Positions 1 through 45,539 are shown, numbered from the stretch's first letter. The stretch is 45,539 nucleotides of DNA from Rikenellaceae bacterium (GCA_044433545.1 JAWXTO010000001.1:1-45539), one strand, 5' to 3'. Notes: generated by a model from the letters alone, not told the origin. Translations and numbers: made by a program.

Positions 1-2
1 TT

Positions 3-86
3 GCCTACGTGATGATTGAAGGTCAAATCAAACCCTATGTAGTCTCCTATGTAGATTCTGGTTTTTACAGTCAAAAACCACATTGA
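3..86 (+). CDS. possible 3' end of a CDS entering from upstream of the window (...AYVMIEGQIKPYVVSYVDSGFYSQKPH*)
   Basis: Frame is open from the window edge to TGA at 84-86. It is too short to identify and is not in the ORF track. Confidence 0.2.
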   Translation, partial: AYVMIEGQIKPYVVSYVDSGFYSQKPH

Positions 87-92
87 TAATAA

Positions 93-211
93 GAGAGTTA
101 TGAAGGATTGGGAGTTTACGTGAGTACGCTGCGGTTTGAGAGCCTTCACGAAGCCCCAAAACTCATCCATGTTAGCACTCTCAGTGTTGCATCGCTTTGT
201 TAGTCACTTTC
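93..211 (-). repeat. dispersed repeat family B, copy B1 (expanded, inverted relative to copy B2)
   Basis: 134-164 is the exact reverse complement (31/31) of 29532-29562. Flanks resemble the B2 arms: read on the minus strand, GAAAGTGACTAACAAAGCGA versus GAGAGTGACTAACAAGGCGA. Confidence 0.6.
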
Positions 212-215
212 TTAT

Positions 216-260
216 AAAAAAGGTAATTTACAAACTTAAATTTGTAAATTACCTTTTTTT
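216..260. terminator. bidirectional intrinsic terminator hairpin
   Basis: Perfect 18-bp stem (217-234 AAAAAGGTAATTTACAAA / 241-258 TTTGTAAATTACCTTTTT) with a 6-nt loop. An A-run lies on one side and a T-run on the other. Confidence 0.6.
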
Positions 261-348
261 ATAATTTTTAGAGTCTAATTTCCCCTTATTAATGTAATTA
301 TTAATATTAATTAAATATTAAAATAACATTTAGGTAATAATTCATAGA

Positions 349-356
349 TAATTTTG
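349..356 (+). promoter_or_regulatory. candidate Bacteroidota -7 promoter box TAATTTTG
   Basis: Exact TAnnTTTG match about 33 nt upstream of the ATG at 389. Confidence 0.4.
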
Positions 357-388
357 TAGCGTTAAAATATACAATTTACAAGAATACT

Positions 389-1282
389 ATGGATTTACTT
401 ATTTCTTTATACGACAGACTAAAAAAACTACGTGAGACAGGTGTAAAAATGAAAGACATTGCAGAAATTGCAGGTGTTTATTCTAGCGTTCTATCTTCGT
501 TGTACTCTTCTGTATTACCACACTATGCTAACCTTTGTGCCTCCGGTGCAGACACAGATTCTGCACTTGACGAGGCATTAAAACAAGTTAATAACATCTC
601 TAAACGTAAGTTATTAAGCTGTATAAACGATATACACGAAAAAGTAATGAGAATTGAACCTCATTACACATCTTCAAACAACGGATATTCCCCATTTGTT
701 GACAACATATATAAAGAAACTGCAAAATATACTAAGAATGTATCGTCGTATGCAGGCCTATATACTGCCTACAGCGCATCTTCTTATTGTGACGGGATGA
801 AAAGTGAGCCTTATCTTATTTGCTCTATAAATGAAGGCGAAAACATGCCACGTGTTTACAGCAAAATACCAACAGGCGAAACAAGTATAGGTGCAGGAAT
901 GTTTCCTCAAAACAATTTAGGCTATATTTTTGTTAATGAAACGAAAATGGTAAGCATCGCATTAAAGGTATTGTATCTTCAGCTTCCAACAATTAGCCAG
1001 CCTCAATTTATTAAAGGCATTTACCTTTGTCACGACTATAATCGCAGCCCTATAGCTCGTCGCATTGTGTTAGTACGTGAAGGAAACGAGATTCCTGTTG
1101 AAGAATTTGAAAAGAATTTTGAATCAAAGGTCATCTTTAAAGACAACATAGATGAAAGCCTAAAACAATATTATGATTATACTTGCCAAAGTGAAGATTT
1201 AATTAGAAGCTTTTTTATAATGTCTCCTGACAAGAACGTAAACGACTTAGAATTAGAAAAGAAAATGTTACAATTGCTATAA
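389..1282 (+). CDS. hypothetical protein with a possible N-terminal helix-turn-helix (MKDIAEIAGVYSSVLSSL)
   Basis: 297-aa ORF with its own promoter box and a downstream terminator. I recognise no catalytic motif. Confidence 0.7.
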   Translation: MDLLISLYDRLKKLRETGVKMKDIAEIAGVYSSVLSSLYSSVLPHYANLCASGADTDSALDEALKQVNNISKRKLLSCINDIHEKVMRIEPHYTSSNNGYSPFVDNIYKETAKYTKNVSSYAGLYTAYSASSYCDGMKSEPYLICSINEGENMPRVYSKIPTGETSIGAGMFPQNNLGYIFVNETKMVSIALKVLYLQLPTISQPQFIKGIYLCHDYNRSPIARRIVLVREGNEIPVEEFEKNFESKVIFKDNIDESLKQYYDYTCQSEDLIRSFFIMSPDKNVNDLELEKKMLQLL

Positions 1283-1304
1283 AGGACTATTCCATATCTT
1301 ATGC

Positions 1305-1409
1305 AGGGTGATGCCCAAAACTAAGACATTTAAATAAAGGTATTTTATCTAAAATATCTTAGTTTAACTATCTAGGAATCACCGATGTATTAGTTTCGGG
1401 CATCACCCT
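1305..1409. repeat. dispersed repeat family C, copy C1: 105-nt element with 20-nt terminal inverted repeats (MITE-like or structured RNA)
   Basis: 1305-1324 AGGGTGATGCCCAAAACTAA pairs with 1390-1409 TTAGTTTCGGGCATCACCCT (19/20). The left arm and adjacent interior recur at 45333-45380. Confidence 0.65.
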
Positions 1410-1427
1410 AAAAACCTTAAGAATTAA

Positions 1428-1470
1428 AATACCCCTTAAAAGTTAAATAAAATAGCTTTTAAGGGGTATT
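1428..1470. terminator. bidirectional terminator between convergent genes
   Basis: Perfect 15-bp stem (AATACCCCTTAAAAG / CTTTTAAGGGGTATT) with a 13-nt loop. Confidence 0.7.
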
Positions 1471-1504
1471 TTAGACTGTATCGTCTATTAAAAGAAGTAG
1501 TGCC

Positions 1505-2926
1505 CTAGAGGTTGTCGTTTCTGAAAGGGATTAGTGGAAGTCCGTTAGTGCCCTGTACTCCACATGTTGATGAGTCGTCGAATAGATAGCGAACGTAAAT
1601 AGGTGATTTTACGCTTTTTGAACTTAATGTGATAGTGTTAGAGTCTAGTTTAACATTAGCATCTACAAAAATGCCGTCCTCACCAGCGATTTTAAATCCG
1701 CTGCTGCTTTTTTCATCTAATAGAACTATGCCGTTGTCACAATTGTTAAAAGTGACAATAATCTTTTTATCACAAACAGTTATATCACCAACTTCTGGGT
1801 ACTTAGAATCATATCCTTCCATCATATAATGACGACTTAAAGCCATGTCTGCAAGTCTTGCACCTACTTGAGGCTTAGTTTTAGGGTGTATGTTGGTTAC
1901 GTCCTCAATTATGTCATTGATTACGACCATCCCGCAATTATCATGTGATGCAGTCATTAACTGTTGTTCACGTAGATAAGCCGATTTGTCTTTACTTACG
2001 CTGCTGTATGTGTGAGGTGCAATTTGTACGAAATAGAAAGGCATATTTTCGGTGAAATCTTCTCTCCAACTGTCAATTAATGACCTCATAATGCTGTCAT
2101 AATATTGGTAATATGGCACATTGCTTTCTCCTTGATACCAAAGTGTACCACTGAAATCAAATGGCACTAAAGGGTAAATCATAGAGTTATATAATTTGCC
2201 CGTTTGTGTAGGTTTCCATAGGCGGTTCCCTGCAACTTTATTACACTTGTCAAGAGCCTCAGTTTGTGCTCTTTCAGGAATCCATACTTCGGCGTTAGTG
2301 CCACCCCACGAGCTCATAACAATGCCCACAGGTATGTTTAATTCTTCTTGTAGTTTCTTTGCAAAGAAATATGCCGTAAGACTTACATCTGAGATTGTTT
2401 TAGAAGAACATTCTTCCCAATTGGCTTTACAGTCAATTTGTGGAGTGTCAGCACCAATTAAAGGCACTCTAAAAGTTCTAATTTGAGGATTATTAACCGT
2501 TGCCATTTCGTTAGCAAATTCTACTTCTGTGCCAAAAAGTGAAGACATAGACATCTGCATATTAGACTGTCCACTACACAGCCAAACCTCACCAATTAGC
2601 ACGTTAGAAATTAGTTTCTGAGAGGTTTTTCCAACGATTTTTATAATGTAAGGACCTCCTGCTTCGGGAGTGTTGATTTCAGCAAGGAATTTCCCGTTAG
2701 GGTCACATTTTACTCTTACTGTGTCAGATAAATTCCACTCTGCAACCACATAAACTTCATCTGCTGATTTGCCCCATCCCCAAATTTTTGCTGTAGAATT
2801 GCGTTTTAATACCATGTTGTCACTTATGACAGCAGGTGTTACTATTTGGGCATAAATACAATTAACAGCGACTAGAATAATCGCTGTTAAACTTATAAAA
2901 AACTTTATTGTGCTTTTAGTTTTCAT
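1505..2926 (-). CDS. sialate O-acetylesterase-like (SGNH/DUF303) secreted esterase
   Basis: Signal peptide, the GEVWLCSGQSNMQ (GQSNM) motif, and a length typical of the family. Confidence 0.85.
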   Translation of the reverse strand: MKTKSTIKFFISLTAIILVAVNCIYAQIVTPAVISDNMVLKRNSTAKIWGWGKSADEVYVVAEWNLSDTVRVKCDPNGKFLAEINTPEAGGPYIIKIVGKTSQKLISNVLIGEVWLCSGQSNMQMSMSSLFGTEVEFANEMATVNNPQIRTFRVPLIGADTPQIDCKANWEECSSKTISDVSLTAYFFAKKLQEELNIPVGIVMSSWGGTNAEVWIPERAQTEALDKCNKVAGNRLWKPTQTGKLYNSMIYPLVPFDFSGTLWYQGESNVPYYQYYDSIMRSLIDSWREDFTENMPFYFVQIAPHTYSSVSKDKSAYLREQQLMTASHDNCGMVVINDIIEDVTNIHPKTKPQVGARLADMALSRHYMMEGYDSKYPEVGDITVCDKKIIVTFNNCDNGIVLLDEKSSSGFKIAGEDGIFVDANVKLDSNTITLSSKSVKSPIYVRYLFDDSSTCGVQGTNGLPLIPFRNDNL

Positions 2927-2951
2927 GATATGTAATTTTGTAGGTCTATTG

Positions 2952-4028
2952 TTACAAAGTGCTTAGATACTCGTTTTCGTAGTCTACTGCTGTGTAATAA
3001 TAGTTAAAGATTCTATCGTATATATAATAAGTGTAGTTGTACGAAATGGCAGTTGTTATATATCCAGAGTCTAGCCCAAATTTAGAATAACTATTTATGC
3101 CTCTTTTTCTTAACATCCCTACAAGGTAGTCATAAGTGCAATAGCCGTGACAATTATAGATTGTTCCTAAGATTTTCCCTGATTCAATTTCTTCACAATA
3201 AGAACTCCCAGCTGCATAGTATTCAACATTTTCGTTCAAGTAGTCATAAACTCCATAGTTTGCTTCTTCAGCGAATGCAAATACGAAGCTAGCTCCAGTT
3301 TTTAAGTTATTAGCAGCATAGTCGTATGCTTCTGTTGTCATTGTTCGACCTTCTGCTTCACTGACAGTAGATAAATATGATGGAGTTACAGTTTTACCTC
3401 CTAAATATTGAAATCCTAATGTATATCCTGCTAAAGCCTCATCATATTTGTCATTTTGATATGCGCCTAAGAATAGACATTCTTTGTCCTCTGTCCAAAT
3501 ATAACCCATATTACCTATTAAGAAAGATGCTCCATAAGTACATAGTTCGTAAGAGTAAACAGGAAGAGTTTTGCCAATATCACTACCACATACTAGAATT
3601 TGTTGGCTACCTATATTAGATTGATATTGTGTTAACATATCGTCATAAAGATTTGTAGCTATGATGATGATAGTGTTGTCAGTGTCGCTTTCGCTTAACC
3701 AAGATAAATATGTTTCTTCGGCTTCTTCGTATGATTCTGGTATTACATATTCTAAAGAGAAGTCATATTTAATTTTACAACTTTTAACAAGTGAAAGTAT
3801 ATCTTGAGAATCGTTATCTCTTGTAGTTTCTTCTTCGTCACTGCTTACAATGTCATCTTCATCATCGCTTGTGTCTTCATCGTATGGGTCAACATCTTCT
3901 GAAGTGTCCTCTTCAACAAAAGCATTAGGCATAAAAAGAACTTTTACACTAACATAGTCATATTCGCCCTTATCAGAACAGCTATATAATGTTGTTAAAA
4001 AGATCAAAATAATTAGTATTCGTTTCAT
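2952..4028 (-). CDS. lipoprotein with an acidic D/E/S linker. The C-terminal domain is possibly BMP/periplasmic-binding-like, which is tentative.
   Basis: Lipobox LYSC followed by the acidic tract EDTSEDVDPYDEDTSDDEDDIVSSDEEE. Confidence 0.75.
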   Translation of the reverse strand: MKRILIILIFLTTLYSCSDKGEYDYVSVKVLFMPNAFVEEDTSEDVDPYDEDTSDDEDDIVSSDEEETTRDNDSQDILSLVKSCKIKYDFSLEYVIPESYEEAEETYLSWLSESDTDNTIIIIATNLYDDMLTQYQSNIGSQQILVCGSDIGKTLPVYSYELCTYGASFLIGNMGYIWTEDKECLFLGAYQNDKYDEALAGYTLGFQYLGGKTVTPSYLSTVSEAEGRTMTTEAYDYAANNLKTGASFVFAFAEEANYGVYDYLNENVEYYAAGSSYCEEIESGKILGTIYNCHGYCTYDYLVGMLRKRGINSYSKFGLDSGYITTAISYNYTYYIYDRIFNYYYTAVDYENEYLSTL

Positions 4029-4077
4029 AAATTTTTAGTTATGCACCACCTTTAGGTGCGATTATGGATTAAATTGT

Positions 4078-5730
4078 TTATTCTAAAATATTGTTATAAA
4101 CTTGCATGTCACTAAGGATAGATGTTGCAATGGTTACGCCTTTGTCGTCTCTTATTAAGTGTCTAATAGAGCCTTTTGCATAATGATACATTCTTACTAT
4201 CATGTTTGACATATAACTTTCAAGAAGTTCTTTATTTTCTTCAAGAAGTTCATCATTGTCGACAACGATTTTAGCCTTTATTTGTTCAATATAAGGTAAT
4301 ATCTCATCGTAATGACCCTCTGCTTTAGCCTTTTTTATAAATTTATCTAAGCTGTCATCTGACTCATAGCTATATTTTAAATCTTTTGATTCTAAAGATT
4401 TCTTAAATTTAGCCCAATCTTCATCTGACAATTTAAATGTGTCTACATCAGGAATTTCTTTATTTTTAGAGTAATAGTCATACACAAAATCGTCTAAATA
4501 ACCTGTAATACACATATACGAATAAAAACGACTTGCTATGCTAGGCTCATAAACCGAGTCAGGCAAAATGCCACCTCCGTCATATACTTTACGGCCTTTT
4601 AAAGTCTCAAATTCAGACTTTAAAGAGTCAGGAACTACGCCTACACTTCCATCTTTGTCTCGGTGAGAGTAGTCTAATGCTTGTATACAACGTCCACTTG
4701 GTATATAATATTTTGCTGTAGTAACTTTTATTGAAGAATCATAGCCTACACCTACTGTAGATTGTACTAAACCTTTACCAAAAGTTCTTTGTCCGATAAC
4801 GACTCCTCTGTCTAGGTCTTGGATAGCTCCTGCGACGATTTCACTTGCTGAAGCAGAGCTTTTATTTACCATAACTACAAGAGGAATGTCTGGCAATATT
4901 GGTGAATGTTGAGTGACATAACTTTCATCTTTAATATATCCTGCTCGACCTTTTACGTCTACAACTTTGCTGCCTTTAGGGACAAAAAATGATACTAATT
5001 TAGTAGCTTCAGTTAATAATCCACCACCGTTAGAGCGTAAATCAATTATCAAGGATGTCATTCCTTGACTTTTTAATGAATTGATAGCATTTCGCACTTC
5101 TTCAGAACAATTTTCAGAAAATGTGATTAAAGAAATATAACCTATGCCACCTTCTAACAATTCATAATAGTCTACAGCATCTAAAGAAATTTGTTGACGA
5201 CGAATTGTTAAAGTGTCACGTAATGTTGTGTCTCTCACAGGAGCGACAACCATTTCTAAGGTCGTTCCAGGGTCACCTTTCATTAAATTACTTACCTCAT
5301 CAAGAGGTTTGTTTTTTAAATTTATGCCATCAATGAAAAGAATTTTGTCTCCTGCTTTCAAGCCAGCTTTATCTGCGGGTGCATCCTTGTAAACTTCTGC
5401 AATTTGAGTCGCAGTAGAGTCATTATAGTGACGACGAATTATAGAACCTAGCCCACCATACTTTCCTGAAACTGAAATTAAAAACTCTTTAGAATCTTCT
5501 GCGTCATAATATTCTGTGTAAGGGTCTAGTTCTGAAAACATTGCCTTGATAGCTGTTTTTATTGCTTTTTCAGTGTTTACGGTGTCTACATAATTTAAAA
5601 CAACACTATTGTAAACGTTGAAAAATAGTTCAATGTTTTTCCCATCTTCAAAATCACTGTTTTGAGCTTTTAACGATGATGTACAAAGCAATGAAAGTGA
5701 AATTGCTAAAAATATTTTGTTTTTAAACAT
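4078..5730 (-). CDS. S41 family C-terminal processing peptidase
   Basis: Signal peptide, PDZ-like segment, and the motifs RSNGGG and SASASEIVAGAIQD. Confidence 0.9.
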   Translation of the reverse strand: MFKNKIFLAISLSLLCTSSLKAQNSDFEDGKNIELFFNVYNSVVLNYVDTVNTEKAIKTAIKAMFSELDPYTEYYDAEDSKEFLISVSGKYGGLGSIIRRHYNDSTATQIAEVYKDAPADKAGLKAGDKILFIDGINLKNKPLDEVSNLMKGDPGTTLEMVVAPVRDTTLRDTLTIRRQQISLDAVDYYELLEGGIGYISLITFSENCSEEVRNAINSLKSQGMTSLIIDLRSNGGGLLTEATKLVSFFVPKGSKVVDVKGRAGYIKDESYVTQHSPILPDIPLVVMVNKSSASASEIVAGAIQDLDRGVVIGQRTFGKGLVQSTVGVGYDSSIKVTTAKYYIPSGRCIQALDYSHRDKDGSVGVVPDSLKSEFETLKGRKVYDGGGILPDSVYEPSIASRFYSYMCITGYLDDFVYDYYSKNKEIPDVDTFKLSDEDWAKFKKSLESKDLKYSYESDDSLDKFIKKAKAEGHYDEILPYIEQIKAKIVVDNDELLEENKELLESYMSNMIVRMYHYAKGSIRHLIRDDKGVTIATSILSDMQVYNNILE

Positions 5731-5759
5731 TATATAACCATTAAAATTACTAAGCCAGA

Positions 5760-6227
5760 TTAATTTTCTTTAGCCTGGTTTATTAAATGTGACTGTATTC
5801 TGTACACTGCAATTGTGACTTGTTTTCTGTTGCCTGTAAGTGTTTTGTTTGCAGCGTTATATTCTAGTTTATCTTCAAACTGCATACCTAATCTTTTGAA
5901 AATACCTTTAGCCTTAAAGATTGTGATGTCTCCATTAGTAGAAATCGCTTTAAAACCTAGTAAATTCATAATGTCTTTAATTGCAGTTTCTTTGCCTGTA
6001 GTGTCTGCTGTGATTTCACGTGTTGTGTAACCAATTAAAGGGTGAACGGCACTTAACACCACAACAAGCCCTAACATAAGCAATCCACTTTGTGTCATTA
6101 GCATTTCTCGTAAACTAGCAAAACTAATTACAATTGCGCCAGTCGATGACATCACTACAAAAATTAATAGGTAAAGGACTGTTAAAAAAATAAAGTATTT
6201 TATTGCTCTAATTGTGTAACGTTTCAT
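5760..6227 (-). CDS. small membrane protein of unknown function
   Basis: Two predicted hydrophobic helices in the N-terminal half. No motif recognised. Confidence 0.65.
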   Translation of the reverse strand: MKRYTIRAIKYFIFLTVLYLLIFVVMSSTGAIVISFASLREMLMTQSGLLMLGLVVVLSAVHPLIGYTTREITADTTGKETAIKDIMNLLGFKAISTNGDITIFKAKGIFKRLGMQFEDKLEYNAANKTLTGNRKQVTIAVYRIQSHLINQAKEN

Positions 6228-6236
6228 AATAAATAT

Positions 6237-6244
6237 TAATTTTG
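6237..6244 (+). promoter_or_regulatory. candidate -7 box TAATTTTG upstream of comF-like gene
   Basis: Exact TAnnTTTG match in the divergent intergenic region. Confidence 0.35.
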
Positions 6245-6320
6245 TGAATAATAGAAATAATCAACCTTAAATAGTATAACTCAAAAAATTAACTTTTATT
6301 TTAATCAATCAGTCAATATT

Positions 6321-7052
6321 TTGAATATTTTTTCGACCATAAAGATACTGTTTTTTCCTGAAATATGTATATGTTGCGGAAGAAAACTTCTAAAATCTGA
6401 ACATTCGTTGTGTGTTCACTGTCTTGTTAATCTCCCAATGTCAAGGGATTGGCTTGTAAAAGAGAACGATACGTTTATAAAAATCTGTGACCGCACTATA
6501 ATAGAAAACGCCTGTGCCGTGTTTGAATATCGCAAAGAAAATGACTATTCTAGGATGATTCACAAGCTTAAATTCAGTTATGAGAAGAAGGCGTTGTTTG
6601 ATTTAGGAAGTTTTATAGGGAATAAACTCTATGATGAAACGCATTGGCTAGCCGACATAGACCTTATTATCCCTGTGCCTTTACACAAATTTCGCAAATT
6701 AAAACGTGGGTACAATCAATCCGAAGAATTTAGTCGTGGTTTGAACGAAACTTTTGGCAAAGAAATAGATTCTACATCCATAATTAGAAGCAAATATCGC
6801 AAAGCACAGGTGAAAACCAGCAGTTTTGAAGAAAGATGGACGAATGCTGAAAACTTGTTTAGTGTTGTTGATAAAGAAAACCTTGAAGGCAAACATATAC
6901 TTATAGTTGACGATGTTATAACCACTGGCGCAACTGTGATTTCTTTGATAGAGGCGATAAAAGAGAGTGTTTCTGATGTTAAAATTTATGTTTTGGCGTT
7001 AAGTTCTACAAAAAAAGTTGTTAAGACAATAGCCACGGGGACAGAATACTAA
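6321..7052 (+). CDS. comF: ComF family phosphoribosyltransferase-domain protein (TTG start)
   Basis: N-terminal Cys pairs (CICCGRKL, CVHC) and the PRTase motif ILIVDDVITTGAT. Confidence 0.8.
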   Translation: MNIFSTIKILFFPEICICCGRKLLKSEHSLCVHCLVNLPMSRDWLVKENDTFIKICDRTIIENACAVFEYRKENDYSRMIHKLKFSYEKKALFDLGSFIGNKLYDETHWLADIDLIIPVPLHKFRKLKRGYNQSEEFSRGLNETFGKEIDSTSIIRSKYRKAQVKTSSFEERWTNAENLFSVVDKENLEGKHILIVDDVITTGATVISLIEAIKESVSDVKIYVLALSSTKKVVKTIATGTEY

Positions 7053-7244
7053 AGATTCAGGGGACTTATAATTATTTTGTGGTTTAGTGCTAGCGAAAAT
7101 CCAAATAAAATTCGTACCTTTGTACAGTGTTTTGTGTGTGTTGCAGGATACTGTGAAATACACGCTAAAAAACTATCTACCGTTTATATGTTTAGGGGAT
7201 TTCTAATAATTCCCTAAAATACTTTTCCAAAATTTCTCACTCTC

Positions 7245-7304
7245 TTTTGACTTTTACAATAAGTCAAGTAGGAGTCACTACGAGCCATTTTGTAAAAGTC
7301 AAAA
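7245..7304 (+). other. perfect 15-bp inverted repeat with a nested hairpin in the long guaA upstream region
   Basis: 7245-7259 TTTTGACTTTTACAA pairs with 7290-7304 TTGTAAAAGTCAAAA. The 30-nt loop contains GTAG-GAGTCA-CTAC. Confidence 0.5.
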
Positions 7305-7370
7305 TAGAATAAAAACTTTTTAAAAATTAAAATCAGGGAGTTTTTAGAAGTCCCCTTTATAAATATAAAT

Positions 7371-8900
7371 ATGCAAGAAAAAATATTAATTTTAGACTTT
7401 GGGTCTCAATACACTCAACTTATTGCACGCCGTGTAAGAGAGCTGAATGTTTATTGTGAAATTCATCCATTCTCTAAGATACCAAAATTAGACGAATCGT
7501 TTAAAGGTGTGATTTTGTCTGGTAGTCCTTCGAGTGTAAGAGATGAGAAAGCTCCTCAAGTTGATTTATCGGCTATTAAAGGAACGCTTCCTTTGTTAGG
7601 TGTGTGTTACGGAGCACAATATTTAGCTCACAATTTTGGTGGAGAAGTAGCTCCTTCAAACAGTCGTGAATATGGACGTGCTATGCTTACAAAAGTTATA
7701 GACAACGACCCTCTTATCGCAACTATGAGCAAAACAACTCAAGTTTGGATGTCTCATGGAGATACTATTGCTCGTATCCCAGAATCTTATAAAATTATTG
7801 CAAGCACTGAGGATGTAGCTGTTGCAGCTTTCCACATCGAGGGCGAACAAAGTTGGGGGATTCAATTCCACCCAGAAGTTTATCACTCTGAAGAGGGAAA
7901 AGAACTTATAAAATCGTTCGTTTGTGACATTTGTGGATGTGCAGGTGACTGGACACCAGCTTCTTTCGTAGAAAACTGTGTGGCAGAACTTAAAAGCCAG
8001 CTTAAAGATGACAAAGTTATCTTAGGTCTTTCAGGAGGTGTTGACTCTTCTGTTGCGGCTGAACTGCTTCACCGTGCAATTGGCGATAACCTTATCTGTA
8101 TCTTTGTTGATATGGGTCTTTTACGTAAAAACGAATTTGAAGAGGTTCTTGTTTCTTATGAAACTATGGGTCTTAACGTTATCGGCGTGAGAGCAGGTGA
8201 CAAATTCTTAGCTGACCTTAAAGGCATCAGCGACCCTGAAGGAAAACGCAAAATCATAGGTCGTGATTTTATTGAAGTTTTTGATGCTGAAGCTCAGAAG
8301 ATTACAGATGCTAAATGGTTAGCACAAGGAACAATATATCCTGATGTTATCGAGAGTGTTTCTGTGAATGGTCCTTCTGTGACTATCAAATCTCACCACA
8401 ACGTTGGAGGTCTTCCTGAAAAAATGAACCTTAAAATCGTTGAGCCATTACGTCTTTTATTTAAAGATGAGGTTCGCCGTATAGGTCGTGAAATGAAAGT
8501 TCCAGAAAACATATTAAGCCGTCACCCATTCCCAGGTCCTGGTCTAGGTATCAGAATCTTAGGTGAGGTTACAGCTGAAAAAGTAGAGATTCTTCAAAAT
8601 GCTGACCGCATCTTCATCGACAGCCTTAAAGAAAGTGGCCTTTATGATGATGTATGGCAAGCTGGCGTTATGTTACTTCCAGTACAAAGTGTTGGTGTAA
8701 TGGGCGATGAGAGAACTTATGAAAGTTGTGTAGCTCTTAGAGCCGTAACGTCTACTGATGGTATGACTGCTGACTGGGTTCACCTACCATACGAATTCTT
8801 AGCTAAAGTTTCTAACGAAATCATAAATAAAGTTAGAGGTATCAATAGAGTAGTTTATGATATTAGCTCTAAACCACCTGCAACTATCGAGTGGGAATAG
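7371..8900 (+). CDS. guaA: GMP synthase (glutamine-hydrolysing)
   Basis: GATase domain, the SGGVDSS PP-loop, and the C-terminal end ...PPATIEWE. Confidence 0.97.
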
Positions 8901-8902
8901 TC

Positions 8903-8939
8903 AAAAAGGCTTACATCGTTATGATGTAGGCCTTTTTTT
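8903..8939 (+). terminator. intrinsic terminator of guaA
   Basis: Stem AAAAAGGCTTACATC / GATGTAGGCCTTTTT followed by a T-run. Confidence 0.75.
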
Positions 8940-9055
8940 ATGTTATTTTTCGTTCTCTACTTTTTTGGAAATTAGGGTGTCAAGTTGAGAATTGGTTTTC
9001 TGGATGCGGAGTATTGTGCTATATAATCCATTAAGAGAGGCTGTGCCTCTGCCTT

Positions 9056-9553
9056 TTATTCATCATCATCATTTAGTTTATTTAGGGCACTTGTGATGTC
9101 GTCATATTCAAATCCACGTGACATGGCATATCTGAACAGCTTGCCTTTCAGTTCATAGTCGCTATTTGCTTTGGTGTTACGCTTTTTTTTCTTTAAAAGA
9201 AGCACCAAGTTTTCAATAGAATCTTCATTGTTCATTGCTTCAAGCACATCGTCAATCGTCTCTTTATCAATGCCTTTAGTACGTAAGGCGTTCTTGATTT
9301 TATACTTGCCCCATGAGCTAAAAGTTGACTTGTCCCTCACAAAAGCTTCGGCAAAACGTCTGTCATCTATCCATTTTTCTGAGATTAATCTTTTTAAGAT
9401 TTCTGACTGACTTTGCTCGTCAATTTCCCATCTTGCCATAAGCCTCAGAGCGTCACCGCTACATTTTTCGGACTTTGAGGTTAAGACCATAAGCTTTGTA
9501 AGTGCTGCTTCAGGCGTTACTATGCGTTTTATTTTTGGTTTAAAGAAATTCAT
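9056..9553 (-). CDS. recX: RecX family regulatory protein
   Basis: Size and helical-repeat pattern (DDRRFAEAFVRDK, GKYKIKNALRTKGI). Its ATG overlaps the prmC stop as ATGA. Confidence 0.8.
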   Translation of the reverse strand: MNFFKPKIKRIVTPEAALTKLMVLTSKSEKCSGDALRLMARWEIDEQSQSEILKRLISEKWIDDRRFAEAFVRDKSTFSSWGKYKIKNALRTKGIDKETIDDVLEAMNNEDSIENLVLLLKKKKRNTKANSDYELKGKLFRYAMSRGFEYDDITSALNKLNDDDE

Positions 9554-10398
9554 TTTTCTGCCACTACTATTCTAGGTTTTTCAAACATATCTTTCACAAT
9601 ATGAACGTTTTGGTAACCTTTTGTTGTTAATAAATCGACCATTTCAGCACTAAAATATTCGTTAATTTCAAAATATAGCTTACCGCTCACATTTAGTGCA
9701 TCAAAAGCAAGGTCTGCAATCTTGTTATAGAAAATTAACGGATCATTGTCGTCAACGAATAATGCTAAATGTGGCTCAAAGTTAAGTACGTTATTTTTGA
9801 TTTCAACTTTCTCAGCATTAGTCACATACGGAGGGTTGCTAACGATGATATCATACTTGTTTTCAAGCTTTTCACACTTCAAAATGTCACATTCGACAAA
9901 TTCTACACCAGCTTCTAATTTATGGTTGTTTTCCTTTGCAACTTCTAATGCTTCACGACTTACATCTAAGCCATACACCTCAGAATCAGTGATTTCTAAA
10001 GATAGAGATACACAAATAGCCCCGCTGCCACTACCGATATCCAAAATTTTAGGATTTTGAACCGAATTTTCATTAATAATAAGCCTTACAAGTTCCTCTG
10101 TTTCAGGTCGTGGTATCAGAACATTCTCGTTAACCTTAAATTCTCGACCATAAAATTCTCGTACCCCTAAAATATACTCTATAGGCATGTCATTCAATAG
10201 TTTACCAATGATTTCTAGCTCTTTATCCTCTTCTGAATCAATTATTTCGTCTCCAAAAGCTATTATCTTAGTGCGTGTTAATCCATACAATGCCTCCAAC
10301 ACTAAATAGGATAGCGTAGCGGCTGTATGTTGCTCAAATTTAGGTGTTAAGCTATTGACTATCTGTCTATGTATATCTTTAATTTGTCTTTTCATCAT
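9550..10398 (-). CDS. prmC: release factor glutamine N5-methyltransferase
   Basis: SAM-binding motif ILDIGSGSG and the NPPY motif (VSNPPYV). Confidence 0.9.
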   Translation of the reverse strand: MMKRQIKDIHRQIVNSLTPKFEQHTAATLSYLVLEALYGLTRTKIIAFGDEIIDSEEDKELEIIGKLLNDMPIEYILGVREFYGREFKVNENVLIPRPETEELVRLIINENSVQNPKILDIGSGSGAICVSLSLEITDSEVYGLDVSREALEVAKENNHKLEAGVEFVECDILKCEKLENKYDIIVSNPPYVTNAEKVEIKNNVLNFEPHLALFVDDNDPLIFYNKIADLAFDALNVSGKLYFEINEYFSAEMVDLLTTKGYQNVHIVKDMFEKPRIVVAEK

Positions 10399-10414
10399 AT
10401 TTTATTTATCTTTA

Positions 10415-10422
10415 CAAAGATA
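10415..10422 (-). promoter_or_regulatory. candidate -7 box TATCTTTG (minus strand) upstream of prmC
   Basis: The plus strand reads CAAAGATA, about 17 nt upstream of the start codon. Confidence 0.4.
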
Positions 10423-10439
10423 CAAATTAATTCAAAGAA

Positions 10440-11522
10440 ATGACAACAGACGAAAAATATATGAGCTATGCTCTCCAGCTTGCAAAACGAGGAGGAATAG
10501 GTGTTTTGACGAATCCAAACGTCGGATCTGTAGTAGTTTACGGTGATAGAATCATAGGTGAAGGCTACCACAGACAATACGGAAAGGCGCATGCTGAGGT
10601 GAATGCTATAGACAGCGTAAAAGATGAGGATAGACAATTTTTGTCAGAGTCTACAATCTATGTAAATCTTGAACCTTGTTGCCATACAGGGAAAACTCCG
10701 CCTTGCACTCAAAAAATTATTGATAATGGGCTAAAGAGAGTAGTGATTGGCATGCAAGACCCTTTCCCTCAAGTAAATGGCGAGGGTATTGCTATCTTGA
10801 GAAATGCAGGAATTGATGTCACTGTAGGTGTTTTAGAACAAGAATGTATAGATTTAAATAAGGATTTTATCACTTATAATGCTCAAAAACGACCTTATAT
10901 TATATTAAAATGGGCACAAACTTTAGACGGATTTATAGATAGTGACAGAAGTGCCGAAGTGCAACCTGCGTGGCTGACTGGAGAAAGGTGTAAACAGTTG
11001 GTTCATAAGTGGAGAAGCGAAATTAATGGAATTATGGTTGGAAGTTCGACCATAGAAAAGGATAATCCGAGATTGAACACACGAGAATGGAGTGGAAAGT
11101 CACCTATAAAAATTACTATTGATAGAAAAGGAAAATTAGATGAAAAAGGGGCGTTTTTTATGCCAGATGCTAAGAAAATTATCTTTACAGAGCTTGAAAA
11201 AGAGTCAAAAAACGATGAAATAGAGTATATTCAAGTCGATTTCGTAGATAAAAACGCCTTAAAAGTGGTAATGGAACACCTTTACAAGGCAAAAATTAAG
11301 GTTTTGATGGTCGAAGGAGGCACAAAGTTGGTAAATTTATTGATTGAGAACAACCTCTTCGATGAAGCTCGAATTTTTACGTCTCCAATTATGGTTTCAG
11401 AGTTGGAAGGAGGCGAAAAAATGAAAGGCATAAAAGCTCCGACAGTTCCTTCACCAAGTCGAAAAGAATTTACGACTATAGGTGACGTTACTTTGAAAAC
11501 TTGTTATTATAAAAATTTCTAA
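10440..11522 (+). CDS. ribD: bifunctional riboflavin biosynthesis deaminase/reductase
   Basis: Deaminase motifs HAEVNA and PCCHTGKTPPC, plus a C-terminal reductase domain. Confidence 0.93.
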   Translation: MTTDEKYMSYALQLAKRGGIGVLTNPNVGSVVVYGDRIIGEGYHRQYGKAHAEVNAIDSVKDEDRQFLSESTIYVNLEPCCHTGKTPPCTQKIIDNGLKRVVIGMQDPFPQVNGEGIAILRNAGIDVTVGVLEQECIDLNKDFITYNAQKRPYIILKWAQTLDGFIDSDRSAEVQPAWLTGERCKQLVHKWRSEINGIMVGSSTIEKDNPRLNTREWSGKSPIKITIDRKGKLDEKGAFFMPDAKKIIFTELEKESKNDEIEYIQVDFVDKNALKVVMEHLYKAKIKVLMVEGGTKLVNLLIENNLFDEARIFTSPIMVSELEGGEKMKGIKAPTVPSPSRKEFTTIGDVTLKTCYYKNF

Positions 11523-11534
11523 TATAAAATGAAT

Positions 11535-11573
11535 TGCCCTCTAAAAGTTTTTTTGTCTAACTTTTAAGGGGCA
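11535..11573. terminator. terminator hairpin between convergent ribD and apbE
   Basis: Arms TGCCCTCTAAAAGTT / AACTTTTAAGGGGCA match at 13 of 15 positions. Confidence 0.6.
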
Positions 11574-11595
11574 CTTTTGTTTTCAGAATACCTGT

Positions 11596-12612
11596 TTATT
11601 CTCCTTTATAGATTTTAGTCGCTAAATTCGGTGTTGTAAACGTTTTTATAGAATCACCTTCGCTATAAACTAACAGTCCATACAGTGTCGAATCTGCTTT
11701 TAATATTTCTATAGCTTTTTCTGTGCCCAAAACCATACATGCTGTAGCATAGCCATCTGCAAGTGTTGCATTATCTGCTAAGATTGTAGCAGATAGCAAA
11801 TTATGTGTTGCGCTAAGTCCCGTTTTAGGGTTTATGGTGTGGTTTATTCTATTTCCGTTATCGTCAAGATAGAATTTGCGATAGTTTCCGCTTGTTGCAA
11901 GCCCTAAACCATCTAATTCTATGATTTCTTGAAATTCATCAGTGTGATCTAAGTTCCCATCTATAGGTTTATCTATCCCTACACGCCAGATGTTCCCTTT
12001 TTGGTTTCTTCCACGAGCAAAAAGTTCACCGCCTATCTCTACTATATAATTTTCTATGCCTTTTTTCTCAAAATATTGAGCTACTAGGTCTACACTATAT
12101 CCTTGTGCAATAGAATTTAAGTCTATTTGCACACGCTCATCACTTTTAATAACCTTATTTCCGTCAATTTCTATCTTTTCAAAGCCTATAAACTGTTTTA
12201 ACGAGTCAACATTGACCTCGCCACCTTTCTCTTTTCTCACGAAGCCATACTCTTCAACAAGAGGCTTAACCGTCACATCAAAAAGAGAGTCACTTTTCAC
12301 AAAAATATCTTTTGCAACGTCTAAACAGTATGCGATATATTTGTCAATAGTGTCGCTTTCATTATTGTTTACTTTAGAAAGCAGCGATTCAGTGTTATAT
12401 ATCGAACACGAGAAATCAAAAGCCTGTAGTAGAGAGTCAATTTCTGTATTTGTAACTTTTTCTTCGCTATCTAAGTAGGTGATATTATAAAAAGTGCCTT
12501 GTGCTGTGCCCTGAATCATAAACTTCTGAGCCCCTTCTTCTTTATTTAACATCATAATAATCACCGCAATGGCAAGGATTATTATCATAAATAGCTTCTT
12601 AATGTTTTTCAT
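11596..12612 (-). CDS. apbE: FAD:protein FMN transferase (ApbE family)
   Basis: Family-typical length and segments (DVTVKPL, SIAQGYSVD, GLATSGNY, ADGYATA). Confidence 0.85.
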   Translation of the reverse strand: MKNIKKLFMIIILAIAVIIMMLNKEEGAQKFMIQGTAQGTFYNITYLDSEEKVTNTEIDSLLQAFDFSCSIYNTESLLSKVNNNESDTIDKYIAYCLDVAKDIFVKSDSLFDVTVKPLVEEYGFVRKEKGGEVNVDSLKQFIGFEKIEIDGNKVIKSDERVQIDLNSIAQGYSVDLVAQYFEKKGIENYIVEIGGELFARGRNQKGNIWRVGIDKPIDGNLDHTDEFQEIIELDGLGLATSGNYRKFYLDDNGNRINHTINPKTGLSATHNLLSATILADNATLADGYATACMVLGTEKAIEILKADSTLYGLLVYSEGDSIKTFTTPNLATKIYKGE

Positions 12613-12651
12613 AACAAATTTAAAGTATTATTAATTCGTGTAATCTAAGCC

Positions 12652-13110
12652 CTAAACCTTCATAGCTCTATCCATCTCACGTTTAGCGTCTTTTTCTTTA
12701 AGATATTCACGTTTATCATAAGATTTACGCCCTTTACAAACACCTACTACGACTTTTGCCAAGCCTTTTTCGTTAATAAACAGTTTTAGTCCTACTGCTG
12801 TTACGCCTTTATCCTGTAAAGCACGAATTATTTTATTAATTTCGGCTCTATTTAACAATAATTTTCTGTCACGCTTCGGAGCGTGGTTGTTATAAGTACC
12901 CCAATAATATTCGGCGATATTCATGCCTCTAATAAAAAGTTCGTCACGATGAACATAACAAAAACAATCGACCAACGATGCTTTTCCTTGTCTTAGAGAC
13001 TTAATTTCTGTGCCCGTAAGCACAATTCCAGCAACATACGTATCAATTACCTCGTAATCAAATGTCGCACGCCTATTTTTTATAACTATATCTTTTCTTA
13101 CTTCTGCCAT
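12652..13110 (-). CDS. smpB: SsrA-binding protein
   Basis: [20 protein letters not shown] and a basic C-terminal tail. Confidence 0.95.
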
Positions 13111-13149
13111 AATGTCTAATCTATGTAATTATTCTGCAAAGATATTAAA

Positions 13150-14979
13150 TTATTCCTGCCTTAGCGTAATAAACATCTCGCATTTTCTACAGTCGAAATT
13201 AAGATTAAATTTTCGACCGTTATTTTCTATGTACAACTCTTTATATTTGCCGCCCTCTTTTAAGCATTCGCCAATTTCCTTTCTCAAGCAATATTTCATT
13301 CTCATAAGCTCTTTTTCGGCAAAATCTTTCGATATTTCAAGCCCTGTTTCGATGTTCTCAACTCCACATTTCTCAAAAAACTGACGTGAAAGTCTATTTG
13401 TCACATTCATTTTGTAGTCAACAGACTCGTCATAGAATTTAGGATAACAAATCTCTGTTTTTCGCTCACTAGGCACATACCCCTCTTTACATTTATCCTC
13501 TAATTGTTCGTAAAAGCTACGGCGAATTTCATTTATTAATTTTGCAGGAATAAACTTAACTTCTCCAGAAATGTCAATTCGTTTTACAGCAAACGGAGTG
13601 TCTCCAGTTTTCATAAAACTTGCTTTTATAGATTCTACAGCTCTTTCAACATTAGAAGCAGCTTCAAACTTATCTTCAAGTTCGACACCAAACTTAATTC
13701 CATTAACACACCTAGCTTCAACCCCAAAAACACCTTTTTTGAAACGAACGTTTATTTCTACGTCCATAGACCTCTTTGTCTTAGCACGTAAAACCTCATC
13801 AGAAAAGCTCTTGTCATGGTTTCTGTATATTTCTGTGCCTGCAAGAGAGTCTATTTCTTTATTCAATACGATAACATCCCCCTCGACCTTGTTAATTAAT
13901 GCGCCACACATTTCACCTTCAGAATTTAAATAACAAATTCCGTCTCCTCCGACACCACTAACTATTCTGTCTAGGGTTACACGATCTTTTTTTATAGATT
14001 TTATCTTCGCAAAAAATTCACCTATAGGTTTCGCACTTTTAAAATTGGCAAGTTTATGACTTTGTTTGCCTTTTATGAAATAGTTTGTAAATCCTCTAGT
14101 AAAAGACTTCTTCAACTGAGGCTCAAACACTTCTATAGATGTCCCGTAAGAGGCACGACAATAGTCTCCTCCCTTTTTATTTAAACGAACAATCTCTTTA
14201 TTCAAAAGCGAATTAAAATAACTCACACTATTTCTAATATAAGTCTCATCTTTTAACCGACCCTCAATTTTAAACGACACAACTCCCTCTGTAATTAAAT
14301 CAGCGATAGAATTGTCTAAATTTAAATCTTTTACGGACAACAAATGACCTCCTTCTATCAACAGTCTGTCTCTTTCATTATAAAGATTATATTTCGAGCG
14401 ACAAGGTTGTGCACACACTCCTCTATTTCCGCTTCTCGAAGCTACAGCCTCACTCATATAGCACTGACCGCTATAAGAAACACATATCGCACCAAAAATA
14501 AACGCTTCAATTTCGACATCACATTCACTTTTTATCGCCCTTATATCGCTTAAAGAGTGAGCACGTTCAAGAATTACCCTTTCAAAGCCTACATCCTGCA
14601 AAAATTTCACTTTCTGAGGCGTAAGAGCAGCTGTTTGTGTCGAAGCATGAAGAACTATAGGCGGAATATCCATCTCACATATAGCCATATCCTGAATAAT
14701 CAAAGCATCAACATCAATTTCGTATAGTTTAGCTATTAATTCTTCAGCTTTCTTAATTTCGCCGTCATATATTATCGTATTAAACGCCACATAAACCTTT
14801 ACACCATAGATATGAGCATATTTTACCAGACGCTCAATGTCTTCTAGTGTGTTTGAAGCAGCATTTCGTGCTCCGAACATCTCAGAACCTATATACAAAG
14901 CGTCTGCACCGCATTTTATAGCCTCAACTCCTAATTCATAATTTTTAGCTGGTGCCAATAGCTCTAATTTTGTACTCAT
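13150..14979 (-). CDS. U32 family peptidase-like protein
   Basis: N-terminal ELLAPAKN...GADALYIG and HASTQ motifs, with a long C-terminal extension. Confidence 0.88.
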   Translation of the reverse strand: MSTKLELLAPAKNYELGVEAIKCGADALYIGSEMFGARNAASNTLEDIERLVKYAHIYGVKVYVAFNTIIYDGEIKKAEELIAKLYEIDVDALIIQDMAICEMDIPPIVLHASTQTAALTPQKVKFLQDVGFERVILERAHSLSDIRAIKSECDVEIEAFIFGAICVSYSGQCYMSEAVASRSGNRGVCAQPCRSKYNLYNERDRLLIEGGHLLSVKDLNLDNSIADLITEGVVSFKIEGRLKDETYIRNSVSYFNSLLNKEIVRLNKKGGDYCRASYGTSIEVFEPQLKKSFTRGFTNYFIKGKQSHKLANFKSAKPIGEFFAKIKSIKKDRVTLDRIVSGVGGDGICYLNSEGEMCGALINKVEGDVIVLNKEIDSLAGTEIYRNHDKSFSDEVLRAKTKRSMDVEINVRFKKGVFGVEARCVNGIKFGVELEDKFEAASNVERAVESIKASFMKTGDTPFAVKRIDISGEVKFIPAKLINEIRRSFYEQLEDKCKEGYVPSERKTEICYPKFYDESVDYKMNVTNRLSRQFFEKCGVENIETGLEISKDFAEKELMRMKYCLRKEIGECLKEGGKYKELYIENNGRKFNLNFDCRKCEMFITLRQE

Positions 14980-15032
14980 ATCTTATTTAAATGTTATTAT
15001 AATTTATTAAACGCTCTTATTCCCCTTTAGGA

Positions 15033-15617
15033 CTACTCTGTCAAGTTATTCAAAAACTCTACTAACTTAGCAACAGCTCTACCACGATGTGAAATTCTGT
15101 TTTTTTCTTCACTAGACATTTGTGCAAAGCTAATATCATATCCGTTAGGAACAAAAATTGGATCATATCCGAAACCTTCATCACCCATTTTTTTAGTAGT
15201 TATCACACCCTCGACAATTCCTTCAAATAAATGTTCCTTGCCATCAATTATCAATGAAATTACGGTTTTGAAACGAGCATTACGGTTATCTTTTCCCTCT
15301 AAATTTTTTATTAAAAGAGCCATATTGTCATTAGAGTCTTTTTGTTCTCCTGCATAACGAGCAGAATATACTCCTGGAGCACCATTTAACGATTCAACCT
15401 CTAAACCTGTATCGTCAGCAAAACAATTAACTCCTAATTTGTCAAAAATATAGTTGCTTTTTTGTGAAGCATTTCCTTCTATAGTGTCAGACGTTTCAGG
15501 GATATCCTCTGTGATGCCGTGACTTACGGGAGTCGAAAGTTCATATCCATCTTTTAACATTTGAGAAACTTCTCTTAACTTGTTTTCGTTATTTGTTGCA
15601 AATATAATCTTTTTCAT
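15033..15617 (-). CDS. rdgB: non-canonical purine NTP pyrophosphatase (RdgB/HAM1)
   Basis: IIFATNNENKLRE and FGYDPIF motifs. Confidence 0.9.
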   Translation of the reverse strand: MKKIIFATNNENKLREVSQMLKDGYELSTPVSHGITEDIPETSDTIEGNASQKSNYIFDKLGVNCFADDTGLEVESLNGAPGVYSARYAGEQKDSNDNMALLIKNLEGKDNRNARFKTVISLIIDGKEHLFEGIVEGVITTKKMGDEGFGYDPIFVPNGYDISFAQMSSEEKNRISHRGRAVAKLVEFLNNLTE

Positions 15618-15656
15618 ATCTTGTTTTTGTTAATTTTATTCTTGTTTTATATAATT

Positions 15657-17486
15657 CTAGCTTTCCTTTACAAAATCTTCTTTAAAATAGTCAAATAATT
15701 TATCTGTTCGTGACTTCCCTAACAATTTAAGCACATCTTCATATTTTGCCTTCTTAATTTTTGCTACACTTCCATAAACTTTTAACAACATCTTTACACT
15801 TTTTTCACCTAAGCCAGGAATGTTGTCAATTTCACTTTTTATGAAGCCTTTAGAACGCTGATTTCGGTGAAATGTGATGCCAAAACGGTGAGCTTCGTCT
15901 CGAATATACATCAAAACCTTTAAAGTTTCAGAACTTTTATCGAGATAATGAGGTGTAGAATCTAAAGGATAAAAAACCTCTTCTAAACGTTTCGCAAGAC
16001 CTATAATTTCTACTTTCCCAGCTATTTTAAGCTCTTTCAGCACCTCATAAGCACTACTTAATTGTCCTTTACCACCGTCTACGACTATTAAATCTGGCAA
16101 TTTCTCGCCTTCTTCTATCATTCTCGAATAACGCCTCATTAAGGTCTCTTTCATAGACGCAAAGTCGTCAATTCCGACTACTGATTTAATGTTAAAGTGG
16201 CGATAATCCTTTTTTGAAGGCTTCCCATCTCGAAAAACAACACAGCTAGAAACAGGATATGCCCCTTGTATGTTAGAGTTGTCAAAACATTCAATATGAC
16301 GAGGTTCACGAGACAACATTAAATCTTTTTGCATCTTTGACATCACTCTGTCAACATGTTTCTCAGGATTTAGCTTTTCTAGTTGTTTTAACTTCTCAAT
16401 TTTGAACATTTTACAGTTCTTTTCACTAAGTTCAAGTAGCTTTAATTTGTCGCCACGTTGTGGAACTGTGAATGTCACATTTTGAAAGCCATTTTCAAAA
16501 TAAGGCTTTATCGGCACGACAATTTCACGTGCTGGTCGCTTGTCAAGATTAGCATAAACCTGTATAATCGCAAAGCTAAGTATATCCTCTAGGCTCTCTT
16601 CAATAGAAAGCTTCATTTCTACGGTATAAGAATTAACAATTGCCCCTCCCTCAATGTGCATATAGTTACAAAAAGCAACATTTTCGTCTTTTATAACATA
16701 AAAAACATCTAACGAGCTGTAAGTTGAAGAAACAACAACCGAACGGCTTTCATAATTTGTCAACATATCTAGCCTATCTTTCAACGCCTGCGCCTCTTCA
16801 AATTGTAGCCTCTCAGCGGCACTAGTCATCTCTGAGATTAAATATTCTCTAGCCTCTTTTAAATTTCCCCTCAAAATTGAGCGAGCCATTGTTATGTTTT
16901 TAAGGTAATCTTCACGACTTTGATTCCCTACACAGGGAGCTTTACAATTTTTGATGTGGTATTCTAAACAGACTCCAAACTTTGAATTTTCTACGCCTTT
17001 TTCTGTTAATGAAAGGTTACATGTTCTAATTCTATAAAGCTTGCGCACCAAATCTAACATTGTTTTTTGCATAAACACAGAAGAATAAGGCCCAAAATAT
17101 GTAGAGCCGTCTTTTATGACCTTTCGTGTTTGTAGAATGCGAGGATAAGGTTCGTTTTTTATTATTATCCAAGGATAAGTCTTATCGTCTTTTAGAAGTA
17201 TGTTATATTTTGGCTGTAAAGACTTTATCATGCTATTTTCAAGCAACAAAGCATCACTTTCACTCTCTACAACCACATATTTTATGTCTTTAATGTGACG
17301 TACAAGAGCTGCAACTTTACGATTTTCAACGTTCGCTTTAAAATATGAAGACACCCTCTTTTTTAGGTTTTTTGCCTTGCCTACATAAATAACAACCTCA
17401 TTGCTATCTAAGAATCTGTACACTCCAGGATTGTTAGGTAGCAATGAAAGTTGTATTTTTAAATTTTCAGGTGTATCTTTTGACAT
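15657..17486 (-). CDS. uvrC: excinuclease ABC subunit C
   Basis: GIY-YIG N-terminus (GVYRF...VIYVGKAKNLKKR) and a C-terminal HhH region. Confidence 0.95.
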   Translation of the reverse strand: MSKDTPENLKIQLSLLPNNPGVYRFLDSNEVVIYVGKAKNLKKRVSSYFKANVENRKVAALVRHIKDIKYVVVESESDALLLENSMIKSLQPKYNILLKDDKTYPWIIIKNEPYPRILQTRKVIKDGSTYFGPYSSVFMQKTMLDLVRKLYRIRTCNLSLTEKGVENSKFGVCLEYHIKNCKAPCVGNQSREDYLKNITMARSILRGNLKEAREYLISEMTSAAERLQFEEAQALKDRLDMLTNYESRSVVVSSTYSSLDVFYVIKDENVAFCNYMHIEGGAIVNSYTVEMKLSIEESLEDILSFAIIQVYANLDKRPAREIVVPIKPYFENGFQNVTFTVPQRGDKLKLLELSEKNCKMFKIEKLKQLEKLNPEKHVDRVMSKMQKDLMLSREPRHIECFDNSNIQGAYPVSSCVVFRDGKPSKKDYRHFNIKSVVGIDDFASMKETLMRRYSRMIEEGEKLPDLIVVDGGKGQLSSAYEVLKELKIAGKVEIIGLAKRLEEVFYPLDSTPHYLDKSSETLKVLMYIRDEAHRFGITFHRNQRSKGFIKSEIDNIPGLGEKSVKMLLKVYGSVAKIKKAKYEDVLKLLGKSRTDKLFDYFKEDFVKES

Positions 17487-17510
17487 TTTTGTATTTTGCC
17501 GTGAAATAAA

Positions 17511-18599
17511 TTACCGCACTCTTATTTTTTGTTTTAATTTAAGAGTTGTTTTAGGTGTCAGACCATTATTTAACTGACATATCTTAGAAACTGTAGTTCC
17601 ATATTTTTTAGCTATAGCACCTAAGGTGTTTCCTTTCACTATAGTGTGATAAACTGCTGCTGCAATTTTTTCTTCCTCCTCCGCTTTTACTGCCGTCTTA
17701 GAACCAGTGGTTTCTGTTACGTTTTCACCGACATTTTCAGCTAGTGAGGCAATGTGCGAAGGCCTTGTATTAGAAGCATAAATTTTTGTGCCCTTTTTGT
17801 ATATATACAAATCGCCTTTTTGAATCGTATTATTGTGCACATCTATCAAAGCATTAGGATTAACATATTGACCTGCAACCCTTACCTCAAAGTGTATATG
17901 TTCTGTTGTTGCTCGACCTGTACGACCTACTTTAGCGATAACATCTCCGCTAGCCACCTCATCACCAACTTTTACAAGGTTCTTCGTGTTATGCGCATAC
18001 ACGGTTTCTAGCCCATTATAGTGTCTAACGACCACTATATTCCCATAAGCACTATAATATTTAGCCATTCTGACCACTCCATCAAAAGCCGAAAGCACAT
18101 CCGTGTTTTTTGGGGCTTTAATGTCTACACCAGAGTGCATTCTTCCACTACGAATGCCATAATTTGAAATAAATTTACCCTCTGGCAGCGGATAAGTAAA
18201 CCCTTTTCCTAGACTTTCAAGGTCAAAATGAATGTAATCCTTCCCTTGTAAAGGGTCATAGTCTTTTGCACTAGAAACATGCACCGAATTGCTCCCATCA
18301 AGCAAGTCTCCATCTTCAAATGTGTACTCATTGAACAGCTCGTCGAGGCTATGATATTCATCACTAACCTCTACACTATCAACAATTTCATTCCAATTAC
18401 GTTCACTGTTAGCAAGTTCCGAAGAACTCACCTCTAGCTCTGTAATTTTCACGTCATTTGTTGACAAAGGGATAGGCTCTTCAACATATTGTTCTTGACG
18501 TTCGCTCTTCGTAAGCCCTTGAAGCTTCGCACACGAATTTAACAAAAACACACACGCCAAAAACGCTATTATCTTAATATACATTGTTTTTAAAGGCAC
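17511..18599 (-). CDS. M23 family metallopeptidase lipoprotein with C-terminal LysM domain
   Basis: Lipobox LNSC, the HSGVDI and EHIHFEV motifs, and LysM (YHTIVKGNTLGAIAKKYG). Confidence 0.9.
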   Translation of the reverse strand: MPLKTMYIKIIAFLACVFLLNSCAKLQGLTKSERQEQYVEEPIPLSTNDVKITELEVSSSELANSERNWNEIVDSVEVSDEYHSLDELFNEYTFEDGDLLDGSNSVHVSSAKDYDPLQGKDYIHFDLESLGKGFTYPLPEGKFISNYGIRSGRMHSGVDIKAPKNTDVLSAFDGVVRMAKYYSAYGNIVVVRHYNGLETVYAHNTKNLVKVGDEVASGDVIAKVGRTGRATTEHIHFEVRVAGQYVNPNALIDVHNNTIQKGDLYIYKKGTKIYASNTRPSHIASLAENVGENVTETTGSKTAVKAEEEEKIAAAVYHTIVKGNTLGAIAKKYGTTVSKICQLNNGLTPKTTLKLKQKIRVR

Positions 18600-18600
18600 T

Positions 18601-19533
18601 CTAATTTTGACTTAACATAAAACGTTCACAATCTAATGCAGCAATACAACCGCTACCCGCAGCAGTAATAGCCTGACGATAATGAGGGTCTTTCACATCT
18701 CCAGCAGCAAAAACACCCTCAACATTAGTTTTTGAGCAATTAGCAGCTGTTTTTATGTAACCTTCACTATCTAGTTCTAAATAATCTTTAAACACCTCGC
18801 TATTAGGGTGGTGGCCAATAGCTAAGAACATGCCATCTACAGTAATTTCTCGTATTGAGCCATCATTTCCAACTAACAACATGCCTGTAACTCCGTTGTC
18901 ATCTCCTAATACCTCTTTTGTGTTATGTTCAAAGATAACTTCTATGTTTTCTGTGTTAAATACACGTTCTTGCATAGCTTTTGAAGCTCTTAAATAGTCT
19001 TTACGCACAATAAGATAGACTTTTTTACATAAAGATGCAAGATAAGTAGCCTCTTCACACGCTGTGTCACCTCCACCAACAACTGCAACATCTTTTTTAC
19101 GATAAAAGAAGCCATCACATGTTGCACATGCACTAACGCCCATGCCTCTGAACTTTTGTTCTGAAGGAAGACCTAGATATTTCGCTGTAGCACCTGTAGA
19201 AATAATAACACTTTCGGCTATAATTTCATGACTATCATCAACAATTACCTTAAAAGGACGACTCGAAAAATCTACTTTCGTAACAATACCAAAACGACTT
19301 TCAGCACCAAAACGTTCAGCCTGTTTTTTAAGGTCTGCCATCATTGCAACACCTGTAACACCTTCTGGATAACCTGGGAAGTTGTCAATTTCTGTAGTTG
19401 TTGTAAGCTGTCCACCAGGCTCTAATCCTTCATAAAGGATAGGTTGAAGATTTGCTCTTGAAGTGTATATTGCAGCTGTGTAGCCAGCTGGGCCACTACC
19501 TATGATAAGGCATTTTGTATTTTCAGTTGTCAT
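18601..19533 (-). CDS. trxB: thioredoxin-disulfide reductase
   Basis: GSGPAG FAD motif and the redox centre CATCDG. Confidence 0.95.
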   Translation of the reverse strand: MTTENTKCLIIGSGPAGYTAAIYTSRANLQPILYEGLEPGGQLTTTTEIDNFPGYPEGVTGVAMMADLKKQAERFGAESRFGIVTKVDFSSRPFKVIVDDSHEIIAESVIISTGATAKYLGLPSEQKFRGMGVSACATCDGFFYRKKDVAVVGGGDTACEEATYLASLCKKVYLIVRKDYLRASKAMQERVFNTENIEVIFEHNTKEVLGDDNGVTGMLLVGNDGSIREITVDGMFLAIGHHPNSEVFKDYLELDSEGYIKTAANCSKTNVEGVFAAGDVKDPHYRQAITAAGSGCIAALDCERFMLSQN

Positions 19534-19558
19534 TTTAAGTATATTTTATTTAATCAAT

Positions 19559-20482
19559 TTATTTTATTAACATTTCTCTTTCTAACATTTCTGTTTTATG
19601 AAGTTTTATCAATAGTTCTTTCAACGCCTTGTGGATATTATGCTTAAAGAAAGTTTTCGATGTTGCCATAGATATTCTTCTGTAAGCAAATTCGCTGTTT
19701 AATTCACGTAAACGCAATTTTTGTTCCTTACTTAACGTATTAACAGCCATTTCAGGAATTATTGTGACATTATTTGTATTGTCTACAACTCTCATTAAAG
19801 TCTCTAACGAGCCACTTTCAAAGCGTAAATTTCGACCTTTTGGAGCAATTATTCCACACAAGTCGACAATTTGAGTGCGCAAACAGTGACCATCAGACAA
19901 CAACATCATTTGTGTAGAGTCAATCTCCTCAACATTCACATTTTTCTTTTTGTATAAAGCATTTTTGTCTGAACAATACAACAAAAATCTATCATTATAA
20001 ATATCCTGTTCTACGATTGTGTTGCCAGGCATAAAACCGCCAGCTAAAATAGCAATATCTATTTTGTCTTTTTCTAAAGCGTCAATAATATTAGGGGTCG
20101 TCATCTCTTTAACCTCTAAAGTCACCTCTTTATATTCATTTGCAAAAATTGGAGCAAATTTTGGAATCAAATAAGGCGCAATAGTAGGAATTACAGCAAC
20201 TCTAATATTTCCTTTGTAAGTATTTTTCATCACATTTACAGATTCTTTTATAGAATAAAAATCTGCAATCACACGTTTCGCATTTTCCACAACCACCTTT
20301 CCAACTTCTGTCAATTGAAACTGTTTTACGTTTCTATTTATGAGAATAACTCCAAGCTCAGCCTCAAGATTTTTAATTTGAGTGCTAAGAGAGGGCTGAG
20401 TAACACAACAATGCTCTGAAGCTGCTGAGAAACTCTCATAATTGGCAATCGCTACCAAATATTCCAATTGTACGATGGTCAT
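19559..20482 (-). CDS. oxyR: LysR-family regulator, OxyR-like
   Basis: N-terminal LysR HTH. GHCLRTQIVDLC has two Cys 9 residues apart, matching the C199/C208 spacing of E. coli OxyR. Adjacent to trxB. Confidence 0.8.
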   Translation of the reverse strand: MTIVQLEYLVAIANYESFSAASEHCCVTQPSLSTQIKNLEAELGVILINRNVKQFQLTEVGKVVVENAKRVIADFYSIKESVNVMKNTYKGNIRVAVIPTIAPYLIPKFAPIFANEYKEVTLEVKEMTTPNIIDALEKDKIDIAILAGGFMPGNTIVEQDIYNDRFLLYCSDKNALYKKKNVNVEEIDSTQMMLLSDGHCLRTQIVDLCGIIAPKGRNLRFESGSLETLMRVVDNTNNVTIIPEMAVNTLSKEQKLRLRELNSEFAYRRISMATSKTFFKHNIHKALKELLIKLHKTEMLEREMLIK

Positions 20483-20508
20483 AAAGTCACTTATTTAAGA
20501 TTTACTTA

Positions 20509-20516
20509 CAAAGATA
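20509..20516 (-). promoter_or_regulatory. candidate -7 box TATCTTTG (minus strand) upstream of oxyR
   Basis: The plus strand reads CAAAGATA, about 27 nt upstream of the oxyR ATG. Confidence 0.4.
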
Positions 20517-20559
20517 GTAAGTTTATGCTATTTTTTTATTTTTTTTCACATAATTAATC

Positions 20560-20567
20560 TATTTTTG
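20560..20567 (+). promoter_or_regulatory. candidate -7 box TATTTTTG upstream of queD
   Basis: Exact TAnnTTTG match, followed by ATAG-N7-CTAT at 20575-20589. Confidence 0.35.
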
Positions 20568-20632
20568 TGGTAAAATAGGGAATTTCTATTTTAAGAGGAA
20601 TTCTAATTTAGAGTTCTATAACACCAGAGATA

Positions 20633-21088
20633 ATGAAAAACAAAATTAGATTAACAAAAGAGTTCTCTTTTGAAATGGCTCACGCACTAGAGGGTTACGA
20701 CGGTGCATGCAAACATATACACGGACATTCTTACAGGATGTTCATAACGGTTATAGGCTCTCCAGTAGAGGACGAAACAAATCCTAAATATGGAATGGTA
20801 ATGGATTTCGGACAATTAAAGAAAATGGTAAATTCTTTAATTGTTGACAGGTATGACCACACTTTAGTTCTTAGATACAAAAAAGAAAAAAAAGCATTTT
20901 TAGACTCTATTGTTAATGAATATGAAAAAGTTGAAATCGTAGATTATCAACCTACATGCGAAAATATGATTTGTTATTTTGCAGAGTTAATATCTGCTGC
21001 TCTGCCCGAAAATGTATCATTACACCACATAAAACTGCACGAAACGGCAACAAGCTATGCAGAATGGTACGCCTCAGATAACGAATAA
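20633..21088 (+). CDS. queD: 6-carboxytetrahydropterin synthase
   Basis: CKHIHGHSY (Cx3HGH) motif and family-typical size. Confidence 0.9.
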   Translation: MKNKIRLTKEFSFEMAHALEGYDGACKHIHGHSYRMFITVIGSPVEDETNPKYGMVMDFGQLKKMVNSLIVDRYDHTLVLRYKKEKKAFLDSIVNEYEKVEIVDYQPTCENMICYFAELISAALPENVSLHHIKLHETATSYAEWYASDNE

Positions 21089-21139
21089 TAAAAACATAAG
21101 GAGAATGTATCTCCTTCACAAAATATATAGCCATACAAT

Positions 21140-24043
21140 ATGAAAAAATTATATCTTATAGACGCTTACGCTCTAATTTTCAAGTTCCATTATGCCCTTA
21201 TCTCTCGCCCTATGCGAAATAAGGACGGACTTAACACGTCGGCTATATTTGGATTCACAAAATTTATAAACAACATCATAACACGTGAAAAACCTCAATA
21301 TTTAGGTGTCGCATTTGACCCTAAAGGAGGTAATTTCCGTCATAAACTGTTCCCTGAATATAAGGCAAATCGTGCTGAAACCCCAGAAGACATTATTGCA
21401 GCAACTCCTCACATAAAAAGGATACTTGAAGCTATGAAAATTCCTATTTTAGAGGTCGCAGGCTATGAAGCTGACGACGTGATAGGAACTATAGCTACAA
21501 AGGCAGCATGTAATGACTTTGAAGTATTTATGGTTACACCTGACAAAGATTACGGTCAGCTTATTCAAGAATGTTGTTACATGTATAAGCCATCTCGCAA
21601 AGGCGAAGGCATCGAAATTGTCGGATTAGACGAACTTTATGAACACTATGGAATTAGAGATTCTAAATTAATCATAGATATACTTGCTCTTTGGGGTGAC
21701 GTTGCGGACAATGTGCCAGGTGTGCCAGGAATAGGCGAAAAAACTGCCGTTAAGCTAGTCAATGAATATGGCACAGTTGAAAGCATACTTAATTCTACGG
21801 ATAAATTAAAAGGAAAACTAAAAGAAAACCTAGAAAATAGTGTAGAAACACTAAAACTGTCAAAAACACTAGTTACTATTGACTGTAATGTGCCTATAGA
21901 ATTTAATGCTGAGTCTTTATACATTGACGAACCAGATTATGAGCTTCTTCGTAACATTTACACAGAAATGAACTTTTCATCATTAATTTCAGATCTTCAG
22001 ATGTGGCAACACTCTAAAGATATGATTAGTTTTGATGAAAATCCTGGTAGAGAGGTGACCGCAGAAGAATGTGGGTACACAGGAGAGGTTATGTTATCAC
22101 TTTTTGATGATGTGCCTAACGTAGAATATAACAAAACTGACAAAAAAGAGATAAAACAAGAGGCTAGCACTCAAATTATATCTCAAACAAATCAATCTTT
22201 ATTCGACTTTGAACAAGAGGAGTCGTTAAAAAACATAAAAAACACAAATCACACATATATTACTCTTTCAGACGTAAATTCAGTTAAACAAATAGCCACA
22301 ATTTTGTCTATGAAAAGCGAATTTGCATTTGACACAGAAACTACAGGTCTTAACACAATTAGTGATTCTCTTGTTGGACTTTCTATTTCTTATGAACCTC
22401 ATAAAGCATATTACATACCGTTGAACGCACATCACAGAGAGTCAACAATTGAATTATTAGAACCTTTAAGAGCAGTTTTAGAGTCTGAAAAAATCACTAA
22501 AATTGGTCAAAACATAAAATTTGACATTTCAATGTTAAATTCTTATGGATTTAATGTTGGAGGCTTTTTAGTTGACACTATGTTGTTACATTATTTGTTA
22601 GATAGTGACAGCCGCCATTCTATGGATTATCTAAGTGAGAAATATCTTAACTATAAGCCAATTTCTATTGAAGAATTGCTAGGTAAAGGGGCTAAGAAAA
22701 TGACTATGGATATGGTTTCAGTCGACATCGTTAGCGAATATGCTGCCGAAGATGCTGATGTGACATTTTTGTTAAAGCAAATCTTATGGAAAGAGTGCGA
22801 AAAAGAGAATTTAATAGAAATTTATCGCACTATTGAAGAGCCTTTAATTAATGTATTGAATGCTATGGAGCGAAACGGTGTTACTATTGACACAAAATCG
22901 CTAAAAACATTCAGTGTAGAGCTACAAGAAAAGGCAGACGCTATAGAAAAGAAGATTAAAGACCTTGCTGAAAATCCAGCAATAAATATCAATTCAGCAA
23001 AACAGATAGGCGAATTACTATTTGATAAACTAAAGATAGTCGACAAGCCTAAGCGTACTAAAACAAAACAATATAAAACAGACGAAGAATATCTACAATC
23101 TCTTTCTGACAAACATCCAGTCATTGAAGATATTTTAGAGTATAGAGGCATTAAAAAGCTGCTAACAACCTATGTTGACGCACTTCCTTTGCTTGTAAAC
23201 CCTAAAACTAATCGCATACACACAACTTACAATCAAGCTGTGGCATCTACAGGGCGTTTAAGCTCTACAAATCCGAATTTACAGAATATTCCTATTCGTG
23301 ACGACAGCGGTAAAAACATCCGTAAAGCATTTGTAGCATGTGACGACGACCATTTATTGATAAGTGCTGACTATTCGCAAATTGAGCTTCGTATTATGGC
23401 ATCTTTGAGTAAAGACAGCGCACTAATAGAGGCTTTTAATAACGGTGAGGACATTCACAGAGCTACAGCAGCAAAAATATTCGGCAAAGAGCTTTCAGAG
23501 GTCACTGACGACGAAAGACGTAAAGCAAAAACAGCGAACTTTGGTATCATTTATGGAATTTCAGCATTTGGACTTGCCGAAAGATTAAACATCTCTCGAA
23601 AAGAAGCCAAAGAACTTATTGACGGCTATTTTATGTCTTATCCTGGAGTTAAAGACTATATGGACAAGGCTGTTGATGATGCTCGTAAGGTTGGCTATGT
23701 TGAAACTATCTTTGGACGACGAAAACAACTTAACGACATCAATTCTCCGAATGCAATAGTTCGTGGATATGCAGAAAGAAACGCCATAAATGCTCCTATT
23801 CAAGGCAGTGCAGCAGACATTATCAAAATTGCAATGATAAAATTGTTTGAAGCTTTACAACACGAAATGCCAGAGGCTAAGATGTTAATGCAGGTGCACG
23901 ATGAATTGATAATAGAGTTTAAAAAGGAAGATAAAGATAAAATTTCTCAAATTGTTGTAGATTCTATGGAAAATGCTGTAAATTTGGCTGTGAAAATGGT
24001 CGCTGAATTTGGAATTTCTGACAACTGGCTAGGCGCACACTAA
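21140..24043 (+). CDS. polA: DNA polymerase I
   Basis: 5'-nuclease domain, 3'-5' exonuclease domain (FDTETTGL), and polymerase motifs DYSQIELR, RRKAKTANFGIIYG and QVHDEL. Confidence 0.97.
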   Translation: MKKLYLIDAYALIFKFHYALISRPMRNKDGLNTSAIFGFTKFINNIITREKPQYLGVAFDPKGGNFRHKLFPEYKANRAETPEDIIAATPHIKRILEAMKIPILEVAGYEADDVIGTIATKAACNDFEVFMVTPDKDYGQLIQECCYMYKPSRKGEGIEIVGLDELYEHYGIRDSKLIIDILALWGDVADNVPGVPGIGEKTAVKLVNEYGTVESILNSTDKLKGKLKENLENSVETLKLSKTLVTIDCNVPIEFNAESLYIDEPDYELLRNIYTEMNFSSLISDLQMWQHSKDMISFDENPGREVTAEECGYTGEVMLSLFDDVPNVEYNKTDKKEIKQEASTQIISQTNQSLFDFEQEESLKNIKNTNHTYITLSDVNSVKQIATILSMKSEFAFDTETTGLNTISDSLVGLSISYEPHKAYYIPLNAHHRESTIELLEPLRAVLESEKITKIGQNIKFDISMLNSYGFNVGGFLVDTMLLHYLLDSDSRHSMDYLSEKYLNYKPISIEELLGKGAKKMTMDMVSVDIVSEYAAEDADVTFLLKQILWKECEKENLIEIYRTIEEPLINVLNAMERNGVTIDTKSLKTFSVELQEKADAIEKKIKDLAENPAININSAKQIGELLFDKLKIVDKPKRTKTKQYKTDEEYLQSLSDKHPVIEDILEYRGIKKLLTTYVDALPLLVNPKTNRIHTTYNQAVASTGRLSSTNPNLQNIPIRDDSGKNIRKAFVACDDDHLLISADYSQIELRIMASLSKDSALIEAFNNGEDIHRATAAKIFGKELSEVTDDERRKAKTANFGIIYGISAFGLAERLNISRKEAKELIDGYFMSYPGVKDYMDKAVDDARKVGYVETIFGRRKQLNDINSPNAIVRGYAERNAINAPIQGSAADIIKIAMIKLFEALQHEMPEAKMLMQVHDELIIEFKKEDKDKISQIVVDSMENAVNLAVKMVAEFGISDNWLGAH

Positions 24044-24083
24044 AAATTACCCTATATTGATTATAAATTTAAAAATATAAATT

Positions 24084-24899
24084 ATGATTTCGTTTATTGA
24101 TTGGAATGTCGACCCTGTAATATTCTCAATAGGAAGCTACGATTTGTTGTACTACTCTTTAAGTTGGGCAATAGCATTTATTTTGGCAATGTGGGTATTT
24201 TCAAAAATGTTAAAAAGAGAAAAACTGAACCCAAAATTGCTGGATTCAGCATTTATGTATGCCTTTATCTCGACAGTTGTGGGCGCACGTTTAGGTCACT
24301 GTTTATTTTATGAATTTGACACATATATTGCCGACCCTATCCGCATTTTAAACATTAGAGAAGGAGGACTTGCTTCGCACGGAGCAGCATTTGGACTATT
24401 ATTAGGTTTATGGCTGTTCTCTAAAAAGAACAAAATGAAATACATCTGGACATTAGACCATATTGTAACATTAATTCCGTTAAGTGGAGCATGTATCAGA
24501 ATTGGTAACCTTATGAACTCTGAAATTTACGGAAATCCTACTGGTAGCGACTTCGGATTTAGATTTATTGAAAATATATGGCAATGGAAAGCAGGCGCAG
24601 AGCCTATTTACTCGCTTCCTTCACATCCTACACAGATTTATGAAGCAGCGATATACATCGCATTATTCGCCGTACTGCTTTATATGTACTATAAGGACGC
24701 TACAATAAAATATCCTGGGCTTATTTTTGGGGTATTTTTAATCTGGCTATTTGGAGGCAGGTTAATTATTGAATTTATCAAACTTCCTCAAGTTAGTTTT
24801 GAGTCAATGATGACTTTAAACATGGGACAAATATTAAGTGTACCATTTATTATTTTAGGTATCGTAATTATGAATTTATCACTGCGTAAAAAGCTTTAA
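24084..24899 (+). CDS. lgt: prolipoprotein diacylglyceryl transferase
   Basis: Polytopic membrane protein with REGGLASHGAAFG and HPTQIYE motifs. Confidence 0.92.
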   Translation: MISFIDWNVDPVIFSIGSYDLLYYSLSWAIAFILAMWVFSKMLKREKLNPKLLDSAFMYAFISTVVGARLGHCLFYEFDTYIADPIRILNIREGGLASHGAAFGLLLGLWLFSKKNKMKYIWTLDHIVTLIPLSGACIRIGNLMNSEIYGNPTGSDFGFRFIENIWQWKAGAEPIYSLPSHPTQIYEAAIYIALFAVLLYMYYKDATIKYPGLIFGVFLIWLFGGRLIIEFIKLPQVSFESMMTLNMGQILSVPFIILGIVIMNLSLRKKL

Positions 24900-24902
24900 T
24901 TT

Positions 24903-25835
24903 ATGACGAAAGAGGAAATTAACTATGTAAATGAACTCATTTTTGCGACTTTAGCTCAATATAAAAGCATACATATTGACAACTTTGGTTCTTTGAAGTG
25001 CGTTCTAAAACCTACGAACAAAAACTATAGCCAAAGTGTTAATGAAGCACCAAAATATGAGGTATTTTACACTAAAGACGTTATTGGGGACAGCATCTCT
25101 AAATTTATAATAGAAAAAACAGATTGCGCACCTAAAGAGGCTAAAGAAATCGTAGCAGAATGGCTAACAGACATCAAAAACGAAGCTGACGAGAAAGCGT
25201 TCTATGAAATTAGTGGTGTTGGCGTTATTGTTGACAAGGGAGAAGATAAAAAAGTGTTTATTTGTGACAAAAAGATGCTTTCTATACTTGAACCTGTGAC
25301 TATCAAAGGGATAAAAACAAACACTACACCTACTGTAGCCGCTGACACCGTAAAGCCAAATACATCTAAAAAGAACTTGAAAGGCATATTTATTATTGCT
25401 GGAGTTCTAATTCTTGCTTTAGGGTTATATTTTATTGCTCCGAGGCTATTTTGCAACCAAAACAGCGAATATGTAGCTGTTATAGACACTGTAAAAATCG
25501 ACGAGGCTAAAGAAGCTGAAGAGGCGTTAGCTATTGAACGAGCGGCAAAAGAAAAAGAGGAGAAAGAAAAGGCTGAAAGAGAATTAGCTGAGAAAAACGC
25601 TAAAAAAGAGGGGTATTATGTCATTGTAAGCACATTCAAAATCAAAGAAAATGCTGAGAAAGAATTGGCAAAAATGACTAAAATCGAAAAAAATGCCCAA
25701 CTTTTAGAGGTTCCTGAACATGGTGTAACTCCTTATTTCATCTCTATAGACAAATATAACACTTATGAAGAAGCCCGCATACGTATGAATAATTCAACTT
25801 ATCAAAATACGTGGGTTTATCACTTTCAGAACTAA
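24903..25835 (+). CDS. SPOR-domain membrane protein with a K/E-rich coiled-coil linker
   Basis: One TM helix, a KEAEEALAIERAAKEKEEKEKAERE tract, and a C-terminal SPOR-like segment (GYYVIVSTFKIKENAEKEL). Confidence 0.8.
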   Translation: MTKEEINYVNELIFATLAQYKSIHIDNFGSLKCVLKPTNKNYSQSVNEAPKYEVFYTKDVIGDSISKFIIEKTDCAPKEAKEIVAEWLTDIKNEADEKAFYEISGVGVIVDKGEDKKVFICDKKMLSILEPVTIKGIKTNTTPTVAADTVKPNTSKKNLKGIFIIAGVLILALGLYFIAPRLFCNQNSEYVAVIDTVKIDEAKEAEEALAIERAAKEKEEKEKAERELAEKNAKKEGYYVIVSTFKIKENAEKELAKMTKIEKNAQLLEVPEHGVTPYFISIDKYNTYEEARIRMNNSTYQNTWVYHFQN

Positions 25836-25856
25836 AAACGTGTTTCGCTAAATATT

Positions 25857-25894
25857 AAAAAAGTTCGCAAATCTTATGATTTGCGAACTTTTTT
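25857..25894. terminator. bidirectional terminator between convergent genes
   Basis: AAAAAAGTTCGCAAAT / ATTTGCGAACTTTTTT, a 16-bp perfect stem. Confidence 0.75.
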
Positions 25895-25933
25895 AATGAG
25901 GCTGTTTCTAAAAATCTCGTTTTGAGAGTGTGC

Positions 25934-27700
25934 TTATTTGTTGTACGTTGCTATACCACCACGTTGGCTATCAACAGTGATACTATATTTAGAATCACCA
26001 CTTATTATCCACCTTACAGTTACATAAGAATTGCCTGAAATGTTATCAACTATAAGTTTTTCAGGGTTGTTCTTTTGCTCTTTATAATTTCCGAAAATTT
26101 GCTCTCTTGTTGTGCCTAATTTAGGGTCTGTAACTATCATTCCTGCAACTACATTTGCTCCCTCTAACTTAATCCAATCTGGTCTTGAAATTTTGTTTTT
26201 TAAATCCCAGTCAGAATGTGTTGGCATCAAACGACTGTTAGAAATCACAGCAGTAACCTCTTTTAATCCACCACCTAAAGCCTTTTCTGTAACAGAATCA
26301 ACAGAAAGTTTAGGAGTGTGATAACAGTGTAGGATAGTAAATGCCATGTTTCTGTGAGCTGCTGACTCTAACAAGAAGCCAGGATGTATTCTGCTAAAGT
26401 TTTTCTTAACGCCACCCACTTCAATAGTGCCAAATTGAGGGTGCTCAACCTCTTTCCAATCGACCATACCATCATTGAACAACAACAATTTGTCAAATTC
26501 ATATTGTTGGTCTGAAGCGTCGCCCTTATATTGACCATTAAACATGTCAAATTTGCTATATAACTCATTGCAGTACGTAAACATGCCCATACCTAAGCCC
26601 ATGTAGTCAATGTCGCTACCAACAGTTGTGTATAAGTCTTCATAAATAACATATTGTTTATATCCAGGAATCATTTCTTCACCTTTAGAGGCGATATAGT
26701 TATAAACTGCCATGTCGTTTTTGTTTACGCTTTTAGCATCGTCAATAGCACCAGGAGGCGTTAGAATCATACCACCCGAATTGTGATAAGTTTGACCTGC
26801 GCCAATGTTAGGATGTGCGTGTAAGAAGTCAACGATGTTTCTGTTCTCTACAATCGACATAGGGTATTTATAAGAACCTCCTTGAAGATAGTTTGGCTCC
26901 CAACCATACCCAAAGTTTCTGTTTGGGTCATATCCACCGATGCCATCTTCATTGATTTTGCCATCGCCATCATTATCAAAACCTTCATAACCTAAGATTT
27001 CGTATTCGCCTTTCTGGTCTGGAGCGACTTCAATCATCTTTCTTGAATCTTTAGGGTCTTCAATATAGCGACCATTGCTGCTTTTACGTCTCATTTGAAC
27101 GATATTCCCATCATTGTCAAAGTCGTCATAACCGTCTTCATCAATGTAGCCATCTCTGTCAATATCAATAGGAATCATACCAGCTCTAGGCGAGTGAGGA
27201 GTGTTCGCTCCATACATAAAATACTCTCTAGCATCAGGATTAATTGTTGGAACTATATAAAATGTTTTGTCTTTTAACAACTCTTGGATAAATTCGTTAG
27301 AGGCGTGCATTTCTGTTAAATACCAAGCTGTGTATAATGCCATTGTTGTTGCTTGAATCTCATTTGAGTGGATGTTTGCAAAAATCATCATACCAGGTTT
27401 TTGATCAGGGTCACCGCTTTTAGAATCTGAGATTGTCAATCCCCACATTTCGTTGCCTTCATAAGATTTACCTATAGAATAAACCTTTGCAAGGTCAGGA
27501 TATGCAGCAGCAATTTCTTTACATAAAGCCTCAATTTGGTTTAAATTTCGGTAATAATTCCAAGTAGCTTTAACTTTAGGGTTGGCAGGGCTGCCCGATG
27601 CCGCAAAAAATTCATTAATTGGCAGTCTTTTCTGTGCATCAGCATAATTAACTGCAAATACACCACATATCGTAATAAGTAATAGTAACTTTTTCATCAT
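25934..27700 (-). CDS. M14 family zinc carboxypeptidase (secreted)
   Basis: Signal peptide, canonical HSNE (HxxE) zinc motif, a later YHNSGG His, and D-x-D-x-DG-type acidic inserts. Confidence 0.9.
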   Translation of the reverse strand: MMKKLLLLITICGVFAVNYADAQKRLPINEFFAASGSPANPKVKATWNYYRNLNQIEALCKEIAAAYPDLAKVYSIGKSYEGNEMWGLTISDSKSGDPDQKPGMMIFANIHSNEIQATTMALYTAWYLTEMHASNEFIQELLKDKTFYIVPTINPDAREYFMYGANTPHSPRAGMIPIDIDRDGYIDEDGYDDFDNDGNIVQMRRKSSNGRYIEDPKDSRKMIEVAPDQKGEYEILGYEGFDNDGDGKINEDGIGGYDPNRNFGYGWEPNYLQGGSYKYPMSIVENRNIVDFLHAHPNIGAGQTYHNSGGMILTPPGAIDDAKSVNKNDMAVYNYIASKGEEMIPGYKQYVIYEDLYTTVGSDIDYMGLGMGMFTYCNELYSKFDMFNGQYKGDASDQQYEFDKLLLFNDGMVDWKEVEHPQFGTIEVGGVKKNFSRIHPGFLLESAAHRNMAFTILHCYHTPKLSVDSVTEKALGGGLKEVTAVISNSRLMPTHSDWDLKNKISRPDWIKLEGANVVAGMIVTDPKLGTTREQIFGNYKEQKNNPEKLIVDNISGNSYVTVRWIISGDSKYSITVDSQRGGIATYNK

Positions 27701-27709
27701 AATTAGGGT

Positions 27710-29335
27710 TTAAAGAGTTATAATTTCTGATACATATCCACTTTGAGGACAACCTGCTTCCATTTCAAACTTGCCTTTACCTTGAATTAGCCAGCTGAAC
27801 TCTTCGGCTTGACCAGCATCTAAAGAAGGGATAGTAAGAATTCTATTTCCTTGAATTAAAGTCTGATTGTCAAGCTTTAATTCAATTCTAACATATTTCG
27901 TAAAGTAAGATTGAAGACCTATAGCAGTTGCAGTAGACATTTGACCTTCGTTTACAATTTTTGCGCTTATTCTATATACTCCCTTGCCAATTTCTTCACT
28001 TTTTACAGTTAGTTTTAAAGAAGGTTTCAATTCAATAATTTCAGCTACAGTTTTGATTGCAGCGTCAATTTGTGTTTCGATAAGGTTTAGAGGGGGAGTA
28101 AACATCACATAAGGTTTTAGTGAGCCTACTTCAACGTTTTCGCCTTTAAAGTCAGGGTGCTCAATAACAGTCCAGTCTACAGCACAGTCTGTTATGCTGT
28201 TTTTGTCTGCCCATTTCAAGAATGCGGCTTCTCGGCTGTCTCTACAGCAGTCTTTTTCGTCTATACTCCAAACTGTTGTGCCAAAACTATTTCTTCCATA
28301 GTGATAATATGCCCATTCTAAGAAGTTGCCATCTAATGTAGGTTCAGCCATAATGTTATTAGCTGTAGTGTCGTTCGCTTGATAAATTTCACTTACTTTT
28401 TTCGCTAATAAGTTGTCTCCATCAAAACAAAATTTGCTAGCATTGCTATCTTTTGGTGCATCTACAGCTTTTCTTGTTTTGTAAACATAAGCTTTAGGTT
28501 CACACATGTTTTCGTTAGTTCCAAAAGTCACCACAGTGTGAATATTGAAAGCGTCATACATAAAATCTAGTAGTGCTCTATTCTCTACCTCAGAAACGGC
28601 ATAATTTCCGCTCTCAGGTTTCCAGTTTTTATATCCAAAAGTGAAGTTTCTGTTTAAGTTTACGCCATCTTCACCGTCTTCATTAATTAGACCGTCACCA
28701 TCATTGTCTATGCCCTCAGTAAATAGCTTATAAACGCCCTTTTCTCCTTTTGAAGGGTCTGCTTTAATGACTATTCTTGAATCACCAGGGTGTTTAATGT
28801 ATTCGCCACCTTCGGTTTCGACAATCATAGCCGTAATTAATCCGTTGCCATCTAAGTCGTCAACGCCATCTTCACTCATAAGTCCATCTCTATCGTTATC
28901 ATATAAAGATTTTGTCCTTGCGCACTCATACTGCACTTTAGCAAAGTAGTTTTCTGTAGCATCAGGGTTCACACACGGAAATACATATACCGTGTTTTCA
29001 GCTAGAAATTCGTTAGCGTCTGCTCTAGATAAAAATCCTTCGACAAGTCTCACAGAACTTTCAATTCCGACAAAGTGGCGAGCATCGACACCAGCTACAA
29101 CAGCAACAGCAGGGTGGTTTGCGACATCGCCTTTGCCAAGTGTCACGACCCATACATCATTAGAAGAAGGAGTTTTGGCAATAGATTCCATTTTTGCCAT
29201 TTCAGGATATTTGCTTACGATTTTAGATAAGCGATCCTTTATCTCTTTAGGTGTTGAATATTCACTTTGAGCAAATAGAGTGCTTGATGTGAACATCCCT
29301 ACACAAAAAAGTAGATAGGTAGTAATCTTTTTCAT
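27710..29335 (-). CDS. M14-like paralog with a non-canonical first zinc motif (DARH in place of HxxE)
   Basis: Signal peptide. Collinear with the upstream paralog, including the DNDGDG.INEDG inserts and the NRNF segment. Confidence 0.85.
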   Translation of the reverse strand: MKKITTYLLFCVGMFTSSTLFAQSEYSTPKEIKDRLSKIVSKYPEMAKMESIAKTPSSNDVWVVTLGKGDVANHPAVAVVAGVDARHFVGIESSVRLVEGFLSRADANEFLAENTVYVFPCVNPDATENYFAKVQYECARTKSLYDNDRDGLMSEDGVDDLDGNGLITAMIVETEGGEYIKHPGDSRIVIKADPSKGEKGVYKLFTEGIDNDGDGLINEDGEDGVNLNRNFTFGYKNWKPESGNYAVSEVENRALLDFMYDAFNIHTVVTFGTNENMCEPKAYVYKTRKAVDAPKDSNASKFCFDGDNLLAKKVSEIYQANDTTANNIMAEPTLDGNFLEWAYYHYGRNSFGTTVWSIDEKDCCRDSREAAFLKWADKNSITDCAVDWTVIEHPDFKGENVEVGSLKPYVMFTPPLNLIETQIDAAIKTVAEIIELKPSLKLTVKSEEIGKGVYRISAKIVNEGQMSTATAIGLQSYFTKYVRIELKLDNQTLIQGNRILTIPSLDAGQAEEFSWLIQGKGKFEMEAGCPQSGYVSEIITL

Positions 29336-29410
29336 ACATTTATTGTTATTAGTTTTCTAGAATTTTAAAATTTTGACAAGATTTTGGGTTTTCATACGTA
29401 TCTTATGTCA

Positions 29411-29418
29411 CAAATGTA
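29411..29418 (-). promoter_or_regulatory. candidate -7 box TACATTTG (minus strand) for the M14 gene pair
   Basis: The plus strand reads CAAATGTA, about 76 nt upstream of the start at 29335. Confidence 0.4.
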
Positions 29419-29443
29419 GTTAAAAATAACTAGTTGATACGAA

Positions 29444-29484
29444 AATCCCTTATTTTGTACAGAAATTTGACAAAATAAGGGATT
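29444..29484 (-). terminator. intrinsic terminator downstream of tadA
   Basis: Perfect 15-bp stem AATCCCTTATTTTGT / ACAAAATAAGGGATT. The minus-strand reading is followed by TTTTCG. Confidence 0.65.
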
Positions 29485-29513
29485 GTTGATATAATCTTTT
29501 ACAAAAATGAGAT

Positions 29514-29583
29514 GAGAGTGACTAACAAGGCGAGTTTTGGGGCTTCGTGAAGGCTCTCAAACTCATTCTTCTTAGTCACTCTC
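29514..29583 (+). repeat. dispersed repeat family B, copy B2: 70-nt near-continuous hairpin with 12-bp perfect terminal inverted repeats
   Basis: GAGAGTGACTAA (29514-29525) pairs with TTAGTCACTCTC (29572-29583). The inner stem is 29532-29543 with 29552-29564. The core is 31/31 identical to 134-164 in inverted orientation. An extra TTAGTCAC lies at 29601-29608. Confidence 0.7.
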
Positions 29584-29614
29584 TGTGTTGAGTGCTCTTA
29601 TTAGTCACCCTCAT

Positions 29615-30052
29615 TTATCGTAACTTTTTAAAGAAATCTTTCATTAATTGAGCACATTCATCCTTTAAAACGCCATTTGTGACCTTTGTTTTTGGATGTA
29701 GAAGTTTAGATGAAATCGTAGAATAACCTCTCTTTTCGTCAGAAGCACCATACACAATTCTGTCTATTTGTGCCCAATAAAGAGCCGCAGCACACATAGG
29801 ACAAGGCTCAACAGTGACATATAAAGTGCACCCTTTTAAATATTTTCCGCCTATTGCGTTTGCTGCAGAAGTTATAGACTGCATTTCTGCGTGAGCTGTT
29901 GGATCACAAAGAGTTTCGGTTAAATTGTGCCCTCTGGCAATCACTGAGCCGTTTCCAACTATGACTGCACCAATAGGAACTTCATCTTTTTTATATGCTA
30001 ATTTAGCCTCTTCGAGAGCTAATTTCATAAATCTTTCATCTATATTTTCCAT
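29615..30052 (-). CDS. tadA: tRNA adenosine(34) deaminase
   Basis: HAEMQ and PCPMCAAA motifs, 145 aa. Confidence 0.93.
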   Translation of the reverse strand: MENIDERFMKLALEEAKLAYKKDEVPIGAVIVGNGSVIARGHNLTETLCDPTAHAEMQSITSAANAIGGKYLKGCTLYVTVEPCPMCAAALYWAQIDRIVYGASDEKRGYSTISSKLLHPKTKVTNGVLKDECAQLMKDFFKKLR

Positions 30053-30114
30053 TGACGATAAAATTTTATACTTTTACACCTCAAAGTTAATAAAAAAAAT
30101 AAGATTTTACGCAT

Positions 30115-31872
30115 ATGTATAGAACTCACTCTTGTGGTGAACTAAGAAGTTCATCTTGTGGACAAACAGTAACTCTTGCTGGTTGGGTACAAAAAGTTAG
30201 AGCCCTAGGAGCTATGACTTTCATTGATATTAGAGACAGATATGGTATTACACAGCTTGTGATTGAAGATTCAGCTTGCGAAGATGTGAAAAAAACAGCA
30301 TCTAGCGTAGGTCGTGAGGCGGTTATCCAAGCAACGGGTACTGTCATTGAACGTTCTTCAAAAAATCCTAAAATTGAAACAGGTGACATCGAAGTTATCG
30401 TGTCAGAATTTAAGGTTTTAAACTATTCTGAGACGCCTCCATTCACTATTGAAGACCATAGCGACGGCGGTGACGAACTTCGTATGAAATATCGCTATTT
30501 AGACCTTCGTAGAAACCCTCTTAAAGAGGCTATGATTTTGCGTCACAAAATGGCTCAAGAAATTCGAAATTATTTAAGTGACCAAAATTTCCTAGAAATT
30601 GAAACTCCTTATTTAATCAAATCTACACCAGAGGGAGCACGTGACTTTATCGTGCCATCACGTATGAACCAAGGTGAATTTTATGCTTTGCCTCAGTCTC
30701 CACAAACTTTCAAACAATTGTTAATGGTGGCTGGTTATGACCGCTATTTCCAAATTGTTCGTTGTTTTAGAGATGAAGATTTGCGTGCTGACCGTCAACC
30801 TGAGTTCACTCAAATCGACTGTGAGATGGCTTTCGTCGAGAGAGACGACATTTTGAACACTTTTGAAGGTCTAGCAAAATCTATGTTCAAAAAACTTAAA
30901 GGCATAGAGTTTGAAGGCGATTTTCAACGTATGGACTTTGCTTATGCGATGGAAAAATATGGTTGTGACAAGCCTGACATTCGTTTTGAAATGCTTATCA
31001 ATGACATCACTGCTGAAGCGCAAGGAAAAGCATTTGAATTGTTCAATTCTAGCGAGTATGTTGGTGGCATCGTATGTAAAGGATGTGCTGATTATACACG
31101 TAAACAACTTGACGAACTTACAAACTTTGTAAAACGTCCTCAAGTTGGAGCTAAAGGCTTAATTTATGTTAAATACAACGCTGACAACACTATAAAATCG
31201 TCTATAGATAAATTCTTCACAGCTGAAGACCTGCAAGTTATCGCAGACAAATGTGGAGCTGTAGCTGGAGACCTTATTCTTATCCTTCCAGGTGAAAAAC
31301 GTAAAGTGTTACCTCAGCTTTGTACACTTCGTCTTGAAATGGGTAGCCGTTTAGGACTACGTGACAACTCTGTTTACGCACCTTTATGGGTTGTTGACTT
31401 CCCTCTTTTAGAGTGGGATGATGAAACTGCTCGTTTCTATGCTATGCACCACCCATTTACATCACCAAAATTAGAGGATATGGAGCTTTTTGCTACTGAT
31501 CCAGGTAAGGTTCGTGCTAATGCTTATGACTTTATCATCAATGGTGTAGAAGTTGGTGGTGGTTCAATACGTATCCACGACTCTAACATTCAAAATCAGA
31601 TGTTTAGTGTCTTAGGGTTCTCGAAAGAAGAAGCTGAAGAACAATTTGGATTCTTACTTAATGCGTTCAAATATGGTGCGCCTCCACACGGTGGTATAGC
31701 GTTCGGATTTGACCGTTGGTGTTCATTGTTTGGTGGCACAGAATCTATTCGTGATTACATTGCGTTCCCAAAAAATAATTCTGGACGTGACATTATGATA
31801 GACTCTCCATCTAAAGTTGCTGAAGCGCAACTTGATGAGCTTAAAATTCAACTAAAAAGCGACGAGGAATAA
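30115..31872 (+). CDS. aspS: aspartate--tRNA ligase
   Basis: OB-fold N-terminus, [16 protein letters not shown], class II motifs, and GGIAFGFDR. Confidence 0.97.
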
Positions 31873-31893
31873 TCTCAGAAGATTTAATATATA

Positions 31894-31947
31894 CTAATAA
31901 ACGTAAAAAGGTGTCCTTTTCGGGGGACACCTTTTTACGTTTATTAG
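31894..31947. terminator. 23-bp perfect palindrome, bidirectional terminator
   Basis: 31894-31916 CTAATAAACGTAAAAAGGTGTCC pairs with 31925-31947 GGACACCTTTTTACGTTTATTAG. Confidence 0.8.
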
Positions 31948-31958
31948 TTACAGCTATC

Positions 31959-33137
31959 TTATTTCAGCTTTCCGAGCATAATAACAGTGTTACCTTCAGG
32001 GTTTAATGTTGAAATGAATGTATCTATACGTTTTGCTGTTTCTGAGCTCATGTTGGCTTTCTCTTCGTCAGAGATGCTTTCTAATCTTTCTAACAAAAGC
32101 ATAGGATCGTCAAACCCGATGACGCAATAATCTTCACGGAAGAATAGTTTTTTCTTTTTAGTATACAGATAATCATCAAATAGCTTAAAGTAGCCACCAG
32201 TTAGCGTTTCTTTATCCACAATTACACCATCGTCTAACATGTTCATGTGGAAAGCTATACCACCATTTTGGTTAGTTTCCATTCTGATTAACACAATGCT
32301 AGAGATATAATAGCTAGGTGATTCTATATAGGTTCTAGCATAGCAAGTTCCGTTGTAGCCCTCTAATTCTGGCAGGTGATTTATGTTTAATGCAAATGCA
32401 GGTTTTAGAATATTTTCGTTGTTGTCGAATTTGAATAGTGTGTCAGGTTTGTTTTCTAAGTTGGATACACTTATGGTCATATTCCCAATATTGCTATTTT
32501 TTATTATTTGTGCATTGCCTATAGTTTCGTCTTTATAAACATCAATATCCGCAATTTCGTTGCCTTCAAAGTCCTGCTTCCACATAGCTATCTCTTTACT
32601 TTGAGCTATTATTGTAATGATGTTTGCTTTTTTGTTAATGTCAAACTTTATAGTCATAAATGATTCTTCGTTTTTCGCTAACGGTAGTGAGCCTAACATT
32701 TTCCCTTCAAAATCATACTTGTTTATTGAGCCTTTAGCTGCAAGATAGATGATTTTGTCTTGCTCATCTATAAAGCAATCATCAGTATATCTGTATTCCC
32801 CATTTCCATTACCAACTCCACCAATGTTACATATAAATTTGCCTGTTTTTCGGTCAAACATTTTTAGTAAACTCTTAGGACTTGAGAAAATGATGTAATT
32901 GTCTGATATGTAAGGAGACATTTCTAGTGACACATAATTTGCAATTGCTGAGTCAAGTTGTATTAGCTCTATGTTCTCAATAAAATCAGTTAATTTGATT
33001 TCTAAAGTGTCTTTAAAGCTTTTTGTGTTAGCTATAATTAGACCATTTTCTTCTGTAGCTACTACTTCGCCAATTTTTTGACTTTGACATGAGAGTAGTA
33101 ACAATAGGCTTAAAACTAATAGGGCATTTTTCTTCAT
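31959..33137 (-). CDS. lipoprotein, probably of the 6-bladed beta-propeller type common in Bacteroidales
   Basis: Lipobox LLSC and a repetitive beta-strand-rich sequence. The family assignment is tentative. Confidence 0.75.
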   Translation of the reverse strand: MKKNALLVLSLLLLLSCQSQKIGEVVATEENGLIIANTKSFKDTLEIKLTDFIENIELIQLDSAIANYVSLEMSPYISDNYIIFSSPKSLLKMFDRKTGKFICNIGGVGNGNGEYRYTDDCFIDEQDKIIYLAAKGSINKYDFEGKMLGSLPLAKNEESFMTIKFDINKKANIITIIAQSKEIAMWKQDFEGNEIADIDVYKDETIGNAQIIKNSNIGNMTISVSNLENKPDTLFKFDNNENILKPAFALNINHLPELEGYNGTCYARTYIESPSYYISSIVLIRMETNQNGGIAFHMNMLDDGVIVDKETLTGGYFKLFDDYLYTKKKKLFFREDYCVIGFDDPMLLLERLESISDEEKANMSSETAKRIDTFISTLNPEGNTVIMLGKLK

Positions 33138-33308
33138 TTTTCGGACTTTTAATTTAATTGACTAATAACTAAATTTGTTAGTTTACAAATATAATTATAT
33201 TTTCTTAAAAAAAAATATAATTAGCATTATTTTTTAAGAATAGGGTGGAAATTACAAGAAATGAGGTTTTTAATAGTTGTAGTATTTGTTTTTATGAATT
33301 GTTTTCGA

Positions 33309-33316
33309 TACATTTG
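33309..33316 (+). promoter_or_regulatory. candidate promoter (-7 TACATTTG, with TTTG at 33286-33289 after a 19-nt spacer)
   Basis: Both Bacteroidota promoter elements are present. The box lies inside the ORF-track extension, which argues for the downstream ATG. Confidence 0.45.
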
Positions 33317-33416
33317 CAATAAGTTTATTTTGTCTTTAGAAATCTTTAGCATTTTGGTTTCTAAATTCGGATTAGATGAAACCATACCTTATTTCCCCAC
33401 TTTTTTAAATTTTATT

Positions 33417-33821
33417 ATGAAGAAATTATTATCGTTATTTTCAATTTTGTGTGTGTTTATGTCAGTTGTTGCATGTTCGTCACAATCAACACCAGAAGCT
33501 GTAACTGAACAGTATGCAAAAAACTTAAAAGCTAGTGACTATGATGCAATAGTTAAACAGTTTTATTTTGATCAAAGTTCACCAGAAAAAGCAGCAAAAA
33601 GCGAAGAACAGATGAAAGCTATTATGCTTGAAAAAGTTAAACCAGAGATGGATAAAGTCGGTGGAGTAGATTCTTACGAAATCGGTGAAGCTGTGATTAG
33701 CAAGGATGGAGACAGTGCTAAAGTTCCTTTAAATATGGTTTATGGTAATGGCAAAACTTTTAATAGAAATACAGAATTAATAAAAGTTGGCGAGAAATGG
33801 TATTTGTCTTCAGGAAGATAA
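33417..33821 (+). CDS. small lipoprotein (DUF4878-like, tentative)
   Basis: The internal ATG at 33417 gives MKKLLSLFSILCVFMSVVACSS, a signal peptide plus lipobox. The ORF-track start at 33261 is rejected. Confidence 0.75.
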   Translation: MKKLLSLFSILCVFMSVVACSSQSTPEAVTEQYAKNLKASDYDAIVKQFYFDQSSPEKAAKSEEQMKAIMLEKVKPEMDKVGGVDSYEIGEAVISKDGDSAKVPLNMVYGNGKTFNRNTELIKVGEKWYLSSGR

Positions 33822-34423
33822 TATTTTTACTAGTATTCCTCGTGTTTGCAATATCATGTAACACCTCTATACATCAAAAACAAATAGAAAAACGTAATAT
33901 CCCTGTTGAATTATGCAACGGGGATATTGTGTTTAGACGAGGTATAGGAGTTGCTAGCCAGGCAGTGCTTTTTGCAAACAGTCAAGGCACATTCTCCCAT
34001 GTCGGAGTTGCAGTAAACATTGATGACAAATGGAATGTGCTTCATGAAGTGCCTTATGAGGGAGAAAATCAAGATGATGACAAGATACATTGTGAGCCTA
34101 TTGAAGATTTTTTTAATACTGACAAGGCGAGTTGCGGGGCAGTGTATAGGCTTAAAGGTATCGACACGCTAAAACAACAGATTATTAAAGAATATCTAAA
34201 ATATAAGTTAGCTTGTGATGTCCCTTTTGATCATGAATATGATTTGGATGATAGCACTAAACTCTATTGTACAGAGCTAGTGTGGCGTAGCTACTTAGAG
34301 GCAGGCGTCGACATAACTAAAGGTAGCCGCACAGAAATTTTTTTGTTAATTTTTAACGGAATGCAGATTCTACCATGCGATATAGAGTCGAATGAAGACT
34401 TAGAACTAATTTATATGTTTTGA
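33797..34423 (+). CDS. YiiX-like permuted papain/NlpC-P60 superfamily lipoprotein
   Basis: Lipobox AISC, GDIVFRRG...FSHVGV, and LYCTELVWRSY. Overlaps the previous gene by 25 nt. Confidence 0.8.
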   Translation: MVFVFRKIIFLLVFLVFAISCNTSIHQKQIEKRNIPVELCNGDIVFRRGIGVASQAVLFANSQGTFSHVGVAVNIDDKWNVLHEVPYEGENQDDDKIHCEPIEDFFNTDKASCGAVYRLKGIDTLKQQIIKEYLKYKLACDVPFDHEYDLDDSTKLYCTELVWRSYLEAGVDITKGSRTEIFLLIFNGMQILPCDIESNEDLELIYMF

Positions 34424-34424
34424 T

Positions 34425-34461
34425 AGGGGAGTCCACAAAATGAAGTTTTGTGAATTTCCCT
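34425..34461. repeat. dispersed palindromic repeat family A, copy A1
   Basis: AGGGGAGTCCACAAAA-TGAA-GTTTTGTGAATTTCCCT. It starts 2 nt after the YiiX-like stop and overlaps the stop codon of the convergent GT2 gene. Confidence 0.6.
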
Positions 34462-35227
34462 ATATTTTTTTACGAATGGCAAATCTGTTTTTTCTGTATT
34501 TAGGCTTTAAGGCGTCAAAAGCGAACATAATGTGTGAGATTATGGTCTGGAAATGCCCAAAATATTGTGTCATGATGCGGAAACGTTCTTTGAGGCTTTC
34601 TTTTCTGTTGATTGAGCTAACTCCGCCTTCACGAAATATAGAAACTATCTGATTTGTGTTGTAAATGTTTTTTGACCTTTTTAGAGACTCTAGTACCCAC
34701 AACACATCTGCTGCATATTTATACGAAAGGTCGTATTTTGGTGCTATAGATTTTTTGACGATTATAGATTGGTGACAAACGACCATCCCTTTCTTGAAGC
34801 TTTGCCATTTTAGCTTTCTTGGTAGCCTTTTTTTACGTAAACCTAGTGGTTTGTTGTCCTCAGAAATTATTAAAGTTTCTCCATAATAAATGTCAGCATA
34901 TATTTCTTGAACATCAAATGTATTTATCAGAAAATCGACTGAATAAACTAAATCTCCTGCGTTTACAAACCAAACATATTCGCCTGTTGCTAGATTTAGC
35001 CCCTTGTTCATTGCGTCATAGATGCCATTGTCTGGTTCGCTAACAAAACAAGTAATATCTAGTGCATATTCTGCGATAACGTCTTTTGTGCCATCTGTAG
35101 AGTCACCATCAATAACGATAATTTCCTTTTCAGGATATTTAATGTTTTTTAAGTTCTCTAAAGTTGATTTAAGTTCGTCTTTTGCGTTGTAAACTACTGT
35201 TATTATTGAGATTTTCGGTCGTATCAT
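34460..35227 (-). CDS. family 2 glycosyltransferase
   Basis: ISIITVVYNA and DGDSTDGT motifs. Confidence 0.9.
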   Translation of the reverse strand: MIRPKISIITVVYNAKDELKSTLENLKNIKYPEKEIIVIDGDSTDGTKDVIAEYALDITCFVSEPDNGIYDAMNKGLNLATGEYVWFVNAGDLVYSVDFLINTFDVQEIYADIYYGETLIISEDNKPLGLRKKRLPRKLKWQSFKKGMVVCHQSIIVKKSIAPKYDLSYKYAADVLWVLESLKRSKNIYNTNQIVSIFREGGVSSINRKESLKERFRIMTQYFGHFQTIISHIMFAFDALKPKYRKNRFAIRKKI

Positions 35228-35238
35228 ATTAAAAAAAA

Positions 35239-35730
35239 CTATCTTTCATAATTTATAAAAAGGTACGGTAATTCTTCATCTAGATGAGGCTCACAAAAAG
35301 TTTCTTTCCAATTTGAAAAATCAATTTCAGGAATAAAAGCATCGGCATCATAGTTTTTCATAACTTTTGTTAGGTATATTTTTGATGCTATATCAATCGT
35401 TTGCTTATAAATTTCGGCACCTCCTATAATAAACACTTCTTCTTCGTTTTTTGTTGACTCTAAAGCGGAATCTATCGTGTTATAGACCTCACAACCCTCA
35501 ATTTTTAGCTCAGAATTTCGTGAAATGATAACGTTACGGCGATTTGGCAGCGGTCTCCCTATAGATTCATAGGTTTTGCGCCCCATAATGATAGTATGTG
35601 ATGTTGTAAGAGCCTTAAATCGCTTTAAGTCTGCCGATATGTGCCATAAAAGTTCATTGTTGAGACCTATAGCCCAATTTTCAGCTGTTGCTACTATGAT
35701 TGATATGTTATTATTGCTCATTTTTGTCAT
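35239..35730 (-). CDS. folA: dihydrofolate reductase
   Basis: IVATAENWAIG, LLWH and IMGRKTYESIG motifs. Immediately downstream of thyA. Confidence 0.93.
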   Translation of the reverse strand: MTKMSNNNISIIVATAENWAIGLNNELLWHISADLKRFKALTTSHTIIMGRKTYESIGRPLPNRRNVIISRNSELKIEGCEVYNTIDSALESTKNEEEVFIIGGAEIYKQTIDIASKIYLTKVMKNYDADAFIPEIDFSNWKETFCEPHLDEELPYLFINYER

Positions 35731-35745
35731 TTTGTTTCTTGAAAA

Positions 35746-36540
35746 TTATACTGCTATTGGTGCTTTAATTGTAGGATATGGATCATAGTCTACAAGTTTA
35801 AAATCACTGAAATCAAAGCTAAATATGTCTTTTATGTCTTTGTTTATTAACATTTTTGGCTGTGGACGAGGTGTGCGGCTTAACTGTTCATTAACTTGGC
35901 CTAAGTGATTCAAGTAAATGTGTGCATCGCCTAAAGTGTGTACAAATTCGCCTACTTCGAGGCCTGTCACTTGAGCTACCATCATAGTCAAAAGTGCATA
36001 AGATGCGATATTAAAAGGGACTCCTAAGAAAACATCTGCACTGCGTTGATAAAGTTGACATGAAAGCCTGCCATTAGCTACATAAAACTGAAACATAGTG
36101 TGACATGGAGGTAAAGCCATTTTTTCAACTTCACAAACATTCCATGCTGAGACTATTAGACGACGAGAATCAGGGTTTTTCTTTATCATTTCAACAATTT
36201 GAGTGATTTGGTCGAATGTTTCGCCATTTGCACCCAGCCAACTACGCCATTGATGACCATAAACAGGCCCTAAATCACCGTTTTCGTCTGCCCATTCATC
36301 CCAAATAGTCACCTTGTTGTCATTCAGGTATTTAATGTTTGTATCTCCATTTAGAAACCACAAAAGTTCATATATTATAGAACGTAAATGTAGCTTTTTT
36401 GTTGTAAGTAACGGGAAATTTTGAGATAAGTCAAAGCGCATTTGATATCCAAAAACACTTATTGTTCCTGTGCCTGTTCTATCTTCTTTTTTTGTTCCGT
36501 TCTCAACAATGTGACGTAATAGCTTATGATATTGTTCCAT
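35746..36540 (-). CDS. thyA: thymidylate synthase
   Basis: [12 protein letters not shown] active-site Cys, 264 aa. Confidence 0.97.
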
Positions 36541-36773
36541 TTTCTTATTATAATATATTAAAAATAATTGTGAAGGTAAGTTATTTAAAATGAGAGATGT
36601 ATGTAGGTGTTTAAAGTTCTGATATAAGCATATATCTTACCATTTTACTTTACAAAAATAATAAAATTAAAATGGATATAAATTTATACGAGATATTTTT
36701 TTATCTTTATGGCAAATAATTAAATTTTTTGATAACAAATTCGTGTTTAAATATAATAAATAATTACATATTT

Positions 36774-37724
36774 ATGATTTCTAAGATAAAAGAACAATTA
36801 AACATTATAGATCTTATTATAGACTCTGTAGAGGAAAGTGGTGGCTTCACAAATTTAGACAAAAAAGCGACATTAGATGCTGTTCGTAACATCTATGACA
36901 TTGTATTAACTGCTCCAGCGGTAAGTCCTGTGGCAACTGAAACAAAACCAGACATTGAGGTGTCTGTTTATGGAGTGCCTGACCTTGAAAATGTTGAAAT
37001 TGAGCTTGAAAAATATGAGTCAAATCACTTAAATGACGATTGCGCTTTTGAAATTGAAAAAACGCTTCATGAAGACGACCTTGAAGAAGAACTTGGTGAC
37101 GAGTTTGAAGATGATGCAAATGAGGAGGACATTACAGTAGAAGAAATTTACCTAAATGATGAGGGTGAAATTTCTGAAGAAAAAATGGTAATTAATTTTG
37201 ACGAAGATGCTGAACCAGAAAACGAATCTTTAGAGACTGAGGAAGTTTTTGAAGAAGATGTTCAGAGTGAAGACGATTTTGAAGAAGATATGCAAGTTGA
37301 AAGTTTAGAAGAAGATGACGAGCAAGATGAAGAGCCTTCTGAGGAAGTAGTTTATGAAAATGAAATTGAGAAAGAAGAAAGCGTGAAATTTGTGATTGGC
37401 GAAATAATGGATGATGGTGAGTCTTGTGATGATACAGAGTCTGATACAGATGAAGTTTTTTCGTCACCAAGTGAGGATGCAATAGTTTTTGCAAACGATG
37501 ATGAGTTGATGTGTGAAGATGCAGACTTGGTGTTTACAGAAGACGAAAAAAATCTAATTATAAATGAATTGTTCGAGGGAAATGCTTCAAATTTTGGAGA
37601 TTTCGTTGTGATAATATCTCAATTTACTGATTTTGATGAAGCTATTCTTTATTTGCAAGATTCATTTAACAATGAGCATTCATTAGGAATAGTTGCTGAG
37701 AAATTAGCAGCAAAATTAATGTAA
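36774..37724 (+). CDS. highly acidic (D/E-rich) hypothetical protein
   Basis: The ATG at 36774 is preferred over the TTG at 36729. The central ~200 aa are dominated by E/D, with structured-looking N- and C-terminal ends. Confidence 0.65.
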   Translation: MISKIKEQLNIIDLIIDSVEESGGFTNLDKKATLDAVRNIYDIVLTAPAVSPVATETKPDIEVSVYGVPDLENVEIELEKYESNHLNDDCAFEIEKTLHEDDLEEELGDEFEDDANEEDITVEEIYLNDEGEISEEKMVINFDEDAEPENESLETEEVFEEDVQSEDDFEEDMQVESLEEDDEQDEEPSEEVVYENEIEKEESVKFVIGEIMDDGESCDDTESDTDEVFSSPSEDAIVFANDDELMCEDADLVFTEDEKNLIINELFEGNASNFGDFVVIISQFTDFDEAILYLQDSFNNEHSLGIVAEKLAAKLM

Positions 37725-37728
37725 TAAA

Positions 37729-38448
37729 ATGGCTAAATTATATATTGTTCCAACGCCTATTGGGAATCTTGAAGACATAACACTTAGAGCGTTGCGAATA
37801 TTGAAAGAAGTTGATTTAATTGTCGCTGAAGACACACGAACAAGTTCAGTTTTGTTAAATCATTATGAGATAAAGAAGCCTTTGATGCCTTACCATAAGT
37901 TTAATGAGCATAATGTTGTTGAAACGATTACTCAACGCATTGCTAGTGGACAAGATGTGGCGTTGGTTTCAGATGCGGGAACTCCAGGCATCTCAGATCC
38001 AGGTTTTTTGTTGGTTCGTGCATGTTTAGACAAGGAAATAGACGTAGAAACTTTGCCAGGAGCAACAGCATTTGTTCCTGCGCTGCTAAATAGTGGGTTT
38101 CCGTGTGACAAATTCTGCTTTGAGGGGTTTTTACCTCACAAAAAAGGCAAACAAACGATGCTTACGGCACTAAGTGAAGAGAAAAGAACGATAATTTTAT
38201 ATGAATCGCCACATAGAATTATCAAAACTCTTGAAATGATAAAAGAAATTTTTGTTCACAATCCTTTAATATCGGCAAGTAGAGAATTGACAAAGAAATT
38301 TGAGACTACCGTAAGGGGGACTGCTGAAGAATTGATAGAATATTTTACGAACAAGCCACCAAAAGGTGAGTTTGTAGTTGTGATTGAAGGAAATAAAACA
38401 AAAGCGACTAAAGATGGAAAAAAAAGATCCTATAAGACAGAAGATTAA
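37729..38448 (+). CDS. rsmI: 16S rRNA (cytidine1402-2'-O)-methyltransferase
   Basis: LYIVPTPIGN and DAGTPGISDPG motifs. Confidence 0.93.
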   Translation: MAKLYIVPTPIGNLEDITLRALRILKEVDLIVAEDTRTSSVLLNHYEIKKPLMPYHKFNEHNVVETITQRIASGQDVALVSDAGTPGISDPGFLLVRACLDKEIDVETLPGATAFVPALLNSGFPCDKFCFEGFLPHKKGKQTMLTALSEEKRTIILYESPHRIIKTLEMIKEIFVHNPLISASRELTKKFETTVRGTAEELIEYFTNKPPKGEFVVVIEGNKTKATKDGKKRSYKTED

Positions 38449-39787
38449 AGAGTTTTTTCAAGACAAATTTGATTTGTCTGCTGATAAAGCCCATGAAGAT
38501 GAAGTTGTTGAAAACATAAAGAAAAGTGCAGAATTTAAGGGTACAAACCTTTGGATTCTTATTTTTGCGACCTTTATTGCCTCAATCGGTTTGAATACAA
38601 ATTCCTCGGCTGTAATTATTGGTGCGATGTTAATCTCTCCGCTTATGGGGCCTATTATTGGTATCGGTATGGCGGTTGCAATTAATGACTTTGAGTTGTT
38701 AAAACGTGCTCTTCGTAATTTTATGTTTGCAATTTCGATAAGCCTTATTGTGTCTGCGTTATATTTTATTATGTCACCTTTAACAATTGCACAAAGTGAG
38801 TTATTGTCACGTACACAACCTACAACATGGGATGTGCTTATAGGTTTGTTTGGTGGTTTGGCAGGTATTGTTGCTCAATCTCGAAAAGATAGAACGAGTA
38901 CGGTTATTCCAGGTGTTGCTATCGCTACAGCTCTTATGCCACCTCTATGTACGGCAGGTTTTGGTCTTGCAACCTTAAATATGGAGTACTTTTTCGGGGC
39001 TTTATACCTATTCGTCATAAATTCTATCTTTATTGCACTTGCGACTTACAGTTTAGTGCGCTTTATGAAATATAAGAAGAAGACTTTTGTTAACCCTATT
39101 AGAGAGCGACAAATTAAACGAATAATGGGGGCTATTGTCTTTGTTATTGTTGTGCCTAGCATTTTGCTTGCGATAAATATCGTAAGAGAAACAACGTTTA
39201 AAGCTAACACAAAGCACTATGTTGAGAATGTTTTTGAATTTAACGATACACAAGTGATAAATTACACTTGTTCATATTCAGCTAGCAGACAAGAAATTGA
39301 GGTCACGCTTATCGGAAAACCTATTTCTGACGATGCGATGCAGTCTATTCATAATCAGCTTGTTACGTACAGTCTTGACGGTGCTGAATTGTCGATTAAA
39401 CAACAAAGTATGGGGGATACAACTCTAGCTTCTACGACAATACGCTCGCTTGACAAATTACAAACGTTTTCTCAAGAGATTATAAAAGAAAAAGAAGCGC
39501 AGATTGAACATTTGACAGAGCAGGTTAATAAATTTAAACTATCACACGTGCCTGTAGAAGATATTGTGAAAGAATTTGGGGCTATTTCAGGGATGAAAGA
39601 TGTACAATTAGCAGTGTCTAAATTGCCAGTTTATAATTTAGACGGTAGTGTTGCAGACACAGTGTTGACATGTTTTGTTACTTTACAAAACAAAAGTTTA
39701 ACGTTGACTGACGCTAACAAAACGTTAATTGTAAATTGGTTAAAAGTGAGAACATCCTCTAAGAATGTGAGGATTATAGTAGAATAA
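38414..39787 (+). CDS. DUF389/TIGR00341-like integral membrane protein
   Basis: IASIGLNTNSSAVIIGAMLISPLMGP motif and multiple TM helices. The start is chosen at MEKKDP and overlaps the rsmI 3' end by 35 nt. Confidence 0.82.
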   Translation: MEKKDPIRQKIKEFFQDKFDLSADKAHEDEVVENIKKSAEFKGTNLWILIFATFIASIGLNTNSSAVIIGAMLISPLMGPIIGIGMAVAINDFELLKRALRNFMFAISISLIVSALYFIMSPLTIAQSELLSRTQPTTWDVLIGLFGGLAGIVAQSRKDRTSTVIPGVAIATALMPPLCTAGFGLATLNMEYFFGALYLFVINSIFIALATYSLVRFMKYKKKTFVNPIRERQIKRIMGAIVFVIVVPSILLAINIVRETTFKANTKHYVENVFEFNDTQVINYTCSYSASRQEIEVTLIGKPISDDAMQSIHNQLVTYSLDGAELSIKQQSMGDTTLASTTIRSLDKLQTFSQEIIKEKEAQIEHLTEQVNKFKLSHVPVEDIVKEFGAISGMKDVQLAVSKLPVYNLDGSVADTVLTCFVTLQNKSLTLTDANKTLIVNWLKVRTSSKNVRIIVE

Positions 39788-39791
39788 AAAA

Positions 39792-39890
39792 TGGGTAAGC
39801 TATTTACATCGCACCGCTCAACCATAGTACCCTTGCTATCTTCCGATCCTGGGGGATTGTACAGGAGCTGGTCGTGTAAGACTTACCCGC
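39792..39890 (-). ncRNA. ffs: small (4.5S-type) signal recognition particle RNA
   Basis: The minus strand reads ...CCCAGGATCGGAAGATAGCAAGGG..., matching the domain IV pattern (CAGG-N-GGAA tetraloop-AGCA). The 5' GGGTAAG pairs with the 3' CTTACCC. An exact TACTTTTG box lies just upstream. Confidence 0.8.
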
Positions 39891-39892
39891 CA

Positions 39893-39900
39893 CAAAAGTA
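39893..39900 (-). promoter_or_regulatory. -7 box TACTTTTG (minus strand) driving the SRP RNA
   Basis: The plus strand reads CAAAAGTA, immediately upstream of the predicted RNA 5' end. Confidence 0.55.
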
Positions 39901-39929
39901 GTAAAAATTTAATATAATACAAATTTATT

Positions 39930-40967
39930 ATGAAAAAAACGTATAAAATTATTGGTGCGGTCTTATCTCTTGTAGCCGTAATAGCTATAGGATTTGTAGT
40001 CGTAAACGGTATGTTATACTATAATTACGCCTTTAAAGAAGTGACATTAAAAGAGGGCGTATTTTTTGTGCCAACTGGTACAACACATGAACAACAAATA
40101 GAAAATCTTGTGAAAGAAGGGTTTGTGAGCGACAGTGTCGAATATGCTAAAGTTGCAGAGCACTTTGAATCTACAAGAGTAAGACCAGGAAAGTACACAA
40201 TAAATAAGGGGCTTACATATAAAGACCTGTTTGCAGTGATAGTTGGTGGTCGACAAACACCAGTTAAGGTCACTTTTAACAATATTAGAGACGATAAGAA
40301 AATGGCTTCTGTAATTTCTAAATACATTGAAGCTGACTCTATAGAAATTATTAAGGCAATTCGTAATGACACTTTAATTGAAGGTTTAGGCTTTGATAAA
40401 AAGTCAATTATGGGGCTTTTTATTCCGAACACATACGAATTTTATTGGAACACTTCGGGTGAAGACTTTCTAAGACGTATGAAAAAAGAATATGACCGTT
40501 TTTGGAGTTCTTCGTCTCGTGAAGAAAGGCTTGATGAGTTAGGTTTAACAAAACAAGACGTGTCAACGTTGGCTTCTATTGTGATTGAAGAATCAAAATA
40601 TAATGCAGAGATGCCACGTATTGCGGGAGTGTATATGAATCGCTTAAAAATAGGAATGCCGTTACAGGCTGACCCTACAGTGAAGTTTGCGCTTGGTGAT
40701 CCATCAATAAAAAGGGTGTTGTTGCGCCATTTAGAGGTCAATTCTCCTTATAATACATACAAAAACGCAGGATTGCCTCCAGGAGTTATCTGTACACCTC
40801 CAATTGTTGCTATAGATGCAGTTTTAAACGCTGAAGAACATTCATATTATTATTTCTGTGCTGATAGTGACCTTACAGGAAAGCATATTTTTGCAAAATC
40901 TTTGAGTGAACACACGGCAAATGCTCGTAAATATGCCGCAGAACTTAATAAAAGAGGCATTCGTTAG
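39930..40967 (+). CDS. mltG: endolytic murein transglycosylase (YceG/MltG)
   Basis: N-terminal TM helix, LASIVIEESKYNAEMPRIAGVYMNRL, and NTYKNAGLPPG. Confidence 0.92.
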   Translation: MKKTYKIIGAVLSLVAVIAIGFVVVNGMLYYNYAFKEVTLKEGVFFVPTGTTHEQQIENLVKEGFVSDSVEYAKVAEHFESTRVRPGKYTINKGLTYKDLFAVIVGGRQTPVKVTFNNIRDDKKMASVISKYIEADSIEIIKAIRNDTLIEGLGFDKKSIMGLFIPNTYEFYWNTSGEDFLRRMKKEYDRFWSSSSREERLDELGLTKQDVSTLASIVIEESKYNAEMPRIAGVYMNRLKIGMPLQADPTVKFALGDPSIKRVLLRHLEVNSPYNTYKNAGLPPGVICTPPIVAIDAVLNAEEHSYYYFCADSDLTGKHIFAKSLSEHTANARKYAAELNKRGIR

Positions 40968-41034
40968 GTGTTGAGGGGCGTTTCAGACAATATTAGAATA
41001 AGTTGTTGCGTTTAAGTTGTGTGCATGATATTTT

Positions 41035-41068
41035 GGGAAATCCACAAAACATAGTTTTGCGAATCTCC
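41035..41068. repeat. dispersed palindromic repeat family A, copy A2
   Basis: GGGAAATCCACAAAAC-ATA-GTTTTGCGAATCTCC, starting 67 nt after the mltG stop. Confidence 0.6.
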
Positions 41069-41094
41069 TAAAGCAGCCAAAATTAGGCGAAAAA

Positions 41095-41169
41095 ATGTGA
41101 TATTTTAATGTTTTTGCTGAAAAGATGTGATTTTTGATAGTTCTGTATGTCAGCAAGTTGTGATTTTTG
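41095..41169 (+). repeat. three direct repeats of (A/T)TGTGAT(A)TTTT upstream of the tRNA-Val promoter
   Basis: Copies begin at 41095, 41125 and 41158, spaced 30 and 33 nt apart. Each is followed by a TGAAAA-type motif. Confidence 0.45.
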
Positions 41170-41201
41170 TTGAAAAATTATTGAAAAAAGTTGCTAAATA
41201 A

Positions 41202-41233
41202 TTTGGAAGTAATAGATTTTATATCTACTTTTG
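41202..41233 (+). promoter_or_regulatory. Bacteroidota-type promoter of tRNA-Val (-33 TTTG, 20-nt spacer, -7 TACTTTTG)
   Basis: TTTG at 41202-41205 and TACTTTTG at 41226-41233. The tRNA 5' end is 16 nt downstream. Confidence 0.6.
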
Positions 41234-41248
41234 TAACGCAATAATAAA

Positions 41249-41323
41249 GGGAGCATAGCTCAGTTGGTTCAGAGCATCTGCCTTACAAGCAGAGGGTCAT
41301 AGGTTCGAATCCTATTGTTCCCA
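41249..41323 (+). tRNA. tRNA-Val (anticodon TAC)
   Basis: Acceptor stem GGGAGCA/TGTTCCC, D-loop AGCTCAGTTGG, anticodon loop CTTACAA, T-loop GGTTCGAATCC, discriminator A. No encoded CCA. Confidence 0.95.
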
Positions 41324-41330
41324 CTTTAGA

Positions 41331-41360
41331 AAAGCAGCTACCAAAAGTAGTTGCTTTTTT
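41331..41360 (+). terminator. intrinsic terminator after tRNA-Val
   Basis: AAAGCAGCTAC / GTAGTTGCTTT stem followed by a T-run. Confidence 0.7.
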
Positions 41361-41382
41361 GTTTTATGTTATTTGTTAATTT

Positions 41383-42183
41383 ATGAATCAATTTAGAACA
41401 CCACCAATTGTTAAAGGGTTACTTATAATAAATATAGTAGTCTTTGGTCTTCAGTCGTTGCTTCCTAATGGAATGGGCGACGTTATTACAGAATATTTAG
41501 GGTTGCATTATTTTGGCTCTCCGTTATTCTATGTATATCAGTTTTTTACACATATTTTCTTGCACGGAAGTTTTATGCATCTATTTTCAAACATGTTTGC
41601 ATTATGGATGTTTGGTCGCCTTTTAGAATATGAAATTGGCAGTAGACGTTTCTTAATTTACTATACAATTTGTGGAATCGGGGCAGCTATACTACACAGC
41701 GGCATCGTGGCTTTAGAGATTTCGGCGATACAGGATAATGTGTCAGCCTTTTTAGCAAACCCTACGCCTGAGTTATTTGACGCCTTAGTTATTGACAACT
41801 TCAAGGGAGCTGTCGTACATGAAGATTTCCTAAATAATTGGTATGACATGCCTCAAAATGCAGAATACATCAAATCTGCAATGTATGCAGCAAATAAATT
41901 GTTGTCAACTAGCATTAACACAGTTACTTTAGGTGCTTCAGGGGCTATATTTGGCATACTTCTAGCCTTTGGAATGATGCATCCTAATGACAGAATTATG
42001 TTGCTTATTCCGCCAATTCCTATGAAAGCTAAATATTTTGTAATGGGATACGCTTTACTTGAACTATATCTAGGTTTATCAGATTCAACCAGCAATATAG
42101 CCCATTTTGCTCACCTTGGAGGTATGATTTTTGGATTTTTCATCCTAAGATATTGGAAAAGAACAGGGAGGATTTATTATTAG
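41383..42183 (+). CDS. rhomboid family intramembrane serine protease
   Basis: HIFLHGSFMHLFSNM (HxxxN) and GASGAIFG motifs, with a catalytic His region near the C-terminus (AHLGG). Confidence 0.9.
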   Translation: MNQFRTPPIVKGLLIINIVVFGLQSLLPNGMGDVITEYLGLHYFGSPLFYVYQFFTHIFLHGSFMHLFSNMFALWMFGRLLEYEIGSRRFLIYYTICGIGAAILHSGIVALEISAIQDNVSAFLANPTPELFDALVIDNFKGAVVHEDFLNNWYDMPQNAEYIKSAMYAANKLLSTSINTVTLGASGAIFGILLAFGMMHPNDRIMLLIPPIPMKAKYFVMGYALLELYLGLSDSTSNIAHFAHLGGMIFGFFILRYWKRTGRIYY

Positions 42184-42257
42184 TATAATTTTCAATAAAA
42201 TCACCTAATTTAGACATAATCAACACATAACAAAATTTCAAGTGTCGAGCTTTAATA

Positions 42258-42293
42258 AAAACGCCTTTACAGCATGTTGTAGAGGCGTTTTTT
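42258..42293 (+). terminator. intrinsic terminator after the rhomboid gene
   Basis: AAAACGCCTTTAC / GTAGAGGCGTTTT stem followed by a T-run. Confidence 0.75.
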
Positions 42294-42362
42294 GTGTCTA
42301 AGAAGTTAGTGATTCTAAAAAATCGTTACGGACATTCTTGCAATTTATCCAAATGCGATTTC

Positions 42363-42370
42363 TACATTTG
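42363..42370 (+). promoter_or_regulatory. candidate -7 box TACATTTG heading the accessory module
   Basis: Exact TAnnTTTG match, 90 nt upstream of the small ORF. I noticed no other exact box between here and 45329. Confidence 0.45.
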
Positions 42371-42459
42371 TGCAAAGGCAAGAAAATCATAAAGTCCTAG
42401 GTAATAGTTTTTTCTTGCATGAAAACAAAATATTTATTAACTTTAAAAACTAAATTGAT

Positions 42460-42642
42460 ATGAAACGACAACTAAGGTTAGATTTCAATCCGCTGCCAAA
42501 GCGCAGTTATGATTTAAATCTTTATAGCTCTTACCCATGTTCTATTATGGGCAAAAAGAGAGAACACGCACCAACATGGCACTGTTTTGTTGTGTTTGAT
42601 GACGAAATTTCACTAGTAATTACTAATTTTTTATCTAAATAG
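42460..42642 (+). CDS. orphan 60-aa ORF (coding status uncertain)
   Basis: ATG-initiated and basic at the N-terminus (MKRQLRLDFNPLPKR). No recognisable motif. Confidence 0.35.
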   Translation: MKRQLRLDFNPLPKRSYDLNLYSSYPCSIMGKKREHAPTWHCFVVFDDEISLVITNFLSK

Positions 42643-42693
42643 AACGGCTGTGAATGTTATTGTAAAGAAATATTAGAAAATGACATATATGAA

Positions 42694-42700
42694 AAGGAGG
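42694..42700 (+). promoter_or_regulatory. canonical Shine-Dalgarno AAGGAGG
   Basis: Lies 6 nt upstream of the ATG at 42707. The other gene starts I inspected in this window lack any such element. Confidence 0.5.
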
Positions 42701-42706
42701 TAAGTG

Positions 42707-43537
42707 ATGTTTTGGAATAAAAAAAATAAAAATGACGATAGCGAAAACCAAAATTACGAATATAAATTTCGTCGTAATGGTTCAATAATCCAAAAACCGA
42801 CCGACTCAGATTATAGTTATGCTAAAATAAAAAGCAATCCAGCACTAAAAGGATTAAAAGGCGTTGATGATTACAGTGAATTTACTAGTAAGGATAAGAA
42901 GAATAATTTAATTTATAAATTTAACGATAGTAGTAATATCACAGATTTTAACTTTTCAGACAACCCCAACAAAGAGAAGAGGGCTGCAAAACGAGCCGAA
43001 AAAGGCAGAAATCGCAGAGGTACAGCGTTTACAATTAATGACGACAAAGTAGCTGACGAACTTTACAGAGCAGTCGCTGGAAACTCAGATGTGGAGTATA
43101 TGAAAGTTGGGTATAGACAAAATGAAGATTCAGAGGAGCAAAACCTAATTAAAACAGATAAAAGTCCTACAATGGTGAAACCTAAAGACCTTGGAGCACT
43201 ACACGTAGCTGGAAAAGAAATCATTGATGTGACTCATAGTCACCCATTTAACCCCAATGGTATATTTGCAACAAAATTTGCTTCAGAAGAAGACACGCTT
43301 GACTATCTGAATACTTACAATAATTTTCACACAGATTATAAAGTTAGCAACAGAAATTACAACATGCCTAAACACAATGTTTATCATCCTTGGACATCAG
43401 ATATTAACAATCTTCCACATACAATGGAATATAACCATAAAGGTACAATTTTATTAAACGAAATGACTTTAGACGATACAAAAGAGATGTATTATAAAAA
43501 ATTAAAGGAAGAAGCAGGAATTGAAATTAAAAGATAA
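42707..43537 (+). CDS. standalone JAB/MPN-like (JAMM-type, DUF4329-like) putative metallopeptidase with an N/K/D-rich N-terminal region
   Basis: VEYMKVGY (candidate Glu) then DVTHSHPFNPNGIFATKFASEEDTLDY, giving E...HxH...SxxD. No signal peptide. The ORF-track start is GTG at 42704. Confidence 0.8.
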   Translation: MFWNKKNKNDDSENQNYEYKFRRNGSIIQKPTDSDYSYAKIKSNPALKGLKGVDDYSEFTSKDKKNNLIYKFNDSSNITDFNFSDNPNKEKRAAKRAEKGRNRRGTAFTINDDKVADELYRAVAGNSDVEYMKVGYRQNEDSEEQNLIKTDKSPTMVKPKDLGALHVAGKEIIDVTHSHPFNPNGIFATKFASEEDTLDYLNTYNNFHTDYKVSNRNYNMPKHNVYHPWTSDINNLPHTMEYNHKGTILLNEMTLDDTKEMYYKKLKEEAGIEIKR

Positions 43538-43594
43538 CAGTTCTTGTTGTATAAAGCCAAATCAATGTAACTTGAATTTAATACAAAATAACAG

Positions 43595-44095
43595 ATGAAG
43601 CAAATTGTCACATTTACACTATTAATCTCATTCATTTTAGGTTGTGCCTCTCAACACAATCTGCAAATTAATGAAAAAGACCTTACAACAAACATAGAAA
43701 GTGATTCAATAATAATTAGAGGAAGGGTTATTGAAGAAAAAAGCCGTCAAAAAACTAAAAACATTACACCAATAGAGGGCGTAATATTTGCTTTCTTAGA
43801 TTTAAGGTATAAGGATGAGTTAATAAAAGACCCTCTTTTCTATCAAAAAGATTCTACCGTTCATATCCCTGCAAGCAATTACGCTGTTTCAGATAAAAAC
43901 GGATATTTTAACCTTAAATTAGAGAAAAATAAATATGTCACAAAATCTATCTATATTGGTTATGACAATGCTATAATAGACATTATCCCTGTGGAACAAG
44001 AGATTGATTTAGGTGAAATTGAATTAAAAGCAACAATTATTGATGACAGTGATGACTTTATGAAAGTTCGCAATTCACGTAAATCAATGAAATAA
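43595..44095 (+). CDS. lipoprotein, carboxypeptidase-regulatory-like beta-sandwich pattern (paralog 1)
   Basis: Lipobox ILGC, then IIIRGRVIEE...SDKNGYFNLKLEKNKY...IYIGY. Confidence 0.8.
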   Translation: MKQIVTFTLLISFILGCASQHNLQINEKDLTTNIESDSIIIRGRVIEEKSRQKTKNITPIEGVIFAFLDLRYKDELIKDPLFYQKDSTVHIPASNYAVSDKNGYFNLKLEKNKYVTKSIYIGYDNAIIDIIPVEQEIDLGEIELKATIIDDSDDFMKVRNSRKSMK

Positions 44096-44176
44096 TTCAA
44101 AAATCTAACAGTGCAAGAAATCTTATCTAAAACAAGTTCTACATATAAGTTGTAAGCATGTATAAAATCTTAAATC

Positions 44177-44887
44177 ATGAAGCATATCCTATTCCTCATT
44201 ATAACTTTTACTATTTCATGTAAAGTTTTTGCACAGAACAATGATTCTGTATTTTTAAAAGGCAGAGTTGTTCTTTTTGAAACAAAAGAAGCATCGGCTA
44301 GTTTTGTAGCATTTTATAAAGATTTGGAATTAGGGTTAAACACAAAGTTATCTCATGCAGAAATAGATGATTCATTAGTCGTTGCGCTTTTAAACACAGA
44401 CAAGAATGGCGATTTTAAGATAAAATTACCTAAAGGTGATTATATAATGAGAATTTTCTCAGCCATTTCGCTAGACATAACGCAAAAAGTATCTCTTAAA
44501 GACAGCATTGTAGACTTAGGCATCTATGACCCTTTCTCTTCAAGTTATTATCTTGATGAAGCACCTGCGATGACTGCACTTAGACGACGAGTTTACAATA
44601 GAATTATGATGTATCGTCAAAATGGCAACCCAACAAAATTTAATGTAATTAGTGAAGAAGAAGTCAAATGTGACACCACAAAATTAACAGTAGTCTACGA
44701 AGATTTTAACAGCGATTCAGACATAAAAGCATATTACACTTCTGGGCTTGTAGTTTTTAAAGAAGAGTCTAATGGCAACAGGCAAGATTCACGAAAAAAG
44801 ATGCAGAAATACATAACAAAAATGACTAAAAAATATTCAAAACTTGAAAAGGCTCATTTTAAAGAGGCAGTGCTTAAAGAAAAATAA
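44177..44887 (+). CDS. secreted protein, carboxypeptidase-regulatory-like pattern plus a basic C-terminal extension (paralog 2)
   Basis: Signal peptide ...KVFAQ, then FLKGRVVLFE...TDKNGDFKIKLPKGDYIM. Confidence 0.8.
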   Translation: MKHILFLIITFTISCKVFAQNNDSVFLKGRVVLFETKEASASFVAFYKDLELGLNTKLSHAEIDDSLVVALLNTDKNGDFKIKLPKGDYIMRIFSAISLDITQKVSLKDSIVDLGIYDPFSSSYYLDEAPAMTALRRRVYNRIMMYRQNGNPTKFNVISEEEVKCDTTKLTVVYEDFNSDSDIKAYYTSGLVVFKEESNGNRQDSRKKMQKYITKMTKKYSKLEKAHFKEAVLKEK

Positions 44888-44894
44888 TACATAT

Positions 44895-45329
44895 ATGAAC
44901 AAAATAACATTATTATTAGTAATGCTGCTGATTTCAAGCAATGTAGCAGGTCAAAATTTATCAAATAAATATATACAGCGTAAAGACACAAAAGGCTTTC
45001 TCCATATAACAGGGAGGCTTTTGTCTTATGGAGATAAAGCTGATAGCACCTATGAAAAAGGGGCAACTATTTTGGCGTATAAGTTAAACAGCAAGAAAGG
45101 AACAACTAGCAACAGTCCTACGTTTATGGGGTACACAGATGATAACGGTTTATTTGACATCTGTTTGTCTAAAGGATTTTATTTAATCATTTTTGAAGGT
45201 GAATCATCAAGTGTTTTGTATAAGAAAATAAGGCTACGCAAAAAATCAATAGAATTAGAAGATGCGAAATTAGAAGGTTATATTGTTACGGTTAGTTTCT
45301 GTGGGCAAAATAGCAAACCAGTGCTTTAA
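44895..45329 (+). CDS. secreted protein, carboxypeptidase-regulatory-like pattern (paralog 3)
   Basis: The ATG at 44895 gives the signal peptide MNKITLLLVMLLISSNVAGQ, then HITGRLLSYG...TDDNGLFDICLSKGFYLI. Confidence 0.75.
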   Translation: MNKITLLLVMLLISSNVAGQNLSNKYIQRKDTKGFLHITGRLLSYGDKADSTYEKGATILAYKLNSKKGTTSNSPTFMGYTDDNGLFDICLSKGFYLIIFEGESSSVLYKKIRLRKKSIELEDAKLEGYIVTVSFCGQNSKPVL

Positions 45330-45332
45330 TAT

Positions 45333-45380
45333 GGGTGATACCCGAAAAAAGAAGATAAAAAATTAGACATTAAATAAAAT
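45333..45380 (+). repeat. dispersed repeat family C, partial copy C2
   Basis: GGGTGATACCCGAAAA...TTAGACATTAAATAAA resembles C1, GGGTGATGCCCAAAA..CTAAGACATTTAAATAAA. No right-hand arm is present. Confidence 0.5.
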
Positions 45381-45386
45381 TTTATA

Positions 45387-45421
45387 GGGAGATTTCCAAA
45401 ACCTCGTTTTGTGGATTCCCC
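45387..45421. repeat. dispersed palindromic repeat family A, copy A3
   Basis: GGGAGATTTCCAAAAC-CTC-GTTTTGTGGATTCCCC. The right arm is 15/16 identical to the reverse complement of the A2 left arm. Confidence 0.6.
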
Positions 45422-45470
45422 TAATAATTTTCTATGAAAATTATACGCTCTTTTGCCCTTAAAGGCAAAA

Positions 45471-45510
45471 GAAAGCGAGTTTTGAAGCCCTCTGGGCGTA
45501 CTTTTTCAAA
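45471..45510 (+). repeat. probable degenerate copy of repeat family B (B3)
   Basis: GAAAGCGAGTTTTGAAGCCCTCTGGGCGTACT resembles AAGGCGAGTTTTGGGGC in B2 and GCAGCGTACT in the reverse complement of B1. It lies near the window edge. Confidence 0.4.
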
Positions 45511-45539
45511 AAGTATAAAACTTATTATAAAAGGCGGGA

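Follow-up and report, generated by a model that had tools for sequence, protein, structure and literature searches.

A five-gene module with a free-standing Tox-JAB-1 protein on a Rikenellaceae contig, a predicted polymorphic-toxin cassette that has no RHS carrier

Layout, borders and composition of the module

The window, i.e., the whole stretch of DNA analysed (45,539 nucleotides of Rikenellaceae bacterium, GCA_044433545.1 JAWXTO010000001.1:1-45539), carries at positions 42363-45329 five same-strand open reading frames (ORFs, + strand), which were judged real and belonging together. Five such genes, preceded by a rhomboid terminator and a promoter box, had been proposed in a sequence-only reading of the window, and all of these elements were found at or near the same coordinates. 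The features of the region are listed below; related loci are designated L001, L004 and so on.

41383-42183, rhomboid gene (Pfam Rhomboid, E=1.7e-27), upstream neighbour of the module
42257-42292, + strand, rhomboid terminator hairpin and U-run (RNA fold dG -19.6 kcal/mol, z -5.4)
42363-42370, + strand, promoter box TACATTTG, Bacteroidota-type -7, conserved with its flanks in L005 and L006
42460-42720, + strand, small partner gene of 86 codons, interrupted by TAG (homology to the intact 86-aa L005 homolog)
42707-43537, + strand, free-standing Tox-JAB-1 metalloenzyme of 276 aa, predicted toxin (Pfam PF15659, hhalign, motif)
43082-43096, + strand, JAB motif codons N126/E130
43235-43243, + strand, JAB motif codons H177/H179
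43283-43294, + strand, JAB motif codons S193/D196
43099-44255, + strand, exchanged block, from the catalytic C-terminal half of JAB through paralog 1 into the 5' end of paralog 2 (blastn against L005)
43595-44095, + strand, paralog 1, 166-aa lipoprotein (lipobox ILGC, Cys17), putative CarboxypepD_reg-like beta-sandwich
44177-44887, + strand, paralog 2, 236-aa exported protein, putative beta-sandwich with an extra C-terminal region
44895-45329, + strand, paralog 3, 144-aa exported protein (VAG|Q site), GRL...DDNGLF...L.KG.Y
45446-45478, no strand assigned, hairpin 117 nt 3' of the last gene (fold of 45430-45500: dG -22.1 kcal/mol, z -2.7)

On the left, the variable region is bordered by the hairpin at 42257-42292, and at 42286-42292 all of three independent Logan contigs that are identical to the window come to an end. 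Nucleotide homology with L005 begins at ~42351. The intergenic region has a single TAnnTTTG, the box TACATTTG at 42363-42370. The motif is common (39 on the window's + strand; two more within module genes), but this copy has been kept in L005 and L006, relatives that are ~75% identical. A consensus terminator scan found no convincing + strand terminator inside the module, and none had been noticed in the first reading. The hairpin at 45446-45478 was terminator-like on the minus strand in the terminator scan, and contig L009 stops within it, at 45461; it may terminate the module alone, or serve a convergent gene as well.

The region had also been described as AT-rich. The GC content of 42294-45329 was 0.314, which is below every same-size window elsewhere on the contig (mean 0.354, sd 0.013, minimum 0.325), whereas codon usage and GC3 of the module genes were inside the core-gene range; the compositional signal is therefore real but modest. 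A DUF5128/DUF4934 gene in the neighbourhood of the module is consistent with Bacteroidota, as is the TAnnTTTG box.

Gene products and related loci

The 276-aa protein matched Pfam Toxin-JAB1 (PF15659) over aa 108-182 with 28 bits (cut-off 21, E=3e-6), and its residues 51-230 were aligned by hhalign with 11 RHS-borne Tox-JAB-1 members (99.1% probability, E=6.8e-19), in agreement with the JAB/JAMM domain of polymorphic-toxin type that had been noticed. It had further been called DUF4329-like; DUF4329 is Tox-JAB-2 and gave no match at E<=1. Residues N126, E130, H177-S-H179, S193 and D196 are present and invariant among full-length relatives, and the NxxxE, HxH, S and D columns are also invariant in the RHS-type members. 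By profile and motif, the protein is thus assigned as a true Toxin-JAB1 (Tox-JAB-1) member with an intact catalytic motif. The metal site lies at aa 126-196, in the middle of the protein and not in the C-terminal region as had been stated. Two AlphaFold models were obtained, both poor (pLDDT 44 and 59). That of the JAB protein (pLDDT 44) has a core secondary-structure order fitting the JAB/MPN fold (a beta-alpha-beta core whose zinc site is built from E, HxH and D), and the top Foldseek matches of this low-confidence model were all JAB/MPN proteins with E of at least 9e-3 (STAMBPL1, PfJAMM1, AMSH, Sst2 and RadC).

Residues 1-50 form a family-specific N-terminal extension, and the stretch from residue ~51 to 230 has its homologs in what RHS toxins carry as C-terminal cargo. 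RHS repeats N-terminal to the domain, a trait of architecture and not of the domain, were absent: the ORF has its own start, confirmed by homologs (MF[WG]NKK), contains no RHS motif and follows a gene unrelated to RHS. The domain is accordingly free-standing, and the protein has no hydrophobic N-terminus and no export signal, both as first described. The family is very rare, with 24 matches among 1.84 billion cluster representatives, and a tblastn search of 72,556 plasmids and 50,697 phages yielded no homolog of the JAB protein.

The small ORF upstream had been taken for a 60-aa orphan. It is the front of an 86-aa gene that is cut by an in-frame TAG at 42640-42642; reading past the TAG gives NGCECYCKEILENDIYEKEVSDVLE, in agreement with the L005 homolog, whose 86 aa are intact, and the gene would naturally end at 42718-42720, in overlap with the start of JAB. 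Beyond the TAG, the differences from L005 are still 7 synonymous and 7 non-synonymous, so the lesion is recent. Nor is the gene an orphan. A homolog lies directly upstream of the JAB gene in all ten related metagenome loci (a small sample of about ten, several from the same studies), and no other gene accompanies the JAB gene as constantly. Residues H41, C42 and C64 are invariant, and the full CECYC cluster is found in most members; in the window, the TAG truncates the protein before its Cys cluster, and the JAB gene is intact. Searches of Pfam, PADLOC and PHROG gave no family match, and Pfam revealed no DNA-binding domain, SSB or known adaptor family. The sole matches among PDB sequences were SSB segments (E=0.0015-0.0038), a brief resemblance that hhalign did not find significant (2.5% probability). 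The identity of the small ORF rises with that of the JAB C-half (Spearman 0.65, 21 non-independent pairs), which would also fit an antitoxin role of the small ORF.

Signal sequences were found at the N-termini of all three downstream paralogs, with the lipobox in paralog 1 and VFA|Q and VAG|Q sites in the others, and the motif GR[VL]...D.NG.F...L.KG.Y is common to them; the earlier description of three signal-peptide or lipoprotein paralogs held. Paralog 3 starts at ATG 44895, not 44892. Of the CarboxypepD_reg-like profiles (PF13715/PF13620), PF13715 was matched independently by six of the seven exported members at the same motif, all under the 32-bit cut-off (best E 4.1e-5), and paralog 1 matched CarbopepD_reg_2 with E=2.8e-4, also under the cut-off. 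Among PDB sequences, a weak match (E=0.15) was to the N-terminal domain of a TonB-linked receptor. In a word-indexed search of 5.8 billion proteins, the exported family was represented by the window and L005 types alone, and none of these proteins was encoded away from a JAB gene. The exported proteins evolve apart faster than the toxin.

Paralog 1, a candidate cognate immunity protein, has as its nearest relative a 193-aa lipoprotein after the JAB gene in L001 (41% identity). Paralogs 2 and 3 are candidate orphan immunity genes. Paralog 2 is 64% identical to a 244-aa protein of L005, whose gene directly follows a different JAB C-half variant, and Logan contig L009, a 99.8% match to window positions 44209-45461, encodes a protein identical to paralog 3.

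The proposed co-occurrence of JAB homologs with CarboxypepD_reg-like genes was borne out, such an exported protein following the JAB gene in five of the six loci with downstream sequence. Different genes lie downstream in L004, which counts against reading the locus as a cassette of toxin and exported immunity. The L001 copy is located just after DUF3408 and HTH_17 genes in the cargo region of a conjugative or mobilisable element, near PDDEXK_4, PLDc_2 and integrases, and the L008 copy adjoins a SMEK_N/NB-ARC protein. Other relatives occupy different chromosomal sites; no transfer genes are visible near the copies in the window and L014, the latter also chromosomal. In L005 and L006, the JAB gene is frameshifted at an A6 run. 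Related contigs carry BACON, sulfatase and DUF3408 genes, which is consistent with Bacteroidota.

Between the window and L005, its closest relative, blastn aligned two stretches, 42351-43098 (74.7% identity) and 44256-44882 (77.8%), and nothing in the interval that separates them. The JAB N-half is 71% identical to that of L005 and the C-half 39%, and the small proteins of the two loci are 66% identical. The nearest relative of the C-half is L001 (56%), which also holds the nearest relative of paralog 1; the N-half has a different nearest relative. These alignments show that the JAB C-half and the first exported gene were swapped as one block between conserved flanks. In L019, a 5'-truncated copy of an L005-type JAB C-half is followed by a paralog-2-like gene. 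The module was probably acquired horizontally: it has the lowest GC on the contig, three independent assemblies break exactly at its left border, and its relatives are found in mobile-element cargo and at other chromosomal sites.

Predicted function and rival explanations

Block exchange together with a truncated C-half copy is polymorphic-toxin logic, which argues for a toxin, a cognate immunity lipoprotein, two orphan paralogs and an accessory small protein. On the computational evidence, we consider it fairly probable that the module, thus composed, is an RHS-less polymorphic-toxin cassette gained by horizontal transfer, and of the three options raised at the outset (an envelope toxin/immunity-like cassette, a peptidase with substrates or adaptors, or something else) the evidence favours the first. 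All five genes would be expressed from the one promoter. The free-standing Tox-JAB-1 zinc enzyme would be the toxin, paralog 1, an exported CarboxypepD_reg-like lipoprotein, its cognate immunity protein, and paralogs 2 and 3 orphan immunity, either relics of other variants of this toxin or acquired as protection from them. The toxin would be delivered to neighbouring cells and act in their periplasm or envelope, a site suggested by the export of the partner proteins both here and in the classical RHS form. The simplest chemistry would be that of a JAB isopeptidase on an envelope peptide or isopeptide bond, and the exported proteins, which probably protect the owner of the cassette, would neutralise the toxin by binding. 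The small conserved and presumably cytoplasmic partner, shortened here by the recent nonsense codon, may replace the RHS carrier as adaptor or chaperone together with the 50-residue N-terminus; alternatively, it may keep the enzyme inactive in the cytoplasm of the producer. Weighing against the cassette reading are the absence of secretion-system genes from the 25 kb upstream, the lack of similarity between the exported proteins and the lipoprotein of a classical Tox-JAB-1, their CarboxypepD_reg matches under the cut-off, the different genes in L004, the poor models, the small sample and the correlation of small-ORF with C-half identity.

A bolder version, which we hold to be improbable, makes the RHS-less Tox-JAB-1 a new envelope weapon, a JAB isopeptidase whose entry into the periplasm of neighbouring cells would depend on the small H/C-rich partner and the 50-residue tag, while the exported proteins would be target-mimicking decoys. 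The best family match of the exported proteins is PF13715, which we take to be the N-terminal domain of Bacteroidota TonB-dependent transporters, so the immunity proteins would reveal the substrate of the toxin. The periplasmic target, cleaved by the enzyme, could be the CarboxypepD_reg-like extension at the N-terminus of SusC-type TonB-dependent transporters, or a peptidoglycan cross-link or tether.

Several features of the cassette would also suit a toxin-antitoxin or abortive-infection addiction pair on mobile elements, in which the small protein, made first and translationally coupled, inhibits an intracellular JAB enzyme and the exported proteins are accessory or unrelated cargo. As in type II toxin-antitoxin operons, the upstream small gene runs into the start of the toxin gene; the two genes are invariant in 10/10 loci while the downstream genes vary, small-ORF identity tracks that of the JAB C-half (rho 0.65), relatives adjoin the defence-like genes of L001 and L008, and the conserved His/Cys residues could bind the catalytic zinc. 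However, the loss of the Cys cluster beside an intact JAB gene would be hard to tolerate for an essential antitoxin, and small proteins that are 66% identical accompany C-halves of only 39% identity. The strict co-occurrence of the exported family and its exchange with the C-half are left unexplained, and PADLOC gave no matches. Type II modules are marked by a small labile antitoxin, encoded upstream, that neutralises an intracellular toxin and usually binds the operator; of these marks, only gene order and overlap agree here. We regard such a pair as unlikely, though it deserves more weight than the other rivals. That the cassette is a decaying, functionless fossil in the chromosome, its genes mere neighbours, seems quite improbable: JAB and the three exported genes are intact ORFs with conserved motifs in the window, and the promoter box is conserved. 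The nonsense codon, the A6-run frameshift in L005 and L006, the truncated L019 copy and the extreme rarity of the family would suit a remnant, but the small-gene lesion is recent.

The JAB protein could instead be a processing peptidase or regulator, with the three exported beta-sandwich proteins as substrates or adaptors in an envelope-protein maturation module. In prokaryotes, processing of partner proteins at their C-termini is a common activity of JAB enzymes (background in Zhang et al. 2012, PMC3482391), and the genes appear to be co-transcribed. Against this, the enzyme has no export signal and its putative substrates would exit the cytoplasm via Sec, the toxin-clade domain is without the UBL-tail tunnel residues (Zhang et al. 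2012, PMC3482391), and block exchange and orphan copies would be unexpected for an enzyme with its substrates, so that we give this reading very little probability. An equally slight one is left for conjugative-element establishment or anti-defence proteins acting on recipient DNA, like leading-region RadC-like JAB and SSB genes. Such a role would be in keeping with the L001 copy just after genes of a conjugative or mobilisable-transposon-like element, with the SSB segments matched by the small protein, and with the suggestion that toxin JABs may be RadC-like nucleases (Zhang et al. 2012, PMC3482391). It sits poorly with the short SSB likeness, with the plasmid and phage searches, and with the chromosomal copies in the window and L014; it also leaves the exported partners unexplained.

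Relation to known systems

The pairing of toxin and lipoprotein had been thought undescribed, which it is not, because a strict association of Tox-JAB-1 with the lipoprotein Imm65 was predicted previously (Zhang et al. 2012, PMC3482391). In that work, Tox-JAB-1 occurs only in Bacteroidetes and is recognised by NxxxE, HxH, S and D; Imm65, which also has a YxC motif, is the sole lipoprotein with signal peptide and lipobox among the immunity proteins collected, and the same work covers polyimmunity loci (Zhang et al. 2012, PMC3482391). A classical locus was found in L010, from a Rikenellaceae metagenome-assembled genome (MAG), where an RHS-C-terminal Tox-JAB-1 is followed by a lipoprotein, along with two more orphan toxin cassettes, each followed by an exported protein. 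The RHS systems and the module share the catalytic family and motif, a setting consistent with Bacteroidota, a toxin followed by a lipobox/signal-peptide protein, and evidence for the swap of toxin C-terminus and immunity as well as for orphan copies. The module differs in having no RHS repeats or other carrier, its own 50-residue N-terminal extension and a dedicated small upstream gene, and its breakpoint is inside the JAB domain, unlike swaps at the RHS core/toxin junction. The exported partner is also different: it is CarboxypepD_reg-like, without detectable similarity to the classical lipoprotein of L010 (hhalign, 1.6% probability), and the lipobox Cys of paralog 1 is its only Cys, hence there is no YxC motif.

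The system is therefore not a new category. The RHS-less form, the small partner family and the predicted exported immunity family are new here; the pairing itself was already described. So far, Tox-JAB-1 is known only from the 2012 computational survey, and no experimental test of its activity, its target or lipoprotein immunity was found in the paper library searched. The locus is a minimal version, in which a 276-aa enzyme without the 1,500-residue RHS shell comes with an 86-aa partner and with three candidates for immunity, each of ~150-240 aa, and direct experiments are therefore practical (toxicity by compartment, peptidase versus nuclease activity, and which partner neutralises). The exchange of toxin ends and immunity genes, by this reading, needs no carrier protein and can have its breakpoint within the catalytic domain.

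Tox-JAB-2/DUF4329 with Imm-NTF2-2 is likewise a JAB-fold polymorphic-toxin clade, differing in its NTF2-fold cytoplasmic immunity and its taxonomic range (Zhang et al. 2012, PMC3482391). Contact-dependent killing operons, e.g., those of T6SS cargo effectors, have upstream chaperone genes and periplasmic immunity proteins. The gene order here (small accessory gene, signal-less effector, exported immunity gene) is that of adaptor-effector-immunity operons, whereas no secretion-system gene is visible in the window and the small protein matches no adaptor family. T6SS, RHS, PAAR and VgrG genes were absent within 25 kb upstream (the contig ends 210 bp after the module), and Hcp, VgrG, PAAR and adaptor Pfam families were found neither among the 18 ORFs at 20.6-42.2 kb nor in the five products. 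The sequence thus covered gives no sign of a T6SS cargo effector, which is recognised by adjacent secretion genes or a marker domain. Bacteroidales have arrays of orphan or acquired immunity genes, and the module resembles these in its tandem paralogs, some of them without a matching toxin variant, in a horizontally acquired segment; it is unlike them in being short (three genes), in following an intact toxin gene and in having no associated recombinase in the contig sequence. RadC-like JAB proteins of mobile elements are similar as stand-alone JAB folds of about 200-300 aa on mobile DNA, but they belong to another Pfam family and have no exported partners. L014 carries a true RadC gene as well, 500 bp away from the module, and the two have no sequence relationship.

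Layout and borders of the module

The window is one complete contig of 45.5 kb, and its genes up to 42.2 kb form an ordinary chromosomal set (PolA, Lgt, two M14 peptidases, TadA, AspRS, DHFR, ThyA, TP-methylase, YceG, tRNA-Val, and a rhomboid protease). The rhomboid gene is followed by a strong terminator hairpin at 42257-42292 (dG −19.6 kcal/mol, z −5.4). The sequence-only reading had placed five same-strand genes after this terminator, and these were recovered with small corrections:

42460-42642, + strand, small ORF, 60 aa
42707-43537, + strand, JAB gene, 276 aa
43595-44095, + strand, paralog 1, 166 aa
44177-44887, + strand, paralog 2, 236 aa
44895-45329, + strand, paralog 3, 144 aa

The ORF-to-ORF gaps range from 7 to 81 nt. 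The gene coordinates first assigned held overall, except that paralog 3 had been started one codon early (44892; true start 44895). The terminator scan gave no convincing terminator on the + strand inside the module, in agreement with what had been seen by eye, and the promoter box TACATTTG at 42363 was indeed the sole TAnnTTTG of the intergenic region. The motif is frequent (39 on the + strand of the window), and the box at 42363 is kept, together with its flanks, in relatives that are ~75% identical. The region was AT-richer, as suspected, with a GC of 0.314 vs a mean of 0.354 for same-size windows elsewhere (sd 0.013, minimum 0.325). The accompanying check of codon usage found both codon usage and GC3 of the module unremarkable, and foreign codon usage was not supported, since the KL distances lay inside the core-gene range.

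No secretion genes were found within 25 kb of the module, and the contig ends 210 bp past it. Three Logan contigs from different runs (L011, L012, and L013), identical to the window, begin in the 3' end of tRNA-Val and stop at the rhomboid terminator (window 41299-42292). Their ends resemble branch points of the assembly graph and suggest that the sequence past the terminator varies among strains. On the minus strand at 25934-29335, Peptidase_M14 genes for 588 and 541 aa lie side by side; they are ordinary and unconnected to the module, and are named only since the term "carboxypeptidase regulatory-like" could imply a link.

Family and fold of the JAB protein

The JAB protein matched Pfam Toxin-JAB1 (PF15659) with 28 bits vs the curated cut-off of 21 (E=3e-6); DUF4329, to which it had been likened, gave no match. 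Tox-JAB-1 has been described as confined to Bacteroidetes and attached to RHS repeats, and was proposed as a possible nuclease like RadC (Zhang et al. 2012, PMC3482391). The literature search found no later work on Tox-JAB-1 or on Imm65, the lipoprotein immunity partner of the classical form. Profile-to-profile alignment (hhalign) of the JAB family with eleven RHS-borne Tox-JAB-1 C-termini gave a probability of 99.1% (E=6.8e-19, residues 51-230). In this alignment the RHS "DPDG" end-of-core site falls at approximately residue 51 of the JAB protein, and the first 50 residues (pattern YEYKF..NG.I.QKPT..DY.Y...) are therefore an extension peculiar to the free-standing family. The same placement led to rejection of the view that the entire 276-aa protein is RHS cargo starting right after DPDG. 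Whereas classical Tox-JAB-1 is borne on RHS, that of the window is free-standing and carries an N-terminal extension of its own.

The JAMM-type site recognized at the outset was present (N126..E130, H177-S-H179, S193, and D196) and invariant among full-length relatives. Structures predicted from alignments of 4-5 sequences were of low confidence (pLDDT 44 and 59), the JAB model, with only four sequences aligned, being poor at pLDDT 44. The order of core strands and helices in this low-confidence model was as expected. The best Foldseek neighbours of this model were all JAB/MPN proteins (STAMBPL1, PfJAMM1, AMSH, Sst2, and RadC), with weak E-values. Profile searches of PDB sequences returned nothing significant for the JAB or the exported family, and none of the five products drew a useful match from NCBIfam, PADLOC, or PHROGs.

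A word-indexed search among 5.8 billion proteins gave four JAB relatives. HMMER, run exhaustively against 1.84 billion cluster representatives, gave 24 proteins at E<=0.001, approximately half of them short free-standing proteins and half RHS-toxin C-termini with a YDYGARxYDP...DPDG core end. Relatives are present in the runs SRR268793xx, SRR265579xx, ERZ28620936, ERZ28619698, and ERZ4740xxx. None were found in scans of 185,579 GTDB species representatives, JGI metagenomes, and IMG/VR, nor in plasmids or phages by tblastn.

A genome scan with a 3-sequence subset of the 11-sequence RHS-type alignment yielded one classical locus only, L010 from a Rikenellaceae MAG. In it, the gene after an RHS C-terminus with Tox-JAB-1 encodes a 185-aa lipoprotein that has no similarity to the paralogs of the window (hhalign 1.6%). 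This Tox-JAB-1 is one of three orphan RHS C-terminal toxin cassettes at positions 1-5019 of L010; the others are Tox-MPTase3 and a cassette of unknown family. A signal-peptide or lipobox protein follows each of the three, so all three immunity candidates are exported in that lineage. The sequence-only reading knew of no described system with the pairing seen in the window; the principle of Tox-JAB-1 with an exported immunity protein had already been described, whereas the RHS-less form, the small partner, and this immunity family had not.

Gene neighbourhoods and the small partner protein

Gene order at loci with free-standing JAB relatives (the window and metagenome loci; locus; small ORF; JAB gene; what follows)
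Window; 60 aa (86 codons, cut by TAG); 276 aa, intact; paralogs 1-3 (exported, CarboxypepD_reg-like)
L001; 78 aa; 296 aa; 193-aa lipoprotein, CarboxypepD_reg-like
L004; 97 aa; 258 aa; 67-aa ORF, unrelated 330-aa lipoprotein
L005 / L006; 86 aa; frameshifted; 244-aa exported CarboxypepD_reg-like protein
L007; 98 aa; 281 aa; contig end
L008; 97 aa; cut by contig end
L014; 97 aa; 304 aa; 169-aa exported CarboxypepD_reg-like protein
L015; 84 aa; 269 aa; contig end
L016 / L017; present (partial, L017 start); 258 aa; 146-aa exported CarboxypepD_reg-like protein (L016)
L018; 81 aa; 254 aa; beginning of a signal-peptide ORF of unassignable family

Co-occurrence was found: six loci had sufficient sequence past JAB, and in five of them the gene after JAB encoded an exported protein of the paralog family. 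Six of seven members of this family matched PF13715 (CarbopepD_reg_2) on D.NG.F...L.KG.Y, all below the cut-off (best E 4.1e-5). The word-indexed search with the exported-family profile returned only the window and L005-type members, and it found no gene of the family outside the vicinity of a JAB gene. At approximately 1410-1442, L018 translates to RSEEHTSELQ, i.e., Illumina TruSeq adapter; its contig end is therefore contamination, and the downstream ORF there is untrustworthy.

The L001 copy lies in the cargo region of a conjugative/mobilisable-transposon-like element (DUF3408, HTH_17, integrases, ISL3, PDDEXK_4, and PLDc_2), the L008 copy adjoins a SMEK_N/NB-ARC gene in a contig that stops inside the JAB gene, and the L014 copy is located between a BACON/LRR gene and RadC/HPPK/holB genes. 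Given these differing contexts, the module therefore moves as a unit; it is a real, coherent, horizontally acquired cassette. The cargo of L001 also includes a PDDEXK_4 protein with a 191-aa partner, a PLDc_2 nuclease-like protein, an ISL3 fragment, and two integrase fragments (4030-5373 and 7898-11027), part of which may be defence genes. In L008 (6688-10802), the small ORF and JAB gene stand at the extreme end of a 50.6-kb contig, beside the 772-aa SMEK_N/NB-ARC (STAND-type) gene, and a contig break at the module is common to L008 and the window. A true RadC, of a different JAB fold family, is encoded 500 bp downstream of the L014 module (6431-7099), probably as coincidental chromosomal context.

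The small ORF had been regarded as an orphan and proved instead to accompany the toxin gene more constantly than any other gene, with a homolog directly 5' of JAB, mostly overlapping its start, in 10/10 loci with upstream sequence. The protein follows roughly the pattern.PLP.R.YD...Y..Y....K.RE....WHCF..FDDE......H.DCECYCK, then an acidic tail. It had no Pfam, PADLOC, or PHROG family match, and its predicted model had no structural neighbour. Within the PDB, its profile matched SSB proteins alone (3pgz, E=0.0015), and residues 31-61 (42550-42640; ..RE...WHCF.VFDDE......YL.K) resemble an SSB segment, the acidic tail being also present. The SSB kinship is unproven and was set aside (E=0.0038 with nine sequences, hhalign vs E. 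coli SSB 2.5%, no Pfam support).

Codon 61 of the small gene (42640-42642) is TAG in the window vs AAA (Lys) in L005. The 25 codons past TAG keep the conserved CECYC segment and the acidic tail, and the terminal stop overlaps the JAB start. Between the window and L005, this segment has 7 synonymous and 7 non-synonymous differences, and codons 1-60 have 12 and 22. TAG is a normal stop here, closing 10/37 core genes, on which ground stop-codon reassignment was rejected. The lesion is thus either of recent date or a sequencing error. The small gene is truncated but the JAB gene next to it is intact, which speaks mildly against an essential antitoxin role of the small protein; this protein could be an adaptor/chaperone or a cytoplasmic inhibitor. 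The small gene is part of the conserved left flank common to the window and L005. In other loci, small-protein identity correlates with the catalytic C-terminal half (C-half) of the JAB protein (rho 0.65) but shows no correlation with the N-half (rho 0.04), over 21 non-independent pairs.

Exchange of the toxin end and predicted function

Nucleotide matches between the window and L005, its closest relative, cover 42351-43098 (74.7%) and 44256-44882 (77.8%), with none between. Unmatched are the JAB C-half, paralog 1, and paralog 2 at its 5' end, and the breakpoint is located just past the highly conserved VADELYRAVAGNSDVEY segment. The JAB N-half of the window (aa 1-131) matched L005 at 71%, L015 at 61%, L016 at 60%, and L001 at 54%; for the C-half, the values were 56% with L001 and 39% with L005. 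The nearest relative of paralog 1 is the L001 lipoprotein (41%), and the nearest C-half is also in L001. Paralog 2 matched at 64% the L005 gene that directly follows the other C-half variant. This variant also occurs in L019 (311-1085), 5'-truncated, starting exactly at the conserved ...LYKLVAGNADVEY, with stop codons upstream and a paralog-2-like signal-peptide gene downstream, and looks like an orphan toxin-end/immunity cassette. The exported proteins diverge faster than the toxin.

Polymorphic toxin-immunity systems have three hallmarks (Zhang et al. 2012, PMC3482391): the toxin end travels with the next gene, partner genes are left over, and orphan copies occur in truncated form. As these were found here, paralog 1 is accordingly the candidate cognate immunity protein, and paralogs 2 and 3 are candidate orphan immunity genes. 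On this computational evidence from approximately ten loci, the module is rather probably a toxin-immunity cassette.

Exported partners accompany classical and free-standing toxins alike. The toxin itself lacks a signal peptide and would therefore be delivered to a recipient cell and act there in the periplasm or envelope. Such a site would fit a peptidase or isopeptidase better than the nuclease previously proposed. For an uncharacterised toxin family and two new accessory families, the module would offer a minimal model open to testing.

In L005 (approximately 840-870) and L006, contigs from two runs, a frameshift within an A6 run (GACAGAAAAAACAAAGGG) splits the JAB gene; this frameshift could reflect true inactivation, phase variation, or a sequencing error common to both.
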